Part shown: positions 1 to 64,000 of the stretch, piece by piece | Numbering within the stretch: position 1 is the stretch's first letter | Layout: each line of letters opens with the position of its first letter | Source of the DNA: Candidatus Spechtbacteria bacterium | Lineage (GTDB): Bacteria; Patescibacteriota; Minisyncoccia; Spechtbacterales; JACPHP01 | NCBI GenBank assembly: GCA_016188605.1 | Contig: JACPHP010000003.1 | Span: 16,400 to 80,399, forward strand | Length of the DNA: 64,000 nucleotides | Direction of reading: 5' to 3' | Notes under the pieces: model-generated | Database searches by the model: none | What the model saw: the letters and a program-made list of their open reading frames with translations, nothing else | Told to the model about the DNA's origin: nothing | Program-made: the position numbers and the translations under genes

Positions 1-33
1 ACATTTTTGCCTCCTTGGAAACCCTGCTTTTTC

Positions 34-1338
34 TTAATCTTGGGCAATCAGTACTTTGATAGCTTCAATGTTTTCTTCATCAGTTACGTCTCGACTAGAC
101 ATTTTATGAATCCTAAAAACATCTTTCTGCTCAATGAAATTTGCTCTTTTCACATATTCTTCAAATCGAGTATCTATATCCCTAGCCCAAGGACCTTTCA
201 TTACAGAAACCCCCATACGGTTAACATAACCAAGAATCTTTTTAATTTCCGGAATTGCTTGTGTGCCATCATCAAAGTCATCGCCGTCAGTGCCCTGAAA
301 AACATAAATGTTATAGTCTCTGGCCAGTCCTTCACCCTCAACAATTTCATTAATCTTTTTGTATCCCGAGGCAATTAAAGTTCCACCGCCCGCGCTTTGC
401 CGAAAATACCCCAGAGCTGAAACTTCTTTTGCACCCGTATCATGAACAATGAATCTGGGAATAACCAGACCCTCGTACTGGAACAAAAGCCAGGCATAAA
501 TCATTAGATGCTGTGTAACAACGGCTTTGGTCGGCTCGCCCATCATAGAGCCAGAATAATCTCTCAAGAAAAATACAATTGCCTGAGACTTCCATACCCG
601 TTCTCTTGATAGAACTCGATAAATTTTGTCTTGAGGTCCAACTATAAGCTTAGCAGGATCGATATTGCCTACATCCGCGCGGCCAAGCGCAACGTTTGTG
701 CGCACAATACGTAGAAGCGTAGCTTTTTTATCCAAAAGCTGACCTGAGCCAGGATGCCTGTCGGTCAGATCAAAGATATATTCGTCGGTTGGAACTTTCT
801 TGCCTTTATCTTTGAGATTAGGCAGCTTGAACTCTTCCGAAAGTTTCTTGCCTAGCTCGTAGGCCTCACTCTCAACACCATGATTGCCGTCACCTTGGCC
901 GGCTCGCGGATCATCTCCCTCTTCATCGCCATCACCTTCGCCATCGCCAAGGGTCGCGTAGCCAATAACATCTCCAACTTCGCCCTCTCCCTGTCCTACT
1001 ATATCAGGGAAATCATCATCTTCTTCTTCATTAGGTTCAAAATCTCCATGAATTAATTGCTCTTCTTCCACATACGGCACCATTATGATTCGTCCTGGGC
1101 CTGCAAGTGTCCTACGGATTTTAATCTTCTTGGGGAATCCGTCTTTTTCTCTTTGCGCATCTATCTGTAGAAGATCATCGAGCGACACTAGCGACATTAC
1201 TGGGCTAGGGGTGGAAGATGCGTATAAGCCAAGTTTGTGCATATACCGTAATATTGCCGATCGCTTCATGCCATCAATATCAGATTCTGTCATAAAATCA
1301 TTTTTCATTGCACCTGCCTCCTTCGTAGCGCTACGCAC
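34..1338 (-). CDS. yeaH: YeaH/YhbH-like DUF444 protein with vWA-like region (paralog 1)
   Basis: 434 aa. Blocks matching E. coli YeaH: LPNLK..., FFLRDYSGSM, GGGT, YVFQGTDGDD. Acidic G/D/E-rich linker. Confidence 0.8.
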   Translation of the reverse strand: MRSATKEAGAMKNDFMTESDIDGMKRSAILRYMHKLGLYASSTPSPVMSLVSLDDLLQIDAQREKDGFPKKIKIRRTLAGPGRIIMVPYVEEEQLIHGDFEPNEEEDDDFPDIVGQGEGEVGDVIGYATLGDGEGDGDEEGDDPRAGQGDGNHGVESEAYELGKKLSEEFKLPNLKDKGKKVPTDEYIFDLTDRHPGSGQLLDKKATLLRIVRTNVALGRADVGNIDPAKLIVGPQDKIYRVLSRERVWKSQAIVFFLRDYSGSMMGEPTKAVVTQHLMIYAWLLFQYEGLVIPRFIVHDTGAKEVSALGYFRQSAGGGTLIASGYKKINEIVEGEGLARDYNIYVFQGTDGDDFDDGTQAIPEIKKILGYVNRMGVSVMKGPWARDIDTRFEEYVKRANFIEQKDVFRIHKMSSRDVTDEENIEAIKVLIAQD

Positions 1339-1409
1339 GACATCGCAATAAACTTACAAATAGATAAAATGAGCCGGACCTATGCCCGGCTCATTCTTGG
1401 GTTTTTATT

Positions 1410-3479
1410 TTATGCCTCATCTTCCTTGGTGCAGAAGTATTCAATAGTCTTCTGAGCGCAAGTCGAACAGTAATTCAACTTATCTAGCATGGTTCCAATC
1501 ATCCTATTGCGAATCTTAGCATTTTCTTCATTGGTCGGATTAGCTAATGCGCCAACCAAGCTACCAGCTCCCGCAACATCAGATAGCAAACGCACGTCGG
1601 TTACGGCCTTAACTAAATCCTGGCTGTCCATGAAGTCATAATTTGGATCGACTCCAATTTTCTGGCCGTAAATCTTGCGAATCGTGTTTTGATACGACTC
1701 TTTGCGCTCTTTAGTTGTAAGGCCAAGCCGCGCCTCAACAGAATCAACGAACGTCTGATCGATCTTAATTGACTTAACTTCGCCAGTCTGTGGGTCGCGA
1801 TATCGCCACATTTTTTCCGGACCAAGACTCGCCGAGTCCATACCGATGACCATATTCACATATGCCAGAACATCCTTGCGAACTGCATCAGGGTCGTCGC
1901 GATAGGCATTAAAGATTGCGGTTTTTACCTGCTCACGATATAAACGCCGAGCAGTATCAAGATCCTTCATATACTTTTCACGATCAGTCGCTTCTGAAAC
2001 GTAATCAAGAATAATGCGTTTCAAGGCCGTAAATACATCCTTGGCAAACATGCACTGGCCTTCGTCGGTAGTTGTCATGGCGCCAAGAATCTGCAACGAC
2101 CTGCCAAGGTCACGATGTCCTAAACCCTTCTGCCCCCAACGCTTGGTAACATCGGGGCTCGCGTTAGCAACTTCTCTGACCTCAGCCAATGCTCCTACGC
2201 TTTTATCACCGGCAATCTCGCCAGCTTCAAGCTTCATTGTCTCAATAGGGGTCAACTTCGTAGAGTGCAGAAGCCGTGTTAGAACAACGCCAACAGAAGC
2301 AGCATAAATAAGGTTAGGATCCTGATGCATCGGCTCGCCTAGAATCGTAGTCCTAACGCCACCACCTAGAGAATACCCGGTCAATTCCTGCTGTAATTTG
2401 TAGTCGGTGTTGTGCGATACATAAACAATTCGGCAACGATCTTTGATTGGCGATTCATCTTTTTCTGATACGAACCTGTTATATGCCTCGTTGTTGCTAG
2501 TGGCAATAATCAAAGCATCGATAGGCCATATGAAACCGTCTACTTCGATGTTCCTGCTTTGGATAACCTGCAAGTAGATCTGAACCAGGTCTTTTTTATT
2601 CCTGAAAAGCTCATCGGAAAAATGAATACCGCTGCCAGCAACTCGAGCCAAAGCTCCTCGTTGCAAGTCAAACTTATTTGGATCACCCAATTTCAAAAGC
2701 AAAAGGTGCTGAAGAGATTCCTCTCCCAACAGGTCAACCGACGAAGAAGTAATTTTGTCTTTGGCCGAATATTTCCCGGTAACAGTACCTTGGCTCTCGC
2801 TCATTGGCACGGGAACAACGCAAATGTGCCGGAGCGCTTGCTCCACATTGCCGTCATAATGCTCGAGTAGCGCGCTCCACAGATATTCTGTTGAAGCGCC
2901 CAGTGGCCGTCTGTACGTGTAAAGACTATCAATAGCCCTGTCGCTAAAACCCATGCGAGCAATAAATTCCGCGCTTTCATCCTTATTACCCAAAAGGTTC
3001 ATTGCCAAGATCATAGGATCTTCAAAGTTTAAAGAGTGCAGATCTGCAGCTCTTGGATCATAACCAAGAGCATCATCCAGGCCTACGAACTTAAAAGTAT
3101 ATTTGCGGTTTCCAAGTACTGACAGAAACTGACGATAGTAAGAACATATATAATCCACGAAAGCGGTTTTACCGTTTCCAGGCTCACCAATTAGAACCAA
3201 TGCCATCTCTTTGGCCGATCCGCCTTCGGCAGCATCTTTAATGAAATGAACGCACTCATTAATTTCGTCGTACCAGCCAATAATGTGCCTCGACCCTTGC
3301 CGAAAAAACAAAAAATCATATACTGTTCTTCCACCACGAGAAAGCTTAATAAATCCTTTTTCCTGGATCATCCTATTAACACTTTGAGCTGCTGTTTCAA
3401 ACCTTCTATTTCCAGCCAAAAATTCTTGAGCATGGAAGTTTAAAGTCTTATTATCTGGCACTAGAAGTTTCTGCGACAT
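1410..3479 (-). CDS. prkA: PrkA family serine protein kinase with AAA+ N-domain (paralog 1)
   Basis: 689 aa. Walker A GEPGNGKT. Block IIATSNNEAYNRFVS...DRCRIVYVSHNTDY aligns with YeaG ILAHSNESEW...DRVYIVKVPY. Confidence 0.8.
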   Translation of the reverse strand: MSQKLLVPDNKTLNFHAQEFLAGNRRFETAAQSVNRMIQEKGFIKLSRGGRTVYDFLFFRQGSRHIIGWYDEINECVHFIKDAAEGGSAKEMALVLIGEPGNGKTAFVDYICSYYRQFLSVLGNRKYTFKFVGLDDALGYDPRAADLHSLNFEDPMILAMNLLGNKDESAEFIARMGFSDRAIDSLYTYRRPLGASTEYLWSALLEHYDGNVEQALRHICVVPVPMSESQGTVTGKYSAKDKITSSSVDLLGEESLQHLLLLKLGDPNKFDLQRGALARVAGSGIHFSDELFRNKKDLVQIYLQVIQSRNIEVDGFIWPIDALIIATSNNEAYNRFVSEKDESPIKDRCRIVYVSHNTDYKLQQELTGYSLGGGVRTTILGEPMHQDPNLIYAASVGVVLTRLLHSTKLTPIETMKLEAGEIAGDKSVGALAEVREVANASPDVTKRWGQKGLGHRDLGRSLQILGAMTTTDEGQCMFAKDVFTALKRIILDYVSEATDREKYMKDLDTARRLYREQVKTAIFNAYRDDPDAVRKDVLAYVNMVIGMDSASLGPEKMWRYRDPQTGEVKSIKIDQTFVDSVEARLGLTTKERKESYQNTIRKIYGQKIGVDPNYDFMDSQDLVKAVTDVRLLSDVAGAGSLVGALANPTNEENAKIRNRMIGTMLDKLNYCSTCAQKTIEYFCTKEDEA

Positions 3480-3772
3480 GACTGGTCTCCTCCTTGCTTG
3501 GATATGAAATTATAAAAGATCGCAATTACTGGAAATAAAAAAGGGCATTATGAGAACATTGCCTCTGCAAATGTTAACCCTCCTCTTTAGAGACCCCTCC
3601 TCATTGAAAGAATCTCCTTAGGGATAGAGTCGACACCGAGAGAACGTCTCAGCTTGCCCTTTCCTTTCCAGGAATATCAAAGCTATTTGCTCTGACTAAT
3701 TACAGTGTAACGTGTGCCATAAAATTGTGTCAACTTCCCATTGGAAATAAATCATGTTTAAATTATTACAAA

Positions 3773-3800
3773 GTAAAACCCCCGCGGTTATGCGGGGATT
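3773..3800 (-). terminator. Hairpin cccccgcggttatgcggggg plus T-run downstream of spoVR (minus sense)
   Basis: GC stem and U-run read on the minus strand directly after the spoVR stop. Confidence 0.5.
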
Positions 3801-3805
3801 GTGTT

Positions 3806-5107
3806 TTAAAAATCTCTTATTCTAAATCCATTTTTTCTGTCATATGTATGTCGAATCACCCCTTTCTTCGTGGCAATGATTACTTCAATCGGAATTTTCC
3901 AAAGACTGTACATTAGCTCCAGAGCGCCCCTGAGCATTTTTGGCTCAAAGACCTTGCCCTGATAAGTGTGGAGTAGCACAAGCCGTCCTTCAGTATCAGG
4001 TGTTTTTACAATACGAACTGGAAGATTGGGCGCGTATCCTAAACATTCAATGAATCTATCGCTGACTTTTTTCCATCCTCTTTCATCGGAAATATCAGTG
4101 ATGCGAATCCGCTCTGCAACTAAATAAATTTCTTCGTGTTCGTCACCCGGCGCGGGACTCCAAGAAAAAAGACTGTTCTCTTGCGCAATTTTTTGATCGA
4201 GGAACCGCGCAACAAATGTCACATCGTGCATAGTATCGCGCGCATGAAATAATGCTTCCCTGCCGTAATTGCTGTCAATCGCCTCAAAAAGCACGGACCC
4301 TATTTGCTGTAAATTCAAACTTCCTGGTTTGGGAAATGCGACAGTCTCTTCATGCGCCTGCCTGCATTGCGCGAAAAGATCGTCTGATACACCCGCCGCC
4401 TCCACGATGCGCGTCGCAAAAAAAGAAGCGTATCCTGCCATCATTAACTTTGTTTCTATTCGCGGCAATAACCATTTCCATTCATCGTGCACAATGCGCA
4501 AAATATCTTTCTGCCAATTCTCCAGGACCGTACTTGCAAAAATTGTCTCTTCAAGCAAATCGCACGTCTTGTCCCCCCAAAGCGCGGAATGCGAGCATTG
4601 ATAGCGCATTGCATGCGCTGCTGTCAAAACATGCTCCACTTTCTCATATCCTATAGCGTCGTCATTTCTATATTGGCTAATACGTTCTGAGTTTGTCCGC
4701 GACCTATCCCATACATCGTCTGGCACATTGAACCAAGCACGATTATGGCTTACAAAATCGTTCAGCGCAAGAAAGTATGCCAAAAAAAACAGCTGGCCCC
4801 CGAGAGAAAAATCATACGGCATAAACGCGCGAGGCTCTATGCCCATCGCCATCAAGTCACAAAAATAAATTCTCTTTCCGTGATGGAAAAAATCTGCATT
4901 TTTGCCAAACGACCAATGGCTATATTTGCGCGGCCCGCCGTTCATTGCTGCTACGGCTTCTTGCTGGCGTTTATTTACTATATATATAGTAGGATCGTTT
5001 GCCGGCACGCTCAAATTCATACCTATGGCAGCTTGCTTAAACTGCTCGTAATAATCTACGAGTATGTTATTGCTCATTACCACTTCTCCTCTTTTCGCAA
5101 AACTCAA
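3806..5107 (-). CDS. spoVR: SpoVR/YcgB family protein
   Basis: 433 aa. KYSHWSFGKN matches YcgB YTHWSFGKKY. True start is probably the internal Met at about 5077, given the overlap with the upstream gene. Confidence 0.8.
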   Translation of the reverse strand: MSFAKRGEVVMSNNILVDYYEQFKQAAIGMNLSVPANDPTIYIVNKRQQEAVAAMNGGPRKYSHWSFGKNADFFHHGKRIYFCDLMAMGIEPRAFMPYDFSLGGQLFFLAYFLALNDFVSHNRAWFNVPDDVWDRSRTNSERISQYRNDDAIGYEKVEHVLTAAHAMRYQCSHSALWGDKTCDLLEETIFASTVLENWQKDILRIVHDEWKWLLPRIETKLMMAGYASFFATRIVEAAGVSDDLFAQCRQAHEETVAFPKPGSLNLQQIGSVLFEAIDSNYGREALFHARDTMHDVTFVARFLDQKIAQENSLFSWSPAPGDEHEEIYLVAERIRITDISDERGWKKVSDRFIECLGYAPNLPVRIVKTPDTEGRLVLLHTYQGKVFEPKMLRGALELMYSLWKIPIEVIIATKKGVIRHTYDRKNGFRIRDF

Positions 5108-6578
5108 TCAATAGCGTAAATGCTTTGCCCGCGCCCTCATGATCTCCAAAGCGCGCTGCGACAATATTGCCTTGACCCCGAGAAGCCACATCTAGAAATT
5201 CTTTGATAGCGGTGAAAGAACCGGTCGGCGATTTGGTCTTTGGATCACGTATCGTCCCATCACCATCCACGCATACAAGCGAACTGGCAGCTCGCCCCAT
5301 AAACGGATCGTAGTCCGAATAATTAGGGCCGATATGCCCCACTTCAAAATATCCCATAATATCGGTAACTAACGCCAGTCTTGCAATTGCTTCGCTTAGA
5401 ATGGCTGGATTCTTATCTTCCTCTTCTTGTTTTTCGCCATCGCTTAAAATAAACACGAATTTATTCCATTCAATGCCGGAATATTCCTTTTCCAGAATAT
5501 TTAATGCCATGTTAAGGCCACTGGAAATAATTGTCCCGCCGTTCGCAAAGCGATGGAAAAATTCCCATTCCGCTTTTTCGCCCGCATGGCGCTTGGCTTC
5601 TCTATCAAACGTAATAAAAACCAAATCGACGCGATCGTGTTCCATGCGAATTGCGCGAAGAAGATGCATGCAGAATACGCGAATAAGATTTAAGATTTCT
5701 TCTTTTCTCGTGCTATGTGAAGCGTCTCTCACAAAAATCACCACGGCATTGCTTTTATATTCCTCTCTGGATTCATGACGAATATAGCGCAGGTCTTCTT
5801 CGCTAAAATCATCGTCCCCATCGCCAATGCGCTCCATTCTTTTTTCAGATGTCTTGCGTTTGTGCAGCTGTGCTTGCGGACCGCGCATTCTCACGCCATA
5901 GGGACGACCTTTCGTACGAACTCGCAAGGCGCCTAAATTTGTTGTGCGCAAAAGAGGAAGATGGAATTGCTCAGCTATCGCATCAAGCAGTTGCTCAATC
6001 CGCACATTTTCCTCAAAAGCAACGCCTTCAGGATTTACACCCGCCCCCTGCGCCCCGTCAGTGAATTCTGGATCCATTTCATCATCGGGCCAGTGCGGAA
6101 AATCCATTTTCTCTGATTCTTGACCGGCTTCTGTAATAGGCACGCGTCCGAGTTCTTCTCCTCTACGAGCCGTCTTACTCTGGCCCACCCCAGAGCTCTG
6201 CTCGCCAAAACGTGAAGGCTTCTTTTTATTGCTGCTCGGACTTTGTGGCATCTCGCCTCGTTCATCGTTTCCGCCAGCAAATTCGCCGCTACCTTGTACC
6301 TGCTCTTGAGACTCCATAACCAAATCACTATACTCTTCTGCTTCATAACTCCACTCGTCGCCCGCATGATCCACGAACAACAAGCGCGATTCAGGAAGCG
6401 CAGGAACCTTGAGGGATATAATCCCGCCAGTCAAAATCCTGGTCAGCCCCACTTCATTTATTTCCATAAGCCTTGATGCGTTAGCGAATATACCGACCAA
6501 CGCACGCGCTCGATGATCTTCTCTTTCATATGCTAACGGGTCTGGAGATTGCGCAATTGATATAACGCGCAAAGCCAT
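5067..6578 (-). CDS. YeaH-like DUF444/vWA protein (paralog 2)
   Basis: 503 aa. VVIFVRDASHST, FANGGTIISSGL and FVFILSDGE blocks match the YeaH vWA region. Confidence 0.75.
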   Translation of the reverse strand: MALRVISIAQSPDPLAYEREDHRARALVGIFANASRLMEINEVGLTRILTGGIISLKVPALPESRLLFVDHAGDEWSYEAEEYSDLVMESQEQVQGSGEFAGGNDERGEMPQSPSSNKKKPSRFGEQSSGVGQSKTARRGEELGRVPITEAGQESEKMDFPHWPDDEMDPEFTDGAQGAGVNPEGVAFEENVRIEQLLDAIAEQFHLPLLRTTNLGALRVRTKGRPYGVRMRGPQAQLHKRKTSEKRMERIGDGDDDFSEEDLRYIRHESREEYKSNAVVIFVRDASHSTRKEEILNLIRVFCMHLLRAIRMEHDRVDLVFITFDREAKRHAGEKAEWEFFHRFANGGTIISSGLNMALNILEKEYSGIEWNKFVFILSDGEKQEEEDKNPAILSEAIARLALVTDIMGYFEVGHIGPNYSDYDPFMGRAASSLVCVDGDGTIRDPKTKSPTGSFTAIKEFLDVASRGQGNIVAARFGDHEGAGKAFTLLIEFCEKRRSGNEQ

Positions 6579-6694
6579 TTCGTTCCTCCTTCAAAATTAG
6601 ATCTAAAAAATTAGGATATTACTTTTTTCTGCATTTCCGTAGACGAGATACGTGTGAGTAAAAAAGGGTGCTCCGAGCACCCTTTTATTTTAGT

Positions 6695-8596
6695 TTATGC
6701 TAACGGCTCGCAGGCCTTCTTAAGATTCCATGCAAAACATACCGGGCAATATTTTGTTAATCCTTTTCGTGCCCGCAAAGTATTTTTCTGCTCGCGCGAA
6801 ATTAAAGAACTTGAAAAAAACCAGGACATGATCTCGAGCACCCTGCTCATATTAGTTCTGTTATTTCCGTTGACGCGAGGGAGTCTATCCAACTCTTCAC
6901 GCAATTCAACTGCTATGTCTTGCGCGCTTCGCATACGATTTACTTCCTTAAAAATTTCAGGAATAAAGCCTGTTTCTGTTAGATGGTTAATAAAAGATTC
7001 TCGCGCGCGCCTTTCAAATTCAACCGCGAGAAACCCATTAACAGCATCGCGCATACGAGTAAGCCATACACGCTCGTCGCCCTTTGTGCGCACAAGTCGA
7101 TTGGTCAATGACTTTGTCAGTGATGCGCGCGCGTCATCAAGTGTAACACAAGTTGCCTGTTGCTCCTCGCCGCTCAGAACACCCGGCATTTCTACGCGGC
7201 TGAATGACGACTCCAGCGCCCTCTGCAAGAATCGCGTGGAAAAACCTTGGAACCCTTCGTCGGGGTGATTTGCCCTGCGCTCCGCAACACGTTCTTCAGA
7301 ACCCTCTCCCCCATCACCATCAAGAAGTTTTAACAGCGCGAATACTTCATCAGGCTTCATTGGCACAGTTTTGTCAGATTTTACTTCTTCTTCAATGCGC
7401 GAGTATACCGCAACTGATGCTAAGAAGTCTTCTGTTTCTGGAGCACGATGCGCGCGAACAGAACGCTGGCGTAAAATTTTATCGTGAATTTTTCTATCTT
7501 CACTGACAGCCATTGCGTAACGCACGGGCTGAACAACCATTCTATCGAAAAGCGCTTCCTGATCAGGATTGCGGCTTTGCCTTTCAAACTCAGACAAATT
7601 GGAGTGTGCGATAATTACAAAATCTGAAGACATAGTGGTACGATATCCCGGGGAGGGGTACCGATCGTCTTCCGTGGCAATAAGCATAAGATGGAGAGCT
7701 TCTTGAGGAGCCTTAAACATCTCAATCCACTCAATGACTCCGCCGGTTCCTCTATTAAATGCGCCACTAAAATTCATAAGCCTGGCTGAACCTGCGTCAT
7801 ATTGACTCATTAAACGAATTTTCTCACTGCCAATAAGAATTTCGATACCCATTGTATTGGGGTCAAATGGCGGAATCTTTACAAGTCCTTGACCGCGCCG
7901 CGCGGAAATTCTTTTTGTTACAATCGGAGTATCTTCCCATTTATTCCCAAGCCCCGACAAATGTTCGCTACACACTGGGCATACGTCTTTTGTAGGATGA
8001 ATGGCGTGACCAATCTCGCGCGAAATTTTCCCGCGGAGATGAAGCGGAATTGCCCAGAGCGGGGAATGATTAACGGGGCACTGCTCACTATCGGGCCATT
8101 GAATGACAAACATCGCGTCATCAACAATAAGCTGCTGAACAGCTTCTACAAAACGCGACTTGCCAACCCCGACTCCGCCCTTCAAAAAGAATATATTTCT
8201 GGAGGTAATACCACCCTGCGCCGCGTTACTCAAAAAAAGATAAAATTCGTTGAGCACTTCCTCAAAATCGAAAAAAGATTGCGCCAAATACGTAGGAATA
8301 ATCAACTGGGAAAGCGGTCCTTCTTTAGAAAGACCGAGCGCTCGCGCGCGCCGCGGATTTGTTTCGTGACTTACGATAGTAAGCGCTGGCACGCCCTCGG
8401 GCAATCCCGGGGGATTAACGCACACACGTCTAAAAATCCTTTGAGCCGCATTATCAAATACCCATGGCTCGCTACTGCCAAGCTCAAGAAACCCTAATAT
8501 TGACCCCCTCCAATCCTCCCATCTCGACTTTGCCGCCGCACGCTCCTTGCGGTCTTCATCAATAAGCTTTTTAAGCGACTGAATAATGGCGCCCAT
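6695..8596 (-). CDS. prkA: PrkA/YeaG family protein kinase (paralog 2, YeaG-like)
   Basis: 633 aa. GGVGVGKS Walker A; IEWIEMFKAPQEALHLMLIATEDD...FVIIAHSNLSEFE matches YeaG MEFVEMFKAPIKVLHPLLTATQEG...GIILAHSNESEW. Confidence 0.8.
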   Translation of the reverse strand: MGAIIQSLKKLIDEDRKERAAAKSRWEDWRGSILGFLELGSSEPWVFDNAAQRIFRRVCVNPPGLPEGVPALTIVSHETNPRRARALGLSKEGPLSQLIIPTYLAQSFFDFEEVLNEFYLFLSNAAQGGITSRNIFFLKGGVGVGKSRFVEAVQQLIVDDAMFVIQWPDSEQCPVNHSPLWAIPLHLRGKISREIGHAIHPTKDVCPVCSEHLSGLGNKWEDTPIVTKRISARRGQGLVKIPPFDPNTMGIEILIGSEKIRLMSQYDAGSARLMNFSGAFNRGTGGVIEWIEMFKAPQEALHLMLIATEDDRYPSPGYRTTMSSDFVIIAHSNLSEFERQSRNPDQEALFDRMVVQPVRYAMAVSEDRKIHDKILRQRSVRAHRAPETEDFLASVAVYSRIEEEVKSDKTVPMKPDEVFALLKLLDGDGGEGSEERVAERRANHPDEGFQGFSTRFLQRALESSFSRVEMPGVLSGEEQQATCVTLDDARASLTKSLTNRLVRTKGDERVWLTRMRDAVNGFLAVEFERRARESFINHLTETGFIPEIFKEVNRMRSAQDIAVELREELDRLPRVNGNNRTNMSRVLEIMSWFFSSSLISREQKNTLRARKGLTKYCPVCFAWNLKKACEPLA

Positions 8597-8850
8597 TTAT
8601 CCTCCCATCTTTTCCACAAATCATGCCTTAGCATTTCTTGCTACAAGCGCACTAAAGCACAAGTTGTAAAAGTACGTGACTGGCTACATTATAGATAGAA
8701 ACGATAATTATGCAATGGCTATATATTTTTTCAAGCTTACGCGTAAGGCATGCACATGTATCTAGACAAATAAATCAAGGCGTTATATAACTGCAAAAGT
8801 TACGTTTCTTAACAACAGACATCCAACACAATAGCAAGGAGGAAAATGTA

Positions 8851-11367
8851 GTGCGTCTACGTAGTGGACCTAGGATTCTAGCTCCAGAGGAACTTTACGG
8901 CCGATGCGATCCTGCAAAATTTGCAGATAACTCTAGCGCCAAAGGTCCTCCTGTCGGATTCATTGGTCAAGAAAACGCATGTGCGTCGTTAGAGTTCGGA
9001 CTCACAGAGCTTACGGATGGCTACAATATCATGGTTATTAATCCCAACAGCGGAAGTCGGCGTTCGGTGTTGCGCGAAGTTGTGCGAGAAATTTTGAACA
9101 CCCACTCCTTGCCTTATGAACTGCATGATTATTGCTACGTGCACAATTTTGCAACTCCGGAGCGCCCATCTCTAGTCATACTGCCCGCGGGGCGAGGCAA
9201 GACCTTCCACAGAGACGTATTGGGATTATTCCAAATGCTTTCGCGGCAAATCCCCGAAGTTATGTCTAGCTTTGTCACAATTCAAAGCACGCAGGCGATA
9301 CAAGACGAATGCGAGGGGCAAATCACTAATCGAATAGCAGCGTTCAGTATGATAGCCGAACAATCCGGACTGACAGTATATCAACGCACCAATCCTCAAG
9401 ATGGTCATGGAATAATTGAGCTAGTAGGCATTGAACCTGCAATAAATCCGGAAACCTTTGAGCCTGTTATGACTCAAGATGGGAGACCACAGTTTGTTCG
9501 CGTCAAACTGCTTGATTGGGTGTGGAATAGAAATCTTAGTGACGACCAACGCTCTTGGCGCCACCAAACGGCCACTCTTTGGGGTGCGCGATTTCAGGAA
9601 TTGTCACGTCTAATTTCTTCTCTAAAACAACAGACGAGAAAAAAGATTGATCGCCATCACAAACAACTGATTAACAATATAGCGGAAAACTCGACAGAAT
9701 CATCGTCCTTGCGATCGCTGCGCGAAAATTATCCGGAAGCAAGGGAATATCTTACAGCATTGCGACGATATATTTTTGCTCATATCAATGAGTTTATGAG
9801 CCAGGGAAAAGATGATGGGGAGGAAGATTCTTCTAGCCAAGTGATTCCGATTCCTTTCGTCGTAAATGTCTATGTGGAAAATGATCCTGCGCAAACGCAG
9901 ACGCCTATAATTAAGCCAAGCGATTTTACCCCGGCAAAATTTATTGGCACATTCAACACAGGACGTATGCCGAATGGCATGCCTCACATGGACCATACTA
10001 AAATGACTGCCGGCGATGTGGCGCGAGCAAATGGCTGCGTACTCATTATAGATGATGCGCTGCTTAAAAGCTCAAGGGGCGCTGTGCTGTGGCGGTGGTT
10101 AATTAAAACGCTGCATAATAAAACAATTGAACCTGAAGATGATACGGCTGGCGCCAATGAACTGCTGGGAATATCCAGCAGCACTAACTTCCGCCCACAG
10201 CTAATCCCGCTACAAATAAAAGTTGTCTTTCTTGTTGATCGCCGCATATACTACGATGTGCTCGTAAAAAATGTGGCCGATCAATTAGATGACTGCTTCC
10301 GTGTGCAGGCAGAACTATCTGACACAGCGCCTCGAACAGACGATAATGAAATGAAGTACAAGGCGTTTATCGATGACTGCCAGAAAGCCGCGGGGCTGTT
10401 GCCGTTTGACGCAACGGCCATAGCGCAAATTGTCCAGTACAGCTCGCGAATGTCTGGCGATAAGGAAGATCTTGCGCTTGATATGCGCGAAGTGAAAGCA
10501 ATCTGTCTTGAAGCAAATCGCGTGGCACTTGATGCCAAGGCAAGCATTGTTACCAGGGAGCATGTCCAGCAAGGCGCTCAGAGAAAGCGTAAAAGGACAT
10601 CACTTGTACGAAATAAGATGTTTCAGCTTATCGAGCGAGATATGATAATCATTCACACCGAAGGCAAAGAAGTTGGACGAGGCAATGGCCTTGCTGTGTT
10701 CAACACCATTAATGATCAGTTTGGATTGCCTATGACCGTAACATCACGTAAATTCTATGGTTCCGGCTTTAGTGTGCTGTTCCTAGATAGCCAAGCAAAA
10801 GCTACGGGCAAATCTTTCGAAAAGGCTGCCGGCACAATCGAAACCCTGCTTAAGGCCCGCTACGGAGAGTATCGAAACTTTCCTATCGCCGTAAGTATCT
10901 CATTTGAGCAGAACTATGGCGGTATTGATGGCGACAGCGCTTCGGTTATCGAGTGGCTGGTTGCGGTTTCCGCTATCGGCAACATTCCCCTACGACAGGA
11001 TATTGCCATCACCGGCTCTCTGGGCCAACACGGCCAAGTACAGCCCATTGGTGGTGTCAATGAAAAAATTGAAGGATTCTTCGATGTCTGCTCAAGCAGA
11101 GGACTAAATGGCCAGGTGGTGCTAATTCCAGAACACAATGTTCGGAACCTAGCTCTTCGTCATGATGTAGTTGAGGCATGCGCGCTGGGTAAATTCCACG
11201 TGATGGCCTACAGCACTCCGGAACAGGTGATGGAGTTTGCCAGTGGCATCTCGATGGAAGAAGTCGATAAGATGAGCAACGACGCGATTGAGCAAGCAAT
11301 CGCCCGCGCCAAAGAACAGAAAGAGAAAGCGGGCACTACTGCTAAGGATGAAAAAACAGAACAATAG
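8851..11367 (+). CDS. Lon-like S16 peptidase with degenerate AAA-like domain (paralog A)
   Basis: 838 aa. GTG start with AGGAGG RBS. C-terminal DGDSAS...IGGVNEKIEGF fits the Lon Ser-Lys dyad region (GPSAG...IGGLKEK). No intact GxxxxGK[ST] Walker A (NPNSGSRRS). Confidence 0.7.
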   Translation: MRLRSGPRILAPEELYGRCDPAKFADNSSAKGPPVGFIGQENACASLEFGLTELTDGYNIMVINPNSGSRRSVLREVVREILNTHSLPYELHDYCYVHNFATPERPSLVILPAGRGKTFHRDVLGLFQMLSRQIPEVMSSFVTIQSTQAIQDECEGQITNRIAAFSMIAEQSGLTVYQRTNPQDGHGIIELVGIEPAINPETFEPVMTQDGRPQFVRVKLLDWVWNRNLSDDQRSWRHQTATLWGARFQELSRLISSLKQQTRKKIDRHHKQLINNIAENSTESSSLRSLRENYPEAREYLTALRRYIFAHINEFMSQGKDDGEEDSSSQVIPIPFVVNVYVENDPAQTQTPIIKPSDFTPAKFIGTFNTGRMPNGMPHMDHTKMTAGDVARANGCVLIIDDALLKSSRGAVLWRWLIKTLHNKTIEPEDDTAGANELLGISSSTNFRPQLIPLQIKVVFLVDRRIYYDVLVKNVADQLDDCFRVQAELSDTAPRTDDNEMKYKAFIDDCQKAAGLLPFDATAIAQIVQYSSRMSGDKEDLALDMREVKAICLEANRVALDAKASIVTREHVQQGAQRKRKRTSLVRNKMFQLIERDMIIIHTEGKEVGRGNGLAVFNTINDQFGLPMTVTSRKFYGSGFSVLFLDSQAKATGKSFEKAAGTIETLLKARYGEYRNFPIAVSISFEQNYGGIDGDSASVIEWLVAVSAIGNIPLRQDIAITGSLGQHGQVQPIGGVNEKIEGFFDVCSSRGLNGQVVLIPEHNVRNLALRHDVVEACALGKFHVMAYSTPEQVMEFASGISMEEVDKMSNDAIEQAIARAKEQKEKAGTTAKDEKTEQ

Positions 11368-11507
11368 AATATCTAAGGGCTCTTCGTAAGAAGAGCCCCT
11401 TTTCATTCTACTAAATAGTGTGGACATCACACTCCCTACGATATATAAAGTCAGTATTGATGGCTGATAAGCATCATGGAATGATACAGGCTCTTTAACA
11501 ATTCATT

Positions 11508-13988
11508 TTGGAAAGGGGGCGTGATATGACGCTAAAGAAACTTTCAGCCGATGACCTAATCGCCAAATGTAATCCTAAAAAATTTGCAAACAAAAAATAT
11601 ACGTCTGACCCGCTGATAGGATTTATCGGTCAAGAAAAAGCGTATCGAGCTTTAATTGATGGGCTAACTCAACCCGCCAACGGCTATAACATCATTGCCA
11701 TAGATCCGGGCATAGGGCTACAGTCGGTAATCAAAGAGGTAATTGCGCAAATAATCAACGATTATTCCGTCACAATATCGCAAAAAGATTATTGTTACGT
11801 GCACAATTTTGACGATCCTCTAGCGCCAACATTGCTCACCTTTCGCGCCGGTACAGGCCAGCAATTCCGTGCTGATATTTTGAAACTTTACGAAACATTG
11901 CAGATCAAAATTCAGGAAGCCCTGGCGGCTGGCGACTATCACATGCAACTGCAGCTAATGGCGGAGGATGCAGAAGCGCGCGTTCAAAAAATTTGGGCAA
12001 TTCTCAATAGAGAAATGGACGGCGATCGCCTTATTATGCATGACGTTGGCGACGGCCTTCATCTGTTTAATTTTGCAAGGCGCAAAAATTCTGATGAAAT
12101 GCAGCTGATGCCGGCGGAACTTTGGATAAATGATGTCACTAATAGCATTAGCGATGAAGAACTTCAAAAACGCCGCGGCGCGCGCGCAAAATGGCAATCA
12201 TCTATTTTCCGGGCAGCCAAAGAGGCGCAAGAGATTTCTCTTGCTCTGAAAAATGACGCTGCGGAAATGACAAAAATTATTGCCGTAAACACAATCAACA
12301 AATGCGTTGATCCTCTAATCGTTTCGTATCCGCAAGCCACGATGTTTATAGAAAAACTCGGGCAATTTGCTCTTAGTAAACTGCCTTTCTTTAGCGGACA
12401 GGCGTCTGCAAACGATCAAGGCGATCACGAGCATGATGGCAAAGAAGAGGGTGATGATGAGGAAGATGAAGCGAAAATTGCATTTTACGTAAACGTTTAC
12501 GTCGAGAACAATCCGGACAGCAAAATGCCACTTATTGTCGAAGCGTCGCACATGACTTACGCCGATATATTCGGCGAACTTGACCGTGATAGCCGCCTTG
12601 GCACGTATTACACTGACCACTCCAAGCTTTCTGCCGGAGCGATTGCCGTAGCAAACGGCGGCGTGCTGTTTATTGACGGCAACCAATTTTTCACAAGCCA
12701 AAACGGACAGCAAATGTGGGATGCTCTGCGCCATACGCTAAAAACGCGCATGATTGAGCTCAAAGAACTGGCGGATGAAGATGGTATTCCTCTTCCGCAC
12801 AAGCTTCGCCCTCAGCCAATTCCCTTTGAAGGAAAAGTTGTCCTACTGATAAGCCCCGCGATATACGAACTATTGCTTCATATATTTCCGTCTGATGTGC
12901 ATTCTCTATTTTGTATATCTGCTTGGTTTTCTTCGACCGCTCCGAGAACAAAGATGAATGAATATAAATACGCGCAATTTGTTACATGTTGCCAGCAATC
13001 GGAAGGGCTTCTCGCGTTTACGCCGAGTGCTATTGCAAGGATTATTGAATACGGATCACGCCTTGCGGAAGATAAAGAAAAACTTTTTTTAAACATGAGC
13101 CCTGTTAAGGCGCTTGTTATTGAAGCTAGTACTGTGGCTCAAGATACCAACGCGCGAGAAGTAACTGCGAGCCATGTGGAACGCGCGATTTCCATTCAGC
13201 GCGAACGAGTATCTCTTATTCAAGATCGTGGACTTGAAAATATTGTTCAAGGCCAAATTATTATTCGCGTGAAGGGCAATGAAATAGGCAGAGGAAATGC
13301 TCTGGCGGTATTTGAAGAAGCTGGCGAAGAATTTGGTTTGCCAGTAACAATCACTGCTCTGCGCCACCCCAGCGAAGCATTCGCAATCTCAATTTTAGAC
13401 GCTGATGCTGGCCAGACGGGTAAGGTGTTTAAGAAATCGGGCGGTATTATCACAAGCATCATTAAAAACTATTACGGCGCTAGCAGTGAAATTCTTTTTG
13501 ATATCACAATATCATTTGAACAAACCTATGACGAAATTGACGGCGACAGCGCGTCTACCATTTTAATTTGCACTGCTCTTTCCGCCATTGGCAATATCCC
13601 GCTGCGGCAAGACGTTGCAATTACGGGCTCCGCAAACCAGTTAAGCGAAACCCAAGCAATTGGCGTAGTCAACCAAAAAATTGAAGGTTTTTTTGACACC
13701 TGCGTCGCGTTAGGCGCGCTAGCCGGCCAAACCGTTCTCATTCCCGAACATAATGTAAGAGATCTAATGGTCCGTAAAGATGTCGTTCTGGCGTGTGAAA
13801 AAGGCGCTTTCAACGTCTATTCTTACTCAACGTGGCGCGAGGCAATGGAATTCATAACGGGCCTTTCTATGGCGGAGGTTGACCAGCGCGTCAGGGCCGA
13901 AATCTCTAAGGCAAAACGCCGCGAACAACGCTCTGAAGCAAAGAAAAAGAAAAAGAAAACTGCCAGAAAAATAACTACTGATAAATAA
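11508..13988 (+). CDS. Lon-like S16 peptidase, paralog B
   Basis: 826 aa paralog of the previous gene (GFIGQEKA..., DGDSAST...VVNQKIEGFFD). Likely start at the ATG at 11526 after a GGGGG RBS. Walker A degenerate (DPGIGLQS). Confidence 0.7.
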   Translation: MERGRDMTLKKLSADDLIAKCNPKKFANKKYTSDPLIGFIGQEKAYRALIDGLTQPANGYNIIAIDPGIGLQSVIKEVIAQIINDYSVTISQKDYCYVHNFDDPLAPTLLTFRAGTGQQFRADILKLYETLQIKIQEALAAGDYHMQLQLMAEDAEARVQKIWAILNREMDGDRLIMHDVGDGLHLFNFARRKNSDEMQLMPAELWINDVTNSISDEELQKRRGARAKWQSSIFRAAKEAQEISLALKNDAAEMTKIIAVNTINKCVDPLIVSYPQATMFIEKLGQFALSKLPFFSGQASANDQGDHEHDGKEEGDDEEDEAKIAFYVNVYVENNPDSKMPLIVEASHMTYADIFGELDRDSRLGTYYTDHSKLSAGAIAVANGGVLFIDGNQFFTSQNGQQMWDALRHTLKTRMIELKELADEDGIPLPHKLRPQPIPFEGKVVLLISPAIYELLLHIFPSDVHSLFCISAWFSSTAPRTKMNEYKYAQFVTCCQQSEGLLAFTPSAIARIIEYGSRLAEDKEKLFLNMSPVKALVIEASTVAQDTNAREVTASHVERAISIQRERVSLIQDRGLENIVQGQIIIRVKGNEIGRGNALAVFEEAGEEFGLPVTITALRHPSEAFAISILDADAGQTGKVFKKSGGIITSIIKNYYGASSEILFDITISFEQTYDEIDGDSASTILICTALSAIGNIPLRQDVAITGSANQLSETQAIGVVNQKIEGFFDTCVALGALAGQTVLIPEHNVRDLMVRKDVVLACEKGAFNVYSYSTWREAMEFITGLSMAEVDQRVRAEISKAKRREQRSEAKKKKKKTARKITTDK

Positions 13989-14120
13989 TGTAAAAGCCCC
14001 CGCCCTGAACTGACCCCAAAGTGGACACTTTCAGTGTCTACTTTGAAGGATACGGTTCGGGACGAGGGCTTATTTTTTCATACGCTCATTCTTTCGATTG
14101 ATTTTTTGCGTAGAGAAAAT

Positions 14121-14402
14121 TTAGCATGCAATGATTCTGCAATAATCGTTATCCCCCAACTCTTCGTGAACCTTCATGTGAGTTTTCACAACGTAATCCT
14201 GAAAAGCTTCTTCGATATCTTCATCGTCTAGGCGTTGCGATGCCGCAAAACACATATCTATATAAAACCATTGCCAACATTCTTCGCACGATTTGATATG
14301 ATCAGTAGCATTTTGCCTGTCGTTTTGATTAATAGAATCTACGCTCTTTTTCTCGAATGTATGTATTTTCTTGACTAAAGATCTTGCATCCTCGCACTTC
14401 AT
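14121..14402 (-). CDS. Hypothetical small protein, possible zf-HC2-like (HxxxCxxC)
   Basis: 93 aa; DHIKSCEECW motif. Weak. Confidence 0.3.
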   Translation of the reverse strand: MKCEDARSLVKKIHTFEKKSVDSINQNDRQNATDHIKSCEECWQWFYIDMCFAASQRLDDEDIEEAFQDYVVKTHMKVHEELGDNDYCRIIAC

Positions 14403-14467
14403 GGTTCTTGCCTCCCTAATCTATATGCTTATTATTAGTAAAGAACCGCTTAACTTACGAAACAAAG

Positions 14468-14539
14468 TAGCCCTAAGGAGAATCGAACTCCTGTTGCCAG
14501 GATGAAAACCTGACGTCCTAACCACTAGACGATAGGGCC
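14468..14539 (-). tRNA. tRNA-Glu(UUC)
   Basis: Cloverleaf read on the reverse complement: acceptor ggcccta/tagggct, D-arm gtct-agtggttag-gacg, anticodon loop ttTTCat, T-arm aggag-ttcgatt-ctcct. Confidence 0.8.
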
Positions 14540-14730
14540 AAAAAAGCGAGGGCTCACAGCTTTTTTGGGCCTGCAAAAAGCAGGCGGGGTAGTCAAATGC
14601 CAACAGTTTTTTGTCCGAGCCTATGGCGAGTAGTACAAGGCATTTGACGGTACCTTAGCGTTGAGTGAGTATCATTTATTATAAAATCTCTGCGACCTAA
14701 ATTGCGCAGACACTAACTATCATGCCAAAA

Positions 14731-14763
14731 AAATTGAAAAATGACAAGCTTTGCGGTATAATG
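14731..14763 (+). promoter_or_regulatory. Sigma70-like promoter for tsaD (TTGAAA-N17-TATAAT)
   Basis: ttgaaa...17 nt...tataat ends about 15 nt before the conserved TsaD start, implying a short or leaderless 5' UTR. Confidence 0.45.
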
Positions 14764-16007
14764 CTGCCGACTACATTATGAAAATTATTCTGGCCATAGA
14801 AACATCCTGCGATGAAACTGGAATAGCCGTCGTTCAGGGCTCGGGTAGAACCAAGCCCGTTATTAAAGTCCTCGCGGATGTTATTGCTTCCCAAATTGCA
14901 ATTCACAAAAAGTACGGCGGGGTCGTGCCGCATCTTGCCGCGCGCGAACACCAGCGCAATTTAATTCCCGCATTGCACAAAGCATTACGGGAAGCTAAAT
15001 TGCTAAATTCAAAAATCAAAACGCAAAATGCAAAACTACAATTCAAAATTAGAAATGTACGGGCCGCGGAAGCAATTCTCGCTCGGGAACCAGAACTGGC
15101 AAAAAAATTTTTATCTACCATTGTCAGCGAGCCCATACCACAAATTGACTATATTGCCGTAACAAAGGGTCCGGGATTGTCGCCAGCACTTTGGACGGGC
15201 ATAAATTTTGCAAAAGCGCTTGCGCTGCTTTGGCATAAGCCGCTTCTTGGAATTGACCACATGGAGGGACATCTCTCCGCTAATTTCATAAATGAAATTA
15301 GCGGAATTTCCAATTTCCAATTTCCAATTTCCAAAACCTCCTTCCCTATTCTTTGTTTAACTGTTTCCGGTGGACACACTCAACTAGTGCTCGCGCGCGA
15401 CTGGGCTCAGTTTGAATTGCTCGGCGAAACTGTTGATGATGCCGCTGGTGAAGCTTTTGATAAAGTCGCGCGCATGCTGGAGCTTTCCTATCCTGGCGGA
15501 CCGGAAATCAGCAAGCTCGCAAAAAATGGAAATCCTAAAGCATTTCCATTTCCCCGCCCGATGCTTAGCATGAAAAATTACCTCTTTAGTTTTTCCGGAC
15601 TTAAAACTGCTGTGCTTTACACTTTGAAAAAAATTGAAAAAATTACACCAGAAATAAAACAGGATATCGCGGCATCCTTCCAGCAAGCTATCGTTGACGT
15701 GCTTGTAAAGAAAACTATCAGCGCCGCCAAAGAATATAACGCAAAAACAATTATGCTAGCCGGAGGCGTTGCCGCGAATCAAGAACTCAGAAATAAACTA
15801 CGCCAAGCAATAGAACAAAATCTCCCGAATACGATATATAAAATACCAAATACTAATCTATGCACCGACAACGGCGCAATGATCGGCGCTGCGGCATACA
15901 TTCGCCTCGCCACGCAGAAGCTTTATGCGAAGGCAGGCCTTGCGCAAAAAGATTTTGACGTCCGCCCTATTGAAGCCGAGCCGGCTCGGCTAATTACGGA
16001 TAATTAA
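14751..16007 (+). CDS. tsaD: tRNA N6-adenosine threonylcarbamoyltransferase TsaD
   Basis: ILAIETSCDETGIAVV and TVSGGHTQLV motifs. True start probably the ATG at 14778 (MKIILAIETSCDET). Contains lineage-specific insertions. Confidence 0.85.
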   Translation: MRYNAADYIMKIILAIETSCDETGIAVVQGSGRTKPVIKVLADVIASQIAIHKKYGGVVPHLAAREHQRNLIPALHKALREAKLLNSKIKTQNAKLQFKIRNVRAAEAILAREPELAKKFLSTIVSEPIPQIDYIAVTKGPGLSPALWTGINFAKALALLWHKPLLGIDHMEGHLSANFINEISGISNFQFPISKTSFPILCLTVSGGHTQLVLARDWAQFELLGETVDDAAGEAFDKVARMLELSYPGGPEISKLAKNGNPKAFPFPRPMLSMKNYLFSFSGLKTAVLYTLKKIEKITPEIKQDIAASFQQAIVDVLVKKTISAAKEYNAKTIMLAGGVAANQELRNKLRQAIEQNLPNTIYKIPNTNLCTDNGAMIGAAAYIRLATQKLYAKAGLAQKDFDVRPIEAEPARLITDN

Positions 16008-16047
16008 AAGACCTGTCGGGATGACAGGTCTAAATACATGATACTTA

Positions 16048-16944
16048 TTATCTACTAGTCTTTTTGCTTCCCGTATCTTCCTCAATCGTCGGGCAAAATG
16101 GATTATTCACGCCATCCTTTAGCGCGCTGAGGGGCGTGTGCTCTATAACAAAGGATGGCGCTTTGAATGCTAGCCAAGTGCAACCTATTAAAGTCGCGAC
16201 AGCTGCCGCGATAGCAGCGCCTACCAAAATGGCTCCTCCGATAAAATCAAAATACTGCCAGATACCTACAAGGCGAATCGGCTCGAGCACCAATACAATA
16301 ATCGCAAAGATTGCCCAGGTAGCAAGGTGTAAAAACAATACGGCTTTCGCAAATCGCGGCATAATTTCACGAGCATTTCCGATAATGTAAGACTGTAATA
16401 TTGCCAGTATAACCAACCACATTATTGCGAGCGTGACATTGCCGCTGTTATCATTCTCAAAAATATTACCCCAGAGCGTAGGGTCGATGAAGAAAATAAC
16501 AGCGACATAAACTAGAGAGCCCCAAATCAGAAACATAAAAATCCACAATGTCGCTACAAATCCCACCTTCCATGTCGCCGGGCAGATAGAAATCTTTCTA
16601 TGGTCTTCCCTATAGCCTCCGTAAGAATATCCCAGAAGAACATTCATGTATCGGTATAATCCAGTTGTCCATAAATTGTCGTCTCTTGCAAAAAACGTAT
16701 TGGCAAGTTGCACTGAAGATCCAACGAATAAAGGCAAACAGAAGAATACTCTGACGGTCCATACTACGGTCCACCAGAACCAACTTTCTTGCACCGAGAT
16801 ACTATTCATCCACATCGCCGTACCCAGAGCTACTAACATAGCAACGACCCAAAGCGCGCGAAGCTTATTCAACTTATCCATCTTAACGCTCCTTTCCTTG
16901 TTAAAAAACTTTCCTCTTTCCCTAGATTTCCATAACAGAAACAT
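16048..16944 (-). CDS. Polytopic membrane protein, unknown function
   Basis: 298 aa with many hydrophobic helices. Confidence 0.5.
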   Translation of the reverse strand: MFLLWKSRERGKFFNKERSVKMDKLNKLRALWVVAMLVALGTAMWMNSISVQESWFWWTVVWTVRVFFCLPLFVGSSVQLANTFFARDDNLWTTGLYRYMNVLLGYSYGGYREDHRKISICPATWKVGFVATLWIFMFLIWGSLVYVAVIFFIDPTLWGNIFENDNSGNVTLAIMWLVILAILQSYIIGNAREIMPRFAKAVLFLHLATWAIFAIIVLVLEPIRLVGIWQYFDFIGGAILVGAAIAAAVATLIGCTWLAFKAPSFVIEHTPLSALKDGVNNPFCPTIEEDTGSKKTSR

Positions 16945-16952
16945 TCTGTCAA

Positions 16953-17060
16953 CACCCCGTTAGAGATAAATGTAGCACTGGGTTGATTGATGAGAATAAA
17001 AATCAACTATATTCAATATTTTAGATTGTTTTAGCCATAAATCTCTAACGGGGTCAAGCT
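16953..17060. repeat. MITE-like element with terminal inverted repeats CCCCGTTAGAGATAAATG / CATAAATCTCTAACGGGG (copy 1)
   Basis: Perfect 18-bp terminal inverted repeats enclose about 70 bp with an internal hairpin. Related copies at 34971-35080 and 42770-42880. Confidence 0.6.
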
Positions 17061-17097
17061 TCACCGATTCTTTTTTCTCTGCCATAATACAGACATT

Positions 17098-19302
17098 ATG
17101 AAAACCAAAAAAGAATTACCTAAAAGTTATGAACATCTAATAAGTGAGCCGAAAATCTATGCTCTTTGGGAAAAGAGCGGCTTTTTTGACCCCACTTCGC
17201 CTCGCTACACTCGGCTTCGCGGGGCAAGTCCCTCAAAAAAATACGGAAAAAATGAAACATTTTCTATCATCATGCCGCCGACGAATGCCAACGACCCTCT
17301 ACACATTGGACATGCTATGGGTATGACTACACAGGATATTATGATTCGCTACAACCGCATGCAGGGCAAAAAAACTTTGTGGCTGCCAGGCATGGATCAC
17401 GCGGGATTTGAAACGCAGGTTGTTTATGAAAAGAAACTTGCAAAGCTTGGCCGCTCGCGCTTTGATATGACGCGCGAACAATTTTACCAAGAAGTTTGGG
17501 ATTACACACAAAAAAATAGCGAAACTATCCGCGGACAGATAAAAAAACTTGGCGCCTCTTGCGATTGGTCTCGCGAAACATTTACGCTAGATAAAAATGT
17601 AATACAAACAGTATACGATACCTTTAAAAAAATGACTGATGAGGGTTTAATTTATCGCGCAGAAAGATTGGTGAACTATTGCACCAAACACCGCACGGCT
17701 TTTTCCGAACTTGAAATTGTGCACGAGGAGCGCAAAGACCCTCTCTACTATATTAAATACGGTCCGATCACCCTTGCCACCGTACGCCCTGAAACAAAAT
17801 TCGGCGACACTGCTATTGCTGTGCATCCAAAAGACAAACGCTACCAACAATATATAGGAAAGAAGATTGAAATTGAGACATTGCTCGGCAAAAAAATGAT
17901 TAAGATTATTGCCGACGAAGTAGTTGACTCGGAATTTGGAACGGGTGCTGTAAAAGTAACGCCGGCGCACGACCAAACCGACTTTGAAATTTGGCAGAGG
18001 CACAAAGACGAAATCCCCGGCCCTATTAAAGTTATAGGACAAGACGGCAAGCTAACTGAAGTTGCGGGCCCATACGCCGGAATGAAAGTTGAGGAAGCGC
18101 GCCAAAAAGTTGTAGAAGATATGCAACAAGCGGGACTGCTAGAAAAAATTGACGATACATACGAGCATACCGTGAGCTTGTGCTACAAATGCAATACCGT
18201 GCTTGAGCCAATGCTAATGAAGCAATGGTTTGTGCGCATGCAAACACTAGCGCAACCAGCCATAAAAGCCGCGCAAAAAAAAGAAGTGGTTTTTGTGCCG
18301 GCTAATCAAGGAAAAATTTACCTGCATTGGCTGCGCAATATAAAAGACTGGAACATCTCTCGCCAAAATTGGTGGGGCATTGCAATACCCGCATGGAAGT
18401 GCACCGCTTGTTCAACGCCAGAAAAGGAAGTTTGGACTGTTACTAACGGCAAAGAGCCAAAAGCATGCCTGCAGTGTAAAAAATTAACCGATCTTGCGCG
18501 CGATCCTGATGTGTTTGATACATGGTTTTCTTCCGGCCAATGGCCGTATGCCACTTTGGGTTATCCGAATGGCAAGGATTTCAAAACATTCTATCCAACA
18601 TCTATAATGGAGACGGGCTATGATATTTTGTTTTTCTGGGTGGCGCGCATGATAATGCTTGGCATATATCGCACTGGCAAAGTTCCGTTTAAGACTGTAT
18701 ATTTGCACGGCCTTGTACGCGATAAAGATCGCCAAAAAATGTCTAAGTCCAAAGGCAATGTTATTGACCCGCTTGGAATTGTAGAAATCTATGGCGCCGA
18801 TGCGCTACGTATGGCACTAATAGTAGGCAATCTGCCCGGACGTGATCCAATAATTTCTGAAGACAAAATCCGCGGCTACCGCAATTTCTCTACAAAACTG
18901 TGGAATATCACGCGATTTATTTTAATGAACTGCCAAGATTATTCGCCTGCTAAAAAAATTACACTCACTCCAGCTGACAAAAAAATCATAAAAGAGTTTG
19001 ACCGCGTGCGCGTTAAAGTAACCAAGAATATGGACGCGCTGAAGTTTTCGCATGCAGCGGAAATGCTGTACCATTATTCATGGCACGCGTTTGCTGATAA
19101 AATCATAGAAGCATCAAAGCCATTACTACAGGAAAGTGCTGACGCAAAAAAACGCGCAGCGCGCCAGCATGTTTTGATCACGACCCTAGCTGACACATTA
19201 AAACTCTTGCACCCGTTCATGCCATTTATCACCGAAGAACTCTACGGTTCCCTGCCGCTTAAAAAACACGGATTGCTAATGGTGGAAAAATGGCCGGAGT
19301 AA
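17098..19302 (+). CDS. valS: Valine--tRNA ligase (short form)
   Basis: HIGHAMG and KMSKSKGNVIDP class I motifs; WNISRQNWWGIAIP editing-domain block. Confidence 0.9.
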   Translation: MKTKKELPKSYEHLISEPKIYALWEKSGFFDPTSPRYTRLRGASPSKKYGKNETFSIIMPPTNANDPLHIGHAMGMTTQDIMIRYNRMQGKKTLWLPGMDHAGFETQVVYEKKLAKLGRSRFDMTREQFYQEVWDYTQKNSETIRGQIKKLGASCDWSRETFTLDKNVIQTVYDTFKKMTDEGLIYRAERLVNYCTKHRTAFSELEIVHEERKDPLYYIKYGPITLATVRPETKFGDTAIAVHPKDKRYQQYIGKKIEIETLLGKKMIKIIADEVVDSEFGTGAVKVTPAHDQTDFEIWQRHKDEIPGPIKVIGQDGKLTEVAGPYAGMKVEEARQKVVEDMQQAGLLEKIDDTYEHTVSLCYKCNTVLEPMLMKQWFVRMQTLAQPAIKAAQKKEVVFVPANQGKIYLHWLRNIKDWNISRQNWWGIAIPAWKCTACSTPEKEVWTVTNGKEPKACLQCKKLTDLARDPDVFDTWFSSGQWPYATLGYPNGKDFKTFYPTSIMETGYDILFFWVARMIMLGIYRTGKVPFKTVYLHGLVRDKDRQKMSKSKGNVIDPLGIVEIYGADALRMALIVGNLPGRDPIISEDKIRGYRNFSTKLWNITRFILMNCQDYSPAKKITLTPADKKIIKEFDRVRVKVTKNMDALKFSHAAEMLYHYSWHAFADKIIEASKPLLQESADAKKRAARQHVLITTLADTLKLLHPFMPFITEELYGSLPLKKHGLLMVEKWPE

Positions 19303-19303
19303 C

Positions 19304-19398
19304 TTTGAATCATGAATTGTGAATAATGAATCATGAATACTATGATTGATTCACTACTGCAATCCACTATTCATGATTCGTGATTCATTATTCAATTT
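19304..19398. repeat. Family-1 AT-rich hairpin repeat (tgaatcatgaattgtgaata ... tattcatgattcgtgattca)
   Basis: Imperfect long dyad built from TGAAT-N2-TGAAT units. Family recurs at 26293, 27769, 28492, 32448, 41131, 57548 and 52950. Confidence 0.6.
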
Positions 19399-20147
19399 AC
19401 GTCATGCTCGCAGACATTCAAATTTTCGCCTGCTCTCCCGGATGTTTGGGAATTTTCGCTCTATCGTTTATACCAAGCCTAATTTGGCTAGCTTTTTTTT
19501 GGGTACAAGATAAAAACCCGGAGCCGAAACGTATTATTCTGCGCGTTTTTTTATGGGGTTTCCTTATTGCAATTCCAGTTATTGTCATTGAAAATATGCT
19601 GCAATATTATGCATACCCCCTATTTACGGCAACTGGTACCGCGTGGCTATACGGTTTTCTAGGAATTGCATTAATTGAAGAAACGGCAAAATATCTCACC
19701 GTGCGCTATAAGGCCGTGCCACTGCGCGTTTTTGACGAGCCGCAAGATGCCATAATTTATATGATTACTGTCGCGCTAGGCTTTGCGGCAATTGAAAATT
19801 TCTTTTACGCGTTCAGCGCGTACAATCTCGGTTTTTCCGCATCTATGGCTTCACTTGCGGGAAGATTTATCACATCAACACTGCTTCATGTTGTCAGCTC
19901 CGGAATCCTTGGCTACTTTCTTGCGCGAATATATTTTCTTGAACAAGAAAAAAATTCTCTTGCGATATTGCTAACAGGTCTAATGTTTTCCACAGTGTTG
20001 CATGGTTTGTACAACTATTTTATAATTCAGACAGGAGGATATATGATATTATCTGTTATTCCTGTTATGCCCGTGGCTCTCCTTCTTACAAGTAGCGTAT
20101 TTCTCCTATTTCTTTATTGGCATTTACGTACATTTTCTTATCAATAA
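19380..20147 (+). CDS. PrsW-like intramembrane protease family protein (tentative)
   Basis: Multi-TM protein; EETAKY (EExxK) motif and conserved His/Asn positions. Start may be the ATG at about 19404. Confidence 0.45.
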   Translation: MIHYSIYVMLADIQIFACSPGCLGIFALSFIPSLIWLAFFWVQDKNPEPKRIILRVFLWGFLIAIPVIVIENMLQYYAYPLFTATGTAWLYGFLGIALIEETAKYLTVRYKAVPLRVFDEPQDAIIYMITVALGFAAIENFFYAFSAYNLGFSASMASLAGRFITSTLLHVVSSGILGYFLARIYFLEQEKNSLAILLTGLMFSTVLHGLYNYFIIQTGGYMILSVIPVMPVALLLTSSVFLLFLYWHLRTFSYQ

Positions 20148-20950
20148 TTTTTTTTCACCGCTTGGTGAATATAAATATGACTAAATCTTTTTTTGAAAAA
20201 CTTGCGAGCTCCCTCAGGATGGAAGAAGCTAAAGAAGAAACGGCGCAATACGACGAAGAACAGGTTACCGCAGCGGAAGAAAATGCGGAAATACCTATGG
20301 AAGAAATGACCGATTCGGAAACAAATCCCGGGTCTGAAGAAACGGGTACAGAACCGGAAACTGTGCCTTATCCCGGCGAAGAAGAGGATGATAGGGCCAA
20401 GGAAGAGATGACGGACGACGAAGAAAACGAAGGAGGAGAGGACGAGGAAGAGAACGACCTGGAGGGTTCGTATACCGCCGTTACGCAAGAACCAAAGAAA
20501 TACGAAACACAACTTGCGGCCGCACGATCAAAAACTACAACACGCCATCGTCGCGTTGCGCACAAACATATCACATTGCCCCGCGTACAAGAAACAGAGG
20601 ATATGATGGATGAAGATATGGAAGGACAACTTGCAATTGATGTGTACCACACAGAAGATGATATTATCATCAAGTCCACAATCGCAGGCGTTGATCCGGA
20701 AGATTTGGATATAAACATCGCGGGTGACACTGTAACCATTCACGGCGAAAGAAAAAAAGATCATGAGATTTCCAATGAGAGCTATTACTACCAAGAATGC
20801 TACTGGGGTAGCTTCTCTCGTTCTATAGTATTGCCGGTTGAAGTAGATGGGGACAAAGCAGAGGCAGGATTTCAAAATGGTATTCTCACCATTCGCTTAC
20901 CAAAAGTTGCAAAGAATAAATTAAAAAAAATCCGCGTGACGAAGAGATAG
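20117..20950 (+). CDS. Hsp20/alpha-crystallin family chaperone with acidic N-terminal extension
   Basis: C-terminal ACD: AIDVYHTEDDIIIKSTIAGVDPEDLDI...GILTIRLPK. Probable start MTKSFFEK at 20177. Confidence 0.7.
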   Translation: MAFTYIFLSIIFFHRLVNINMTKSFFEKLASSLRMEEAKEETAQYDEEQVTAAEENAEIPMEEMTDSETNPGSEETGTEPETVPYPGEEEDDRAKEEMTDDEENEGGEDEEENDLEGSYTAVTQEPKKYETQLAAARSKTTTRHRRVAHKHITLPRVQETEDMMDEDMEGQLAIDVYHTEDDIIIKSTIAGVDPEDLDINIAGDTVTIHGERKKDHEISNESYYYQECYWGSFSRSIVLPVEVDGDKAEAGFQNGILTIRLPKVAKNKLKKIRVTKR

Positions 20951-20979
20951 AAAATCATAAACCTTCCTTTTTTTCGTCA

Positions 20980-22788
20980 TTGCAAGTAGCAGCAAAGCAA
21001 TCCCGTCTACTCTATATACTACATACGAGATTGCTATGCCCCGCTACTACGAGTCTCGCGATGACAAAAATAAAATCTCCGAATATGAGCGCGCCAAAAA
21101 AAATTAATTTCCATCACGTAAAAATTTTTACTCCAACACTGCTCCTAATTGGGGCAGTGTTTTCGGTTGGCTTAGTTGCAATGAATTCTAATGTGGTTGT
21201 ACGAGGCGTGCGCCTAGCGAGCGAGTCGGTCGGTAATCTTTCATACACGGCTTTATCGCAAAAAATTCGTGCCAATGTATATACTTTTGAAAACACGCCT
21301 GTCGTGCTTATTCTTCCTGACGGTACGCACTACAAAGACGCGACTCCCTTGCTGCTGGGTGTGAGAATAGACGCGGACGCAACACAAGCCGCGGTTTTTT
21401 CCGCCGGACGCACTACGTCTTTTCTTGGTGATATCTCGCAACAATTTCGTTTGTTTATAATCGGAACTGATGTTAAATATCAAGGAACTATTGATGAAGC
21501 GGTAATGAAAAATTATTTATACAATCATGTCTCGCAATTCTACAAACCGGCGCGGGATGCCACAATTTACTATGACGATCTCTCGCATTCATTTGTCGTT
21601 CAAGGCGAAGCAGCTGGAAATGTAATAAATACCACTATGTTAATGACCGACCTTTCCCGTCGCATGGCGACGCTTTCTGCTTCACCAATTGCTACTTTTA
21701 TGCGCGTGGATAAGCCGATGATATTACAACCTTCGGCGCAAAACGCCAAAGAACAAGCAATCAATATCATTTCACGCAATCCCCTCCGCCTATCCTATGA
21801 AGACGGGGAATGGAACGTACAAGCAGATGACCTCGCTTCATGGCTCGCTTTCATGCCAAACCCCATAGACCCCAAAACTCTTGAGATAACAGTAGACCAG
21901 CAGAAAGTCAGCGAATATCTCATTCAGCTTGCGCCTGGAATTAACATTACGCCAGTTGACGCCGTTTTCACCGAAGAAAATGACCGCGTTAAAGAATTTA
22001 AGCTTTCCACGCAAGGGCGCGAACTAAATGTTGAAAAAAGCGCGCAAAAGATTGCGGAAGAAATTATTCATAATTCTACATTACCGGTCACTCTTGTTGT
22101 TGATTCTAAAGATGCCAATATTACGAGCGAAAAGATAAATGACTTGCGCATTACATCGTTAATTTCCTCTGGCACCACTGATTTTGCCGGCTCTCCCAAA
22201 AATCGCGTTCATAATATTCAAACCGGCGCCGCTAGATTCCAAGGAACGCTAGTCGCTCCCGGAGAGGAATTCTCTTTTAATACCATACTTGGCGAAGTCG
22301 ATGCTGATACCAGCTATTTACCAGAACTTGTTATTAAAAAGGATAAAACCGTTCCTGAATACGGCGGTGGAATATGCCAAATATCCACCACCCTTTTTCG
22401 CGCGGCCGTATACGCCGGATTTGAAATAACCGAACGATACAGCCACGCTTACCCAGTAAAATATTACGGCACCCCTGGATTTGACGCCACCATTTATCCG
22501 CCACACCCAGATTTGCGCTTCAAAAATAATACGCCGGGATATGTTCTTATACAGCAAAACATTGAAAAGACAAAAATAACTTTTGATATATATGGCATGG
22601 ATGATGGCCGAAAAACAAAGGTAGACGGTCCCGTTATTCTGTCGAAAAACGAAGAAGATGATTCTATGAAAACATTGTTAACACAAACTGTCGTCGATAA
22701 AGATGGAAAAATAATGTTCACTAAAAAATTCTACTCAAACTACAAATCACCGGAACTGTACCCCGTAAATAGAAATCCATACGAATAG
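20980..22788 (+). CDS. VanW family protein
   Basis: YGGGICQISTTLFRAAVYAGFEI...PGFDATIY is the VanW signature. N-terminal TM. Start probably an internal Met at about 21061-21085. Confidence 0.7.
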   Translation: MQVAAKQSRLLYILHTRLLCPATTSLAMTKIKSPNMSAPKKINFHHVKIFTPTLLLIGAVFSVGLVAMNSNVVVRGVRLASESVGNLSYTALSQKIRANVYTFENTPVVLILPDGTHYKDATPLLLGVRIDADATQAAVFSAGRTTSFLGDISQQFRLFIIGTDVKYQGTIDEAVMKNYLYNHVSQFYKPARDATIYYDDLSHSFVVQGEAAGNVINTTMLMTDLSRRMATLSASPIATFMRVDKPMILQPSAQNAKEQAINIISRNPLRLSYEDGEWNVQADDLASWLAFMPNPIDPKTLEITVDQQKVSEYLIQLAPGINITPVDAVFTEENDRVKEFKLSTQGRELNVEKSAQKIAEEIIHNSTLPVTLVVDSKDANITSEKINDLRITSLISSGTTDFAGSPKNRVHNIQTGAARFQGTLVAPGEEFSFNTILGEVDADTSYLPELVIKKDKTVPEYGGGICQISTTLFRAAVYAGFEITERYSHAYPVKYYGTPGFDATIYPPHPDLRFKNNTPGYVLIQQNIEKTKITFDIYGMDDGRKTKVDGPVILSKNEEDDSMKTLLTQTVVDKDGKIMFTKKFYSNYKSPELYPVNRNPYE

Positions 22789-22825
22789 TTAGTTTGAAGT
22801 TTAAATTTTATGCGCTCTAAACTTG

Positions 22826-22855
22826 AAAACCCCGCCAATTGGCGGGGTTTTCAAT
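22826..22855. terminator. Bidirectional rho-independent terminator aaaaccccgccaattggcggggtttt
   Basis: Perfect GC stem flanked by A-run and T-run. Confidence 0.7.
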
Positions 22856-22860
22856 ATTTG

Positions 22861-23046
22861 TGCCGAGGGGGGGAGTTGCCCACAAATAAATTTCCTAACG
22901 GAAATTTTTCGCGGGCCGCTCCTCGCGGCGCTAGCCTTCCGCTCTAAGCGGAAACTAGCGCATCGCTGCGGCCTTCAACTCCCGACGCACGCAAAGCAGT
23001 TTGCGTGCTCCCTCGGCACACTAATAAATTATCCAAATTGTATATG
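22861..23046 (-). other. tRNA-linked structured element, copy A (3' of tRNA-Leu UAG)
   Basis: Starts with the tRNA acceptor 5' strand (gccgagg-gagc) and ends with a copy of the tRNA's T-stem 3' strand plus acceptor 3' strand (gcaactccccccctcggca). Contains hairpin gcacgcaaa-CUGC-tttgcgtgc and GGGAGTTGAAGG. Confidence 0.5.
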
Positions 23047-23130
23047 TGCCGAGGGGGGGAGTTGAACCCCCAAGCCCTTGCGAGCACTAGCTCCTAAAGC
23101 TAGCGTGTCTGCCAATTTCACCACCTCGGC
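23047..23130 (-). tRNA. tRNA-Leu(UAG)
   Basis: Reverse complement folds as a class II tRNA: gccgagg-tg-gtga..., anticodon loop ttTAGga, long variable arm, T-arm ggggg-ttcaact-ccccc. Confidence 0.75.
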
Positions 23131-23241
23131 ATAGATACATTCTATACAATATGACATATCACGTCGCCATTGACAATACCGTAAATCAATGTATTATTTA
23201 CTAACGCACATTGCCAACTAAATAGCAAGGGGGGAAATTCT

Positions 23242-24651
23242 GTGAAGCGAGTGGTGGTACTGGTATACGCTGCTATTCTAGCAGCGTTCGGCACAGCTTT
23301 AAAATTTGCGCGACAACTATCTAATGCAAGGAGGTATCCCATGAATTATTTCCACGAAGAGCGTGATAGCGGACATTCGCGCGATTCCTATCGTGCGAAT
23401 GTCAAAAGTCGAATCACGAATTTACTAGATAATAAATTTTTTAAAAGCGCCGAATATGCGGCAGTATTTCTAGTATGGCCGATGCTAATCTATGCCTTCG
23501 TTCATATAATTGGAGGCAACCCAACCTCCAACGATGCTGCGTGGCGCATTCTCAACTCTTGGTGGAATATCGGCGGCATAATTATAGCCGCTATTGTTTC
23601 ACTAATTATTCTGGGAATTTTTTTGCGCGGCACGGAAGTATCTCCGACATTTGAAAAAATATCTGTCAGGGCTATGCTTGCTCTGATTGTATGGACAGCG
23701 GCAGTGCCGTTCTTTTGGGAATGGGTGCCCTCGCTTAGCAATACTCCGCTCCTGCGGCTGGCGGTAATCGCTCTGATTTCTGCAGGACTGATGATCTCCG
23801 CGCATTGGATCGCTAGCGCATTTTCGCCAGTGTGGAAAATGCACGCAAGGGGCTGGCTATTTGCAGTCATCGCAGTCGCGCTCGTCTCGGTGCTATGGCA
23901 ATTCATACCAACGCCCGAAAAAGCGCCTCCGCTGATTCCCGAATCGGTATCAAGCTGGGTAAGCCAGCTAGGCAAGGAACAACCGCGCGTTACAGTAGCT
24001 ACTGCTTCGCCACCTGTCCGTCCTGCGTACAGCCCTCCGGCAACTGCGCCGAACGCATCGTTATCAAAATATCAGCCCGGATTTTCTGGTGTTGAGAATG
24101 ACGGAGATATTACTACAGTCTACCTCAATGGCACTGAAGAACAGGGCCTTCAAGCGGCAATGGTACAGCCAGGAGAGAAGTATGAGGTGCGGTTAAAAAA
24201 GAATGGCGGTAATATAAGCTCATTTGATCCCGTAACAAAAAAATATAACGAGGAATCTCTGCATGGCATACTAGACGGATACGTTTACAAAAACGCCAGT
24301 CCCAAATGCCCAAGCGTTGACTGGTCTAGCAACTTCCGCTATTCAAAGGTTGAGGGCATCAAGCCGAACGCCACTCTTGTTGTCCTTGGAATCGGTTCTA
24401 CGAACGAGACGGTTGCACAATTTGCAGATAATAAATACATAATGTCGGTACAGAATAGCGCCAACATCGCTCGGTCGCTCTCGCTGTATTATCATTCCGC
24501 GACATACTACTGGCTAGACCAGAAAGACGGCGTGTTCTTTCCGTCGCAAGAGCTAGCGTCTTGCCTTGGAAGGCCTGTGGTGGTATGGAAAAACGGATGG
24601 CAAGACCAAGGCAAGACGTCTCAAATATTTGAAATAAGGAAATTGCAATAA
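23242..24651 (+). CDS. Large membrane protein with C-terminal extracytoplasmic domain, unknown function
   Basis: 469 aa. About 6 TM helices followed by a hydrophilic region. Alternative start at 23341 after an AGGAGG RBS. Confidence 0.5.
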   Translation: MKRVVVLVYAAILAAFGTALKFARQLSNARRYPMNYFHEERDSGHSRDSYRANVKSRITNLLDNKFFKSAEYAAVFLVWPMLIYAFVHIIGGNPTSNDAAWRILNSWWNIGGIIIAAIVSLIILGIFLRGTEVSPTFEKISVRAMLALIVWTAAVPFFWEWVPSLSNTPLLRLAVIALISAGLMISAHWIASAFSPVWKMHARGWLFAVIAVALVSVLWQFIPTPEKAPPLIPESVSSWVSQLGKEQPRVTVATASPPVRPAYSPPATAPNASLSKYQPGFSGVENDGDITTVYLNGTEEQGLQAAMVQPGEKYEVRLKKNGGNISSFDPVTKKYNEESLHGILDGYVYKNASPKCPSVDWSSNFRYSKVEGIKPNATLVVLGIGSTNETVAQFADNKYIMSVQNSANIARSLSLYYHSATYYWLDQKDGVFFPSQELASCLGRPVVVWKNGWQDQGKTSQIFEIRKLQ

Positions 24652-24654
24652 TTT

Positions 24655-24700
24655 AAATCCCCTGTCCCGCAACCGCGGAACAGGGGATTTTACTTTCTCA
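24655..24700. terminator. Bidirectional terminator hairpin between convergent genes
   Basis: aaatcccctgtcccgc...gcggaacaggggattt followed by a T-run. Confidence 0.55.
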
Positions 24701-24731
24701 GAATTGTTCTTTCTCTCTTAGCTAGAGAATA

Positions 24732-25289
24732 TTATTTCGTACCCAAAAATCCAATTATCAAACTCGGAAGAAGTCTTGCGACAACCGCAAGAACAATTCC
24801 AAACACCGCGTAAAGAAGTAGATTCTTTGCCCTAGTAATGTTGTTGGGTTGCTGACCTGCTGTAAGGAACAAAAATGCGGCGTACAGAATTATAACAACG
24901 GAGAGTGTGCCTATAATAAGAAATAGGATGTTAAAAATCTGCCTTATTAAAGAGAAGGTGCAAAGAACACCAAACCCAGACATTACTAATCCCCTAGATG
25001 TTTTAGGAGTTAATAAATCGTTATTATCAAGTTGCGAATTTATCGCATCGGTAGATTCTGCTGGAAGAACGGTGTCCGCTGGCAATAACGCTTGGTTTGT
25101 GCTTACAGGATCCTGAAACTTAGACCCAATCAGAGTATTAACGTCTGCCGCATCTAGATCCGCGCGGACCGTACATTTTGATGCCGATGAAATTGGATTT
25201 GCAGCATAAATGAATGTAGTAGGTATCACCCCTACTGTAATCATCAATATAAGGGTTACAATGTTTCTTTGAATAAATTTTCTTCTCAT
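24732..25289 (-). CDS. Pilin-like small membrane protein (signal peptide plus two C-terminal TM helices), paralog 1
   Basis: 185 aa. C-terminal VVIILYAAFLFLTAGQ...NLLLYAVFGIVLAVVARLLPSLIIGFLGTK is shared with the two neighbours; topology resembles VirB2/TrbC pilins. Confidence 0.5.
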   Translation of the reverse strand: MRRKFIQRNIVTLILMITVGVIPTTFIYAANPISSASKCTVRADLDAADVNTLIGSKFQDPVSTNQALLPADTVLPAESTDAINSQLDNNDLLTPKTSRGLVMSGFGVLCTFSLIRQIFNILFLIIGTLSVVIILYAAFLFLTAGQQPNNITRAKNLLLYAVFGIVLAVVARLLPSLIIGFLGTK

Positions 25290-25327
25290 AACTAGAAATG
25301 CTACCTACCTGACGTAAATTTTACACC

Positions 25328-25819
25328 TTATTTCGTACCCAAAAATCCAATTATCAAGCTCGGAAGAAGTCTCGCGACAACCGCAAGAATAATTCCAACC
25401 ACCGCGTAAAGAAGTAGGTTCTTTGCTGTCACGAGGTTAGTAGGAGTCTGACCTGCTGTAAGGAACAAAAATGCGGCGTACAGAATTATAACAACAGAGA
25501 GTGTGCCGACAACAAGAAATAGGATGTTAAATATTTGTTGCACCAAAGCAAAGGTGCAGAGAACGCCAAATCCAGATCTTATCGCATCATTAACAACGTT
25601 TCCCGCGGCAATACCACTCGGCAAAACCGTCCCCGGGGCAATAAGAGCGCCCCCTCCTCCTACTAGCGTATTAACATCTACTGCTGAAATCTCTGACCGT
25701 ACAACGCATTCATTTGCCTGTACAATAGGATTGGCCGCATATGCCAGAGGCGCTAAAAACGTCAATACGATAAATAATGACGCAATATATACAAGGCTCT
25801 TTTTAATTATTTTTTGCAT
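25328..25819 (-). CDS. Pilin-like small membrane protein, paralog 2
   Basis: 163 aa. Signal peptide, variable middle, C-terminal two-TM block nearly identical to paralog 1. Confidence 0.5.
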   Translation of the reverse strand: MQKIIKKSLVYIASLFIVLTFLAPLAYAANPIVQANECVVRSEISAVDVNTLVGGGGALIAPGTVLPSGIAAGNVVNDAIRSGFGVLCTFALVQQIFNILFLVVGTLSVVIILYAAFLFLTAGQTPTNLVTAKNLLLYAVVGIILAVVARLLPSLIIGFLGTK

Positions 25820-25882
25820 AAAATAAATTAAATAATAAATTTTAGTAATAATTATAACAGTGACCTTTTTTTAATAAATAGA

Positions 25883-26350
25883 CTAAATACCGGCAATGGC
25901 GTATCTTAAAATTGATACTATTATTTTCGCCAATACGATTACAGTAAACCCAATGAGCGCCCATTTTAATACTTCCTTTGCTGTTCTTAGTTGAGTGGCG
26001 TTCCCGCCAGAAATCATAAATAGAAATGCTGCGTACACAATAATGATAAGCAATACGGGACCGGCAAAAACTATAATAGTATCAAGTACTCTGTCCAACA
26101 AAGCTGTAAACGTATCCGAATCAATCGGGTTTTGAATTTGAATCGGTCCGGGATCAGCTGCCAACGCAAAAGGAACAAACCCTGTTACCAGTATAGCACT
26201 AGCCAAAAAAAAGAACATTGTGGATAAGATATTACGTTGCATGATGTGATTCTTACATTTTACTATTAAGTATCGAGGCGAAATTATATAACAATAATGA
26301 ATAATGAATTGTGAATCATGAGTTGCGCATTGCCTACTATTCCTATTCAT
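25883..26350 (-). CDS. Pilin-like small membrane protein, paralog 3
   Basis: Same architecture (IIIVYAAFLFMISGGN...). Likely start MQRNILSTMFFF at about 26242. Confidence 0.45.
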   Translation of the reverse strand: MNRNSRQCATHDSQFIIHYCYIISPRYLIVKCKNHIMQRNILSTMFFFLASAILVTGFVPFALAADPGPIQIQNPIDSDTFTALLDRVLDTIIVFAGPVLLIIIVYAAFLFMISGGNATQLRTAKEVLKWALIGFTVIVLAKIIVSILRYAIAGI

Positions 26351-26378
26351 TATTCACAATTCATGATTCATAATTCAA
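26293..26378. repeat. Family-1 AT-rich hairpin repeat
   Basis: ataatgaataatgaattgtgaatcatga...tcattattcacaattcatgattcataatt dyad. Confidence 0.55.
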
Positions 26379-26383
26379 AGTAA

Positions 26384-27763
26384 TCACTGCACCACCCCTC
26401 TCCGCACTTTCTGAAAAATTGCTGATATATCATTTTGCGCCTTGCCCAACGCATCTGCTGGCGCTGTCGCGCCGGATGCCACGGAATCAATCATTGTTAT
26501 CAACGCATTCTCCGTTGAAACATTATCGCCCATGTACCACGAACGCGCTATGAGGGTTTGGTCAACAAAGGGCTTTAGTAAATCAGAGGCATTTTTATCC
26601 TGCCAAGCAATTAACGATTTCAACGCCGTCGGACGTTGTACTTTCGTCAAATATTCTTTCTCATTCTCCTCCCGCGCTAGGAACAATATAAACTGCCACG
26701 CGGCGTCGCTGTGCTTTGAATTTTTGGAAACAGTAAGCCCCCAATAATTTGCGAATGCCGCCTTCTGACGCTGATCGCTCGGCTGTGGAATGGGCGCTAC
26801 GGCAAAATCAAGATAGCGATTCTTCTGTTGAATCGTCGGTATCATATAGGAATAATTAATCATCATTGCCGCGTCTCCGGCTACAAAAGCGTCCACTGAA
26901 TAATGCATATCCGGGCTCCATGAATAAACCTCGCTTTTTTTATCCGCAAAAGAAGTATAGAACTCAAGCGCTTGCAAACCCGGATCAAAACGCTTACCCT
27001 GCGCGTCGTACACGGGGTCGGCAAAAGTTGGTTTGGTTTGCGCGTCATCAGTCATGCGCGTACCGGTCTGAAGCATCAACATTGCAAGTATATCGGTTGA
27101 ACGATTTATATTTTTACCAGTACCCATGACTACACCAGCTAAATCAACGTTGCCAGAAGCGTTGTACTTGGTAAGTTTCTTTACGTACGTTACAAAATCA
27201 TCCCATGTTTTGGGCGGGTCTATTAAAGTGTTGTTATGGAAATACGTGCGGTTATAATAAAGCGCGAGCGTATCAACAAAAAGCGGAATGGCATATACCC
27301 GCGGAGGGGAGATTTGGTTTGCGCCAGTTTGCGCGGCAAAGTCATAGCGCACAACATCGGGATAGCGGTTTTGAAAATCGTCAAACGAAAGCTGTGAAGA
27401 CGGCGCCGGCTCAATATTTTTTTGCTCAAGCGGCAGCCATGTATTGTGTATTGCAAAAATGTCCGGCCCGTTCCCCTGCATAAACGCTTGCTTTAAATCG
27501 GCACGATATGTGTCATATTCTTTCTTGCGATAGGCAACGCTAATATTAGGATATTGCTGATTGAACTTTGCAATCAAAGAAGCGTATACATCACTATCTT
27601 CAAATACATTCCAGAAGTCCAGATTCACCACTTCTTGCTGAACCGGTGGCGCCACGCATTTACTTAGTCCGGGAATAAAGCAAAACCAAAGCCCCGCGCC
27701 AAGCGCGATGGTGAGAATAACTACTGCGCCTATGATGAGTTGGTTGCGCTGATAAGGCTCCAT
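26384..27763 (-). CDS. ABC transporter extracellular solute-binding protein (family 1, sugar-type)
   Basis: 459 aa. N-terminal TM anchor; overall SBP-like composition (WNVFEDSD..., AIHNTWLPL...). Confidence 0.55.
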   Translation of the reverse strand: MEPYQRNQLIIGAVVILTIALGAGLWFCFIPGLSKCVAPPVQQEVVNLDFWNVFEDSDVYASLIAKFNQQYPNISVAYRKKEYDTYRADLKQAFMQGNGPDIFAIHNTWLPLEQKNIEPAPSSQLSFDDFQNRYPDVVRYDFAAQTGANQISPPRVYAIPLFVDTLALYYNRTYFHNNTLIDPPKTWDDFVTYVKKLTKYNASGNVDLAGVVMGTGKNINRSTDILAMLMLQTGTRMTDDAQTKPTFADPVYDAQGKRFDPGLQALEFYTSFADKKSEVYSWSPDMHYSVDAFVAGDAAMMINYSYMIPTIQQKNRYLDFAVAPIPQPSDQRQKAAFANYWGLTVSKNSKHSDAAWQFILFLAREENEKEYLTKVQRPTALKSLIAWQDKNASDLLKPFVDQTLIARSWYMGDNVSTENALITMIDSVASGATAPADALGKAQNDISAIFQKVRRGVVQ

Positions 27764-27768
27764 AGACT

Positions 27769-27905
27769 ACTTTGAATAGTGAATCATGAATTGTGAATAG
27801 AGAATGACTGGTTACTAAAGTGCATGATTCGTGATTCACTATTCATGATTCATTGTTGTAAGATTAATTACCAGAGATCTCTCGCGCTACGCTCGAGATG
27901 ACACA
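27769..27905. repeat. Composite repeat: family-1 hairpin plus half of the family-3 element (agagatctctcgcgctacgctcgagatgaca)
   Basis: A 137-bp unit repeated almost identically at 28492-28630 (1-2 mismatches). Confidence 0.7.
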
Positions 27906-27909
27906 AATA

Positions 27910-28485
27910 TTATATACCAAATACCAACCCATAGTGGTGGCTTCCGGCGGCAAATTCTTTTTCCAACACAAAACCTTCCTTCTCTGCTAGAGTCACAAAA
28001 TCTTCACGAGATAACCTGGCCTTGGTTTGCGGACCCCAGGGCGCTTCCGCTCTCCATTCTATTATAACAAGTTTACCTTTCTTTTTTAATACACGCTTTG
28101 CTTCACGAATAATTGCACCCTTGTCTTTAACCTGAAAAAGCACGCTGGTGCAAAAAACAATATCAACCAATTTCTCCGGCAAAGTTGACCCTTTCTCGCG
28201 CTCAAGATCGCCGCGAATTGCTTGTACTTGAGTTAAACCATATAGTTTGGCCCGACTGCGCACGGATTCTATAGGACCCTTTTGAATATCTATGGCATAC
28301 ACAGCTCCTTGCGCCCCAACCTTACGCGCGATTAAAATCGCAAAATGCCCAGCGCCACACCCAAAGTCCGCAACCGCCATACCCTCTTTTATGCCTAGCT
28401 TATCTAGCAGGGATTGAGGATCGAGAAAGTTCATGTTTCCAGCCGTTATTTCAGTATGTATTTTTGCCTTAGGTTCGAGAGACAT
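27910..28485 (-). CDS. Class I SAM-dependent methyltransferase
   Basis: 191 aa. Motif I VADFGCGAGHFAILIA; acidic motif II. Confidence 0.7.
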   Translation of the reverse strand: MSLEPKAKIHTEITAGNMNFLDPQSLLDKLGIKEGMAVADFGCGAGHFAILIARKVGAQGAVYAIDIQKGPIESVRSRAKLYGLTQVQAIRGDLEREKGSTLPEKLVDIVFCTSVLFQVKDKGAIIREAKRVLKKKGKLVIIEWRAEAPWGPQTKARLSREDFVTLAEKEGFVLEKEFAAGSHHYGLVFGI

Positions 28486-28491
28486 ACACTA

Positions 28492-28630
28492 ACTTTGAAT
28501 AGTGAATCATGAATTGTGAATAGAGAATGACTGGTTACTAAAGTGCATGATTCGTGATTCACTATTCATGATTCATTGTTGTAAGATTAATTACCAGAGA
28601 TCTCTCGCGCTGCGCTCGAGATGACACATA
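28492..28630. repeat. Second copy of the 137-bp composite repeat
   Basis: Direct repeat of 27769-27905; the two copies flank the methyltransferase gene. Confidence 0.7.
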
Positions 28631-28642
28631 TGGCTCTACTTC

Positions 28643-31600
28643 TTACACTACCAGCGCAGATGCCACCTTATCCCCACTTTCAAGCCTCATAATGCGCACG
28701 CCTTGCGTAACACGACCGAGATGTGGAATATTCTTCAGACCAACACGAATGACATTGCCGCGCTCGGAAACAACTATTAATTCGTCCTCTTCTTCCTTAA
28801 GTATTTGCGCGCTAACAAGCGCGCCTGTTTTTGCAGTAATATTTGCCGCTTTAATGCCAAACCCGCCTCTATGCTGAACCTTAAATGAACCAATAGCAGT
28901 TCGCTTGCCGTATCCATTCTCCATGATAACAAGAATGTCTTGCTTCTTATCGCTCGCGCCAATCATGCCCATGCCTATTATTTCGTCGTTTTGCTTTACG
29001 TGCAAACCATGTACTCCCCCCGCGGCGCGACCCATCGAACGAATATCAGATTCTTTAAAACGAATACTCTGACCCTGTTTTGTTACCAGCATAATATCGT
29101 CTTTGCCTGTGGAGATTGCCACCCACTGCAAGATATCATTACCCTTCAAATGCAAGGCAATGAGTCCGTTGCGACGAACATTCTGGAAATCTTCGATCTC
29201 TGTCTTTTTGATTATACCACCACGCGTAACCATAACCAAAAATTTTGCTTCTTTAGGATTACGGTCAAGTGGGATAACGGCAGTTACGGTTTCGTTGGCA
29301 GTCAAATCCAAAAAGTTAACTAGCGCTTTGCCTCGCGCAATGCGCGTGGATCGCGGTATTTCATATGCCAGCGTTTGGAATACGCGACCCGTGGAAGTGA
29401 AAAACAAAATCCTGTCGTGCGTTGACGCGGACAAGAAATGCTCCACTAAATCTTCGCCCTTACGTTCAATGCCAAGAATACCCTTGCCGCCGCGATGCTG
29501 CTGCTTATAAACCGTTGGCTGTACGCGCTTAATGTAGCCGTCTTTAGTGATGGTGATAATAGTTTCCTCTTTTGGAATTAAATCCTCTTCTTTGAATTCT
29601 CCAAGAGCCGCGGCATGGACTTTCGTTTTGCGCGTCCCGCCGTAAAGCGTTTTAAGATCACTAAGCTCTTCTTTGATTTTTACCCACATGCGCTTTGGCT
29701 CGTCGAGAAGCAACGTCCATTCCGCGATAAAGCGCTTTTTCTCCTTCAATTCTTCTTCAATCTTTTTGCGCTCAAGATTAGCCAGGTTCTGCAAACGCAT
29801 ATCCAAAATCGCGCCGGCCTGAATGTCGGTAAAATCAAATTTCTTTTTCAAATTGTTATGCGCGTCGGCGCGGTCTTGCGACGCGCGGATAGTTTTAATA
29901 ACCTCGTCAATGTGGTCAAGCGCTTTTTTCAAGCCCTCCAAGATATGCGCCCTCTCTTTAGCGCGCGCGATATCAAATTCCGTGCGCCTGCGCACAACTT
30001 CATGCTTATGCGCAAGATAATGCTCGAGAACCTCTTTCAACGAAAGCACTCTCGGCTCGATACCATTAACAAGCGCCAGCATGTTGAGGTGGAATGTCCT
30101 TTGCAGTTCAGTGAATTTGTATAAGCTGTTTAGAATTTTTTGCGGATGCGCGTCGCGCTTCAGCTCAATAATAACGCTCATACCGCGCTGGTCTGATTCA
30201 TCGCGAATATCACGAATACCTTCGATGCGGCCGTCCTGCACAAGGTTTGCCATTGTTTCAATGAGAGTTGCCTTGTTTACTTGGTACGGAAGCTCTGTAA
30301 TTTCAATATAAGAACCTTTTACGTCATCGCGTTCGTTTTCATCAAAAATCTGCGCCTCGCCGCGCATTAAAATCGGCCCCTTGCCTTGGCCATATGCCTC
30401 CATAATCGCCTTCTTTCCATATATAGTGCTTCCGGTTGGGAAATCAGGACCCTGAATAAACTGAAAAATATCCTCCAGCGTCGCTTTAGGATGATTGATA
30501 AGATGAATAAGCGCGTCCACCACTTCATTAAGATTATGCGGCGGAATGTTCGTCGCCATACCAACTGCAATACCCATTGTGCCGTTAAGCAAGAGCTGGG
30601 GAATTGCGGAGGGCAAAACTTTCGGCTCCTTGCGAGTGCCGTCGTAGTTATCCATCCAGTCAACTGTGTCTTTATCAATATCGCGCAGCATTTCTACGGC
30701 AATCTTGCTCATACGCGCTTCGGTGTTGTGATTGATAAAACCATTTGCCACGAATGAATGGCAATCACTTTCTACTTTTATAGAATAAACCTTCTCTATA
30801 CCGCCGTCCTCAATTTTTACTATAGGATCAAAAAGATAATGATTATCCAAAAGTTGCGAAAAAAGATTGACAATGCTCGTTTCCACGCGATGCTCAACCG
30901 CTGTCACAACGCGCTCATAATTTCTTCCCATTTCCGTGTAACGATCGAAATTATGTTTCAATGCAAATTCACGCACATTGTACAAAACTGAATTGCTTAA
31001 ATTAGCACGAACATAGTCAGATAAAAACGGTACTGTGTCGCTCGCGGTTTGTTCTTTGAAGAGTCGCTCGATGGCTACGGTTAGTTTACTTTTTTTGCGC
31101 TCCGAAATAAATCCAATTTCTTTTGCAAAAACAGAATAATTACTCAGCCCTCGCAAATAAAGTTTGTGTGTCGCGCGATATTTGTCAAAACGCTTGGTTG
31201 CCGCAATGCCAAATCGCAAGAGTAAAATTTGTAATTGGCTAAGCAATTGTTCACTTTTTGATATCGCGCTTAATTCAGTCATTGTAGCGCTAAAGGTAAT
31301 AGTACCATCGCCCTCGAAATATGCGCGTATAAAAGAAGACGCAACTGCTTTTGACGAACGGAAAATAATATGGGGTATTGTTCTAGCGCCAGATTTTGCG
31401 GTAACTAGCCCTATATTGCGTAAAAAAGCAATTACATGCTGTGAATGCACTTCAAAAGTTTTATATGGCTTCGTGCCGTATGAATTGGGGCGGCGCTCGA
31501 AGGCATGCAACCGGCAGTCAGGAAAAACCCTCCTCCAACGCTCTGAAAATTCAGCCATCCATTCATCGTCCGTATTGCAAAACTCTAATTCTTTCTCTTT

Positions 31601-32512
31601 CAATGTACCTTCGGCAAGGAATGAACCGAGAATAAAAGCAAGATCTTCATCAAGCGCTTTGGGCAACTTTTTTTTCTGAATGCGCGCGTTGATTTGTTTC
31701 GGCCAATATGGAACAAGTGAAATATTTTTCACAGGCCATAATACATCCGCCGTACGGTCTATCACGGCAATGTCACCCACGCGAATATCTTGCAAAAGTT
31801 TCCAGCTAAATTCTGGTATCCCAGTAAGAACATTTTTCGTCCACGTAAGAATAGGATGATTGTAGGAACCTCTAATTGACGTTCCTCTCTGTGTAGTAAT
31901 AGATAAAATGGGATGCTCTCCACTATCAAACCATTTTTTTACAGTATTTACTGTGTGGTCTTTAGAAAGGACTGAAATATCAACGGCTTCCCTTCCATCT
32001 GAAGAAACATCTTTAATGGGAATAAGGCCATTAGAAGTAACTACTAATGTGTCGCCTGTCACGCAATAACGCATAGCAGCCGCGCTATCGCCATCTATGG
32101 ACCCAAAGTTTCCTTGCCCATCAACCAGCGTGTAACGCATGCTAAAATCCTGCGCCAAGCGCACCATAGAGTCATACACCGCCATATCGCCGTGAGGATG
32201 ATACTTTCCCAGCACATCTCCAACCACCGCCGCTGATTTGCGATACCGCGCGCCCGAAGTCAAGCCCATTTCGTGCATGGTATATAAAATACGGCGATGC
32301 ACCGGCTTTAAACCATCGCGGACATCAGGCAAGGCGCGCGCCACGATAACGGACATGGCGTAATCCAAATACGACTCCTGAACTTCGTCAGTAATTTCTC
32401 TTTTTTGAATATTTCCAATTGGATTTTCTGGGTCAGGCATGATAAAAACTTGAATACTGAATTGTGAATGCTGAATTGTGAATGACTGACCGAAGCATGA
32501 TTCATGATTCAC
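28643..32512 (-). CDS. gyrA: DNA gyrase subunit A, interrupted by an intein
   Basis: [24 protein letters not shown] and GKYHPHGD motifs; AAMRY|C...HN|TEARMS splice junctions. Start is probably MPDPENP at 32440; the first 24 codons lie in repeat sequence. Confidence 0.9.
30725..32065 (-). mobile_element. GyrA intein (447 aa) with LAGLIDADG homing-endonuclease domain
   Basis: Starts CVTGDTLVV and ends [12 protein letters not shown] before the Thr+1. LAGLIDADG-like motifs [10 protein letters not shown] and [11 protein letters not shown]. Inserted at the conserved Tyr-Thr site of the GyrA active-site region. Confidence 0.8.
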
Positions 32513-32531
32513 TATTCATGATTCATAGTTG
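32448..32531. repeat. Family-1 AT-rich hairpin repeat overlapping the gyrA 5' region
   Basis: gaatactgaattgtgaatgctgaattgtgaatgac...catgattcatgattcactattcatgattcat. Confidence 0.55.
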
Positions 32532-32730
32532 TCGGCTGCATCATCTTATCAATCTCGCTCTTTGCAGTGTCGTCTATATGAAATTGCGGCATTTTTGATA
32601 TATCAACATCACCTACCCTAGCCTTAATAGAACGCCCTAGTCCAAAAATTAGACCAAGCCCTACCATCGCCATTACAAAAAAGAATACGGCAATGCGTGT
32701 TGAGTATGTTGCGTTAAAGGGCCACATGCT

Positions 32731-32833
32731 GAATTTCAAAGTCCAAATGTCAAATTACAAATGAAATTCAAATTTCAAATGCCAATGCCCAAACTTTGGA
32801 CTTTAGATTTTGACATTCATTTGATATTTGTCC
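32731..32833. repeat. Family-4 hairpin repeat (caaagtccaaatgtcaaattacaaatgaaat...tttgacattcatttga), copy 1
   Basis: Long AT-rich dyad. Second copy at 33611-33742; the two flank the MBL hydrolase gene. Confidence 0.6.
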
Positions 32834-32918
32834 CGCTTTGTCATAGCTATCCTAGATCGTGGCGAAGCCACGACGGGATCTCGCGTAGCGATGATAATTT
32901 GAACTTTGGTATTTTAAT

Positions 32919-33554
32919 TTATATCTTCATCTCCACAATCTGCATTTTATCCTCCGATAAATCTTTTTTCTTGATTGTTAATTTATCTACAGCCTCACCT
33001 TCATGTCCTAGATCCTTCAAAAACTGCGAGGCATCATTGATAAGCGATTTAGAGCCGGCAATTTTGTAGTGCATGGGAGTAACCAACTTTGGCTCCACTT
33101 GGTGCACGATTCCCGCCGCCATCTCACCATCAATGGTATTCACACCGCCAACTGGAATCATTAAAATATCAACCTCGCCAAGTTGTTCTATCTGTTCGTC
33201 TGTCAACTTTTTTTGCCCCAAGTCACCGAGATGCGCTATGCGCAGATCTTCCACTTCAAAACTATACATTGTATTTAATCCTTTTTCCGCGCCCTGCTTA
33301 TCATCGTGGAAAGAATTGATCCCAAAAATCTTTACACCTTTCACTTCGTATTCGCCCGGACCATCCACCAGAAAATATTTGCCGCCGATTGTAGATACAT
33401 TGTTATGGTCTGGATGATCATGAGTAACCATGACAATATCGGCCTCACCCCTAGGCGGCTGCAAACCTATGGATTTATCAAAAGGATCGACAAAAATAGT
33501 GACTTTGCCGCTTTGCAAACGAAAACACGCTTGACCGTACCAGTTGATTACCAT
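32919..33554 (-). CDS. MBL-fold metallo-hydrolase
   Basis: 211 aa. HDHPDH motif plus downstream His/Asp ligands. Confidence 0.7.
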   Translation of the reverse strand: MVINWYGQACFRLQSGKVTIFVDPFDKSIGLQPPRGEADIVMVTHDHPDHNNVSTIGGKYFLVDGPGEYEVKGVKIFGINSFHDDKQGAEKGLNTMYSFEVEDLRIAHLGDLGQKKLTDEQIEQLGEVDILMIPVGGVNTIDGEMAAGIVHQVEPKLVTPMHYKIAGSKSLINDASQFLKDLGHEGEAVDKLTIKKKDLSEDKMQIVEMKI

Positions 33555-33610
33555 GACTGCATGATAACAAAATATTACTTGTAACTCAAGCTACAAATGC
33601 TTGTGCCCAA

Positions 33611-33742
33611 AAATTTCAAAGTCCAAATGTCAAATTACAAATGAAATCCAAATATCAAATGCCCAAATGCCAAACCTTTTGACTTTGGGCTTTGGGCTTT
33701 GACATTCATTTGACATTTGTAATTTGGACTTTGACATTCTGC
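33611..33742. repeat. Family-4 hairpin repeat, copy 2
   Basis: About 90% identical to 32731-32833 over the shared core. Confidence 0.6.
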
Positions 33743-33804
33743 TTTCCCCTCCTTCATAACCAACCTCTTGCAAAAGAAGCCAACCCGCTGTATATTCAAA
33801 TAAT

Positions 33805-34896
33805 ATGAATACAGCAGTACAAACTCAACAAAAAAATGTAGTAAAGGAGGCCTTGCGGCAAGACAAGTCGCTTTTTCAATTGCCTAAAGAAGGCGACTTG
33901 GTTGAAGGCAATATTATCGGCCGCGAGTCTGGCGCTTTATATATTGACCTCGGGGCTCATGGCACGGGCGTCATATTTGGTAAAGAGTATTATCAAGCTC
34001 AAGACCTTCTAAAGAAAGTAAAAGTGGGAGAAAAGATATCAGCTAAAATTGTTTTGCTGGAAAACGAGGATGGCTATCGCGAGCTCTCTCTAAAGGAAGC
34101 TGGCGAGGAGATGTCGTGGAATGTATTGAAGCAAAAACAGCAAACCGGCGAGCTTATTGACGTCAGAATCACTGATGCCAACCGCGGCGGTCTTATGACA
34201 GAAGTAGAGGGCATGGTTGGCTTTTTGCCAGTTTCCCAGCTCACCCCGGCTCACTACCCAAGAGTAGAGGGCGGCGACAAGGAGAAAATCCTTGAAGAGC
34301 TCAAAAAATTCATTGGTCAGATCTTCCACGTGCGCGTACTAGATTCAATCGCCAAGGAAAACAAGCTTATCGTGTCGGAAAAGGCAGCGGAAAACGACGC
34401 GATTCAAGTGTCCCTCGCCAAATACAAGGTTGGCGACGTGGTGGAAGGCACAATCACGGGCGTGGTTGATTTCGGCGCATTTATTAAATTCGATCCATTA
34501 ATAGAAGGTCTTATTCACATTTCCGAGCTGGACTGGCAATTAATTGAAAATCCTCGAGACGTGGTGTCAGTCGGAGATAAAGTACAGGCAAAAATCGTTG
34601 ATATTTCAGCCGAAGGCCGCGTATCTCTATCCCTTAAAGCCCTTAAGCAAGACCCGTGGACAGGTATGGAAAGCCGCTTTAAGAAGGGTGACAATGTCAG
34701 CGGAGAGATTAAGCGAGTTCATAGCTACGGCGCGCTCGTACGCCTAGATGAAAATATCCAAGGACTCCTGCATGTATCTGAATTCGGCGACGAAGAAGCC
34801 ATGCGCAAGGCAATTCACGAGGGAGAAACGCGTGACTTTGAAGTGCTATCCATAGATTCCAAAGAGCATCGCATAGCGCTGAAGCTAAAAGCCTAA
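33805..34896 (+). CDS. rpsA: 30S ribosomal protein S1-like (four S1 domains)
   Basis: 363 aa with four repeats of the S1 fold pattern (G.I..I...GAFV.L..GL.HISE). Confidence 0.7.
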   Translation: MNTAVQTQQKNVVKEALRQDKSLFQLPKEGDLVEGNIIGRESGALYIDLGAHGTGVIFGKEYYQAQDLLKKVKVGEKISAKIVLLENEDGYRELSLKEAGEEMSWNVLKQKQQTGELIDVRITDANRGGLMTEVEGMVGFLPVSQLTPAHYPRVEGGDKEKILEELKKFIGQIFHVRVLDSIAKENKLIVSEKAAENDAIQVSLAKYKVGDVVEGTITGVVDFGAFIKFDPLIEGLIHISELDWQLIENPRDVVSVGDKVQAKIVDISAEGRVSLSLKALKQDPWTGMESRFKKGDNVSGEIKRVHSYGALVRLDENIQGLLHVSEFGDEEAMRKAIHEGETRDFEVLSIDSKEHRIALKLKA

Positions 34897-34909
34897 CATT
34901 TGATAGTTT

Positions 34910-34957
34910 TAACAAGAAGAGAGGTTTCGCCGCGGCGAAACCTCTCTTCTTGTTAAT
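34910..34957 (+). terminator. Long perfect hairpin aacaagaagagaggtttcgccgcggcgaaacctctcttcttgtt
   Basis: 22-bp perfect stem directly after the S1 gene. Confidence 0.5.
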
Positions 34958-34970
34958 TACCCTAAAAACC

Positions 34971-35080
34971 CTTGACCCCGTTAAAGATACCTGCGGTAAA
35001 TGGTTCAAAGATATTAGTTTTAATAACCCACATGCAATATTTAATTTATTTAAAGGCATAAATCTCTAACGGGGCTTGAC
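34971..35080. repeat. MITE-like element (copy 2; one degenerate arm)
   Basis: cttgaccccgttaaagata ... cataaatctctaacggggcttgac. Outward-facing TTGACA-like hexamer in the right arm. Confidence 0.5.
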
Positions 35081-35171
35081 AAGATTTTCGATATGGTGTA
35101 ACCTGCAAAAACAGTAAAAATCTGGCACTCGGCCAGAAAAAGTTTTTTCAAAAGGAGGAAGGAGGGTCGGT

Positions 35172-35975
35172 TTGGCTGGCGATAAGAAAGGACCTCGTCG
35201 TCGCGATTTCAGCGACGACGAGGAAGAGGGTGGAGAAGATCGTACGGCGGAGCGGGCGCTCCGCGATGGACGGAAAAGCCGTGGCCAGCGTAGCAACGGC
35301 AATAGTCGCGACCAAGGTCGCGAGGAAGAAAGGTTCAAAATGACAAGTCCGGCGACAACGGCGGATCAGCTCGAGGCCCTCAAGGCCAACGGCATCGGCG
35401 GCAACGCCCACACCGACGAGGTAGTGGACTGTCCGCGATGCGGCAGCGGCAAGAAGGATGCGTCCTTCTTGCAATGTTACCGCTGCCACGTTGAATACCT
35501 TTCGGCACGGTCAGCGAACGTGGCGGCCAACGCCTCGGCAATCGAGGCGTTGATGTTCGGCGGGAAGGCCTTCATGGCCTACCCCGAAGCCGAGGCGGAG
35601 GCGCGAAAGACCAACCTGTTCCCGGCCACGGAAGAGGCTTGGGTCCGCAGTCAGATCGATATGGCTGCGATCCGTGCCGACCTCGCCACGGCGCAGGATG
35701 CCCACGCCGCGACCCGCGCTCTGGTGGACGCGGAGGTCCAGCGCCTGACTGGCGGAAAACGGGTCCCGGACAAGGACCTGTTCCAGCGGATCGTCACCCG
35801 GGCGCGCAACAGCGTGCCCGGGAGCCAGACCAACTATGAGGCGATGAGGCAACAGGAGCGTCGCTTCGTCGCAGCCATGGCCTTCATCACCGCCGCCCCG
35901 TCGGTCGACGCCGTGACGGAGGCAACCGCCACCGCGCCGGCCGACCCGACCGCCGAGGACACCACCCCGGCCTAG
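35172..35975 (+). CDS. High-GC hypothetical protein with CxxC...CxxC zinc ribbon and R/E-rich N-terminus
   Basis: 267 aa. TTG start preceded by AAAGGAGGAAGGAGG. CPRCGSGKK...CYRCH. About 65% GC against about 42% in flanks. Confidence 0.55.
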   Translation: MAGDKKGPRRRDFSDDEEEGGEDRTAERALRDGRKSRGQRSNGNSRDQGREEERFKMTSPATTADQLEALKANGIGGNAHTDEVVDCPRCGSGKKDASFLQCYRCHVEYLSARSANVAANASAIEALMFGGKAFMAYPEAEAEARKTNLFPATEEAWVRSQIDMAAIRADLATAQDAHAATRALVDAEVQRLTGGKRVPDKDLFQRIVTRARNSVPGSQTNYEAMRQQERRFVAAMAFITAAPSVDAVTEATATAPADPTAEDTTPA

Positions 35976-36007
35976 ACCTTCCGCCCTAGCCCAAGGCGGG
36001 CGGAAGG

Positions 36008-36045
36008 AAAGGGCCTTCTGACACCAAGTCAGAAGGCCCTTTTTC
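36008..36045 (+). terminator. Rho-independent terminator gaaagggccttctgaca...tcagaaggccctttttc
   Basis: Perfect 14-bp stem plus T-run. Confidence 0.7.
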
Positions 36046-36094
36046 ATTTCAAAAATTAATGATATAATCTAGACAGGCTTTTAGTTGTCATCTC

Positions 36095-36150
36095 GAAGTC
36101 CCGCAGTGGCAGGACGAGAGATCTCTCGCGCTACGCTCGAGATGACAAAC
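36095..36150. repeat. Family-3 inverted-repeat element (tgtcatctcga ... cgagagatctctcg ... tcgagatgaca)
   Basis: Terminal 11-bp inverted repeats flank a central 14-bp perfect palindrome containing AGATCT. Confidence 0.6.
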
Positions 36151-36190
36151 TTTTTCTATACCTTAAACTAAAATTATAAATTTAACCCTC

Positions 36191-38011
36191 ATGTCTTCTC
36201 TCTTAAAAAATATCATCCTGGTCATCATCGTCTTTCTGTTTATTACAGGAATTTTTACGCTTTGGTACTCACCTCTTCAGAAAACAAAAGATATCACGCT
36301 TAGCAATCTCGTCACTGAAATAAATGAAGGCAAGGTGCAGTCAATCACTGTTAATGGCAATGAACTTTCAATTACGCTAAAGGACAGTACCAAAGAAAAA
36401 TCACAGAAAGAAACCGATGCGTCACTCACCCAGTCGTTAATCAATTATGGCGTATCAAGCGACAATCTGCGCGGCGTAGACATCCAATATCAAAATGAAT
36501 CCGGCTGGGCTTATTGGCTCGGTATTCTCATTCCATTCGTCCTTCCATTCTTTATCGTCGGATTCTTCTTATGGTACATGATGCGCCAGGCACAGCGCGG
36601 CTCTAACCAAGCCATGATGTTTGGGAAAACCAGCGCCCGCATGTTCGGCCCGCAAGGCAAAAAACAAAACGTTACTTTCAAAGATGTCGCCGACATGACA
36701 GAAGCCAAAGACGAGCTTAAAGAAGTTGTGGAATTCCTGCGCTTGCCACAGAAATTCTTGAAAATGGGCGCGCGCATTCCGAGGGGCGTGTTGCTTGTTG
36801 GCCCTCCGGGAACAGGCAAAACCTTGCTTGCCCGCGCAATCTCTGGCGAGGCTGGCGTTCCCTTCTTTGCTACATCAGGTTCTGAATTCGTAGAAATGTT
36901 TGTCGGCGTTGGCGCTTCGCGCGTGCGCGATCTTTTCCAAAGCGCGCAAAAAGCAGCGCCGGCGATTGTGTTCATTGATGAGATTGACGCGGTTGGCCGC
37001 TTGCGCGGAGCCGGCATGGGCGGCGGAAACGATGAACGAGAGCAAACTCTAAACCAGATACTTTCTGAAATGGACGGTTTTGAGCGCGACACTAATGTTA
37101 TTGTTATTGCCGCGACAAACCGCGCTGACGTGCTTGACCCGGCGCTGCTGCGCCCAGGCCGCTTTGACCGCCATGTATTCGTGAGTAATCCCGACCTCGC
37201 CGCGCGCCAACAGATTCTTATAATTCACGGCAAAGAAAAACCGCTTGCCAAAGATGTGGATTTAAACATTGTCGCCCAGCGCACGCCAGGATTTTCCGGA
37301 GCCGATCTTGCAAACTTGATGAATGAAGCGGCAATACTTGCGGCGCAAAAAAATCAAAAAACAATTTTACAAATAGATATTCTAAATTCCATAGAAAAAG
37401 TTATGCTTGGCCCGGAAAAGAAAAGCCAAGTTTACTCAAAGCTAGAAAAAGAAATTGCCGCGTACCATGAAGCCGGCCACGCGCTTGTTTCAGCTTCGCT
37501 TCCCGAAGCAGACCCGGTGCATAAAATTTCTATTATCCCGCGCGGCCCTGCCGGCGGATACACGCTTAAACTTCCCATTGAAGACAGACATTTCTACGGC
37601 AGAAAACATTTTGTAGCGGAATTAGCGGTAATGCTCGGCGGCTATTCAGCGGAAATATTTCACTTCAACGAAATTACTACAGGCGCCTCCGATGACCTTA
37701 AAAAAGCTTCAGAGCTTGCGCGAAGCATGGTTACCAAATACGGCATGAGTAAAAAGTTCGGCCCGCAAGTATTCCAAGAAAAAGACGAAACTATATTCCT
37801 CGGAAGAGAATTTGCCGCGCAAAACAACGTGTCACAGGACATTGCGATGAAGATTGACGAGGAAGTCGCCACGTTTATCAGAGCGGCCTTAAAGACAGCA
37901 CAAAATATTATTAAGAAACGAAGCGCGACGCTTGATAAAATAGCACAAACACTTATCACCCAAGAGACGATTGAGAAACAGGAGTTTGCGGAGTTGGTGG
38001 CGGGAGCGTAG
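36191..38011 (+). CDS. ftsH: ATP-dependent zinc metalloprotease FtsH
   Basis: [11 protein letters not shown] (second region of homology) and HEAGHA motifs; N-terminal TM pair. Confidence 0.9.
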
Positions 38012-38183
38012 GATTTAATCCCTAATATCGTCATTGTGATCCGCCGCCCTGGGCGGAGTGGCCCGCCAGCAACGCCTTAAGCGTAGCTTTGGCGGGCTGG
38101 CAATCCCGTCGGTAATAGGTTTACGATTTAGGATTTATGATATACTATAACTGCGTGCAATTGCACGCAGTTATAGTATAATT

Positions 38184-38257
38184 CCGCCCTTAGCTCAACT
38201 GGTTAGAGCATCGAGCTTATACCTCGACGGTTCCTGGTTCGAGTCCAGGAGGGCGGA
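38184..38257 (+). tRNA. tRNA-Ile(UAU) (anticodon read as TAT)
   Basis: Acceptor ccgccct/agggcgg, D-arm gctc-aactggtta-gagc, anticodon stem tcgag/ctcga with loop ctTATac, T-arm cctgg-ttcgagt-ccagg. Confidence 0.6.
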
Positions 38258-38301
38258 CAGGGACTAAAACCCCAAAGTAGAGTTTATGTTTTCAATATGC
38301 C

Positions 38302-38338
38302 TTGGCGGTTTCCTGGTTCGAGTCCAGGCGCGCCCACA
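38302..38338 (+). pseudogene. tRNA 3'-half fragment (T-arm plus acceptor; duplicate of the tRNA-Ile T-arm)
   Basis: ggtttcctggttcgagtccagg-cgcgccc-a with no matching 5' half nearby. Confidence 0.5.
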
Positions 38339-38439
38339 GCAAGGATATTTAGCAAAGTACTTATAAGGTAGGCCTTGCGGAAAAACCGCAAGGCACGCTA
38401 TATTTTGTACTTGCTCGTTCCTCGCAAACAAAATATGCG

Positions 38440-38490
38440 GGCGTTTAGCTCAGTGGTAGAGGTTGAAAGCAAACTGCTTTGCTTTCAACG
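38440..38490 (+). other. 5' part of a split tRNA-like gene (acceptor plus D-arm) followed by a conserved CUGC-capped hairpin
   Basis: gggcgtt-t-a-gctc-agtggta-gagg, then gttgaaagcaaa-CTGC-tttgctttcaac. The 7-nt acceptor strand is exactly complementary to the 3' fragment at 38734-38740. Confidence 0.5.
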
Positions 38491-38618
38491 GAAAGTTTAG
38501 GTTTGGCATCCCCGCCGCAGCGGGGCGGCAAACCGTTTAAACTTTCCAGTGCACCTTTATTGCTTACACCGAGCGCAGCGTAGCGAAGTGAGGATAATTA
38601 GCAAGATAATTCAAGTAA

Positions 38619-38690
38619 GGACGGTTAGCTCAGTGGTAGAGCGTCTCGTTTACACCGAGAAGGTCGCAGGCTCAATCCCTGCACCGTCCA
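38619..38690 (+). tRNA. tRNA-Val(UAC)
   Basis: ggacggt-ta-gctc-agtggta-gagc-g-tctcg-ttTACac-cgaga-aggtc-gcagg-ctcaatc-cctgc-accgtcc-a. Confidence 0.8.
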
Positions 38691-38711
38691 CATTAAAAAA
38701 TCTAACGGGGC

Positions 38712-38743
38712 CGGAGGCTCAATCCCTCCAACGCCCACCATTC
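38712..38743 (+). other. 3' part of the split tRNA-like gene (T-arm plus acceptor plus CCA)
   Basis: ggagg-ctcaatc-cctcc-aacgccc-a-cca. The acceptor pairs with gggcgtt at 38440-38446. Confidence 0.5.
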
Positions 38744-38952
38744 TTCGCGCAGCGGAGAATGCCCTTCGTAGCTTTCCCGACCTTCGTAGCCAAAGCTACT
38801 TCGGCGGAGCAGGCAACGAAGAAGGGCATAGACAAATCTACGTATTCTGCCTTTGGCATTAGCTGCGCTACAAATGGCACAGCCTAAAAATTATTACACT
38901 TTATCCCCTAGCTAAATATTAGGGGCTACGCGGTACAAGCACAAGTATTAGA

Positions 38953-39717
38953 TTGACGCGTCCAGTATATTGGCGCGTTTGTTTTATGAATCCCCTACAA
39001 ATACTTTATCAAGATAAAGATATTATCGTCGTCAATAAACCTGCTGGTCTTGCGGTGCATAAAAAATCGCCGAGCGACCCCCAAGAAACGCTCGTTGATA
39101 TTTTGCTAAAACAATTTCCCGAAATTGCCGATGTTGGCGTTGATTCTCTTCATGCGGGGTATCGGATACCCCGCATGTCGGTACGCCCTGGAATTGTGCA
39201 TCGCTTAGACAAATACACTTCCGGCGTAATGGTAGTAGCACACAACCAAGAAACATTTGAATGGCTAACCAAGCAATTCAAGGACCGCCTGATTGAAAAG
39301 CAATACTTTGCGCTTGTAGTAGGCAACCCTAAACAGGACCGCGGCACTATTGAGCTTCCTATCGGCTCTCTGGGTGTTAAAAAAACCACCAGGCACATGC
39401 GAGGCGGCAAGGCGCGAAAATGGCGCGAAGCTCGCACCGACTGGCAGGTATCTAAGCGCTATGAAGGATTTACTCTGCTCTCAGTAACTCCTAAGACCGG
39501 CCGCACTCATCAAATCCGCGTCCATCTATCATCCATAGGGCTACCAATTGCCTGCGACTTTTTTTACGGAGGCAAAAATATCCTATGCCCTGCCGGTCTT
39601 TCCCGCTTCTTCCTACACGCCTCCCGCCTGCGCTTTTCCCTGCCCGGAAACCGCAAAATGGAATTTTCAGCCGACATACCGCCAGAACTGCAAGAAGCCA
39701 TTGAAAAAATCTCTTAA
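38953..39717 (+). CDS. RluA family pseudouridine synthase
   Basis: HRLDKYTSGVMVVA catalytic-Asp motif. Start probably the ATG at 38983. Confidence 0.75.
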   Translation: MTRPVYWRVCFMNPLQILYQDKDIIVVNKPAGLAVHKKSPSDPQETLVDILLKQFPEIADVGVDSLHAGYRIPRMSVRPGIVHRLDKYTSGVMVVAHNQETFEWLTKQFKDRLIEKQYFALVVGNPKQDRGTIELPIGSLGVKKTTRHMRGGKARKWREARTDWQVSKRYEGFTLLSVTPKTGRTHQIRVHLSSIGLPIACDFFYGGKNILCPAGLSRFFLHASRLRFSLPGNRKMEFSADIPPELQEAIEKIS

Positions 39718-39841
39718 ATATGCTTAAATACAATGGTATTAAATAAGATAGTAGTAAGTAGTTGTGGTAGTGAGTAGATTTACCCCCGCGGTTGTGGGAC
39801 GACAAGTCTACCAACTACTCACTACTAATTACTAACCAACC

Positions 39842-40333
39842 ATGAACAAAGTACAAGAATATCTAAAACCATACATGCGCGCCCAGGTTCCGCCAATGCG
39901 ATCTGGTGATGTTGTGCGTGTGCACGAGCGTATCGTAGAAGGAGGTAAAGAGCGTATCCAGGTATTTGAAGGACTAATTATCGCCCGTAAACACGGCAAC
40001 GGCATCACCGGCACATTTACCGTCCGCAAAATCGCGCGCGGCAATATTGGCGTGGAGCGTACTTTTCCAATACATTCTCCTCGTATTGAAAAAATTGAAA
40101 TCGTACGGCACGAAACCGTCCGCCGTTCAAAACTGTATTATGTACGAGACCTTATCGGCAAGAAAGTGAAGCGCCGAAAAGCAACTCCAATTGAGCAGAT
40201 GTTTGCCATGGAAGCGACGAAAGAAGAAGTGGCGGAGCCAGAGGAAGTAGCGGCAGAAGTTGAAGAAAATGTAGAAATACCAGAAGTAAAAGCCCAAGAA
40301 AAAGCAGGTGATGCTTCTACAAATATAGAATAA
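39842..40333 (+). CDS. rplS: 50S ribosomal protein L19 with acidic C-terminal extension
   Basis: [13 protein letters not shown]...[12 protein letters not shown] pattern typical of L19. Confidence 0.8.
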
Positions 40334-40408
40334 GCCTGATAAATTCTAGTTTAAAAGTTTTTTGTAAATTTGTGCTATAATATTGGTATACGCTTTTAGT
40401 TTGAGATT

Positions 40409-41152
40409 ATGGGCATTCGTAAATCAAAAGTACATATAGAATGGTCGGCTGATTTCGCATACGCAATCGGGCTTATTACAACAGATGGCAATCTATCAAA
40501 AGATGGACGCCATATTAGTTTCACCTCTAAAGACAAAGAACTCATCATTACATTTAAAAAATGCTTGCAAATAGAAAATAAAATAGGGAGAAAAGGCAGA
40601 GGGTCTCAATTGGAAAAAAAATACTACGATGTCCAGTTTGGAGATATAAACTTTTACGAATTTCTGCAGTCTATAGGTCTATCTCCGCACAAATCTAAGA
40701 CCCTTTCTTCTTTAAAGATACCGGCAGCATTTTTCTTTGATTTCCTACGTGGTTGCTTTGATGGGGACGGTAGCGTTTATTCATATTGGGACAAAAGATG
40801 GCGAAGCAGCTTTATGTTTTATTTCAGCTTTTGTTCTGCGAGTATTGAATACACGAATTGGCTTCGTACAACTATTAAAAAACATGCAAATGTAAATGGT
40901 CACATAAATAAAGGTGCGAGAATTTTCCAACTAAAATATGCCAAAAAGGAAGCGGAAATTCTTTTTAATAAAATGTTTTACAGATCAAATCTTCCTTGTC
41001 TTAGAAGAAAAATAGAGAAAATAGAGAAAATTTTAATCATCAATAGACATGCGGACGTGGTGGAATCGGTAGACACGCAGGCTCGAGGGGCCTGTGGGAG
41101 CAATCCCGTGGAGGTTCAAGTCCTCTCGTCCGCACCAAACTTTGAATTGTGA
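40409..41152 (+). CDS. Free-standing LAGLIDADG homing endonuclease (two motifs)
   Basis: AYAIGLITTDGNL and FLRGCFDGDGSVY motifs. The reading frame runs through tRNA-Leu(GAG); the last 37 codons overlap the tRNA gene. Confidence 0.65.
   Translation: MGIRKSKVHIEWSADFAYAIGLITTDGNLSKDGRHISFTSKDKELIITFKKCLQIENKIGRKGRGSQLEKKYYDVQFGDINFYEFLQSIGLSPHKSKTLSSLKIPAAFFFDFLRGCFDGDGSVYSYWDKRWRSSFMFYFSFCSASIEYTNWLRTTIKKHANVNGHINKGARIFQLKYAKKEAEILFNKMFYRSNLPCLRRKIEKIEKILIINRHADVVESVDTQARGACGSNPVEVQVLSSAPNFEL
41041..41127 (+). tRNA. tRNA-Leu(GAG) with encoded CCA
   Basis: gcggacg-tg-gtgg-aatcggtag-acac, anticodon stem caggc/gcctg with loop tcGAGgg, long variable arm, T-arm ggagg-ttcaagt-cctct, acceptor cgtccgc-a-cca. 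Confidence 0.7.
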
Positions 41153-41222
41153 ATAATGAATACAGAATCATGAATGGCTAATTTTCCGTATTCATTATTC
41201 TTGATTCATTATTCTGTATTCT
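41131..41222. repeat. Family-1 AT-rich hairpin repeat
   Basis: ttgaattgtgaataatgaatacagaatcatgaat...attcattattcttgattcattattctgtattc. Confidence 0.55.
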
Positions 41223-41231
41223 ACGGTTAAC

Positions 41232-41305
41232 GCGCGATTAGCTCAGTTGGCTAGAGCGTCACATTGACATTGTGAAGGTCGCAGGTTCGAGCCCTGCATC
41301 GCGCA
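41232..41305 (+). tRNA. tRNA-Val(GAC)
   Basis: gcgcgat-ta-gctc-agttggcta-gagc-g-tcaca-ttGACat-tgtga-aggtc-gcagg-ttcgagc-cctgc-atcgcgc-a. Confidence 0.8.
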
Positions 41306-41347
41306 CACTTGTGCATTGTTGCACAAGTACATTTATAATAAGTTTAT

Positions 41348-41419
41348 GCCGGGCTAGCTCAGCGGTGGAGCGCTGCCCTGAAGAGGCAGGCGTGCCCAGT
41401 TCGACTCTGGGGCCCGGCA
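41348..41419 (+). tRNA. tRNA-Phe(GAA)
   Basis: gccgggc-ta-gctc-agcggt-ggagc-g-ctgcc-ctGAAga-ggcag-gcgtg-cccag-ttcgact-ctggg-gcccggc-a. Confidence 0.8.
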
Positions 41420-41584
41420 CATCAATTTTTGTAAAGCAAAAATTGAAATTTATAGGTAAATGTTTTAGACTTTGGTTATTGATATCTAGCATTTGTTTGG
41501 AAATTAAAAAATGAATTGGCAAAGTCCCGTTTTAGCTAAAACTGTGCGGGCCTTGCCACGCCGTAGCTCGCGAAGCGAGCGTAG

Positions 41585-41656
41585 GCGGGTGTCGTATAGT
41601 GGCTATTATATCTCCTTGCCATGGAGAAGACGGCAGTTCGATTCTGCTCACCCGCT
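41585..41656 (+). tRNA. tRNA-Gly(GCC)
   Basis: gcgggtg / cacccgc acceptor; anticodon stem tctcc/ggaga with loop ttGCCat; T-arm ggcag-ttcgatt-ctgct. Confidence 0.75.
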
Positions 41657-41721
41657 CTGCTTGACTAAAACAACCAAAACTATATTACTACTTTAGTATC
41701 GGAATAAAGGAGGAGTATCTC

Positions 41722-41985
41722 ATGTCACCTCGCGGTTATCTTCCCTCAATCATTGTTGATGGAACCGATTACGTATTTGTCAGTAACGAACGTAAGGATG
41801 GCCAACGAATCCTAAAGTACCTCGAAAACTCAATGGATTTGCACTTCATCATTAGAAGCGAAGCGCGCAACAGAAACGACGAAGTAGTGCCGGGTTACGT
41901 AGGCGTGTACATTTCCGAGGCCGACAAGTCTTCTGATGCCTACTTCAACTGGTGGAAAGCAACAATTCAAAGCCTTGCTGTATAG
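41722..41985 (+). CDS. Hypothetical small protein
   Basis: 87 aa. Strong AGGAGG RBS 7 nt upstream. Confidence 0.45.
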   Translation: MSPRGYLPSIIVDGTDYVFVSNERKDGQRILKYLENSMDLHFIIRSEARNRNDEVVPGYVGVYISEADKSSDAYFNWWKATIQSLAV

Positions 41986-42240
41986 AGGTGCTACCCTCAA
42001 AGGAGTGCCCTCGCACTAAAACGTGTGGGGGCTTTTTTTTATGCAAAGCTCGGTACAACAAACATCTCCTCACTTATCCAAAAGGTTTTAACGTCGCTCG
42101 TTAACCCACTCCAATTAGAACAGCTCCACAGTTGAGGGGCTGTTCTAATACACACACGATTCATATTTACAGAACATGGTTTCTATGCAAGTATATTCCA
42201 GCCATCACGTATACGGATAGCGAAAGGAGATACTAGCTAG

Positions 42241-42681
42241 ATGAGGACTAGAGCTAAAAAATCATCTAAAGCTTCGGCTAGCGAACTTGTCATCACGCCT
42301 TGCGACTATGATGACGAAACAGTCCATAGGTTCCTCAAAGGAGGCAAAGCCATGCTTATTGGCGGCCTACTTGCTCTAAATGAAGGAGCTAATATTGTTA
42401 GGGTTGTGCGCGCAATTAAGGCGCGGGTCGCGCAAAGTGAAGAAGATCATCTTTCCGGAGTCCACGGCTGGGTATTCATTAAAGGAGATCCATCTATAGA
42501 TGGTATGCATTATATAGAAAGTGGCCAAGGAGCCACTGGAGGCAATGTCTTTGATATCGCCATGACCTCGGTTCCATGCTTTGCGGCTATATTAAATGAC
42601 GAGATTGCGGAAAAGGGCGCTAACTGGCAGAATCTCTGTCAGGCCATAGATTTTGCCCTTGAATTTACAGAGAAATATTAA
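42241..42681 (+). CDS. Hypothetical protein
   Basis: 146 aa. GGAG RBS. No recognisable motif. Confidence 0.45.
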   Translation: MRTRAKKSSKASASELVITPCDYDDETVHRFLKGGKAMLIGGLLALNEGANIVRVVRAIKARVAQSEEDHLSGVHGWVFIKGDPSIDGMHYIESGQGATGGNVFDIAMTSVPCFAAILNDEIAEKGANWQNLCQAIDFALEFTEKY

Positions 42682-42769
42682 AGACGTTTTAGGTCAAAAA
42701 GCCCGCAAATGTGGGCTTTTTTCATATTTTTTGGACCAAAATGACACCACTTGTTCTGCCCCTTGTCTA

Positions 42770-42880
42770 TTGACCCCGTTAGAGATAAATGTGGAAAATT
42801 GGTTGGGGATAGAAGTAATAATCAGCCAACTTCAACACTTATACTATTTGGGGCATAAATCCCTAACGGGGTTGACTAAA
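42770..42880. repeat. MITE-like element (copy 3) with terminal inverted repeats TTGACCCCGTTAGAGATAAATG / CATAAATCCCTAACGGGGTTGAC
   Basis: 22-bp terminal inverted repeats (1 mismatch) enclose about 65 bp. Confidence 0.6.
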
Positions 42881-43062
42881 ATGCCGAAATATGATAACAT
42901 GATGAATTCTCCACAAATAGTGGAGATTTATTGTTTCTGGCAGTGGACCTTGGGTGTAAGCCCAAAGGCGAGCGCCAGTCCAAAGCCCTATGGATTGCAT
43001 AGAGCGGAGGAAGCCATAGAAATTCAGCATCGCGGCAAGACATAATCTTCTTTAGAGAGGAT

Positions 43063-43812
43063 ATGCCGGTAATAGAGCTAGGTGCGAGAAGCTTCCATAT
43101 CCCCCCAGATGGTCAAGGAAGCGTCTCAGTAAACCTCAATGGGATGGGGCAAAACATGGATTTCATCTTAAGTATGATAAATCTCTTATCAATAGGACGA
43201 AAAAGCATTTTCAGTATTGTTGCTTCAAGTCCCTACGGAGCTCTAGCAGTACTTATCTTAGTTATATTCGCATTTCCTCAGTATTCTCTTGGCAAGACGC
43301 TTACGTCTTCAGATGAAGTTCTTAACGGAACATGGAGCGTAAGTCCGTATGCAGTGGCTTCGACCCTTTCGACTGGTTCGACTCCTTCAATAAATTCCCC
43401 TCAATCTAATTCGGGTCAGGCACCACAACCCTCGCTTTCTCAATACGTAGTCATCAACTCTACAAGCATCAAATCATCCTCGCACCCAACAAGCGCGTCT
43501 ACAAGAAAACCGACTGCAAAACGTATGTGGTTAGTTGCTACAGCATATTCTTCAACACCAGACCAAACCGATTCCACTCCTTTTATTACAGCAAATGGGA
43601 CATACGTTCATAATGGTATTATTGCCGCGAACTTCTTACGCTTTGGCACAAGGGTTCGCATTCCTACAATCTACGGTGACAGAATCTTCACCGTTGAAGA
43701 CAGGATGAACGCGCGTTATTCATACCGCATTGATATTTGGATGCAAACACGAGAAGAGGCTATACAATTTGGTTCGCGAATCATACCAATTGAAATAGTA
43801 AGCGAATCCTAA
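43063..43812 (+). CDS. 3D-domain (MltA-like double-psi beta-barrel) cell-wall protein with S/T-rich linker
   Basis: C-terminal MWLVATAYSS...ITANGTYV...GIIAANFLRFGTRVRIP..YGDRIFTVEDRMNARY fits the 3D domain. N-terminal TM. Confidence 0.55.
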   Translation: MPVIELGARSFHIPPDGQGSVSVNLNGMGQNMDFILSMINLLSIGRKSIFSIVASSPYGALAVLILVIFAFPQYSLGKTLTSSDEVLNGTWSVSPYAVASTLSTGSTPSINSPQSNSGQAPQPSLSQYVVINSTSIKSSSHPTSASTRKPTAKRMWLVATAYSSTPDQTDSTPFITANGTYVHNGIIAANFLRFGTRVRIPTIYGDRIFTVEDRMNARYSYRIDIWMQTREEAIQFGSRIIPIEIVSES

Positions 43813-43814
43813 AA

Positions 43815-43857
43815 CTAAATCCCGTTCCGCCTAGGCGGAACGGGATTTAGTTTTTCA
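43815..43857 (+). terminator. Rho-independent terminator aaactaaatcccgttccgcctaggcggaacgggatttagttttt
   Basis: Perfect stem plus T-run after the 3D-domain gene. Confidence 0.65.
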
Positions 43858-43913
43858 ATCCATTTGTTGTTCATGGCGCCGAAAAACAGCCGTAAAGAGT
43901 TATGCACAGCACA

Positions 43914-43953
43914 CAAAACGAAACTCCCAATCCATGGATTGGGAGTTTCGTTT
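43914..43953. terminator. Hairpin aaaacgaaactcccaatccatggattgggagtttcgtttt
   Basis: Perfect palindromic stem flanked by an A-run and a T-run. Confidence 0.5.
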
Positions 43954-43956
43954 TGT

Positions 43957-44080
43957 GTGCCGGGAGAGGGAGTTGCCCTAAAGGGTCCGGGGCTGACGGT
44001 CGCCTAAAACGACATCGTCAGCCCTTCAACTCCCTATGCACGCAAAGCAGTTTGCGTGCGCTCCCGTCACTAAAAATTGG
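43957..44080 (-). other. tRNA-linked structured element, copy B (3' of tRNA-Leu UAA)
   Basis: Minus sense: gacgggagc-gcacgcaaaCUGCtttgcgtgc-ata-GGGAGTTGAAGG-[hairpin gctgacgatgtcg...cgaccgtcagc]-gcaactccctctcccggca. The 3' end repeats the tRNA's T-stem 3' strand and acceptor 3' strand. Confidence 0.5.
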
Positions 44081-44164
44081 TGCCGGGAGAGGGAGTTGAA
44101 CCCTCAAGGGCTTGCGCCCAGTGGATTTTAAGTCCACAGCGTATGCCAATTCCGCCATCCCGGC
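44081..44164 (-). tRNA. tRNA-Leu(UAA)
   Basis: Reverse complement: gccggga-tg-gcgg-aattggcat-ac..., anticodon stem gtgga/tccac with loop ctTAAaa, long variable arm, T-arm gaggg-ttcaact-ccctc. Confidence 0.75.
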
Positions 44165-44188
44165 TTTTTGCTTAAATTTTTTCCATTG

Positions 44189-44260
44189 AGGCGCCGGCGG
44201 GAATTGCACCCGCGAATGACGGTTTTGCAGACCGTAGTGTTGCTACTTCACCACAGCGCC
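44189..44260 (-). tRNA. tRNA-Cys(GCA)
   Basis: Reverse complement: ggcgctg / cggcgcc acceptor; anticodon stem acggt/accgt with loop ctGCAaa; T-arm gcggg-tgcaatt-cccgc; discriminator U. Confidence 0.7.
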
Positions 44261-44312
44261 TTAATTCACTTGTACCGAAAGCCAGGCTTCCACAAAACGC
44301 TTCCGCGAAACG

Positions 44313-45314
44313 TTAATCATTAATCAGTAAAGCTCTCGCCGCCTCTTTCAATTTCTCTTCCACCCGCTCAACGTTCCCTTCTACTTCAAACCCTGAAGCA
44401 TATTTATGCCCACCACCTCCTAGCAATTTCGCAATTGCCGACACATCAACTCCCTTAAACGGCTCGCTGCGCAAGCTTCCCTTTACCCGCCCCTCCTTAT
44501 ACTCTAGCAAGAATGCGGCAAAGCGCGATTCCTCAACCGTGTTTAGCGTTTCAACAACTCCCGACAGCTCATCTTGAGATATATCATAACCAGAAAATTG
44601 CGAAAAGGATACTGAAGCATACACCATTTTCAGCGTCTCATCAAGCTTAGTACGGCTAAAAATATCTCCCCAAGCCCTCAGTACATGGGGAGGTTTAGCA
44701 AATACATGCTGTTGAATTTGCGAAATGCTTGCGCCTTTTTCCATCAAATCCGCTGTTACGGAAAGCGCGCGCGCCGTGGTGTTGGCATGTACAAACCCGC
44801 CAGTGTCAGTAAAAATACCAGTCAACAAGCACTGCGCGCAATCACTTGAGATAGTAAGCTCCAATTCCCGCGCAAACAAATACAACAGCTCCGCTGTTGA
44901 CGAGCAGTCTGAATCAATAACCATCACATAGCCGCTCTGCCTATCAACTGGGTGATGATCAAAAGTAACCATCTTAACTTCTTTGCTTAAATATTGACTA
45001 GGAATGCCAAGCCGATCAACATTTCCATAATCAAGACCAATGATAAGATCGGCATCGGCAGGAAATGTAGAAACTATCTTTTTTGCGCCAGCCAAAAAAT
45101 ACATGCTCCCGGGAACGGGATCGCAAGAAAATCGTATCACGGTTATCCGCGGCAAATTTTTTTCAATCAAATCCGCAAGCCCGAGCATTGAACCAATAGC
45201 ATCGCCGTCCGGATTTTTATGAACAGCAATAGCCACGACTTTGCTTTTGGATATTTCTTCGTAGGCGGCTTTAAACAAAGAGGTGAATGATTCTTCGTAC
45301 ATAGCTAGAGACAA
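44313..45314 (-). CDS. nrnA: DHH/DHHA1 family phosphoesterase (NrnA-like)
   Basis: 333 aa. HKNPDGDAIGS (DHH motif I), DHH, and GGGH (DHHA1) motifs. Confidence 0.7.
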   Translation of the reverse strand: MSLAMYEESFTSLFKAAYEEISKSKVVAIAVHKNPDGDAIGSMLGLADLIEKNLPRITVIRFSCDPVPGSMYFLAGAKKIVSTFPADADLIIGLDYGNVDRLGIPSQYLSKEVKMVTFDHHPVDRQSGYVMVIDSDCSSTAELLYLFARELELTISSDCAQCLLTGIFTDTGGFVHANTTARALSVTADLMEKGASISQIQQHVFAKPPHVLRAWGDIFSRTKLDETLKMVYASVSFSQFSGYDISQDELSGVVETLNTVEESRFAAFLLEYKEGRVKGSLRSEPFKGVDVSAIAKLLGGGGHKYASGFEVEGNVERVEEKLKEAARALLIND

Positions 45315-45335
45315 TTCAATACTAATTTAGAATTT

Positions 45336-45671
45336 TTACTCCGTATCCAACAATCGCAACGCCTTCTCTGTCTCCGCCGCTTCTTTCTCCACTTCATCAA
45401 CACGGAAAATCAATCGAGGAACATGCTTCATGAATAAACGCTTGTTGAGTTCGCTTTGAATCTGCGGAACAACACGCTCTAAATCTGCAAGTATTTGCTT
45501 TGCTCTATCAAAAGGATAGATGCTCAAAAAAACTTTGGTGGTGCTTAAATCTTGCGCCACGCTCACGCGCGTGACCGTTACAATACTATCCTTTGGCGAG
45601 AAGGTTTCGTGAAGTATAGAGCTTGCTTCGCGCTGAATAAGTTCTTGTACCCTTTCAATTCGTCGAGGCAT
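45336..45671 (-). CDS. rbfA: Ribosome-binding factor A
   Basis: 111 aa. N-terminal RRIERVQELIQRE...VTRVSVAQDLSTTKVF pattern typical of RbfA. Immediately downstream of infB. Confidence 0.75.
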   Translation of the reverse strand: MPRRIERVQELIQREASSILHETFSPKDSIVTVTRVSVAQDLSTTKVFLSIYPFDRAKQILADLERVVPQIQSELNKRLFMKHVPRLIFRVDEVEKEAAETEKALRLLDTE

Positions 45672-45847
45672 AGGTATAAATTAAAAATTGTCAGCCAGAG
45701 GCTGATCCGCCTTTGGCGGAAAAATTACTATGAAAAAAAATTACGGCGTGCCGCAAAGCGGCACTATATACATTGCGTTTTGCCCCGCAGCTGCGGGGCA
45801 AAACGCAATCCCACACTTTTTCATTTTTCATTTTCTATTTTTCATTT

Positions 45848-47425
45848 TTATACTGTCATCTTCTTCTTTTCCACGCTGAAAAATTCCAACACATCACCTA
45901 CTTCTATTCTAACCCCTCCTTCGTACAGCACACCGCACTCATCTCCTTTATTTACTTTTTCCATGTCTTTGTCTTGAATCTTGATGCGAATGATTTTTCC
46001 TTCGCCAATTTTTTCTTCATTTCGCATGACGCTTACATGTGCGCCGCGCTTGGCTTCGCCTTCTATCACGCGGCCGCCGACAATCATGCGATTCTTTTCT
46101 GTGCGGAAAAGCGCTATAACGCGCAGTTTTCCAGTCTCTACCTCTACTATTTCGTTTATCAGCATTTCTTCCATTACTTCACGTATGCCCTGCACGAGGT
46201 TGTATATAATATCATATGATAAAATTGTCACTCCCATCTGATGCGCGAAGTTTTGCGCGGCCGGCATAACGCCTACGCGAAAACTAATAATCACCGCCTT
46301 GCCGCTTGAGGCAAGTTTAACGTCTGATTCGTTTACATCGCCAACGTTTTCAAAAAGCACTCGGAGAATAACATGCTCTGACGGCAAGGCGCGCACAAGC
46401 TCATGAACTGCTTCCAAACTGCCATGCACATCTGCCTTTAGGATAAGATTTAGAACTTTCCGATCTCCAGAAAAATCTAGCACATCACCTTCCTGATCTT
46501 TCTTAGACTTTTCTGCTGTGTATGCTTGCGCTTCTTCAAGGGTAGAAAATACTTCAAATTTATCGCCAACTTCAGGCGCGTCTTGAAGACCAAGCACGAG
46601 TACGGGCATTGATGTTGAAGCAACATCAACTGCGCGCCCCAAAAAATCTTCCATTGATTTAATTTTACCAGACACGGAGTTTGTTGCCACAATATCCTGT
46701 CTGCGCAGCTCGCCTTCGCGCACAAGCAACGTCGCAGCAAAACCACGGCGAGAATCCATAAACGATTCAATCACCGCGCCTTTAGCCGGTCCCTCAATAC
46801 GTGTTTCCGTGCCCTCAACTTCCCAAAGTAAAAGTATGGTGTCCAAAAGTTCCTCAATGCCAGCGCCTGTTTTAGCAGATACTTCTACCACAGGAACAGT
46901 GCCGCCAAATCCCTCAACCAAGACTTCTTCCTCTAAAAGCTGGGTTTTTACTTTCATTGCGTCTGCTGCTGGCTTATCCATCTTGTTCATAACTACAATG
47001 TACGGAATAGCCGCTTGTTTGATGTGCTGGATTGCTTCTTTAGTTTGTGGTTTTATGCCGTCCTCTGCCGCAACCACCAAAAGCGCGATATCTGCCACAT
47101 GTGCGCCTCGCGCGCGCATGGCATGAAACGCTTCATGCCCCGGGGTATCCAAAAAAGTAATAGGTTGCTGTTTTTGAAGCACCTGATACGCGCCTACGTG
47201 CTGAGTGATGCCACCTGTTTCTTTTTCCGCCACTCTGCTTTTACGAATATAATCAAGAATAGAAGTTTTGCCATGGTCAACGTGACCAAGAATAACAACA
47301 ACGGGCGGGCGCGTGCCCACCTTATATTGCTTCGATGCGCCAGCTTGTCCGCCAGAACTTTGGCGAAGGCGATCTTCAGTTGTTTTTGTTACTTTGTCCA
47401 TAGGGTAAATAAAATAGGATAGCAA
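45848..47425 (-). CDS. infB: Translation initiation factor IF-2 (short form lacking N-terminal domains)
   Basis: RPPVVVILGHVDHGKTSILD G1 motif, DTPGHEAF, NKMD, and the C-terminal beta-barrel domains. Confidence 0.9.
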   Translation of the reverse strand: MLSYFIYPMDKVTKTTEDRLRQSSGGQAGASKQYKVGTRPPVVVILGHVDHGKTSILDYIRKSRVAEKETGGITQHVGAYQVLQKQQPITFLDTPGHEAFHAMRARGAHVADIALLVVAAEDGIKPQTKEAIQHIKQAAIPYIVVMNKMDKPAADAMKVKTQLLEEEVLVEGFGGTVPVVEVSAKTGAGIEELLDTILLLWEVEGTETRIEGPAKGAVIESFMDSRRGFAATLLVREGELRRQDIVATNSVSGKIKSMEDFLGRAVDVASTSMPVLVLGLQDAPEVGDKFEVFSTLEEAQAYTAEKSKKDQEGDVLDFSGDRKVLNLILKADVHGSLEAVHELVRALPSEHVILRVLFENVGDVNESDVKLASSGKAVIISFRVGVMPAAQNFAHQMGVTILSYDIIYNLVQGIREVMEEMLINEIVEVETGKLRVIALFRTEKNRMIVGGRVIEGEAKRGAHVSVMRNEEKIGEGKIIRIKIQDKDMEKVNKGDECGVLYEGGVRIEVGDVLEFFSVEKKKMTV

Positions 47426-47868
47426 TCAATACGACGGGCGAAAAAATCGTTTACGCAATACCTCTAATTTAACCAGAAAATGACGAAAAATTCAAGGGGC
47501 TATTGATTTTATCAATACCTTACTACAAAGACATAAGATGTAACTACTCACGCCCTTTTTGCCTCCCGCCATTGCGATCCCCGCCAGAGGCGGGCAGGTG
47601 CCCAGGGCGGAGTGGCAATCCCGTTAAACTTAAACGAATACAAAATTGCTTCGCTACTGCTCGCAATGACGTTATGGGAAAGGATGAGCGATTGCATTAC
47701 CGCATTATTTACCTATATTTGCTTACGTGTTATCTTAAATTACAAACGGTGGGGTGCCTTGGGACCAAGGTCCATCAGCCCTGGGCTGAGAGTGAATTAC
47801 TTTATGTATTATGTGTATATATTAAAAATAGAATAAAATATCTTTTGCAAAAAGATTGAATAGCTTAC

Positions 47869-47955
47869 GGTGGGGTGCCTGAGTGGTTGAAGGGGACGGT
47901 CTCGAACACCGTTAGAGGAGAAATCCTCTCGTGGGTTCAAATCCCACCCCCACCG
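47869..47955 (+). tRNA. tRNA-Ser(CGA)
   Basis: ggtgggg / ccccacc acceptor; anticodon stem acggt/accgt with loop ctCGAac; long variable arm tagaggagaaatcctctcg; T-arm gtggg-ttcaaat-cccac. Confidence 0.75.
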
Positions 47956-48087
47956 CAACGAACGAAGTGAGTGAGAATGGGGAGCGACACAACTGCTTGT
48001 GTCGCGTGTGGGATTTGAAGGGTTTACGATGTCTCGCTAGACGAGACCGTAAACCCAGGGCACATTAATCCTCCCACCCCCACCGCA
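47956..48087 (+). other. tRNA-linked structured element, copy D (3' of tRNA-Ser CGA)
   Basis: gaatggggagc-gacacaaCUGCttgtgtc-gcgt-GTGGGATTTGAAGGG-[hairpin tttacgatgtctcg...cgagaccgtaaa]-...-tcccacccccaccgca. The 3' end repeats the tRNA-Ser T-stem 3' strand plus acceptor. Confidence 0.5.
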
Positions 48088-48114
48088 AAGTTAGAAGAAG
48101 AAAGGAGTATTGTA

Positions 48115-48711
48115 ATGAACCTTACTATTATTTTCGCGGTAGCAGCTCTAGCTTGCTTAATATTTATCTACGGATTCTTTTATACCCCAAAACTTCGCGC
48201 GCAACGTAAAGCTAAAAAACAGCAAGCTAAAAAACTAGAGGAAGAAATCAGATCGCAAAAAGCCGCGGCGAAACTCCGCGCATGGCAAATGCTTGAGCCG
48301 ATGCTCACGCCCAAACAACTATTGCAAAAAGAAAAATATGGTTATATCCTAGAAAAAGGGTCGTGGGGTTATTATCTTATTCCCATGAAGCGCATAACAG
48401 TTCTTTTTCAATCGTATTCAACCACCGAAGCACTAAAACAAAGAATGAATGCCTATGAAACTGGCAGAATAACACAATATGCTGCGCGCGCAGAGCGTTG
48501 CTCTATTTGCTTAAATGATACGGGATGCGAAGCGCCTTGGTATGATGCCGTAGCCACTTTTCTTTATACTATTCGTGGCGGAGACGAAGTTGTTATTTTT
48601 GAAAAAGGAGTTGTGCTATCGCTTAGCTTTTTAACGGACAACTACTCTAATATTCTGAATCTTCTTAGCGAAGCGTTAGCAAGCGCAACAGAGCAAAGGA
48701 GCGACCAATGA
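48115..48711 (+). CDS. Hypothetical protein with N-terminal TM and K-rich coiled segment
   Basis: 198 aa. AAAGGAG RBS 8 nt upstream. Confidence 0.5.
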   Translation: MNLTIIFAVAALACLIFIYGFFYTPKLRAQRKAKKQQAKKLEEEIRSQKAAAKLRAWQMLEPMLTPKQLLQKEKYGYILEKGSWGYYLIPMKRITVLFQSYSTTEALKQRMNAYETGRITQYAARAERCSICLNDTGCEAPWYDAVATFLYTIRGGDEVVIFEKGVVLSLSFLTDNYSNILNLLSEALASATEQRSDQ

Positions 48712-48980
48712 ACATCCTCACCAAAACAAGTCCGAAGGGCGATGAACTTGTTGCGACGTGGAATCCTGCGAAGGTTGCCGAGGGCGATCCCGAAGCTCTC
48801 GCCGCAGTAGCCGAGGCAGAACGTATTTTTGAAGAGTTACGCACGGGCAAGAACCCACAAAAAATTGCCTACACCCCATTTGCAATCGATGATCCCGTTA
48901 CGCGAAATGGCCATCAAATCGACAAGTTTGAGCCGATGGCAGGCGAAATCTCCATGCGCCACCCGATTGCCGGCGGCTAA
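48708..48980 (+). CDS. Hypothetical small protein (translationally coupled, ATGA overlap)
   Basis: 90 aa. Start overlaps the upstream stop codon. Confidence 0.4.
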   Translation: MNILTKTSPKGDELVATWNPAKVAEGDPEALAAVAEAERIFEELRTGKNPQKIAYTPFAIDDPVTRNGHQIDKFEPMAGEISMRHPIAGG

Positions 48981-48992
48981 AACCAACTCACC

Positions 48993-49030
48993 AAAAGGCC
49001 TTCTGCCAAGAGCAGAAGGCCTATTTTTAT
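48993..49030 (+). terminator. Rho-independent terminator aaaaggccttctgccaagagcagaaggcctattttta
   Basis: Perfect 11-bp stem plus T-run. Confidence 0.7.
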
Positions 49031-49260
49031 AGACCAAACAAGCAAAGGACTATTTTACGATTTGCTTCCACAGCCAGATAAGGGCAAGCACACCGACTAA
49101 AAGCCAAATTAGCAATCCCAGCCCCATAATCGACATCCAGAACCCTCCTCCTAAGCCAAAACTTTGCATCATATTCCAATCATAATAATTCATCATAATA
49201 GAATTGTGGTTAAACTTTAACGACCTTTTGATGATGGTATGCTACCGCAATAATGCGATA

Positions 49261-51474
49261 CTACAATGTATTCCTCCTCAACAACATCGCGTTGAACGCT
49301 ACAATCACAGTACTTAATGACATTAGCACCGCGGCAACCGCCGGCTGCAATACTATTCCCCAAGGCGCGAGAATACCCGCGGCAAGAGGAAGCGCTACTA
49401 CGTTATACCCCGCCGCCCAAAAAAGATTTTGCACCATCTTGCTATACGTCAGACGCGAAAGCGTGATAATTTTTGCAATGTCGCGCGGATCATTCTTTAC
49501 AAGAATTATGCCAGCAGATTCAATGGCTACATTTGTGCCAGCTCCAATCGCTACACCCAAATCAGCCTGTACTAAAGCTGGCGCGTCATTGATGCCATCG
49601 CCCACCATCGCCACTTTAACATTTTTAGCTTGCAGTATCTTTACTTTTGCTGCCTTATCTTGCGGCAGTACTCTCGCGAAATATTCATCAATGCCAAGGT
49701 CATGCGCCACCCAACTCGCTACATCCTCCGAATCTCCTGTGAGCATGCCGACCTTCACCCCCATTTGCCTTAGAGAAGCAATTGCTTCGCGCGACTCATC
49801 GCGAATAAGATCGGCAAGCGCGAACGCGCCTATAACATTATTGTCGCGAAGAATATAAATAATCGTTTTTCCCTTTTTACTTTCCCGTTCAATTTCTTTT
49901 TCCATACTTGATGGAACTGATGCCCCATCTAAAATCGCGGCGCCGCCGACTAAAATCTTACGACCATCAATAATACCGCTAACGCCCCTACCTGGAACGC
50001 GCGAAAAATCTTTAACCTCAAAGAAACTAAGATTATCTTGCTTGGCTTTATTTACTAATGCTCGAGAAATATAGTGCTCGGAATGAGCATCAACAGACGC
50101 GGCGAGCTGTAAAACATTTTTCTCATTTACTTGCTCGCCTGCCCCGAGTCCCTCGACATTGCTCGGGACAGGCTCTGTCGAAGTGGTCGAGGGGGTCGAA
50201 TCCGCCCAAATATTTGTAACTCCGTACTCGCCTTTTGTCAGTGTTCCTGTTTTATCAAATAAAACAATATTGATATTACGCGCCATCTCAAGCGCCAAAC
50301 GCTGGCGCACTAAAAATCCATTGCGCGCCGCCATTGTTGTAGAAATGGACGCAACTAGCGGAACCGCGAGCCCAAGCGCGTGCGGACAGGCAATCACCAG
50401 TACCGCTACCAACCGTTCAAAGGCCATGCTTACATCGCCAGCAAGAACAATCCATGCCAAAAACGCCACGCCTCCCGCGCCAATCGCGACAATTGTTAAA
50501 TAATACGCCGCCTTGTCGGAAAGAATCTGCAAGCGCGATTTTGACGCTTGCGCTTCCCGCACGAGACGCATCACGCCGGCAAAAAAAGTGTGTTCGCCAA
50601 CACTTGCCACGCTAAACTTTAGCGCGCCATCGCCGTTAATCGTTCCTGCTATAACTTGCGCGCCGACAATTTTAGACACGGGCATGGACTCACCTGTAAT
50701 CATTGATTCATCAACATGCGAGGAACCATCAATAACCCTTCCATCAGCCGGAATTCTTCCGCCCGGCCGCACCACTACAACATCGCTCTCACGAAGTTCG
50801 GACAAAGGAATTGTGGTTGTATTGCCACCACGCACAACCTCCGCCGTATCTGGCAAAAGTTTGGAAAGCTCTTTTAGCGCTCCCTGCGCGCCTTGCACCG
50901 CGCGCATTTCAATCCAGTGGCCAAGCAGCATGATAGTGATAAGTGTGGTCAGCTCCCAAAAAAGAGTATGGCTGCTGCCAATTAGCACTGAATATACGCT
51001 GTAAAAATACGCCGAGGAAATAGCAAGTGCAATCAAAGTCATCATGCCTGGCATGCGCGCGTGAATCTCCTGTACGGCACTGCGAATGAACACCCAGCCG
51101 CCATAGAAAAAAACTATGGAGCCAAAGATAAGTGGTAGAAATTCAACCCCGAAAAACATTGGCGGTTTTATCGGTGAAAATTGTTGAAAAACATCAGAGT
51201 ATAAAATGACGGGAATAGTAAGCGCGAGGCTAATCCAAAACTTTTTTAGAAAACTGTCTGTCTTGCCGTGCCCCGTAGCATGCCCTGCATTGCTAGCGGG
51301 GTGGCCAGCGTGACGGTCATGAACCTTCCCTTGAGGTTTAACCTCAAGGGATTTTCTTGCCCCGAGCTTGTCGAGGGGTTCTTCCACGGCAAAAAGCTGC
51401 ATGCCACATTCAGGGCACATACCGGCGTAATCCTGACGTATTTCAGGATGCATTGGACAAATATATACGGTCAC
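49261..51474 (-). CDS. Heavy-metal translocating P1B-type ATPase with N-terminal CxxC...CxxC metal-binding segment
   Basis: CPMHPE...CPECGM; CPH transmembrane motif (ACPHALGLA); DKTGTLT phosphorylation site; GDGINDAP hinge. Confidence 0.85.
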
Positions 51475-51754
51475 ATTATTTATATTAATTGATGGTGAAT
51501 ATTCTAGCCAAGCTATTCCCTTAGTTTGGCGCAGTACCTAAAATTTTTACAATATAAACATCGGCAGCGCCGACAACACGAATAGTATCACCATCATTGA
51601 TAAGAGACGCGGTCGCCGCGCGTGATGAAGGCGCAAACAATGCAAATCCCGCAATGGCTGAAAAAATAACAAAATTTTTATGATGTTTTTGAGATGCATT
51701 GATAAACAAGCTTATAGGATGGCCTTCAGTGCTAATTATTAATTACCCGGCGAT

Positions 51755-52132
51755 TCACTTGCCTATGAATCCCTTGCAAATATTACTGCCGCAATTACAC
51801 TTAAAGCCCATAGGCTGTCCATTGCTATAATCAGACGTGATCTCTTCCCCTTTTTTAATATCTTTGATGGCAATGTCGCTATAATTTTTTACGCGTGTAT
51901 TAGGCTCGCAAGAATGGTTCACGTATCTCTCCGGAGATTGCATGAAGAGATACTTTTTACCCATTTGATAAAGGTAATGCCTATCGTCAGAACGTAATGT
52001 ATCTCCTTCTGATTTCGTTAAAATTTTAGGATGCCATTCTAAAACAACTTCGCCCTTCTTAAAGTCTCTATCAGCAAATATGCCCTTTCCGCTTATTTTT
52101 GATTTCTTAATTACGACACCGCCCATAATCAC
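51755..52132 (-). CDS. SET-domain protein (putative protein lysine methyltransferase)
   Basis: 125 aa. NHSCEPN motif and GEEIT.DY post-SET-like Cys cluster (CNCGSNIC). Confidence 0.6.
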   Translation of the reverse strand: MIMGGVVIKKSKISGKGIFADRDFKKGEVVLEWHPKILTKSEGDTLRSDDRHYLYQMGKKYLFMQSPERYVNHSCEPNTRVKNYSDIAIKDIKKGEEITSDYSNGQPMGFKCNCGSNICKGFIGK

Positions 52133-52154
52133 TTAAATTATTTACTGTTTATTT

Positions 52155-52229
52155 GGTGGACCCAAGGGGATTCGAACCCCTCACCCCTTCCATGCCATGG
52201 AAGTGCTCTACCAAATGAGCTATGGGCCC
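52155..52229 (-). tRNA. tRNA-Ala(GGC) with encoded CCA
   Basis: Reverse complement: gggccca-ta-gctc-atttggtag-agc, anticodon stem cttcc/ggaag with loop atGGCat, T-arm ggggttcgaatcccc. G3:U70 pair present. Confidence 0.75.
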
Positions 52230-52261
52230 ATATATTAATAACACGATGTACTTCACAATTG

Positions 52262-52333
52262 TGCCCCCATGGGGAATTGAACCTCAATTTAGGGCTTAGG
52301 AGTCCCTCGTTCTATCCGTTGAACTATGGGGGC
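52262..52333 (-). tRNA. tRNA-Arg(CCU)
   Basis: Reverse complement: gccccca-ta-gttc-aacggat-agaac, anticodon loop ctCCTaa (one A:G mismatch closing the stem), T-arm tgagg-ttcaatt-cccca. Confidence 0.65.
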
Positions 52334-52960
52334 TTAAACATTAGTGATCCTTTCTACTAATGCGTGCCTTAAGGAATTAAATAGCTTGAGAATATGATTA
52401 CCCTTTATAATTCTTACGCGACACATCCCGTATTTAAGCTTACCAGTTTTCTTGCCCTTAAGAACATCGACGGAGGTGATTTGTGATTTTGAAAGCCTTG
52501 TTACATTTGTCCAAAATTTTATCGCCTCTTCTTGGTTGATGTCCTCATAAATACGAAGTGACATACTTAGATTATTCCGCATAATCCCCAATTCATATAA
52601 ACATTCAATAAAAACTTTTAATAATTCAGGGTCACTATTAATCAAACTAGAATCCCTTTTTGCTCCTTCTGCCCAATATAGAGCTGCCGCAACTAGAATC
52701 TTCTCTTTTTGACTTATCTCACCTAAAATATTCTTGACATCATCATCTGCTTTTTGAATTGCCTTTAATTGTCTAAAAACACTAGATTTTCTTCTATTCT
52801 CCCAATATTCAAAAAACTCCGACTTAATACTGACTCCTTGAATATACTTGAAAACTGTACCATTTGAATGGCTAGTGATTCTTCTGATCTCCGGAAGACT
52901 ATGTCCACTCTCTCGCAAAGAAACAATTTTTGCAATTTGATCCTTGGATAGACCTTTCAT
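52334..52960 (-). CDS. HTH plus LAGLIDADG-like (single-motif) homing-endonuclease-like protein
   Basis: 208 aa. N-terminal resolvase-type HTH (LSKDQIAKIVSLRESGHSLPEIRRIT). LYWAEGAKRD resembles the LAEG-variant LAGLIDADG motif seen in the gyrA intein ([13 protein letters not shown]). Abuts tRNA-Arg. Confidence 0.5.
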   Translation of the reverse strand: MKGLSKDQIAKIVSLRESGHSLPEIRRITSHSNGTVFKYIQGVSIKSEFFEYWENRRKSSVFRQLKAIQKADDDVKNILGEISQKEKILVAAALYWAEGAKRDSSLINSDPELLKVFIECLYELGIMRNNLSMSLRIYEDINQEEAIKFWTNVTRLSKSQITSVDVLKGKKTGKLKYGMCRVRIIKGNHILKLFNSLRHALVERITNV

Positions 52961-53002
52961 TATTCAATTGTATCATGAATGCAGAACGATTCCTAGAATA
53001 GG

Positions 53003-53029
53003 ATTGCTCTATCCGTTGAACTATGGAGG
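53003..53029 (-). pseudogene. 5' fragment of a tRNA-Arg-like gene (acceptor plus D-arm only)
   Basis: Reverse complement gcctccat-a-gttc-aacggat-agagc differs by 2 nt from the 5' end of tRNA-Arg(CCU) at 52309-52333. No anticodon or T-arm follows. Confidence 0.5.
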
Positions 53030-53160
53030 CTATTTGCTCATATAAACACCGGCTGGTTGCGAGGACTATAATACAACAATCTTATGTAACTTACAATGAT
53101 CTTTACGGTAATTGCTCGCTGATAATGAGATATGTCACGCTATGTTGCATCAAAAACGAA

Positions 53161-54600
53161 TTATTCAACAAAACTATCCGCAAATACGAAACTGGTATCT
53201 GGCTGATAATACGCGAGAGTCATCAAATTTTTTCGCCAACCAATAATAATTGGATCAATGAATCTCCACATTGCCCTCACCTCTTCCGAAGACACAAAAA
53301 GAGTTTGATCGCCGGCAATGCCATCAAGCAGCAATTTTTTATATTCCTCAATGTATTGGGTTCTTTTCTCCGCGTCTCTAAAACGAAAGTCCAGCGTTCT
53401 TTCCTCCAACTCCATGTCAAAACCCTCCTTTTTTGACCCGAAATGAATTGTCACGCCCTCTATTGGCTCAATGCCTATAGTCAATTTATTTTTATAATGC
53501 TGCTCTTTCTTGGGGCAAAGGCAAGGATTTGGATGGCGCAATGTAATTTCAATATCCTTACGCTGATCTTGCAATCGCTTGCCGCTTTCCAAAATAAATG
53601 GCACGCCTTTCCATTTTGGATGAGATAAAAACGCGCGGATCTTAAAATACGTTTCTGTTTGAGAATCTGGCGCCACACCAGCAATGTCGCGATAACCCGC
53701 ATATTGCGCTCGAAAAGCAGAAGTACGGACATCTTCTTCGGTTGGCAGTACTAATGTTTTTAAAATATCTGCGCGATTTTTTCTGATAGCGTCTACACTA
53801 AATTCCCTGGGATGCTCCATGGTTACCAATGCCAACATCTGTAAAAGATGGTTCTGACCCACATCTTGAAGCGCCCCCACGCTGTCATAAAAATTCCCCC
53901 TATCCTCCACGCCGATTTTTTCCATCAAACGAATATGAACCCTTTCGATATTTTGACGCCCCCAGTTTGTTTCAAACAGATTATTTGAAAAACGGAATGC
54001 CAGAATGTTCTGCAACATTTCTTTGGCAAGATAATGATCAGTGCGATAAATTTGAACTTCTTTGAAAAGAGAACTCAAAAGTTCTTCCAATTGTTCTGAT
54101 GTTTCCAGATTTTTGCCGAACGGTTTTTCCACCAGAATGCGCGTCCATCCTTCCTCCGGACTGCATGGTTTTGTCAATTCCGAAGCCGCGAGATTTTTGA
54201 ATATGGCCTCATAGAGATTGGGTGGGACTGCCAGATAGAACAGCTTATTTGCGCAGATCCCCCAATCATCGTCTATTTTACGCAAATGGTTCTCTAGGTC
54301 TTCAAAATCGGCTAGATTCTCAAAAACACCCGAATGATAAGAAAAGAGTTTGCAGAATGCCTTGCGTGTTTTTATATTGGCATCTTTGTATTGAGCAGAT
54401 GTTTCAAAAAGATATTTCTCAAAATCTTTTGGAGAAATATCTTGGCGCGAGAATCCGACTATTTTAAACGTGGTCGGGAGTTGGTTGTTTATAAACAAGC
54501 TGAAGAGAGCAGGCATAATCTTCTTTTTCACAAGGTCGCCTGTGATGCCGAAAATGACAATTATTGTTGGAATATTCTTTGTTTGCATTTTGTCTTCCAT
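53161..54600 (-). CDS. zwf: Glucose-6-phosphate 1-dehydrogenase
   Basis: FGITGDLVKKKIMPAL NADP motif; EKPFG; RTDHYLAKE (RIDHYLGKE-type) motif. Confidence 0.85.
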   Translation of the reverse strand: MEDKMQTKNIPTIIVIFGITGDLVKKKIMPALFSLFINNQLPTTFKIVGFSRQDISPKDFEKYLFETSAQYKDANIKTRKAFCKLFSYHSGVFENLADFEDLENHLRKIDDDWGICANKLFYLAVPPNLYEAIFKNLAASELTKPCSPEEGWTRILVEKPFGKNLETSEQLEELLSSLFKEVQIYRTDHYLAKEMLQNILAFRFSNNLFETNWGRQNIERVHIRLMEKIGVEDRGNFYDSVGALQDVGQNHLLQMLALVTMEHPREFSVDAIRKNRADILKTLVLPTEEDVRTSAFRAQYAGYRDIAGVAPDSQTETYFKIRAFLSHPKWKGVPFILESGKRLQDQRKDIEITLRHPNPCLCPKKEQHYKNKLTIGIEPIEGVTIHFGSKKEGFDMELEERTLDFRFRDAEKRTQYIEEYKKLLLDGIAGDQTLFVSSEEVRAMWRFIDPIIIGWRKNLMTLAYYQPDTSFVFADSFVE

Positions 54601-54699
54601 AAATAATAATGATCAAGTGTGTTGAAGCCAGGCTTCGACACACTTGAGATGCGATAACCCATTTTGTCCAACTTAATTATACTATGATATAATGAGTAT

Positions 54700-55734
54700 A
54701 TGGAAAATTCACCAATCATTCAAATTGCGAAAAAAGTTTGCCCGGCAGTCATTAGTATCGTCATCTCAAAGGACGTGCCGCAAATTGAAGGCTTTTACAC
54801 AATGCCTTTTCGGGGCAGGCGGTACATAGTGCCGAAATTAAGCAAGGGGAGAAAGGAAAATGTAAAAATCGGCGGTGGATCAGGATTCTTTGTATCCGAA
54901 AATGGACTTATTCTCACTAACAGCCATGTTGTGGCAGATCCTGAAGCAAACTATACTGCAATCCTAGACCATCAAAAAGACGAAAAAATGCAGGTAAAGA
55001 TATTGGCGCGCGACCCAATACACGATATTGCAATCGCCAAAGTTGATAAAAAAGACGTGCCCTTTATTGAGCTTGGCAGTTCTTCTAATCTTCAGCTCGG
55101 CCAAATGGTTGTAGCTGTGGGATACGCGCTTGGCGAGTTCACAAATACCGTCAGCTCCGGCATTGTATCGGGATTAAGCCGTTTCATTACCGCCGACAGC
55201 GGCATGCATCGCCATGCCGAACGATTGCGCGGGTTAATTCAGACAGACGCGGCAATTAATCCAGGTAATTCCGGCGGACCACTTGTTGATATCGACGGCA
55301 AGGTTATTGGTATCAACACCGCCGTGGTATTCGGCGCGCAAAACATCGGCTTTGCTATTCCAATTGATAGCGCCAAAAAAGATATTGAAGAAGTTAAGCA
55401 ATATGGCCGCATCCGCATGCCCTTCTTTGGCGTGCGCTACATAATTCTCGACGAACAAATCCAGAAGCAAAACAAATTACCGGTTAGCTACGGCGCGCTC
55501 ATTGTCCGAGAAACGCTTGGTGAAGAAGCGGTAATAAAAAACTCAAGCGCGGATAAAGCCGGTTTAAAAGAATTTGATATCATACTTGAAATAAACGACA
55601 AAAAAATCACAATTGACTATAGCGTGCAAGACGCGCTTCAGGAGCATGAGATAGGCGAGGAATTAGCATTCAAAGTTTTACGACAAGGGAAAGAAAAGAT
55701 GCTGAAGGCGAGGTTGGAAGAGAAAAGAAAATAG
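54700..55734 (+). CDS. Trypsin-like serine protease of the HtrA/DegP family with C-terminal PDZ
   Basis: GSGFFVSENGLILTNSHVV (His), DIAIAKV (Asp), GNSGGPL (Ser); PDZ-like C-terminus. Confidence 0.8.
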   Translation: MENSPIIQIAKKVCPAVISIVISKDVPQIEGFYTMPFRGRRYIVPKLSKGRKENVKIGGGSGFFVSENGLILTNSHVVADPEANYTAILDHQKDEKMQVKILARDPIHDIAIAKVDKKDVPFIELGSSSNLQLGQMVVAVGYALGEFTNTVSSGIVSGLSRFITADSGMHRHAERLRGLIQTDAAINPGNSGGPLVDIDGKVIGINTAVVFGAQNIGFAIPIDSAKKDIEEVKQYGRIRMPFFGVRYIILDEQIQKQNKLPVSYGALIVRETLGEEAVIKNSSADKAGLKEFDIILEINDKKITIDYSVQDALQEHEIGEELAFKVLRQGKEKMLKARLEEKRK

Positions 55735-55782
55735 AATTACTAATTGACCTAATTACTAATTTCTAATCAAATCCCAATGACG

Positions 55783-55812
55783 AATAAAGTCTTAAGCTTA
55801 AGACTTTTGTTT
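55783..55812 (+). terminator. Palindromic terminator aaagtcttaagcttaagacttt plus T-run
   Basis: Perfect palindrome after the htrA stop. Confidence 0.55.
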
Positions 55813-55935
55813 GTCATCTCGAACGAGCAACAGCTCGGAGAGATCTCTCGTCATTGCTATGACTTCGAGATGACAGTGATAAGGAAGCTTTGTCATCTCG
55901 AACGCCCCGCAGTGGTGGGGCGGAGAGATCCCTGC
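55811..55935. repeat. Family-3 inverted-repeat elements: one complete copy (55811-55876) plus the left half of a second (55891-55935)
   Basis: tgtcatctcgaacg...ggagagatctctcg...tcgagatgaca, then tgtcatctcgaacgccccgcagtggtggggcggagagatc. Confidence 0.6.
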
Positions 55936-55942
55936 ATTCAAT

Positions 55943-56236
55943 ATGGTAAAGTCCTACTATGTTTACATTATCAGCAACAAAAATCATACGGTTTTCTATA
56001 CAGGAGTTACGAATAATCTCATTAGAAGAATATACGAACATAAAGAGAAACTAATTGATGGCTTTACTAAAAAATACAATATAGGCAAATTGCTATTTTT
56101 TGAGGAGTACAATGACGTAGAAGTAGCAATAAGTAGAGAAAAACAAATCAAAGATTACAGGAGAGAGAAAAAGTTAGCTCTAATAAAAGAACAAAATCTC
56201 AATTGGCGGGATTTATGGGAAGATATTAATAAATGA
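55943..56236 (+). CDS. GIY-YIG nuclease family protein (small, about 97 aa)
   Basis: YVYIISNKNHTVFYTGVTNNLIRRIYEHK is the GIY...YIG...R...E signature. Confidence 0.75.
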   Translation: MVKSYYVYIISNKNHTVFYTGVTNNLIRRIYEHKEKLIDGFTKKYNIGKLLFFEEYNDVEVAISREKQIKDYRREKKLALIKEQNLNWRDLWEDINK

Positions 56237-56261
56237 TCTTTAGTGTATAGGAGTCCATGTA

Positions 56262-56298
56262 AGAGATCTCTCGTCGCTACGGCGACTTCGAGATGACA
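56262..56298. repeat. Right half of the family-3 element that encloses the GIY-YIG gene
   Basis: agagatctctcgtcgctacggcgacttcgagatgaca completes the element begun at 55891. Confidence 0.6.
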
Positions 56299-56409
56299 TG
56301 CTAGTATATTGAGGGTAATTTTGGTCATTAGTATTTTAGGCCTTGATTGTTCATTTGGCACTGTGATTTGATTAGAAATTAGGTCAATTAGGAATTAGAA
56401 ATTTACTAG

Positions 56410-57531
56410 TTATCCGTGCCGTATCACCATCACATCTCCGTCCTGCACCACGTAATCTTTTCCCTCAAGCCTTAATTTACCTTGCATGCGCGCTTCACTC
56501 CAACCCCCTATTTCCAATAGCTCTTGCCAGCCAATAACCTCCGCGCGAATAAAATTTTTATCAAAATCAGTGTGAATAACTCCTGCCGCTTGCGGGGCCT
56601 TTGTGCCCCGTTTTATCGTCCAAGCACGGGACTCATCTTCACCAGTAGTAAGAAAGGTTATCAAGTTAAGCACCTCGTATGCTTTAACTATTAGCTCGCC
56701 GAGATGCGCCTCACCGAGACCGAGTTCCTTACGCTCACTAGCCGTAAATCCCGCGCCCTCAAGTTCTTCTCGCGCGTTTAGCGCCACGTACGGGAATCCT
56801 GTATTCGCAATATATTGTTTTACATTCTCGAGAATTATAATCTGCGCGTCTTTAATGTTTAACACAAACATTCCAGGCTTTGCAGTCAGCAATTGATACG
56901 ATTTGAGTAATTCGCTTTTTGCCGTAAAATCCGCGCTGTCCTCGTGCCCTTTCAAAATCGTCAACGCGCCTTTGCCGTCGCCAAGAGCCGAGGCAAGCTC
57001 CTCCAACAACGCTACTTCAATCTGAATTTCTTTTGATCCGCTTTTTGCATCTTTGCGCGCCCCGTTAGAGGCATTGCCTCTAACGGGGCGCGCTCGCTCT
57101 AATCTTTTCTCTACCGTTTCTAAATCTTTCAAAATGAGTTCTGTTTGCACAATATCCACATCGCGCAATGGGTCAATTGTTTCTTCCACATGATGAATTT
57201 CCGAATCCTCAAACAAGCGCACCATGTATAAGATTGCATCAACGTCGCGGATGCGCGATAGAAACTGATTGCCGAGGCCCTCGCCTTTATTTGCCCCGCG
57301 CACCAAGCCCGCAATGTCCACAAACTCAACCACGGCCGGCACAATCTTTTTGGAATGCGACAAATCAGACAGCTTTTGCAAGCGCTCATCGGGCACCTCA
57401 ACCACACCAACGTTGGGGTCGATGGTGCAAAATGGATAATTAGCAATATCCACTTCTTTTTTTGTCAGCGCCTTAAAAAGTGTTGATTTTCCGACGTTGG
57501 GCAAGCCAACGATGCCGATAGATAAGGACAT
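56410..57531 (-). CDS. ychF: Ribosome-binding ATPase YchF
   Basis: MSLSIGIVGLPNVGKSTLFKALT G1 motif, TGS-like C-terminus. Contains an in-frame 41-bp perfect palindrome. Confidence 0.85.
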   Translation of the reverse strand: MSLSIGIVGLPNVGKSTLFKALTKKEVDIANYPFCTIDPNVGVVEVPDERLQKLSDLSHSKKIVPAVVEFVDIAGLVRGANKGEGLGNQFLSRIRDVDAILYMVRLFEDSEIHHVEETIDPLRDVDIVQTELILKDLETVEKRLERARPVRGNASNGARKDAKSGSKEIQIEVALLEELASALGDGKGALTILKGHEDSADFTAKSELLKSYQLLTAKPGMFVLNIKDAQIIILENVKQYIANTGFPYVALNAREELEGAGFTASERKELGLGEAHLGELIVKAYEVLNLITFLTTGEDESRAWTIKRGTKAPQAAGVIHTDFDKNFIRAEVIGWQELLEIGGWSEARMQGKLRLEGKDYVVQDGDVMVIRHG

Positions 57532-57547
57532 ACCTAACTACAATACA

Positions 57548-57665
57548 CTGAATAATGAATCATGAATAGTGAATAATGCACTCAAAAACGCCTGCCATTT
57601 CTCGCTATACTCGAAGTGACAGGCGTTGGTATTCACGATTCACAATTCTATATTCGCTATTCCCA
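57548..57665. repeat. Family-1-like AT-rich hairpin repeat with inner GC hairpin (aacgcctgcc...ggcaggcgtt)
   Basis: ctgaataatgaatcatgaatagtgaataatg ... attcacgattcacaattctatattc flank an inner inverted repeat. Confidence 0.5.
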
Positions 57666-57666
57666 G

Positions 57667-60600
57667 TCACACCTCGCACTGCCCGTACCCGCAGGACTCG
57701 TTTATACAGGCGTTACAGCCATTGTCCATTTTAAGTGTCTGCTCTTGGCAGGCTGGGCAAGTGTAAAGCTGCATCTGCGCCGAAATCAAGGATGCGTGCG
57801 GCTTTGCCTCTACTTGCTCGCGTACGTCTGGCTCGTTTTTTGCAAACGTTAACCCCGTTGGAGTAAATTGAATCTGCGCCTCCATGTCAGGCACCGTGCT
57901 ATCCATAATGGCATCTTGTTCTTCCTCTTCCGCGACGCTTTCCGCGATCCTTATCTCATTCTCTAGTACGGCCGCGGTAGATACAGCGGCCGTCACTACT
58001 AGCTGTTCAACTTTTTCCCGCGGCGTAACATCCATCTTTTCTGCCCCCTCTACGATATGTAAATTTTTAACTTCATCTGCTTTCATCCAGCCATAATGCA
58101 AAGCATGAAATACGGTCGTCAATCGCCCACTAGGCAAAACAATCACATCATCACCTTTCACTTCTTTGCCATCCCACTTGTAAACATTATTCTTGTATTC
58201 CTCAATCGCGGATTTTTCTCCAACAGTGCTTAAAATCGCAAAACGAGATCCTTCACGATAGATAGTAATTCCTTTTAATCCCGTGCGCCACGCGTCTAGA
58301 TAAATATTGGAAATAACTTCAGGCTCAATGTCTTCAGGCAAGTTCACGGTAGAAGAAATGCTATGGTCTATATACTGCTGGCACACACCCTGAATTTCCA
58401 CGCGCTTGTCTGGCGCGATGAAATGAGCAGTGCGGAAAAAATGCGTTGGCAAAATACGCTTGAGCTCGTCCATATCTCCCGCATGCTCAACCCGATCTTG
58501 CAAGTTATTCTGCTCAATATACGCAGATACGGTAGAATGGAATACCTTAAACATTTGATTGTGAAAACTCTCCGACCGGCGCGTATAGTACAAAGAAAAT
58601 ATTGGCTCCACGCCAGAGCTAACGCCAATAAAATTCTTCGCGCCAAACTGATAGCTCAACACGATATTGGAAATGCTGCCGGTGGGCGCTATGGAAAGCA
58701 GGGCAATATTGCGCAGGCCTTTTTGCCTCACTATTTCGCGCGTTTCCTCGTTCAAACTCTTTTGGAAAAACTCGCCTCGAGAATATGTTTCATAATCAAA
58801 TATCGGAGAAGACCCTTTTTCCTGCGCGATGTCTGCTGAAGCGCGGTACACCGCGTTTGCAATAAAACTCATCACTCGTTCAATTACCGCGATGCCCTCT
58901 TCGCTGTCGTAACCCATGCCAAGCTCGTTTAACATGTCGGCAATTCCCATCACGCCGATGCCGAGACGCCTCGTTTCCTTAGCCGCGCGTCGCTGTTTCT
59001 CTAAAGGATTTAATGTTTCGTTCCATGTAACTACGTTATCTAGAAAACGAGTTGCCACGGCCGCGGTTTTGGCCATGCCATCCCAATCAATTGAAGCACC
59101 TTCTACATATGGGTTTCGTACAAATCGCGACAAGTTAATGGATCCCAAGTTGCAAGCGCCGCCGTCCTCCAATGGAATCTCGCCGCAATTATGAACGACA
59201 ATTCCATTAGCGACAAAAGAATGGGTTTGTGGCTCGGTCAAATCATAAACCGGCTCTTCTCCACTTGCTTGTATGCTTTCTATCGCAGCCTCAAATCGTT
59301 CTTTATAAGGTCCGCGCACAAAAGAAGCAGTGCTGGCATTTATGCGATCTTGTTTTTGCTTTGACAAAAATCCGATCTCTTTGGCATACACATAAAGACT
59401 AGCGCTGCTTATCATCAAATCATGTTGTGCCTTGCAAAAATATTCCTTTCTGCCTCCATGGCCATCGGGAAGCGGTCGTGTCATAGCTGGTCTCCTATTC
59501 TGATAGATAACACTGTAAATACCAAAACTTAAAAGCATAAGTTGTGTTTTGTGTAGCGCATCAATATCCACACTCGTAAGGCGCACAGAAAATCCTTTCT
59601 TGGCCGTACCCTGGATAGAGCCGTCGGCAGTAAAAAGCGCGCGGAGAAATCCTCGCTGGCATTCTCTCCCCATTTGCAATACATTCACAGGAAAACGCCC
59701 CTCGCACACTCCATAGCGAACCGCAAGATTGGTAATTCCCTGCGAACGAAGGTTTATACTTGCCCCAGAATGTATAGGTGTCAGTTCTCGTCCCGTAGAA
59801 CAAGTAACTGCTTCGCGAAGAGCAGGTAAGCATTCTTGCTTATCATCGCCATAAAAATATAGTATGCTTCTACCGTCATTTTTTGCATTGTAATGGCCAT
59901 CACCCGCAAGCCATCCAAGAGTAAGTCCTTCCTCGTAAGTCCCGTTTCTTCCATACATACCTTCTAATTTACCAACGACAACCTTCTCGCCTTCCTGTAA
60001 TTCTGCCAGTGTCTTCCACCCACTTGGTGTTTGAATACGATGATCTGCGGTCGCCTTCAAAACAAACCCTTCGCGAGTAGTTAAAGTATATGTAGGTTTA
60101 ATTCCAGTTTGCCATACGCGCGCCGCCTCCCCGACCCGACCTCCGTCCAACAGCAGTAATGGTTGTTTGCCTACAAGTTCGCTGATAGGTAAAAGGCCGT
60201 CCACAGTGGAAACAAGCGTGTCGCCTGTAACGCACGGATTTGTGCTTGCGATAGGCCTGCCCGCGTAGTTGGACGGCGACATGCTTGACATGCGCGTCCA
60301 AAATAGCAGCCCCGGCTCTGCCGTGCGGTAATTCCCTTCCACAAACGCGTTCCACAACTCGCGCGCTTTTACCAAACGCTTTACCTCGCCCGTTTGCGCG
60401 GAGTTAAAATACAGCATAAAATCACCGGAGTATTTTATCGCAAAATCACTATCGCTGCGCGGACTTGCTACCAAATAATCGCCAAACATATCGCGGCGGC
60501 CGGCATCACCAAGAATATCATGCGTCAAAGAACCGCAACCCTGCTCTGCCAAAAAAGCATTGAGTTCGGAAATACTGGTGAATGTGCCACGAAGCGTGTA

Positions 60601-62034
60601 GCGCTCAATTGGCTTTGACGGAATGCCGTAGGAATAATTTACCTCACCTCCTTGCGAGATACCAAGCGAACTTACTGACTTATCTTTCTCATAAACCAAA
60701 ATTGCCTCGCCCCCGTGCTCGTTTTGCTCTTCTACCGCGCGCATAAACTCGTCGTTCATTTTTAAGCTGATATTAGCGGAGCGCACCTGCGTGTTTTCTC
60801 GCACCTGGCGTTCAATTTCCGTCATCTGATCGACGGAGAACTTGCCGCTCATCTTGCACTGTTCAAGTATCTGCCTTGTAACCCAGTTAGGATTCTTTTT
60901 TGCTTTCACAAACAGCGGACTGTCAGGATGCTTAATGTCCAACGTCAACATCAAAGCGCCGCGGCGCCCAGACTGGCCGATTAAACCAGTCGTAAGAGAA
61001 TACAACTCCATAAAGGACACGGCGCCTGTGGATTCATCAGCCGCGTTATGCACCACGGACCCTGCCGGACGCAAGGTAGTGATATCAACCCCAATTCCAC
61101 CGCCGTATGAATAAGTACGCGCGCATTCATAAGCCGCTTTGTAAATTGACTCCAGGTTGTCTTCCTCAATCACTGATACAAAACAATTGGCAAGCGTTTT
61201 AAGGCGATACAAGTCGCCAGAGCCTGCCAGTACGCGGCCGCCTGGCATAAAATATCCCTCATACAAAATCTTGTAAAAATCTTCAGCGTGCACCTGCTGG
61301 CGTTTTTCATCCGGCTCAACCGATGCCATGAAAGCGGCGAGGCGCGCAAAAACGTCTTCCGGCCTCTTCTCTAGGCGATTACCCTCCAATGTTTTTAGAT
61401 AATATTTTTTCTGGTAGATTGTTGTAGCAAGCTCGTTATTGCCAAGATAGTTTCCCTCGGGATGCGTAGCCAGCTTGCCGGTTTTCTGCATTGTTTTCAA
61501 ATAGAAAAGGATATTTTTGTATGCTTCAATGCGATCATAGCCAAGGAGCGATGCCAGTTTGCTTTTGTGAGCGAACATGTGCAGCAGAGCGCTTTTTTCT
61601 TTATCGTCACCCTTTGATGCTTCGTTTGCAGCACTGCGCAATTCCGCTCGTTTTGCGCGATACAAAATATATGCTTTCGCTGTTGTGGCATGGCCTTCGT
61701 CAATTAACACTTTTTCTACGATATCCTGAATTTCCTCAACGGTGGGGAATTTTTTTTCTGACTCTTCGATTCTTCGGCATACCACATCGCTCAAACGCTG
61801 TGCTTCATTTTTGTCGTTACCGCCGACTGCCCGCGCGGCACGAAAAATTGCGTTCACCACTTTTTCCTGCTCAAAAGGCACCATTCGCCCGTCGCGCTTT
61901 GCTACTTTTTCAATATTCCAATGTTTTTGCGTGCGTGGCGCGGGCACAGGAGTGCCGTGTACAAGATTACTATGAGCTGATTGTGGTGTATAGCTGGGCA
62001 TAACTTTAAAAATTTTAATTTCTAAAATATTCAA
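57667..62034 (-). CDS. nrdJ: Adenosylcobalamin-dependent (class II) ribonucleotide reductase with N-terminal ATP-cone, interrupted by an intein
   Basis: ATP-cone (KRDGRMVPFEQEKVVNAI), catalytic-core blocks, C-terminal Cys-rich tail; intein junctions STNP|CVTGDT...VVHN|CGEIP. Confidence 0.8.
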   Translation of the reverse strand: MNILEIKIFKVMPSYTPQSAHSNLVHGTPVPAPRTQKHWNIEKVAKRDGRMVPFEQEKVVNAIFRAARAVGGNDKNEAQRLSDVVCRRIEESEKKFPTVEEIQDIVEKVLIDEGHATTAKAYILYRAKRAELRSAANEASKGDDKEKSALLHMFAHKSKLASLLGYDRIEAYKNILFYLKTMQKTGKLATHPEGNYLGNNELATTIYQKKYYLKTLEGNRLEKRPEDVFARLAAFMASVEPDEKRQQVHAEDFYKILYEGYFMPGGRVLAGSGDLYRLKTLANCFVSVIEEDNLESIYKAAYECARTYSYGGGIGVDITTLRPAGSVVHNAADESTGAVSFMELYSLTTGLIGQSGRRGALMLTLDIKHPDSPLFVKAKKNPNWVTRQILEQCKMSGKFSVDQMTEIERQVRENTQVRSANISLKMNDEFMRAVEEQNEHGGEAILVYEKDKSVSSLGISQGGEVNYSYGIPSKPIERYTLRGTFTSISELNAFLAEQGCGSLTHDILGDAGRRDMFGDYLVASPRSDSDFAIKYSGDFMLYFNSAQTGEVKRLVKARELWNAFVEGNYRTAEPGLLFWTRMSSMSPSNYAGRPIASTNPCVTGDTLVSTVDGLLPISELVGKQPLLLLDGGRVGEAARVWQTGIKPTYTLTTREGFVLKATADHRIQTPSGWKTLAELQEGEKVVVGKLEGMYGRNGTYEEGLTLGWLAGDGHYNAKNDGRSILYFYGDDKQECLPALREAVTCSTGRELTPIHSGASINLRSQGITNLAVRYGVCEGRFPVNVLQMGRECQRGFLRALFTADGSIQGTAKKGFSVRLTSVDIDALHKTQLMLLSFGIYSVIYQNRRPAMTRPLPDGHGGRKEYFCKAQHDLMISSASLYVYAKEIGFLSKQKQDRINASTASFVRGPYKERFEAAIESIQASGEEPVYDLTEPQTHSFVANGIVVHNCGEIPLEDGGACNLGSINLSRFVRNPYVEGASIDWDGMAKTAAVATRFLDNVVTWNETLNPLEKQRRAAKETRRLGIGVMGIADMLNELGMGYDSEEGIAVIERVMSFIANAVYRASADIAQEKGSSPIFDYETYSRGEFFQKSLNEETREIVRQKGLRNIALLSIAPTGSISNIVLSYQFGAKNFIGVSSGVEPIFSLYYTRRSESFHNQMFKVFHSTVSAYIEQNNLQDRVEHAGDMDELKRILPTHFFRTAHFIAPDKRVEIQGVCQQYIDHSISSTVNLPEDIEPEVISNIYLDAWRTGLKGITIYREGSRFAILSTVGEKSAIEEYKNNVYKWDGKEVKGDDVIVLPSGRLTTVFHALHYGWMKADEVKNLHIVEGAEKMDVTPREKVEQLVVTAAVSTAAVLENEIRIAESVAEEEEQDAIMDSTVPDMEAQIQFTPTGLTFAKNEPDVREQVEAKPHASLISAQMQLYTCPACQEQTLKMDNGCNACINESCGYGQCEV
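59188..60234 (-). mobile_element. RNR intein (349 aa) with LAGLIDADG endonuclease domain
   Basis: Cys1 at residue 601, terminal HN before Cys+1 at residue 950. LGWLAGDGHY and LRALFTADGSI motifs. Confidence 0.75.
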
Positions 62035-62040
62035 TCATTG

Positions 62041-62083
62041 CGAGGACGAAAGCCAAGCAGTTGGCTTTCGTCCTCGCAATGAC
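62041..62083 (-). promoter_or_regulatory. 20-bp perfect hairpin capped by CUGC immediately upstream of the nrdJ start (minus sense)
   Basis: Minus sense: cattgcgaggacgaaagccaa-CUGC-ttggctttcgtcctcgcaatg, ending 7 nt before the nrdJ ATG. Confidence 0.4.
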
Positions 62084-62359
62084 GTACTAAAAATACAATT
62101 ATAATTTTTGTCTAAGGGATTTTAATAGTAGCACTGACTTGCTTTGTGGCAACCACCTACTTATCCACATGTTTCACCAACCAAAAAACCGCTTCTCTTT
62201 GAGGGAAAACGGCTTTTTTGGTACTGCGCGATATTTCAAACTCTTTAGCAACATTCATTGACCAAGTGACAAATGCAAGATGTGATAAAACTTTGACTTT
62301 CTGACTTCTCGGGGAATCCTTGAAATCCAATCCTTGAGATTAAACCTCGAGCTCGTTCC

Positions 62360-63985
62360 TCACGGCATAGCGTTACTCGTCTGACCCCCCGCCTCATTCG
62401 TATCACTTGCCACTGGCGGTGTTGCATCGGCTGGCGTGCTATCGGCCGTTAAGGTTGCGTCTGATGGTGCGCTCTCTATCGGTGTATCTGTTGACGTATC
62501 TGTTGACGCGCTGTCTATTGTACCTGTTGAAGTTGTATCTGTTGAGGTTAAGCCTCCGTTTTCTTGTTGAGGGTTAACCTCAACGGCGCTAGTTTCTTCT
62601 GATGAAATCTCTGTAGAAATTAAACTTCCGCCATCTTGAAGATTAACTTCACTGGTGCTGTCCGTGGAAGTCTGGCTTCCACTGCTTTGTGTAGTAGTAC
62701 CCGTTGAGGTTAAACCTCCGTCTTCTTGAGGTTTAACCTCTTCAGAAACCTCTTCGGAACTTAAGGTTGATGTATCACCTGAGGTTAAACCTCCATCTTG
62801 TTGAGGTTTAACCTCTGTAACCTCCACGGGGGCCGCATCCAATACTATATTCAATGAATTTAATTTTTCTATCAGCGTGCTATCCGGCTGAACTTTCGCT
62901 ATTACTATCCAGTCAAAGGAGACGCCTTTATTTGTTACGATACCACTCGCTTGCGATGAATCGCGCACCACGAATCCGTATGGGGTACGGCTGTCTACGT
63001 ACAAGGCGCCTGATACGAATTCGTTCGGAGTAATAACAACTTTATAATCCGCTTGCAGTGAGCCTGTCGAACCTGCTTTTACGTTATTCAAACTCGTAAT
63101 AAGCGCTGTAAATGTTGGATGAAATGCAATGAGGCCAGCGGTATCCGTGGTCATGCCCTGTTTCGTAGTGCCACAAGTTGCAGCAACCTGCTCCGCCCAT
63201 TGCTTCACGTTACGCACTTCTGGATTAGCGTTCTTCAAGAGCGCGGTCAATGTATCAACCTCTTCCAAAGACATAGTATTTATATCGCGCTCTGAAAACT
63301 CGCTTGCTGAGATTTGCTGTAAATCACTGCACGAAACGGTCTTTGACGTTCCAGAAATCAGGATTTGGTCACGAGTTGTTTGGAGTGTATAAGTTTTTAC
63401 TTTCATATTTGCTCCGTCTTGAGATTCTGTTTCGAGCTTTGAATCCTCTGCCAAGATTATTGAATTTGTCGCGAAATCATAGCCATCTCCCAGCGCAAAG
63501 ATGTTTACGCGCAGAATTTCAAACGTGCGCGCGATGGCGCTTGCCCACTGGCCTGTGTAATCCTGGCTTCCACTGTTCTGCGGCACGCCATTTGAGTTAG
63601 CCGCCAACTGGCCGGCATCATCAAGCTTTAACTCTAGAGCCGCAACACGCGCCTCCAAATTTTCTTGCTGAACCGCAAGTTCTTTTACTCCAGCGAGCGT
63701 AAGAGTCGCGAGGTTGTACAAGCTAATACCATTGCCCATTGCGTTTACCACAGACTTTGGGGCAGATTCTACTATCAAGCCAAGATGAACTTTAGAATCC
63801 GGTGTTTCTTGCTTGTAGCGGTATGTCGCGATCGGCGAATTCATAATTTGGTCAAGAGCGGTTTTGTTGTCCTCGTCCGTGTAGTAGGAAATATCCTTTT
63901 TAAATTCAGACCTGCTGTATACTTCCCAACCGTCGGAGATAGCACTGCCCAAACCCTGCGCGATTACGAGCGGACGGGAATCCAA
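62360..63985 (-). CDS. S/T-rich tandem-repeat surface protein; N-terminus may extend beyond the window
   Basis: 541 aa. C-terminal repeats of the V(K/N)PQ(Q/E)DGGLTS(T)xT type. N-terminal region with a coiled-coil weakly reminiscent of tail-fibre chaperone-like domains. Confidence 0.45.
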   Translation of the reverse strand: MDSRPLVIAQGLGSAISDGWEVYSRSEFKKDISYYTDEDNKTALDQIMNSPIATYRYKQETPDSKVHLGLIVESAPKSVVNAMGNGISLYNLATLTLAGVKELAVQQENLEARVAALELKLDDAGQLAANSNGVPQNSGSQDYTGQWASAIARTFEILRVNIFALGDGYDFATNSIILAEDSKLETESQDGANMKVKTYTLQTTRDQILISGTSKTVSCSDLQQISASEFSERDINTMSLEEVDTLTALLKNANPEVRNVKQWAEQVAATCGTTKQGMTTDTAGLIAFHPTFTALITSLNNVKAGSTGSLQADYKVVITPNEFVSGALYVDSRTPYGFVVRDSSQASGIVTNKGVSFDWIVIAKVQPDSTLIEKLNSLNIVLDAAPVEVTEVKPQQDGGLTSGDTSTLSSEEVSEEVKPQEDGGLTSTGTTTQSSGSQTSTDSTSEVNLQDGGSLISTEISSEETSAVEVNPQQENGGLTSTDTTSTGTIDSASTDTSTDTPIESAPSDATLTADSTPADATPPVASDTNEAGGQTSNAMP

Positions 63986-64000
63986 AGGAGTTGTGCCGAT

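Follow-up and report, generated by a model that had tools for sequence, protein, structure and literature searches.

Two complete PrkA–DUF444–SpoVR operons lie in tandem in the genome of an ultra-small CPR/Parcubacteria bacterium (Candidatus Spechtbacteria), where they adjoin two LonC genes. Do the operons and the proteases form one functional system, or are they known parts that stand side by side? We addressed this question in a window of 64,000 nucleotides, within which the locus covers positions 34-13988. An initial annotation had described the locus as PrkA–YeaH pairs duplicated around SpoVR and divergent from two Lon-like proteases, and had proposed, expressly as speculation, that they form a supermodule in which PrkA might supply the ATPase in trans. 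The family calls behind this description (PrkA, DUF444, SpoVR and Lon-like) were borne out by profile searches with Pfam and NCBIfam, where all seven domain calls in 34-13988 proved correct, and the open reading frames lie where the annotation had placed them. We infer all biochemical activities of these proteins, and any co-regulation, from knowledge of their families; the operon boundaries are predicted from consensus matches only.

Two tandem PrkA operons

The operon next to the LonC genes, which we term module A, is encoded on the minus strand. Its AAA+ ATPase PrkA1 (6695-8596, 633 aa) carries the Walker A motif GGVGVGKS, scores 221 bits with Pfam AAA_PrkA and matches the solved PrkA-type chain 9xip in the PDB (E 5e-23). 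It is followed by the YeaH-like DUF444a (5067-6578, 503 aa; Pfam DUF444 119 bits, VWA 20 bits) and by SpoVRa (3806-5077; Pfam SpoVR 122 bits). SpoVRa has 423 aa when read from the ATG at 5077, which is preceded by the Shine–Dalgarno sequence AGAGGAG and corresponds to the gene call in assembly L005; the longest reading frame starts at 5107. SpoVRa overlaps the end of DUF444a by 11 nt. Module A thus has the same families in the same order as the canonical prkA(yeaG)–yeaH(DUF444)–ycgB/spoVR operon of Proteobacteria, Firmicutes and many others, and it shares the intact Walker A motif and the translational coupling of DUF444a and SpoVRa. In contrast to the canonical operon, DUF444a is longer and SpoVRa is shorter than usual, the lineage is very sparse, and PrkA1 stays far under the cut-off of the YeaG equivalog model (166 bits over residues 99-465; cut-off 576). 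The C-domain of PrkA1 (PF06798) is likewise below threshold, with 19.7 bits against a Pfam cut-off of 25; the domain is present in P0243, a PrkA1 relative with 44-46% identity, and conservation extends to the C-terminal YCPxC motif.

Homologues of PrkA1 are rare. At E<=1e-30, we found only 29 representatives among 1.84 billion, the closest being 76, 46 and 40% identical. A word-indexed search returned only two PrkA1 relatives, both on contigs of ~2 kb, and an alignment of the PrkA1 clade had no match above 35% identity in JGI metagenomes. In L008, the PrkA1 orthologue is followed by a DUF444 N-terminus that is 65% identical to DUF444a. PrkA1 belongs to a rare, deep PrkA lineage, and module A is an extra copy of the canonical operon that has diverged very far.

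Consensus scans predict a separate promoter and terminator for module A. A promoter-like site for PrkA1 is located at 8734-8707(-), and a terminator-like hairpin at 3800-3777(-) agrees with the terminator that had been noted after spoVR. The hairpin lies in the gap between modules A and B (3480-3805(-), 326 bp; consensus scans only), which also contains a promoter-like site before module B at 3733-3704(-) (TTGACA-18-TACACT). We also considered and rejected a riboswitch or conserved 5' leader upstream of module B: Rfam matches in the window are tRNAs only, and the region does not align with the leaders of other Parcubacteria. Repeats or operators were sought in the two intergenic regions, and only weak imperfect inverted repeats of 16-18 nt were detected.

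Module B begins with PrkA2 (1410-3479(-), 689 aa), whose ATG is preceded by the Shine–Dalgarno sequence AAGGAGG. PrkA2 has the Walker A motif GEPGNGKT and the Walker B-like motif IHFSDE, and it has no match in the PDB. With 93 bits for PrkA_C (92.9) and 45 bits for AAA_PrkA (Pfam cut-off 25), it is a genuine member of its family. The same holds for its neighbour DUF444b (34-1338(-)), a YeaH-like, VWA-containing protein that scores 108 bits with Pfam DUF444 and passes the cut-off of NCBIfam NF003712 (440.8 against 421 bits); the Logan gene call has 424 aa and the longest reading frame 434 aa. The window stops 33 bases past DUF444b, and the gene map is truncated there. Beyond this edge, the longer contig (L005, L006) contains a second SpoVR (573 aa) and then a third PrkA (722 aa). 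Thus, the locus consists of two full operons, and a single SpoVR between two PrkA–YeaH pairs is not the right description. Altogether, three PrkAs, two DUF444s and two SpoVRs are found in 13 kb, and the three PrkA paralogues and two LonCs lie within 20 kb. All three PrkAs keep the Walker A motif. As the match between PrkA1 and PrkA2 is limited to a P-loop stretch of 39 residues (BLASTP E 0.001), they are not recent duplicates. DUF444a and DUF444b are 28% identical over 189 residues.

The earlier contrast of the second pair with a single canonical set was also misleading, because this pair is part of a four-gene operon with two PrkAs. The order PrkA–DUF444–SpoVR–PrkA' was found in 6/6 Parcubacteria lineages examined (here and in L001, L002-4, L171, L172 and L173). 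Module B is identical to it in order but here has a further full operon, module A, in front of it. PrkA2 homologues with 64-76% identity occur across many Parcubacteria, and DUF444b shares 65-66% identity with its counterparts in other Parcubacteria. A signature cluster of haloarchaea also contains two PrkAs (prkA–prkA–DUF444–spoVR; PMC3102087); module B likewise has two very different PrkAs per DUF444 and SpoVR, but the gene order differs. In other Parcubacteria, proteostasis genes are often located directly upstream of module B, namely ftsH in L001 and L002 and groES-groEL-M48 in L172. PrkA modules and proteolysis may therefore be thematically linked.

The tandem LonC pair

PrkA1 and LonC1 are separated by a divergent intergenic region (8597-8850) of 254 bp with 35.8% GC, close to the AT-rich 255 bp of the initial annotation. 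Within it, a Shine–Dalgarno sequence and an ATG-TAG mini-ORF precede the GTG start of LonC1, and toward PrkA1, a stretch of ~85 nt (about 8650-8735) is shared with the relative L008 at ~85% conservation. LonC1 (8851-11367(+)) has 838 aa; LonC2 (11526-13988(+)) has 820 aa if it starts at its ATG (11526) and 826 aa in the longest reading frame, which begins with a TTG at 11508. Between them, a consensus scan found a hairpin resembling an intrinsic terminator after LonC1 (11377-11398(+)). A tRNA-Glu gene flanks LonC2. As had been noted, the two are paralogous Lon-like S16 proteins of about 830 aa; they are 37% identical and both contain the Pfam domains LonC_helical, AAA_32, LonB_AAA-LID and Lon_C.

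The Ser–Lys dyad is intact in both proteins. DGDSAS and NEKIEGF, the motifs originally reported, are present in LonC1 (Ser696/Lys739), and LonC2 has the variant NQKIEGF; the dyad aligns with the invariant S696/K739 of the family alignment and with S582/K625 of MtaLonC. The earlier claim that the ATPase motifs are not intact also holds. The P-loops are fully degenerate and without lysine (NPNSGSRRS in LonC1, DP-GIGLQS in LonC2), and the Walker B regions, VLIIDDA and VLFIDGN, do not conform to hhhhDE. Both the degeneration of the P-loop and the loss of the Walker B glutamate are family-wide traits, and the canonical GxxxxGK[S/T] occurs in only 22/119 LonC homologues. The loss of ATPase motifs is thus a trait of the known LonC subfamily and not a new feature. 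LonC proteins are described as ATP-independent and without ATPase activity (PMC3391209, PMC13069640), and motif loss suggests the same for LonC1 and LonC2, whose proteolysis would not depend on ATP.

The best solved relative of the two proteases is MtaLonC/TTC1975 (4fwd, E 5.7e-59 for LonC1, residues 291-822); known members of the subfamily include Meiothermus taiwanensis MtaLonC and Thermus thermophilus TTC1975 (PDB 4fw9/4fwd, 8k8v and others). LonC1 and LonC2 share with these the four domains, the dyad and non-canonical Walker A and B motifs. They also share both LonC-specific inserts, CX3GLX(G/E) after the catalytic lysine and φX2Aφ in helix α5 (PMC3391209), which read C-SSR-GL-N-G and V-VE-A-C in LonC1 and C-VAL-G-A-L-A-G and V-VL-A-C in LonC2. 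As in the known LonCs, there is no LonA N-domain (no match to LON_substr_bdg in Pfam) and no transmembrane segment, the maximal 19-residue hydropathy being 1.41 and 1.72, both in strands of the core domain. In contrast to the known LonCs, LonC1 and LonC2 have ~100 additional aa and an enlarged helical insert, and their P-loops are more degenerate than the GPPSLGKH of MtaLonC, as the lysine is absent and the first glycine is lost. Further differences are the two tandem paralogues, the CPR genome and the first insert of LonC2, which is longer by one residue. We also considered archaeal-type, ATP-dependent LonB and rejected it: TIGR00764 scores reach 133-147 bits against a cut-off of 517, the Walker motifs are absent and there is no membrane anchor. 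On the strength of their motifs and domains, LonC1 and LonC2 are LonC-subfamily Lon proteins (MEROPS S16, subfamily C). We know of no LonC substrate in any organism.

Linkage between LonC and PrkA

The proposal that LonC and prkA genes form a supermodule was not supported by the gene neighbourhoods. We found PrkA, DUF444 or SpoVR within 10 kb of LonC in 0/80 LonC loci and LonC in 0/80 PrkA loci, and neither LonC nor module A was detected in the other Parcubacteria lineages with module B (0/5). These phmmer scans were queried solely with the proteins of this locus, so very divergent partners could be missed. Tandem LonC paralogues were likewise absent from the other LonC loci (0/80). The canonical PrkA–DUF444–SpoVR order was recovered in 46/80 PrkA loci, and most of the others are interrupted by contig ends. 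Only one close relative (sample SRR22387919) again has the LonC tandem and module A, and its contigs are too short to show whether the two are adjacent. A LonC2 orthologue with 61% identity stands after a LonC1-like C-terminus in L010. Apart from the relative's LonC2 orthologue P0002 (36%), identity of the LonCs to the homologues listed is at most 33% over most of the length and up to 36% over partial matches, and a scan of GTDB genomes found no LonC match above 31%.

Close relatives of LonC1, LonC2 and PrkA1 are almost entirely lacking, and other named CPR genomes contain none. This pattern would be expected if module A and the LonC genes came from a non-CPR organism and had been joined to a Parcubacteria contig during assembly or binning. 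Identical junctions between the LonC genes, module A and module B are present in the separate assemblies L005 (SRR12113424) and L006 (SRR12113428) and in an 81-kb NCBI MAG contig, and the GC and GC3 of the LonC and module A genes match the rest of the window. Both observations argue against a chimera, which we consider extremely improbable, and against recent transfer; on the same grounds, we rejected recent horizontal transfer of the block.

Every gene of the locus is a member of a known family, and the adjacency of LonC and a PrkA operon was seen nowhere else in our surveys. We thus think it likely (probability about 0.72) that known parts, namely module A, module B and the tandem LonC pair, stand side by side here in an arrangement specific to this lineage. 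Each PrkA would be an AAA+ ATPase that works with its VWA partner DUF444 and with SpoVR as a starvation or stress signalling or protein-remodelling unit. Each LonC would form its own ring-shaped, self-compartmentalised Ser–Lys protease/chaperone that targets unfolded proteins without ATP. Expression of the units would probably occur under related kinds of stress, with the shared 254-bp region as a possible point of control, and the units would be mechanistically independent of each other. As a counterpoint to mere juxtaposition, the adjacency and the partly conserved divergent region are compatible with co-regulation or a functional link. Furthermore, the relative in SRR22387919 keeps module A and the LonC tandem, and the two may travel together.

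A closer link would exist if PrkA1 unfolded substrates and delivered them in trans to the chamber of the ATPase-dead LonC1 and LonC2. ClpX and ClpP are the model for such delivery from an ATPase to a protease. The divergent genes adjoin across the shared 254 bp, LonC1 and LonC2 lack even the P-loop lysine whereas PrkA1 has a Walker A motif, and both units co-occur in one related sample. PrkA1 is also without a proven protease site, and PrkA of B. anthracis is an AAA+ protein that has a pore loop but whose protease activity was not detectable (PMC13001217). However, MtaLonC acts by itself and independently of ATP, and an AAA-like ring of the same protein closes off its protease chamber (PMC3391209, PMC13069640), which leaves no obvious docking face for PrkA1. 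LonC1 and LonC2 each seem to be separate transcription units, and the absence of linkage in both sets of 80 loci and near the PrkA operons of other Parcubacteria speaks against the idea. We regard such delivery as improbable. Still less probable is a (hetero-)oligomeric chamber of LonC1 and LonC2 that is fed in trans by a co-regulated PrkA1, with DUF444a and SpoVRa as adaptors; if true, it would be the long-sought proteolytic output of the PrkA family and the first two-component Lon system.

Without sharing an ATPase, the LonC pair might be a dedicated regulator of module A or B that is co-regulated through the divergent promoter and degrades or processes PrkA, DUF444, SpoVR or their targets. 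The conserved control region on the PrkA1 side, the confinement of both the LonC tandem and module A to a single rare lineage, and the recurrence of proteostasis genes beside module B in other Parcubacteria are consistent with this role, but the linkage is not conserved outside this lineage (80 LonC and 80 PrkA loci). We consider it unlikely, though less so than delivery in trans. Lon-like proteases and large ATPases are also found in BREX and similar anti-phage systems. The resemblance of the locus to an anti-phage defence island is loose, consisting of an ATPase, a Lon-like protease and the flanking tRNA-Glu. None of the seven proteins matches PADLOC (0/7 at E<=1e-3), integrase, methylase and nuclease are absent from the block, and the families are PrkA, DUF444, SpoVR and LonC, not BrxL or BrxC. 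We thus give hardly any credence to a role in defence.

Meaning for the PrkA–YeaH–SpoVR system

The locus mostly corrects a misreading: the odd duplication is two operons cut by the edge of the window, and the Lon proteins without ATPase are known LonCs. The four-gene operon with two PrkAs is very strongly conserved across genome-reduced Parcubacteria, often beside proteostasis genes, and we found no mention of it in the literature searched. This conservation suggests that the still-enigmatic PrkA–YeaH–SpoVR system has a role that minimal cells cannot lose. Whether PrkA is a Ser/Thr kinase or an ATP-dependent protease is disputed even for the Bacillus proteins (PMC9512850 versus PMC13001217). 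With intrinsic protease activity of PrkA in dispute, this lineage is a natural case for asking if AAA+ machines of the PrkA family work jointly with separate proteases.

PrkA operons at the window edge

Profile searches (Pfam, NCBIfam) confirmed all family calls of the initial annotation, and its ORF positions are correct. On the minus strand lie PrkA1 (6695-8596; AAA_PrkA, 221 bits), DUF444a (5067-6578; DUF444, 119 bits, plus a weak VWA match), SpoVRa (3806-5077; SpoVR, 122 bits), PrkA2 (1410-3479; PrkA C-domain, 93 bits; AAA_PrkA, 45 bits) and DUF444b (34-1338; above the NCBIfam NF003712 cut-off). These genes had been read as duplicated PrkA-YeaH pairs around SpoVR. Using PrkA2 as query, we obtained two longer contigs of the same locus from independent assemblies (L005, L006). 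In both, DUF444b is followed on its 3' side, just past window position 1, by a SpoVR of 573 aa (SpoVRb), a PrkA of 722 aa (PrkA3, whose family assignment is backed by Pfam), a GT2-like gene and recG. There are thus two full operons instead, the second of which is cut by the window edge: module A (PrkA1–DUF444a–SpoVRa) is a separate, complete three-gene operon in canonical order, and module B extends over window positions 34-3479 and L005:12172-17380.

The order PrkA (~685 aa), DUF444, SpoVR (~570 aa), PrkA' (~725 aa) is kept in all five other Parcubacteria lineages inspected (L001; L002-4; L171; L172; L173). Since the window lineage and five others have this order, the supposed second pair makes up the first two genes of a standard four-gene operon. 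PrkA2-type proteins share 64-76% identity across the named Parcubacteria groups, and a GT2-like gene (~520 aa) and recG usually lie 3' of the operon. Although their genomes are reduced, all six lineages have kept the operon. Elsewhere, proteostasis genes are often found upstream of it (ftsH, or groES-groEL plus an M48 peptidase gene), which is a weak thematic hint and nothing beyond. Among the papers searched, none connects PrkA or SpoVR with CPR bacteria. In haloarchaea, two-PrkA clusters are a signature too, and they resemble module B in having two PrkAs (PMC3102087).

Walker A is intact in all three PrkAs; in PrkA3 (L005:15212-17380, off the window) it reads GPPGCGKS. PrkA3 has IYVLMDI at the site where PrkA2 has IHFSDE. 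One of the module B PrkAs may thus have lost the Walker B Glu, which hints that the pair is catalytically asymmetric.

When comparing the modules, we find that PrkA1 and PrkA2 have only the P-loop as a common match and that DUF444a and DUF444b share 28% identity across 189 residues; both sets of paralogues are ancient. PrkA1 scored 166 bits with the YeaG model and matched the solved chain 9xip (E 5e-23), whereas PrkA2 scored 23 bits and had no match in the PDB. Judged by these matches, YeaG-type PrkA is closer to PrkA1 than to PrkA2. Module A is rare. In a word-indexed search, PrkA1 had no more than two relatives (76% and 44% identity), each on a Logan contig of ~2 kb. When 1.84 billion representatives were scanned exhaustively with HMMER, just 29 matched at E<=1e-30, the next-closest having 40%, 38% and 33-35% identity.

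A tandem of LonC proteases

The two plus-strand Lon-like proteins, LonC1 (8851-11367) and LonC2 (11526-13988), both match LonC_helical, AAA_32, LonB_AAA-LID and Lon_C. They belong to the LonC subfamily. Among solved structures, MtaLonC/TTC1975 match them best (E 5.7e-59, residues 291-822), and Thermococcus LonB matches much less well (7e-27). The inserts that define LonC (as in PMC3391209) are present, and a search for a transmembrane segment in either protein found none. Ordinary LonB was rejected. As initially annotated, the proteins are paralogous (37% identity), with the Ser–Lys dyad intact and Walker A degenerate. The latter is largely a family trait: among 119 aligned homologues, only 22 have GxxxxGK[S/T], 38 have GK with another residue and 48 have GR, and the Walker B Glu is absent across the whole LonC family. 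The P-loops of LonC1 (NPNSGSRRS) and LonC2 (DP-GIGLQS) lie at the degenerate end of this already degenerate family. In experiments, LonC works independently of ATP, as a protease and also as a chaperone (PMC3391209, PMC13069640).

The tandem is unusual, as a second copy within 10 kb was found in 0/80 other LonC loci, and so is its being CPR-borne. Apart from the LonC2 orthologue of a close relative, homologues among the matches listed have ≤33% identity to LonC1 and LonC2 over most of their length. About 5 kb past LonC2 (19380-20950, +), a PrsW-family intramembrane protease gene and, after it, an HSP20-domain gene are further proteostasis neighbours.

Intergenic regions and other features

The AT-rich divergent region between PrkA1 and LonC1 was borne out at 254 bp and 35.8% GC. 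Its PrkA1 side contains ~85 nt that are roughly 85% conserved between this organism and the close relative (sample SRR22387919), which suggests a real control region; the module B leader showed no conservation. At 8836-8853, an AAGGAGG Shine-Dalgarno precedes an ATG-TAG start-stop mini-ORF (8846-8851), whose final base doubles as the opening G of the LonC1 GTG start codon. The terminator annotated after spoVR corresponds to a terminator-like hairpin (3800-3777, -), which is followed by a promoter-like site (TTGACA-18-TACACT), and a strong terminator-like hairpin separates LonC1 and LonC2 (11377-11398); such sites are consensus matches and no proof of function. GC-rich hairpins in the short PrkA|DUF444 gaps (1366-1397 in module B, 6662-6686 in module A) could be attenuators or set product stoichiometry. 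An Rfam scan of the window returned nothing but tRNAs, and 13 tRNA genes are scattered over the 64 kb, including tRNA-Ile (UAU) at 38184-38258 (+). The GyrA gene (28643-32512, -; 1289 aa) contains an intein with a LAGLIDADG homing endonuclease (Pfam Intein_splicing, LAGLIDADG_3).

Linkage of LonC and PrkA

The initial annotation proposed a combined LonC–prkA supermodule, which our neighbourhood survey does not support. PrkA, DUF444 and SpoVR were absent from 80 LonC loci in GTDB species genomes with flanks up to 10 kb (phmmer, E<=1e-3; queries were seven window proteins, SpoVRb and PrkA3; all positive controls were recovered). Conversely, a LonC profile HMM had no match in the 80 metagenome loci (881 kb) closest to the PrkA1 clade; PrkA–DUF444–SpoVR was seen in 46 of these, and contig ends cut most of the rest. 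Neither LonC nor module A lies near module B in the five other Parcubacteria lineages. The sole recurrence is SRR22387919, where one contig has orthologues of PrkA1 (76%) and then DUF444a (65%), and another a LonC1-like C-terminus (58%) and then a LonC2 orthologue (61%); these contigs are too short to reveal whether the two units are adjacent.

Comparative data lend no support to PrkA1 feeding LonC in trans, and we consider this notion very improbable. Most likely, the locus would hold two independent AAA+–VWA–SpoVR stress modules beside autonomous, ATP-independent LonC proteases, with which they are possibly co-expressed. In six bacteria, yeaG, yeaH and ycgB show tight cofitness (10.1101/072470). 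PrkA of B. subtilis was reported as an ATP-dependent protease (PMC9512850); highly purified B. anthracis PrkA had neither protease nor kinase activity and, with its pore loop, resembles AAA+ proteins of the classical clade (PMC13001217). A defence system was discarded, as PADLOC gave no match. GC and GC3 are uniform over the block and the junctions are identical in independent assemblies, which argues against a chimera or recent transfer. Of the initial annotation, family assignments and motif states stand, whereas gene architecture and supermodule do not. We conclude that known families, each with new members here, make up the locus in an arrangement specific to this lineage, in an organism known from a CPR/Parcubacteria MAG (NCBI name 'Candidatus Spechtbacteria bacterium').

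Follow-up and report, generated by a model that had tools for sequence, protein, structure and literature searches.

Genomic islands and prophages that enter tRNA and tmRNA genes by means of tyrosine integrases leave the target gene intact, are bounded by a direct repeat of about 17-24 nt running from the T-loop to or past the 3' end, and can occupy a single site in tandem. The elements described here share these targets and properties. They were found in a 64,000-nt stretch of DNA (hereafter, the window) from the genome of Candidatus Spechtbacteria, a member of the Candidate Phyla Radiation (CPR), a group that accounts for a large share of bacterial diversity and whose small genomes have little room for junk. 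Unlike the islands, however, the elements cluster in size at about 105-190 nt, contain neither an integrase nor any ORF, and add an inverted copy of the target to the direct one. In addition, their interior is a conserved, covarying multi-hairpin fold, and their repeat at times includes a host-specific terminator.

Copies in the window and anatomy of the family

The original prediction described three copies (A, B and D) of a shared architecture, each lying 3' of a tRNA gene and in its sense. All three are present, with refined coordinates within 3 nt of those first given (Table 1); each begins right after the tRNA gene on the same strand, and together they occupy 3 of the 13 tRNAs in the window. 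A covariance model (CM) of the 5' core retrieves exactly three full copies in the window. The motif AACTGCTT-N(8-20)-TTGAAGG occurs three times against 0.00 expected and is not a product of chance.

Table 1. Features of the element copies and related hairpins in the window (z, fold energy relative to shuffled sequences; DR, direct repeat).
Feature	Positions	Strand	Remarks
tRNA-Leu(UAG), host of copy A	23046..23130	-	ARAGORN; Rfam
Copy A DR1, at tRNA-Leu(UAG)	23045-23064	-	
Copy A, entire element, long type	22859..23045	-	fold -98.7 kcal/mol, z -8.6; CM 65.7 bits
Copy A spacer	23021-23045	-	
Copy A 5' arm	23010-23020	-	UGUGCCGAGGG
Copy A hairpin 1	22987-23008	-	
Copy A inner arm	22974-22983	-	GGGAGUUGAA
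Copy A hairpin 2	22915-22972	-	
Copy A hairpin 3	22879-22914	-	
Copy A DR2	22859-22878	-	CAACUCCCCCCCUCGGCACA
Terminator-like hairpin after copy A	~22826-22856	-	
tRNA-Leu(UAA), host of copy B	44078..44164	-	ARAGORN; Rfam tRNA 56.6 bits
Copy B DR1, within tRNA-Leu(UAA)	44080-44098	-	
Copy B, entire element, short type	43957..44077	-	fold -65.9 kcal/mol, z -7.6; CM 50.4 bits
Copy B spacer	44071-44077	-	
Copy B 5' arm	44061-44070	-	GUGACGGGAG
Copy B hairpin 1	44038-44059	-	
Copy B inner arm	44025-44035	-	AGGGAGUUGAA
Copy B hairpin 2	43990-44024	-	
Copy B hairpin 3	43976-43985	-	
Copy B DR2	43957-43975	-	CAACUCCCUCUCCCGGCAC
Long hairpin and U-run directly after copy B DR2	43912..43957	-	
tRNA-Ser(CGA), host of copy D	47869..47956	+	ARAGORN; Rfam
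Copy D DR1, at tRNA-Ser(CGA)	47942-47958	+	
Copy D, entire element, short type	47957..48088	+	fold z -4.8; CM 60.0 bits
Copy D purine-rich spacer	47957-47976	+	
Copy D 5' arm	47977-47982	+	AUGGGG
Copy D hairpin 1	47984-48005	+	
Copy D inner arm	48008-48019	+	GUGGGAUUUGAA
Copy D hairpin 2	48020-48056	+	
Copy D DR2	48072-48088	+	UCCCACCCCCACCGCAA
Copy C, possible aberrant relative	38439..38740	+	weak CM match, 19.6 bits; repeats D2, D3, D5, I3, I5
Copy C tRNA-Val-like 5' acceptor strand and D-arm	38439-38461	+	
Copy C 12-bp hairpin	38462-38489	+	AACUGCUU cap
Copy C second hairpin	38490-38547	+	
Intact tRNA-Val(UAC) nested inside copy C	38619-38691	+	
Copy C T-arm, matching acceptor 3' strand and CCA	38713-38740	+	
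Solo 21-bp hairpin	62036..62081	-	AACUGCUU cap; CM partial match, 23.1 bits

An element consists of the reverse complement of the tRNA acceptor 3' strand (5' arm), the sequence GAGC, a first hairpin with AACUGCUU as its cap, an inner arm that reverse-complements the T-loop plus the 3' strand of the T-stem, one or two conserved hairpins and, at its far end, a tRNA direct repeat that starts at T-loop position 56/57 and runs to the 3' end and beyond. The host tRNA is intact, and its last ~17-24 nt are present again as DR2. The two arms amount to tRNA positions ~54-76 in inverted orientation, with the conserved GAGC-stem-AACUGCUU hairpin interrupting them at the junction of T-stem and acceptor. 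As for the parts originally named, the acceptor 5' strand copy preceding GAGC matches the tRNA at 7/7 positions in A (GCCGAGG), 6/7 in B and 5/7 in D; the stem of the capped hairpin is the same in A and B, and in D it differs yet remains complementary; a segment with TTGAAGG at its end pairs with the element 3' end and is followed by the variable hairpin(s) in all three copies; and the 3' end of the element is an exact 17-20 nt copy of that of the tRNA. One part required revision: the segment first read as T-stem 5' strand plus TTGAAGG does exist, but corresponds more closely to the whole T-loop plus T-stem 3' strand in reverse complement. The identity of hairpin 1 in copies A and B is weak evidence, since few stem variants occur in the genomes as a whole.

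Among 28 non-redundant loci with a called tRNA (37 before removal of duplicates), 21 have a direct repeat beginning at position 56 or 57 of the tRNA; the end point of the repeat ranges from position 69 to past position 100. Exact repeats span 14-24 nt or more, and the overall duplication 14 to >40 nt. Genomic trailer bases form part of the repeat, as does CCA at genes that encode it, and in two loci (L146 and L160) the repeat extends over the whole downstream terminator, which indicates copying from DNA or from a primary transcript rather than from mature tRNA. Priming from mature tRNA was dropped as an explanation, given that the repeat has genomic trailer bases and no added CCA.

The inverted arms match the real tRNA better than they match the element's own 3' end; their complementarity to the intact tRNA extends to T54-C56, absent from DR2, and to the trailer bases of DR1. 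The TTGAA part of this result (35/35 arms) is partly imposed by the search pattern. Among variants found without imposing TTGAAGG, the inner arm tracks the local T-loop, reading GGGAATCGAA for the T-loop TTCGATTCCC in L164 and GGGATCGAA in the tRNA-Lys copy of L004; in the tRNA-Leu copy of L004, inner arm and T-loop do not correspond. Many arms retain a U facing G57 in T-loops with this base, a wobble pair tolerated in RNA. Additionally, the same hairpin-1 variants are joined to arms for different tRNAs.

Two further AACUGCUU-capped hairpins lie in the window. One belongs to copy C, whose membership of the family is uncertain. The other has no adjoining tRNA and stands about 40 nt upstream of a ribonucleotide reductase (RNR) ORF, a solo occurrence that suggests a trans-acting reader of the hairpin. 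To judge from its sequence, the hairpin with T-run that follows copy B is likely the intrinsic terminator of a transcript comprising tRNA-Cys, tRNA-Leu and the element. Directly after copy D lie a ribosome-binding site and the ATG of an ORF (48115-48711).

Fold, covariation and strand preference

The three window copies share one set of helices and are far more stable than their shuffled counterparts (Table 1). Hairpin 1 is 99.7% paired, and its variable pairs show double changes in 5/5 cases, a level that 0/500 shuffles reach; RNAalifold also recovers the inner helix. The whole short-type alignment (MAFFT and RNAalifold) recovers only these two helices and misaligns hairpins 2 and 3 and the outer helix, which were therefore taken from single-sequence folds. 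Of 26 elements, 20 fold more stably as the sense than as the antisense strand (p = 0.0017), and the arms pair with DR2 in all folds. Together, the covariation and the strand bias point to a structure that is under selection and strand-specific. Prediction and covariation show that, on the sense strand, the inverted copy clamps the direct repeat into a continuous acceptor/T-like helix, from which hairpin 1 branches at the place occupied by the D and anticodon domains in a genuine tRNA.

In this regard, the original suggestion of a tRNA-like non-coding RNA gains from the covariation of hairpin 1 and the better fold of the sense strand, but copy D, L081 and the tRNA-Lys copy of L004 have a short outer acceptor-like helix or none, so that the mimicry of tRNA is only partial. 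Unpaired motifs are kept across distant CPR lineages, including AACUGCUU, GAGC and the AU bulge of hairpin 2, and a G.U pair is conserved in GGUCGCGAA/UUCGUGACC of hairpin 3.

Distribution, decay and search for relatives

Pattern scans of CPR metagenome-assembled genomes and metagenomes yielded about 55 further members (an initial loose contig pattern had returned 114 chance matches against 6 real copies), and about 62 structurally valid copies are found in 59 sources. The members sit immediately 3' of a tRNA or tmRNA gene, in its sense. For 43 copies, a same-strand tRNA call lies no more than 300 nt upstream, and 2 more lie downstream of detected tmRNA genes (L117 and L127). The host tRNAs are those for Leu (five anticodons), Ser (three), Pro (three), Tyr, Met, His, Phe, Val, Arg and Lys, that is, at least 10 amino-acid identities in addition to tmRNA. 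The family is undescribed, non-coding and widespread in the CPR, and our literature searches found no description of it.

Several loci hold arrays, with units of 126-330 nt: three identical 156-nt units in L136, three 126-nt units behind tRNA-His in L164, and mixed or partial arrays in L171, L149, L153 and L143. Other copies are truncated at the 3' end (L131 and L168), have lost DR2 (L127), lack the outer helix (L004, behind tRNA-Lys), or show a diverged DR2 with no compensating change in the arms (L075 and L172); solo copies with no tRNA also occur (the L122 group and L186). In L166 a tRNA 3' fragment precedes the element, as at multiply occupied att sites. The orthologous elements of L160 and L169 are ~90% alike, and their hairpin 1 differs by compensatory changes only. 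Copies located inside tRNA operons, between tRNA genes (L133 and L157), must be transcribed. A good intrinsic terminator lies between tRNA and element in ~11-14 of 35 loci, and one follows DR2 in copies A and B and several other loci.

Empty sites were found for two of the window copies. tRNA-Leu(UAA) has no element in three relatives sharing the infB-rbfA-DHH-tRNA-Cys-tRNA-Leu(UAA) synteny, nor does tRNA-Ser(CGA) in the two relatives with that tRNA on the contig, and no canonical copy stands behind any of 14 tRNAs in four related loci. These relatives are distant, with IF-2 ~58-60% identical, and loss is therefore as possible as gain. Contigs with proteins identical to those of the window are short and stop at the element.

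No partner gene emerged from the loci examined. Clustering of ORFs from all loci gave no protein family present in more than five, Pfam scans identified only housekeeping genes among the window ORFs adjoining the copies, and the search for an integrase returned none among those ORFs, nor in the next 4 kb of L168, where the 3' part of the element is missing. Likewise, no recombinase, reverse transcriptase or HUH nuclease is linked to any copy in the loci examined, nor was one identified elsewhere, and no free or circular form is visible in the assemblies. Two sequence patterns found 0 real copies in IMG/VR viral contigs, and megablast of 12 kb of the window gave no match to phage records. The L168 flank, the locus ORFs and IMG/VR revealed no larger, integrase-carrying version.

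In agreement with the original view that the elements belong to no known RNA family, they have no match in Rfam 15; scans with gathering and E-value thresholds of the window, copies A and B and ten loci returned only tRNAs and two tmRNAs. At the gathering threshold, cmscan with the tRNA model (RF00005) reports just the 13 true tRNAs of the window, copies A and B have no tRNA match in E-value mode, and ARAGORN makes no call on the elements. tmRNA combines a tRNA-like domain with a tag reading frame and pseudoknots. Its model (RF00023) does not match the elements, which are multi-copy and 105-190 nt long, as opposed to ~350 nt and one per genome; the earlier exclusion of tmRNA stands. Retrons (msr-msd) have flanking inverted repeats, a priming G in a conserved AGC and an adjacent reverse transcriptase gene. 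The elements do show an outer inverted repeat and GAGC, but no adjacent reverse transcriptase or recurrent gene. They are not MITEs either, as their ends are not inverted repeats of each other and the duplication varies in length at its right end. No motifs or Rfam matches point to the hammerhead, other known ribozymes or group II intron domain V, and a T-box is rejected given that there is neither an antiterminator nor an aminoacyl-tRNA synthetase gene context. TIGR arrays, also known from CPR, have 36-nt units with two alternating 8-12 nt repeats and 9-nt spacers, and adjoin a Nop-domain Tas gene (PMC12045711). Compared with that description, the array units of 126-330 nt differ in layout and have no linked gene.

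Origin of the elements and comparison with known systems

Our results allow us to propose, tentatively and at somewhat below an even chance, that the family is a non-autonomous insertion element specific for tRNA and tmRNA 3' ends, with a strand-specific folded form. The unit would arise or move by a site-specific event at the T-loop, with duplication of the gene portion beyond it, and would rely on a trans-acting enzyme encoded away from the element. The folded single strand may be the recombination substrate, like the integron attC or CTX-phage attP hairpin; alternatively, the fold may render a co-transcribed insert tRNA-like, allowing harmless trimming by tRNA-processing enzymes. Once present, units would amplify into tandem arrays, persist for a while and decay. 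By analogy, the order DR1-spacer-inverted copy-hairpins-DR2 would be the expected leftover of the integration of a folded single-stranded circle, with its inverted-plus-direct repeat. The attL/attR-like miniature element of the original prediction is in line with the repeat geometry, tmRNA hosts, arrays, decay and empty orthologous sites. Arms fitted to each local tRNA are unexplained by simple cut-and-paste or by integrase movement between tRNAs; such a match requires that the target be copied, that the arms evolve like guides, or that element and tRNA co-evolve over long periods. Also against an insertion element, neither a linked enzyme nor a viral copy emerged from the loci and IMG/VR contigs examined, the orthologous elements of L160 and L169 persist between related genomes, the copies within tRNA operons (L133 and L157) must be transcribed, and the conserved unpaired motifs look like RNA under purifying selection. 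The same motifs, kept in distant lineages, favor the main, though rather unlikely, alternative, a tRNA-like non-coding RNA of use to the host that would be produced in one transcript with the tRNA or directly after it. RNase P would cut its acceptor-like outer helix, RNase Z or a terminator would set the 3' end, and the resulting RNA of ~100-170 nt might serve tRNA-precursor processing or insulation, or bind a protein via the AACUGCUU hairpin, while the fit between its ends and the neighboring tRNA would be maintained by selection or by local gene conversion. The consistent fold across members, the perfect covariation of hairpin 1, the preference for the sense strand, the terminators after DR2, the transcribed L133 and L157 copies, the CCA retained in DR2 and the lone capped hairpin upstream of the RNR gene agree with such an RNA. 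It is harder to reconcile with the terminators that separate tRNA and element, the short or missing outer helices, the many truncated or decayed copies and identical tandem triplets, arms that fit the real tRNA better than DR2, with DR2 decay left uncompensated, and the patchy occupancy of tRNAs in the window and in the related loci; moreover, no function accounts for service to at least 15 different tRNAs and tmRNA. Between mobile DNA and functional RNA, our data favor the former only slightly.

We consider guide-directed homing distinctly improbable: in this reading, the arms would form a split guide, of RNA or single-stranded DNA, pairing with target positions ~54-76, and a trans-acting nuclease, recombinase or reverse transcriptase would nick the T-loop at about position 55-57, the unit being copied in with the target's 3' part as primer or homology, which would yield a fixed left and a variable right boundary. 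This is what the direct repeats show, including the host-specific terminator sequence carried by the L146 and L160 duplications. Complementarity to T54-C56 and the DR1 trailer bases, arms that follow the local T-loop in L164 and behind tRNA-Lys in L004, the RNA-tolerated U opposite G57, and shared hairpin-1 variants on different arms point the same way. Yet no candidate enzyme was found at the loci examined, the arm result is partly imposed by the search pattern in TTGAA, the L004 tRNA-Leu arm fails to match its T-loop, and the guide would also be open to pairing with DR2 on its own molecule, in competition with the target. That the family is a protein-less, guide-carrying, retargetable homing element of ~120 nt, with its specificity rewritten for at least 15 tRNAs and tmRNA, appears improbable. 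As for decayed scars, attL and attR left with no structure of their own after tRNA-integrated prophages or islands lost their interior, direct repeats of classical length and position at tRNA/tmRNA 3' ends and the tRNA fragment in L166 are what they predict. They are nevertheless very unlikely, as the interior is homologous between loci, tRNAs and distant genomes, sizes cluster, and no larger integrase-carrying version was found; conservation of the loop motifs and covariation of the helices largely refute the notion of remnants with no conserved structure.

Whichever reading holds, a conserved, structured unit of ~120 nt that repeatedly colonizes tRNA/tmRNA 3' ends and is always matched to its host is previously undescribed and has no Rfam family. 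If mobile, it would be among the smallest site-specific elements known, and how the inverted-plus-direct copy of each new target gets built in would be the key question. If functional, it would constitute a novel class of tRNA-like RNAs, linked to the biogenesis of tRNA in bacteria whose RNA-processing machinery is reduced. As a rule for annotation, element regions break short-read assemblies and may pass for tRNA fragments. Either way, the outcome is a covariance model for the element family and a set of testable predictions.

Among known systems, the 18-nt primer-binding site of LTR elements and retroviruses is comparable in that the elements carry a complement to ~18-22 nt of the tRNA 3' end, ending in the T-loop. 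The complement of the elements, however, is split by a hairpin, matches the genomic trailer instead of an added CCA, and comes with no reverse transcriptase. REP/BIME, BOX, RUP, Correia and ERIC repeats and MITEs are likewise short, non-coding, hairpin-rich, multi-copy, devoid of an own enzyme and often co-transcribed, whereas our elements are strictly specific for tRNA/tmRNA 3' ends with target-derived or target-matched arms, and their long, variable target duplication contrasts with the short, fixed duplication and terminal inverted repeats of MITEs. Integron attC and the CTX-phage attP(+) of integrative mobile elements exploiting Xer (IMEX) are closer in geometry, the only aspect by which we draw this analogy: a one-strand fold of an inverted-plus-direct repeat imitates the duplex target, structure is conserved and sequence poorly so, arrays form, and the order is DR, rest of element, inverted repeat, loop, DR. 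The target of the elements is the tRNA 3' end, not attI or dif, no R/L boxes (GTTRRRY) or dif-like core are seen in them by eye, and a large conserved hairpin branches from mid-stem.

Finally, compared with the tRNA-like domains of tmRNA, YrlA Y RNA, plant mitochondrial t-elements and mascRNA, the elements have no real T-loop or D-loop, half of the T-loop being paired away; the Rfam tRNA and tmRNA models miss them, their outer helix is variable or absent, and they are multi-copy and matched singly to many tRNAs. They nevertheless share with these RNAs a coaxial acceptor/T-like helix made of tRNA sequence on its 3' strand, a single arm that stands in for the D and anticodon domains, and co-transcription with tRNAs. 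In this regard, the elements could plausibly be recognized by RNase P, RNase Z or the CCA-adding enzyme, by analogy with these tRNA-like domains.

Organization of the elements in the window

The window is part of a cellular genome and not of a phage. It encodes GyrA, class I ribonucleotide reductase, FtsH, a short IF-2 and a class I aminoacyl-tRNA synthetase, together with Lon-like, PrkA-like and other housekeeping proteins. The IF-2 is identical (100%) to a protein listed by NCBI under a Candidatus Spechtbacteria bacterium, ahead of matches at only about 60% identity, which places the window in the Candidate Phyla Radiation (CPR, Patescibacteria). Inteins with a LAGLIDADG homing-endonuclease domain are present in both GyrA and the large subunit of ribonucleotide reductase. 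Among the 13 tRNA genes of the window, on which ARAGORN and Rfam concur, three are followed directly 3' and on the same strand by an element (copies A, B and D).

Coordinates of the elements and of other features; window positions, except for loci L185 and L186
Feature	Host tRNA gene	tRNA position	Feature position
Copy A	tRNA-Leu(UAG)	23046-23130 (-)	22859-23045 (-)
Copy B	tRNA-Leu(UAA)	44078-44164 (-)	43957-44077 (-)
Copy D	tRNA-Ser(CGA)	47869-47956 (+)	47957-48088 (+)
Purine-rich string in spacer of D			47957-47976 (+)
GCGAAGYGAG-like strings			~38575-38595, ~41560-41585
Split tRNA-Val-like gene			38439-38740 (+)
Palindrome			38141-38180 (+)
tRNA-Ile(UAU)			38184-38258 (+)
Lone tRNA 3' part			38311-38338 (+)
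Solo hairpin			62036-62081 (-)
GyrA with intein			28643-32512 (-)
Ribonucleotide reductase large subunit with intein			57667-62034 (-)
Solo variant, L186			3610-3720 (-)
tRNA-like pseudo-unit, L185			5104-5190 (+)

As originally predicted, the three copies have the same parts in the same order when read in the tRNA sense: a spacer; a 5' arm copying the tRNA acceptor 5' strand (GCCGAGG in A, 7/7; 6/7 in B; 5/7 in D); GAGC; hairpin 1, of the form GC-N5-AACUGCUU-N5-GC; a linker of 2-4 bases (GU-N in most copies, AU in B); an inner arm with the 3' terminus UUGAAGG; one long hairpin in B and D and two in A; and DR2, an exact 17-20 nt copy of the tRNA 3' end. The joint motif AACTGCTT-N(8-20)-TTGAAGG is found three times in the window against 0.00 expected, and folding z-scores relative to dinucleotide shuffles are -7.6 for B, -8.6 for A and -4.8 for D. 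The predicted topology common to them consists of an outer helix, hairpin 1 and an inner helix enclosing the remaining hairpins.

The elements fall into two types, both present here as well as in many further genomes. In the short type (B and D), a single hairpin whose CG-AU-G bulge is conserved precedes CC(N)GG and a small hairpin; in the long type (A), GCC-GYA-GCG-AU-GC...CGC-GA-GGC comes before a hairpin whose conserved stem, GGUCGCGAA/UUCGUGACC, includes a G.U pair. In 20 of 26 elements, all long-type ones included, the sense strand folds more stably than the antisense strand (Wilcoxon p = 0.0017); the structure is therefore that of one strand in the tRNA sense, as RNA or equivalent DNA, and not a symmetric duplex site.

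Several further structures were observed in the window. A tRNA-Val-like gene is apparently split, with the acceptor 5' strand and D-arm first, followed by a 12-bp hairpin with a AACUGCUU cap, a second long hairpin, a 10-nt copy of the tRNA-Val anticodon loop/stem (TTACACCGAG), a complete tRNA-Val(UAC) and, last, a T-arm with a matching acceptor 3' strand and CCA (GGGCGTT/AACGCCC). A lone 3' part of a tRNA, 53 nt beyond tRNA-Ile(UAU), has the T-arm of that tRNA and a different acceptor 3' strand (CGCGCCC); no 5' strand to partner it was found nearby. This encoded tRNA-Ile is uncommon in bacteria, where AUA is usually read by a modified CAU anticodon, and 4 nt before it ends a perfect 40-nt palindrome (TATACTATAACTGCGTGCAA/TTGCACGCAGTTATAGTATA), whose stem has the 7-mer GCACGCA in common with hairpin 1 of A and B; this 7-mer is not enriched in the window. 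Additionally, the ribonucleotide reductase ORF is preceded, at a distance of about 40 nt, by a solo perfect 21-bp hairpin that has a AACUGCUU cap and no adjoining tRNA, which indicates that the cap motif is also used outside tRNA-linked elements. Several of the spacers that separate tRNA or tmRNA from the element (those of D and of loci L051, L089, L153 and L117) share the purine-rich motif (A)GCGAACGAAGUGAG(C)GAG, and GCGAAGYGAG-like strings appear within hairpin loops and ahead of other tRNAs.

Census, covariation and tRNA-derived repeats

The element is a CPR-wide family. Scanned with a loose pattern, GTDB species genomes gave mostly chance matches and six with a complementary hairpin 1, all six lying 15-52 nt downstream of a same-strand tRNA in CPR MAGs (Parcubacteria, Moraniibacteria, Azambacteria and unclassified 'bacterium' bins), while a tighter pattern returned 58 loci in JGI metagenomes. 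Over all sources, 62 of 70 pattern matches pass a filter meant to drop chance matches, at least 4/5 complementary pairs in the unconstrained N5 stem, compared with about 7% expected by chance. A same-strand tRNA is called at most 300 nt upstream of 43 elements. The hosts comprise tRNA-Leu (UAA, CAA, GAG, CAG, UAG), tRNA-Ser (GCU, UGA, CGA), tRNA-Pro (GGG, CGG, UGG) and tRNA-Tyr, Met, His, Phe, Val and Arg, to which variants add Lys and another His; at two loci without an ARAGORN tRNA (L117, L127) the upstream gene is a tmRNA by Rfam. Since the search patterns fix GAGC, AACTGCTT and TTGAAGG, variants are under-sampled and the apparent invariance of those motifs is inflated.

R1, a covariance model built on the 5' core, recovers all members found, and its full matches in the window are exactly A, D and B. 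The claim that the element fits no known RNA family holds against Rfam 15, which gave no match, and no description of the family was found in the full-text literature; two pattern scans of IMG/VR yielded no real copy. Hairpin 1 is 99.7% paired over 40 distinct sequences, a value made slightly circular by the pairing filter. All five variable pairs have changed on both sides (64 cells), and neither any of 500 column shuffles nor any slid register comes near this covariation.

With the T-loop TTC numbered 54-56, 21 of 28 non-redundant loci have a direct repeat whose first base is position 56 or 57, a later start going along with mutated copies; the right end of the repeat varies from position 69 to beyond 100. 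It includes the encoded CCA where the gene has one (L139, L157); in genes without it, the repeat holds the genomic bases after the discriminator, as in copy A, with ACA and not the ACCA of a mature tRNA. At L146 and L160 it spans the entire downstream terminator (42-47 nt in total). The trailer bases and terminator within the repeat thus indicate that DNA or a primary transcript was copied and mature tRNA was not.

The two arms are jointly the reverse complement of tRNA positions ~54-76, interrupted near the T-stem/acceptor junction by GA, hairpin 1 and the linker. The inner arm fits the real tRNA better than its own DR2 in 35/35 non-redundant loci, a result partly forced because the search pattern fixed TTGAA, the complement of universal TTCAA/TTCGA; the 5' arm fits the real tRNA better in 24 loci, equally in 5 and worse in 6. 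In unconstrained variants the inner arm mirrors the local T-loop (GGGAATCGAA and TTCGATTCCC in L164; GGGATCGAA and TTCGATCCC in L004-Lys; ACTTGAA and TTCAAGT in L171), with L004-Leu as an exception.

Arrays, decay and genomic context

Elements also occur as arrays: three identical 156-nt units behind initiator tRNA-Met (L136), three 126-nt units behind tRNA-His (L164, a contig on which tRNA-Pro also carries one unit), and heterogeneous ~330-nt units behind tRNA-Leu(CAA) (L171, L149, L175). In two further arrays the second unit is partial, lacking hairpin 1 in L153 and stopping within it in L143. Decay takes several forms. The 3' half is missing in L131 and L168 (no integrase was found at the L168 locus), DR2 is reduced to a stub beside a ~250-nt interior in L127, two degenerate units remain in L004, and DR2 has drifted in L172 and L075, with arms lacking compensation. 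Solo copies of the L122 group have no tRNA or DR1, the tRNA 3'-end repeat of a host gene, for kilobases, and the 'host' of L166 is a mere tRNA 3' fragment. Clearly orthologous elements behind tRNA-Phe (L160, L169) are about 90% alike, and the two base pairs that differ between their hairpin-1 stems are both compensated.

In L186, a solo variant far from any tRNA 3' end (a 10-bp hairpin with a AACUGCUU cap, inner arm, hairpin and AAAATTCCCCGTGCA end) lies between two small genes whose translations suggest a putative RHH-type antitoxin and a putative RelE/ParE-type toxin. In the relative L185, another kind of tRNA-like pseudo-unit stands behind tRNA-Cys; it combines acceptor-like pairing (GAGGC/GCCTC), one long hairpin and an intact T-arm whose loop, TTCGATT, is normal, and it lacks the AACUGCUU hairpin.

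Empty sites were found in relatives. In all three that share the synteny infB-rbfA-DHH-tRNA-Cys-tRNA-Leu(UAA), tRNA-Leu(UAA) stands directly before a terminator or the next gene, and tRNA-Ser(CGA) is empty in both relatives whose contig includes it; these relatives are distant, so that gain in the window lineage and loss elsewhere are both possible. Short-read assemblies of the window organism (Logan contigs L179-L184) repeatedly end within tens of bases of elements, which fits repeat-induced assembly breaks.

Some copies are certainly transcribed; for others transcription is doubtful. No terminator separates tRNA and element in A and B, where a strong one directly follows DR2; a ribosome-binding site and ORF lie immediately 3' of D; and in L133 and L157 the element sits between two tRNA genes. 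A crude detector places a convincing intrinsic terminator between tRNA and 5' arm in about 11 of 35 loci, and inspection by eye adds a few more. The units are too small for any ORF, the ORFs around A, B and D are housekeeping genes, and clustering of ORFs of at least 90 aa at the 58 loci excluding the window left every family confined to five loci at most.

Origin of the element

Together, our findings show a conserved set of modules (the three hairpins 1, 2 and 3 and the GAA-GG junction) that, at each of many different tRNA and tmRNA genes, is joined to two copies of that gene's 3' end, one inverted and one direct. Because tRNA families long predate CPR, the module must have reached each tRNA separately, gaining matching arms each time. 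The best explanation, which we favor tentatively, is a selfish, non-autonomous insertion element. The main rival, a tRNA-like RNA useful to the host, is possible and less probable: the strongly conserved unpaired motifs, the conserved G.U pair, the terminators 3' of DR2, the copies within tRNA operons and the solo AACUGCUU hairpin ahead of the reductase gene speak for it, but arrays, decay, solo copies and patchy occupancy, together with the T-loop-fixed repeat boundary and the absence of cargo, make a selfish element preferable to a housekeeping RNA. The two are compatible, as an insertion element may survive, for example, because its transcript is trimmed like a tRNA. That the copies are simple scars of islands, decayed remnants without conserved structure as the original prediction had considered, is most improbable, being essentially excluded by conservation and covariation.

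For the selfish insertion element, we infer the mechanism of spread, its enzyme and its active form, RNA or DNA. By analogy, a small single-stranded circle might integrate via the folded inverted-plus-direct repeat, and the order DR1, spacer, inverted copy, hairpins, DR2 would be the expected residue of such an event. A nick in the T-loop followed by target-primed copying, with the arms as guide, would equally yield a fixed left end, a variable right end and a host-specific trailer in the repeat, and we regard it as unlikely. CTX-phage and integron cassettes use folded strands, and their folded-strand integration may be likened to the layout of the insertion element proposed here. TIGR guide arrays have their presence in CPR in common with the element, but the architecture of their unit is quite different (PMC12045711).

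Follow-up and report, generated by a model that had tools for sequence, protein, structure and literature searches.

Why does a fragment of a tRNA-Arg(CCU) gene stand on one side of a small open reading frame (ORF), with an intact copy of the same gene on the other? The locus lies in a 64,000-nt stretch of DNA from a Candidatus Spechtbacteria bacterium, referred to here as the window. Read along the minus strand, the fragment comes first, followed by the ORF, tRNA-Arg(CCT) and tRNA-Ala(GGC) (Table 1). A preliminary description had read this as an insertion that displaced the old 5' end of the tRNA gene and regenerated the tRNA.

A relic half-gene, an ORF and an intact tRNA

The arrangement is confirmed. 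A repeat search matched positions 53008-53031 to 52311-52334 with an identity of 23/24 and an exact core of 19 nt. When 1.5-kb window stretches were compared with the window tRNAs in 300 shuffles, the longest exact match was 12 nt; the repeat is therefore beyond chance. The fragment is also matched by an nhmmer profile built from relics of this kind (E=1.1e-10).

The fragment had been given as 27 nt starting at 53029, but nucleotide 1 is 53030 and the relic is 38 nt long, the whole 5' half of the gene. It comprises the acceptor strand, the D arm, the 5' strand of the anticodon stem and the loop through the anticodon (GCCTCCATAGTTCAACGGATAGAGCAATCCTATTCTAG), and ends after position 36/37. Its 3' portion, reaching 52993, is a degenerate anticodon arm (…GAGC A ATCCT AT TCT AG), in which the anticodon has now decayed to TCT; tRNA homology stops at TCTA (52994). 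The break is in the anticodon loop, not in the 5' region of the tRNA that had been proposed as the target. The arm type of the relic is that of the common ORF-less tRNA-Arg(CCU) allele (TCCCGTCCTAAGGGA type). Further upstream, TTGTAA-17-TATTAT is a possible promoter of the old tRNA-Arg gene by analogy, a weak assignment because 38 nt separate it from the relic. A conserved promoter precedes both intact tRNAs at empty loci (L126, L169 and L133) and relics at occupied loci (L003, L004 and L005).

Table 1. Features of the locus, with window coordinates
Feature	Position	Strand	Basis
tRNA-Ala(GGC), downstream neighbour	52154..52229	-	ARAGORN, Rfam
Intact tRNA-Arg(CCU), functional replacement copy	52261..52333	-	ARAGORN; Rfam tRNA model, 58.3 bits; arm comparison
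ORF, 208 aa, putative site-specific endonuclease	52334..52960	-	Sequence, family alignment, AF2
ORF promoter, weak -35 and extended -10	52967..52995	-	Read from sequence and related loci
Relic 5' half of former tRNA-Arg(CCU) gene	52993..53030	-	Repeat match, relic-profile nhmmer, arm type
Possible relic promoter of old tRNA-Arg gene	53068..53096	-	Consensus scan

The intact tRNA-Arg(CCU) has the anticodon stem AGGGA/GCCCT (nt 27-43, at 52307-52291), and the common allele has (A/G)TCCC/GGGA(N). The 27-31 strand of the relic does not pair with positions 39-43 of the intact tRNA, whose own stem is different and self-consistent. A model in which the element carries only nt 1-37 and reuses the old 3' half was rejected on this ground, and the idea that the tRNA was simply regenerated from a copied 5' end does not hold either. 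tRNA-Ala(GGC) marks the right-hand edge of the disturbed region, and also follows tRNA-Arg(CCU) at several empty and occupied sites.

The TAA stop codon of the ORF (52336-52334) directly adjoins nucleotide 1 of the tRNA at 52333, and the two are probably co-transcribed. The promoter of the ORF consists of a weak -35 box, TAGGAA (52995-52990), a 17-nt spacer and the extended -10 box TGATACAAT (52975-52967); it was not picked up by a consensus promoter scan. The -10 box ends 6 nt ahead of the ATG, and the mRNA would therefore be leaderless. A promoter ending 3-12 nt (mode 6) before the start codon is present in 47 of 80 related loci when at least 9 of 12 consensus positions are required to match, where random anchors expect 1.4. 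In most related loci the -35 box (TTGACA) begins straight after the CCTAG of the relic.

Another tRNA gene in the window is flanked by copies of its ends. tRNA-Ser had been noted as having an 11-nt 5' duplicate at 47748, which is real and was understated: the exact 5' copy is 14 nt long (47746-47759 = 47867-47880), and downstream, at 48072-48088, 17 nt of the 3' end are repeated.

Occupied and empty sites in related genomes

The linkage between ORF and tRNA is family-wide. A tRNA-Arg(CCT) lies 3' of the ORF in 80/80 related genome loci, at -102 to +62 nt (median -10), and 47 of these ORFs read into the tRNA. The same arrangement is seen in four of seven more distant relatives. The earlier view is supported in that an insertion entered a tRNA-Arg(CCU) gene, part of which survives, and a functional copy has been kept.

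Relics are visible in 20-39 of the 81 loci: 20 are significant with nhmmer and 39 are recognised by motif, YCCTWG being found 25-75 nt upstream of the start where 2.1 loci would be expected. The breakpoint is fixed. Relics of the tRNA 5' half end at …GTCCT(A/T)G, right before the -35 box of the ORF. At L053 and L054 the relic is instead the reverse complement of the old 3' half, from A38, so that the split point is the same and the orientation opposite. No old 3' half was found downstream of the ORF-linked tRNA in 80 loci. Relics range from near-intact to unrecognisable, and this variable decay implies insertions of different ages.

Comparison of orthologous loci and a search for the uninterrupted allele both recovered intact alleles at orthologous sites. 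The common-arm tRNA-Arg(CCU) gene reads …CAGTCCCGTCCTAAGGGA… / …GGATAGAGCAGTCCCGTCCTAAGGGAAAG…, and a metagenome scan for its arm, GGATAGARCARTCCCGTCCT, gave at least 120 loci; 113 of the 120 listed are ORF-less, intact copies of the tRNA-Arg(CCU) gene, and because the search pattern required the common arm they are not an unbiased stem census of ORF-less Patescibacteria. An arm-agnostic scan of viral contigs, intended as a control, returned tRNAs of other bacteria and is not a proper control for Patescibacteria.

Four empty loci with an intact common-arm tRNA (L126, L169, L133 and L082) share their upstream genes with four loci carrying a decayed relic (L003, L004, L005 and L007), at 75-86% amino acid identity. 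They have the same tRNA promoter and are collinear until CCTA. Presence and absence can also be compared at one site, marked by a grx-like neighbour gene, where 20 of 71 loci are occupied and 51 empty (the empty ones recovered through the common-arm pattern). At one occupied locus, L067, about 2 kb of flanking sequence shares 79% identity with empty loci but only 71% with the nearest occupied locus; together with L139, L122, L094 and L154 it shows occupied/empty polymorphism among relatives. For the window itself no empty site was found. Sought through the neighbouring zwf gene, the nearest relative is 64% identical, and nothing of 300 nt or more in the window flanks was matched among the empty loci.

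Divergence between occupied and empty alleles is confined to the anticodon stem. At 20 syntenic occupied loci, comparison of the ORF-linked tRNA with its nearest empty-site counterpart shows differences at 77% of the anticodon-stem positions and at 11% of all others. For L067 compared with L174 there are 7/10 differences in the stem and 2/56 outside it. Import of a whole foreign tRNA was rejected for L067 and others, where the T arm and acceptor match those of local empty-site tRNAs. Only one of the 81 ORF-linked tRNAs has the common arm, and 79 differ from it at 4-9 of 15 positions. Common-type arms do stand beside an ORF at L047, L324 and L328. The ORFs of L053 and L054 are 86% identical and their tRNA stems are different, so stem and ORF do not always move together.

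Members of the family are also found at other tRNA genes. Paralogues adjoin tRNA-Arg(UCU), tRNA-Val and tRNA-Gln, and the L004 paralogue has the same relic-ORF-tRNA layout at tRNA-Arg(UCU). No tandem ORF copies were seen; a second homologue occurs only in L004, at a different tRNA.

The encoded protein

In the protein, residues ~6-40 form an N-terminal three-helix HTH, residues 47-78 a long linker helix and residues 78-208 a C-terminal domain, which bears an LYWAEGxK motif and a GKKxGKLKYGMCRVR loop. The AF2 model has a pLDDT of 93, and of 93.9 for the domain alone. Across the family alignment of 47 sequences the invariant residues are R16, G19, E24, S60, Y95, W96, E98, G99, N108, D110, R136, W150, G169, G173, L175, G178, C180, R181, R183 and K192. 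The C-terminal domain is matched by about 3,000 clusters at 50% identity, has no Pfam model, and in some relatives occurs twice in one chain. The resolvase-type HTH of the preliminary description is borne out in the family, where HTH_23, HTH_38 and HTH_7 each match 10-11 of the 47 members, but the window protein itself has no HTH Pfam match at E≤0.01. Searches of the window ORF against Pfam, NCBIfam and PHROGs gave nothing above noise.

A LAGLIDADG-like motif, of LAEG type, had also been proposed. The motif is real: E98 and G99 of LYWAEGxK are invariant in the 47 sequences, giving a helix with a conserved acidic residue followed by Gly, and it aligns with LYVAEGDK of I-DmoI domain 2 and with FLAEGT of the window gyrA intein, a likeness at motif level. 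The sole coherent PDB sequence match of the protein is to I-DmoI, whose domain 2 gives a weak but consistent match (E=0.012) over about 47 residues; hhalign against I-DmoI gives 54% probability over 47 columns. Membership of the LAGLIDADG family, on the other hand, is not established. None of the profiles considered (Pfam LAGLIDADG_1, _2, _3 and WhiA) matched the 47 members (E≤0.01), the window protein (E≤1) or 10 distant relatives, while the same profile library, as a positive control, detects LAGLIDADG_3 in the two inteins of the window. The stated similarity to the gyrA intein endonuclease holds for the motif and goes no further, as hhalign of the domain profile against the endonuclease domains of the window inteins gave probabilities of 0.85% (gyrA) and 0.23% (RNR). 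Against a small hand-made LAGLIDADG_3 alignment of seven sequences it gave 17%; a homologue search with the gyrA intein, meant to yield a LAGLIDADG_3 profile, returned one homologue only.

The predicted topology, α-β-α-β-α-β-β-α, differs from the canonical LAGLIDADG core (αββαββα). When the full-length and domain models were compared with PDB and BFVD in Foldseek, no fold was convincingly matched, and no LAGLIDADG structure was among the best 50 matches in PDB; the best matches (IspF, YjgF, RusA-like) were weak, with TM 0.2-0.35. Pfam, NCBIfam and PHROG searches of the window protein, and Pfam searches of family members, gave no nuclease match. No Hint, intein or zinc-finger domain was found with Pfam in the window protein or the 47 family members, and no recombinase domain was found, none of the serine and tyrosine recombinase, DDE and HUH domains being detected in 57 family members. 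The ORF product is a DNA-binding and probably a DNA-cutting protein.

Proposed homing, its alternatives and its nearest relatives

The best reading of the locus, and one that we consider reasonably probable, is a free-standing homing cassette that cuts the anticodon loop of the common allele and has an immune tRNA linked to it. About 0.66 kb long, the cassette would comprise a promoter of its own and a leaderless gene encoding an HTH and nuclease-like protein, placed inside the former resident tRNA-Arg(CCU) gene. The protein, probably a homodimer, would recognise, in the DNA of the common Patescibacteria allele, the anticodon stem-loop …CA[G/A]TCCC GTCCTAA GGGA…, which is an inherent pseudo-palindrome, and may cut its loop immediately after the anticodon, between nt 36 and 38. 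Homologous repair from an occupied allele would then copy the gene together with the adjoining tRNA segment, whose re-paired, different anticodon stem would no longer be recognised and would thereby confer immunity. The old 5' half of the recipient would stay upstream as a scar, with the scar of the donor probably serving as the left homology arm, and the new tRNA would retain the local T arm and acceptor. We infer that the ORF promoter drives ORF and tRNA as a single transcript, from which the tRNA 5' end would be freed at or inside the last ORF codons.

Homing is favoured because the linkage to the tRNA is strict, the breakpoint is fixed, the relic has the arm of the common allele and orthologous empty sites exist. 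It is favoured also because L067 is nested among empty loci, relics are of varied ages and the empty-site sequence, the presumed recognition site, is missing from the occupied allele in 80 of 81 ORF-linked tRNAs. The opposite-orientation relics at the same split, the conserved protein with its I-DmoI match and the layout of the L004 paralogue point the same way. Counting against homing are the lack of a demonstrated nuclease fold, the partly vertical distribution, the differing stems of L053 and L054 and the common arms at L047, L324 and L328. Homing driven purely by homology does not readily account for insertion in both orientations.

This last point bears on an alternative, in which the ORF encodes a site-specific integrase- or transposase-like protein; by breaking and joining DNA it would put the cassette straight into the anticodon loop, with no homologous donor. 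In favour of this, relics occur in both orientations relative to the cassette, and the N-terminal HTH is of the resolvase, IS630 or Tc1 type (HTH_7, HTH_23, HTH_38). The left junction (CCT[A/T]G followed by TTGACA) is uniform across unrelated lineages, and at L197 a complete variant tRNA with short flanking inverted repeats sits exactly after CCTA, with both old halves kept. However, the recombinase domains searched for were not detected in the 57 family members, and the ORF cassette has no terminal inverted repeats or target-site duplications around it. The absence of the old 3' half downstream and the T arm and acceptor that the new tRNA has in common with local empty-site tRNAs both fit recombination within the tRNA better than simple insertion. 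Direct integration is unlikely.

Slightly less probable still is that the ORF product is a vertically inherited factor that binds DNA or RNA and has been domesticated, such as a regulator or maturation factor of tRNA-Arg(CCU), with a relic that dates from one ancient rearrangement and was kept through promoter or operator overlap. The adjacency of ORF and tRNA and the promoter architecture are strongly conserved, the nuclease fold is unproven, and ORF identity correlates with host-marker identity (r=0.51), which indicates that much of the distribution is vertical. The relic is best conserved next to the -35 box and could be an autoregulatory operator; operator-based autoregulation is known for I-TevI. 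Yet the distribution is patchy, with 151 stretches matched in one-genome-per-species scans of 185,579 species, and L067 is nested among empty-site relatives. Relics are near-intact in some lineages and lost in others, and a neutral 38-nt relic could not have lasted from the time when ORFs with a present identity of only 40% diverged. It is implausible that an occupied site reverted to an intact common-arm tRNA, and paralogues at other tRNAs come with their own relic.

The third alternative, a degenerate former intron (group I, or an archaeal-type tRNA intron with a homing endonuclease gene), is very improbable. The break lies 3' of the anticodon within its loop, a position also used by archaeal introns and by group I introns of bacterial tRNA genes, and the inverted-repeat spacers around the inserted tRNA of L197 could pair like intron ends; but this reading is largely refuted, since Rfam finds no intron or ribozyme in 51000-54500 at E≤1 (two tRNAs only), the gaps of about 33 nt between relic and ORF and 0 nt between ORF and tRNA leave no room for a ribozyme, and the ORF is followed by a complete tRNA rather than a 3' exon, with no 3' half downstream in 80 loci (tRNA introns are reviewed in PMC3984707).

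If the homing cassette is set beside known systems, its closest analogues are the HO endonuclease relatives known as WHO elements, which occur in the yeasts Torulaspora and Lachancea (Coughlan et al. 2020, PMC7282813). Like the cassette, they have an endonuclease gene (putative in the cassette) beside a full-length copy of its target, with a target fragment on the other side that acts as scar and homology arm, and in neither case is intron or intein splicing needed. The target part next to the element is divergent and resistant (here presumably so) and the remainder is local, a chimeric evolution. WHO elements differ in that they target the protein-coding gene FBA1 in eukaryotes, rather than a tRNA gene in bacteria, and encode intein-derived Hint and LAGLIDADG domains with a zinc finger, rather than an HTH with an unclassified domain. 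The geometry here is mirrored, with the 5' part replaced and the element upstream, and the tandem clusters that WHO elements build by repeated homing are not seen. The cassette would thus work like a WHO element but is outside that family.

Other systems share fewer features. An intron-encoded homing endonuclease with a PD-(D/E)XK fold has the same kind of target, tRNA anticodon stem-loop DNA, a natural pseudo-palindrome. It resides inside a self-splicing intron whose splicing restores the tRNA, whereas the cassette has no intron and a linked second tRNA copy restores function. The free-standing homing endonucleases of T4-like phages (SegB in a tRNA gene cluster, SegF, SegG and MobE; PMC2988022, PMC3984707) likewise have their own promoters, lie between or next to conserved genes and, through double-strand-break repair, carry flanking markers along as they spread; SegB acts in a region of tRNA genes. 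They are, however, GIY-YIG or HNH enzymes that act during phage co-infection, leave no half-gene scar and are not bound to one tRNA species or anticodon loop. Single-domain LAGLIDADG homing endonucleases in CPR rRNA insertion sequences, such as I-ShaI (PMC11270868, in which tRNA has 0 occurrences), come from the same bacterial group and are small homodimeric proteins with structural RNA genes as targets. Unlike the cassette protein, which has an N-terminal HTH and matches no LAGLIDADG model, they match Pfam LAGLIDADG_1/2/3 and reside in introns or insertion sequences of rRNA genes. Integrase-borne genomic islands and prophages that occupy tRNA genes also partially duplicate the tRNA and keep a functional copy, but they use tyrosine or serine recombinases, usually duplicate the 3' end (att) and are kilobases long; the cassette has no recombinase, leaves a 5' half and measures 0.66 kb.

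We found no published description of the relic-ORF-tRNA arrangement, and the layout, which recurs across Patescibacteria, looks like an undescribed bacterial homing element. More tentatively, the window element may belong to a large undescribed superfamily of tRNA-gene-specific homing endonucleases, a bacterial counterpart of the yeast WHO/HO elements. Such enzymes would spread in Patescibacteria, and at times in other bacteria, by cutting the DNA of a tRNA anticodon stem-loop and putting an immune, re-paired stem in its place. Different sub-families seem adapted to different tRNAs (Arg-CCU, Arg-UCU, Val-UAC and Gln-UUG).

If true, this would be the first known intron-free homing element in a tRNA gene of cellular bacteria, with a resistant tRNA copy, supplied or converted, preserving host function. 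It would also define a new DNA-targeting family, made of an HTH and a compact domain in single- and tandem-domain forms with differing tRNA-gene specificities, which could serve as programmable nucleases. Homing would explain the genes mis-annotated as 'hypothetical protein' or 'MerR regulator' that run into tRNA genes, as well as the unusual anticodon-stem diversity and the tRNA half-gene relics of Patescibacteria. The invasion of CPR rRNA genes by homing endonucleases would then extend to tRNA genes, and selfish nucleases would drive rapid compensatory evolution of tRNA anticodon stems.

The tRNA-Arg(CCU) locus and the linked ORF family

Nucleotide 1 of the intact tRNA-Arg directly adjoins the TAA stop of the open reading frame (ORF). 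The tRNA-like fragment 5′ of the ORF had been described in a preliminary description as a near copy of the tRNA start, and this holds: in a repeat search, 53008-53031 and 52311-52334 are identical at 23/24 positions and contain an exact 19-nt core. Comparison of the window tRNAs with 1.5 kb of shuffled window sequence (300 shuffles) gave a longest exact match of 12 nt, and the repeat is therefore real rather than due to chance.

Features of the window
Feature	Position	Strand	Remarks
tRNA-like fragment (relic)	53030 to 52993	minus	38 nt
ORF	52960..52334	minus	208 aa
Intact tRNA-Arg(CCT)	52333..52261	minus	ARAGORN; Rfam 58.3 bits
Spacer between tRNA-Arg(CCT) and tRNA-Ala(GGC)		minus-strand order	31 nt
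tRNA-Ala(GGC)	52229..52154	minus	
Leu(TAG) 3′ end copy	22859-22878	minus	
Ile T arm copy	38310-38328	plus	
Val(TAC) D arm copy	38445-38461	plus	
Leu(TAA) 3′ end copy	43957-43975	minus	
Ser(CGA) 5′ end copy	47746-47759	plus	
Ser(CGA) 3′ end copy	48072-48088	plus	
Stretch between tRNA-Ser(CGA) and its 3′ copy	47957-48071	plus	~115 nt; two GC-rich hairpins
GyrA	28643-32512	minus	intein with LAGLIDADG_3 endonuclease domain
Ribonucleotide reductase (RNR)	57667-62034	minus	intein with LAGLIDADG_3 endonuclease domain
Glucose-6-phosphate dehydrogenase	53161-54600	minus	stand-alone, 479 aa

The ORF product is identical to a recorded hypothetical protein of a Candidatus Spechtbacteria MAG (Patescibacteria/CPR) and has no Pfam, NCBIfam or PHROG assignment. 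It has 278 relatives at E≤0.001 in a 90% cluster database, nearly all of ~207-225 aa, and an alignment of 47 relatives contains 20 invariant positions, including LYWAEGxK, NSDP, RIYED and GKKxGKLKYGMCRVR. The C-terminal peptides of several longer homologues, e.g. AAVVQRIEQDTPNV or SSTDRTEES, are translated tRNA-Arg sequence, meaning that the called ORFs run on into the tRNA.

When a single genome of each species was scanned, 151 stretches were found to encode an ORF relative, and 80 of these were retrieved and analysed (L001-L080; 81 loci with the window). The next same-strand gene after the ORF is tRNA-Arg(CCT) in 80/80, the gap from stop codon to tRNA ranging from -102 to +62 nt (median -10); the ORF overlaps the tRNA in 47 of these loci and ends 0-5 nt before it in 21. 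A σ70-type promoter (≥9/12 positions) ends 3-12 nt, with a mode of 6, before the start codon in 47/80 loci, against 1.4 expected at random anchors. The window ORF has a weak -35 box (TAGGAA) and an extended -10 box (TGATACAAT), 6 nt from the ATG. This spacing points to a leaderless ORF mRNA, which very likely continues into the tRNA. Several of the cassette MAGs among L001-L080 are titled 'uncultured Gammaproteobacteria', 'Bdellovibrionales', 'Bathyarchaeia' or 'Nanoarchaeota'; automatic mislabelling or the mis-binning of contigs is the probable cause, as their tRNA sets and neighbouring genes resemble Patescibacteria loci.

The helix-turn-helix (HTH) noted previously was borne out, both by matches to HTH_23, HTH_38 and HTH_7 in 10-11/47 family members and by an AlphaFold2 model (pLDDT 93 for the whole protein; pLDDT 93.9 and pTM 0.84 for residues 78-208), in which a three-helix HTH is followed by a long helix and a domain of predicted topology α-β-α-β-α-β-β-α. 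The proposed LAGLIDADG identity was not confirmed. Pfam LAGLIDADG models matched none of 57 family members; the same library does detect LAGLIDADG_3 in both inteins of the window (gyrA and RNR). A profile of the ORF domain did not match the endonuclease domains of these two inteins, and gave 17% against a small LAGLIDADG_3 alignment. The only coherent PDB sequence match of the C-terminal domain is domain 2 of the LAGLIDADG homing endonuclease I-DmoI, a weak match that takes in the LAGLIDADG helix together with the strand and helix after it (domain profile, E=0.012; full profile, E=0.047); hhalign to an I-DmoI sequence that agrees with stretches in the search output gave 54% over 47 columns. 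Foldseek found weak matches only, to IspF, YjgF and RusA-like folds (TM 0.2-0.35), and one that is geometrically better but statistically weak (E=0.5), to an intein 'Hom-end-associated Hint' protein (TMq 0.45, rmsd 2.3 Å, 106 columns). As there is no Pfam, intein-domain or convincing fold match, 'LAGLIDADG-like' is kept as an unconfirmed lead. The pair E98-G99, invariant and closing the first helix, looks as a LAGLIDADG catalytic residue would, and it is from the genetics that we infer nuclease activity.

Relics, alleles and empty sites

Stretches 5′ of the ORF were compared across the 80 related loci. Preserved relics, the leftover halves of an old tRNA-Arg gene, extend across the 5′ anticodon-stem strand and the anticodon itself (…GGATAGAGC A GTCCC GT CCT (A/T)G), and immediately 3′ of CCT(A/T)G comes the ORF promoter's -35 box, in many cases TTGACA. 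The arm in the window (…GAGC A ATCCT AT TCT AG) is the same bar three transitions, which extends the near copy to its full length of 38 nt. On this sequence evidence the fragment is a tRNA 5′ half and not merely a 5′ end. Its tRNA homology stops after position 36/37, within the anticodon loop, and the target is therefore this loop rather than the tRNA 5′ region that had been suggested.

An nhmmer profile made from 13 clear relics found relics in 20/81 loci, all 45-110 nt 5′ of the ORF and on its strand. The core YCCTWG occurs 25-75 nt 5′ of the start in 39/81 loci, where shuffled sequence would give 2.1, and its distances peak sharply at 38 nt. The relic is nearly perfect in the window and in L006, L007, L012, L043, L052, L063 and L073, and reduced to a few recognisable bases in L067 and L080. 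The old 3′ half was sought 3′ of the ORF-linked tRNAs and found in none of the 80 loci. In L053 and L054 the relic, 40-80 nt 5′ of the ORF, corresponds to the old 3′ half in reverse complement (…GGTTCGATTC…) and begins at A38, in agreement with empty loci in which the tRNA is inverted with respect to its neighbour gene. In these two loci the cassette (ORF and promoter) is thus oppositely oriented in the old gene, and the two relic orientations together indicate that this gene is always broken at nt 36-38, the surviving half being whichever is 5′ of the ORF. The L053 and L054 ORFs are 86% identical, yet their linked tRNA stems differ (GCTCA/CGAGC vs AGGGA/GCCCT).

The relic anticodon arm is nearly uniform across unrelated loci (A[G/A]TCCCGTCCT) and fails to pair with the 3′ side of the anticodon stem in the downstream intact tRNA; judged by these arms, the relic and its adjacent tRNA are different alleles. 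A metagenome scan for the relic D arm plus anticodon arm (GGATAGARCARTCCCGTCCT) returned at least 120 loci. Among the 120 matches listed, 113 are intact ORF-less tRNA-Arg(CCU) genes, continuing …CCTAAGGGA…, four are intact-type genes interrupted by a contig end, L102 has a relic, promoter and ORF start at a contig end, and L197 and L148 are other rearrangements. The arm of this ORF-less allele (the common arm) is present in only 1/81 ORF-linked tRNAs (L047); a common-type arm stands beside the ORF in a few cases (L047, L324, L328). ORF-linked tRNAs have 34 different arms, and 79/81 differ from the common arm at 4-9/15 positions, always with a re-paired stem; the empty sites come from a search pattern requiring the common arm and are not a stem-variant frequency for ORF-less loci. 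A control scan of viral contigs, which sampled other bacteria, gave 33 arms among 122 tRNAs, none of them common, and no ORF homologue.

The uninterrupted allele does occur at orthologous loci, as intact common-arm tRNA-Arg(CCU) genes at syntenic sites (e.g. L126, L169, L133). Proteins flanking occupied loci recur beside ORF-less tRNAs at 75-86% identity, and a glutaredoxin-like neighbour gene is common to 71 of the loci listed (20 occupied, 51 empty). In one synteny group, with these three empty loci and occupied L003, L004 and L005, the sequences can be aligned column by column from the divergent upstream gene through the tRNA promoter (TTGTCAGCAA…TGCTAAAAT) to the tRNA 5′ half, and collinearity stops right after CCTA. 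tRNA-Ala(GGC) lies 3′ of tRNA-Arg at empty and occupied sites alike. Occupied L067 can be aligned with four empty loci over both flanks, the sole large difference being an insert of ~0.7 kb, promoter plus ORF, 5′ of the tRNA. Over ~2 kb, the identity of its flanks is 79% with the empty loci vs 71% with the closest occupied locus, so that L067 nests among empty-site genomes; as reversion of an occupied site to an intact common-arm tRNA is not plausible, this argues for independent gain of the cassette.

The L067 tRNA differs from that of empty site L174 at 2/56 non-stem and 7/10 stem positions. Across 20 syntenic occupied loci, the mean difference from the empty-site tRNA is 77% for anticodon-stem positions and 11% for all others. 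In essence, then, the functional tRNA is the local one in which the anticodon stem has been exchanged. A wholesale foreign gene is ruled out by the near-local sequence outside the stem, and the scheme first envisaged, in which a copied 5′ end restores the old gene, by the swapped stem itself.

Distant relatives and other disturbances of tRNA genes

The domain profile detects 3,057 representatives at E≤0.001 and 697 at 1e-10 in a 50%-identity library, some of which, at 400-580 aa, have the domain twice; all representatives tested have HTH domains. The L004 contig has two family members at two different tRNA-Arg genes: a 229-aa paralogue (1619-2481) that shares 25% identity with the window ORF overlaps the beginning of tRNA-Arg(UCU) and is itself preceded by a relic tRNA-Arg(UCU) 5′ half whose stem differs. 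Distant representatives lie directly 5′ of tRNA-Arg(CCU) in 4/7 cases looked up, and 52 nt 5′ of tRNA-Val(UAC) in L325. In L327 (GCA_000374305.1), a two-domain protein of 424 aa lies 102 nt 5′ of tRNA-Gln(UUG) on a 2-Mb contig, in a genome much larger than is typical of Patescibacteria; the seventh contig is too short to show a neighbouring gene. Clear relics were not seen at the other six distant representatives.

Exact 14-20-nt copies of their own parts occur 50-190 nt from 6/13 tRNA genes in the window (chance maximum 12 nt), tRNA-Arg(CCT) being the sixth and the only case with an ORF between copy and gene. The 5′ duplicate reported for tRNA-Ser is confirmed as 14 exact nt and is joined by a copy of the 3′ end. 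The tRNA genes of this genome seem to have been repeatedly struck by small insertions or replacements. The hairpins between tRNA-Ser(CGA) and its 3′ copy (GCGACACAACTGCTTGTGTCGC and GGGTTTACG…CGTAAACCC) resemble GC-rich inserts in tRNA-Arg genes of L197 (D loop), L148 (T arm) and L071 (relic), and may represent a small MITE-like element targeting tRNA genes. In L197 (~5400-5640 of a metagenome contig), a common-arm tRNA-Arg(CCU) is also interrupted, exactly 3′ of CCTA, by a whole tRNA-Arg(CCU) of variant stem with a 20-nt spacer before it and a 21-nt spacer after it; there is no ORF, both old halves are kept, and the spacers are inverted repeats (…GCCTGAC / GTCAGGC…). The locus may be what is left of a cassette after loss of the ORF, it may represent a separate type of insertion, or it may be arranged like an intron, with a spacer helix rejoining the outer halves. 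Most of the closest relatives of the window's glucose-6-phosphate dehydrogenase (57-64% identical) are ~780-830-aa fusions with 6-phosphogluconate dehydrogenase domains.

Homing as the proposed account of the cassette

The simplest account, which we hold with moderate confidence, is that the window locus is a homing cassette. The ORF protein would cut the anticodon-loop DNA of the common allele, a stem-loop gene being an inherent pseudo-palindrome suited to a homodimer. Repair from the occupied allele would import promoter, ORF and the adjacent tRNA segment with its re-paired, unrecognisable stem, and the recipient's 5′ half would remain as a scar, to serve in the next round as the left homology arm. 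Recombination is proposed to fall within the T-arm region, since the rest of the tRNA is local and no 3′ half is duplicated. The WHO homing elements of yeasts have been proposed to replace the 3′ end of FBA1, leaving FBA1 fragments (PMC7282813), and the window cassette shares this proposed logic of target-end replacement with leftover target fragments. It would be a form of intronless homing (PMC3984707). ORF identity correlates with host-marker identity (r=0.51); within clades, descent is therefore largely vertical.

The data leave room for direct integration of the cassette into the tRNA gene, given that insertion occurs in both orientations and that L197 is an ORF-less tRNA insertion flanked by inverted repeats. 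From the original interpretation, the insertion, the retention of a functional tRNA and the homing-type logic are retained, the last through the orthologous empty sites and the stem-confined divergence; the target, the route by which the tRNA is preserved and the certainty over LAGLIDADG are not.

LAGLIDADG endonucleases have been described in CPR rRNA insertions, with tRNA not mentioned (PMC11270868), and the literature searched held no account of an endonuclease-like family linked to tRNA-Arg or of relic tRNA half-genes in Patescibacteria. With the two inteins and the tRNA cassette, the 64-kb window holds three homing-type elements. In the cassette, a known homing-type logic would be built on an uncharacterised protein family.
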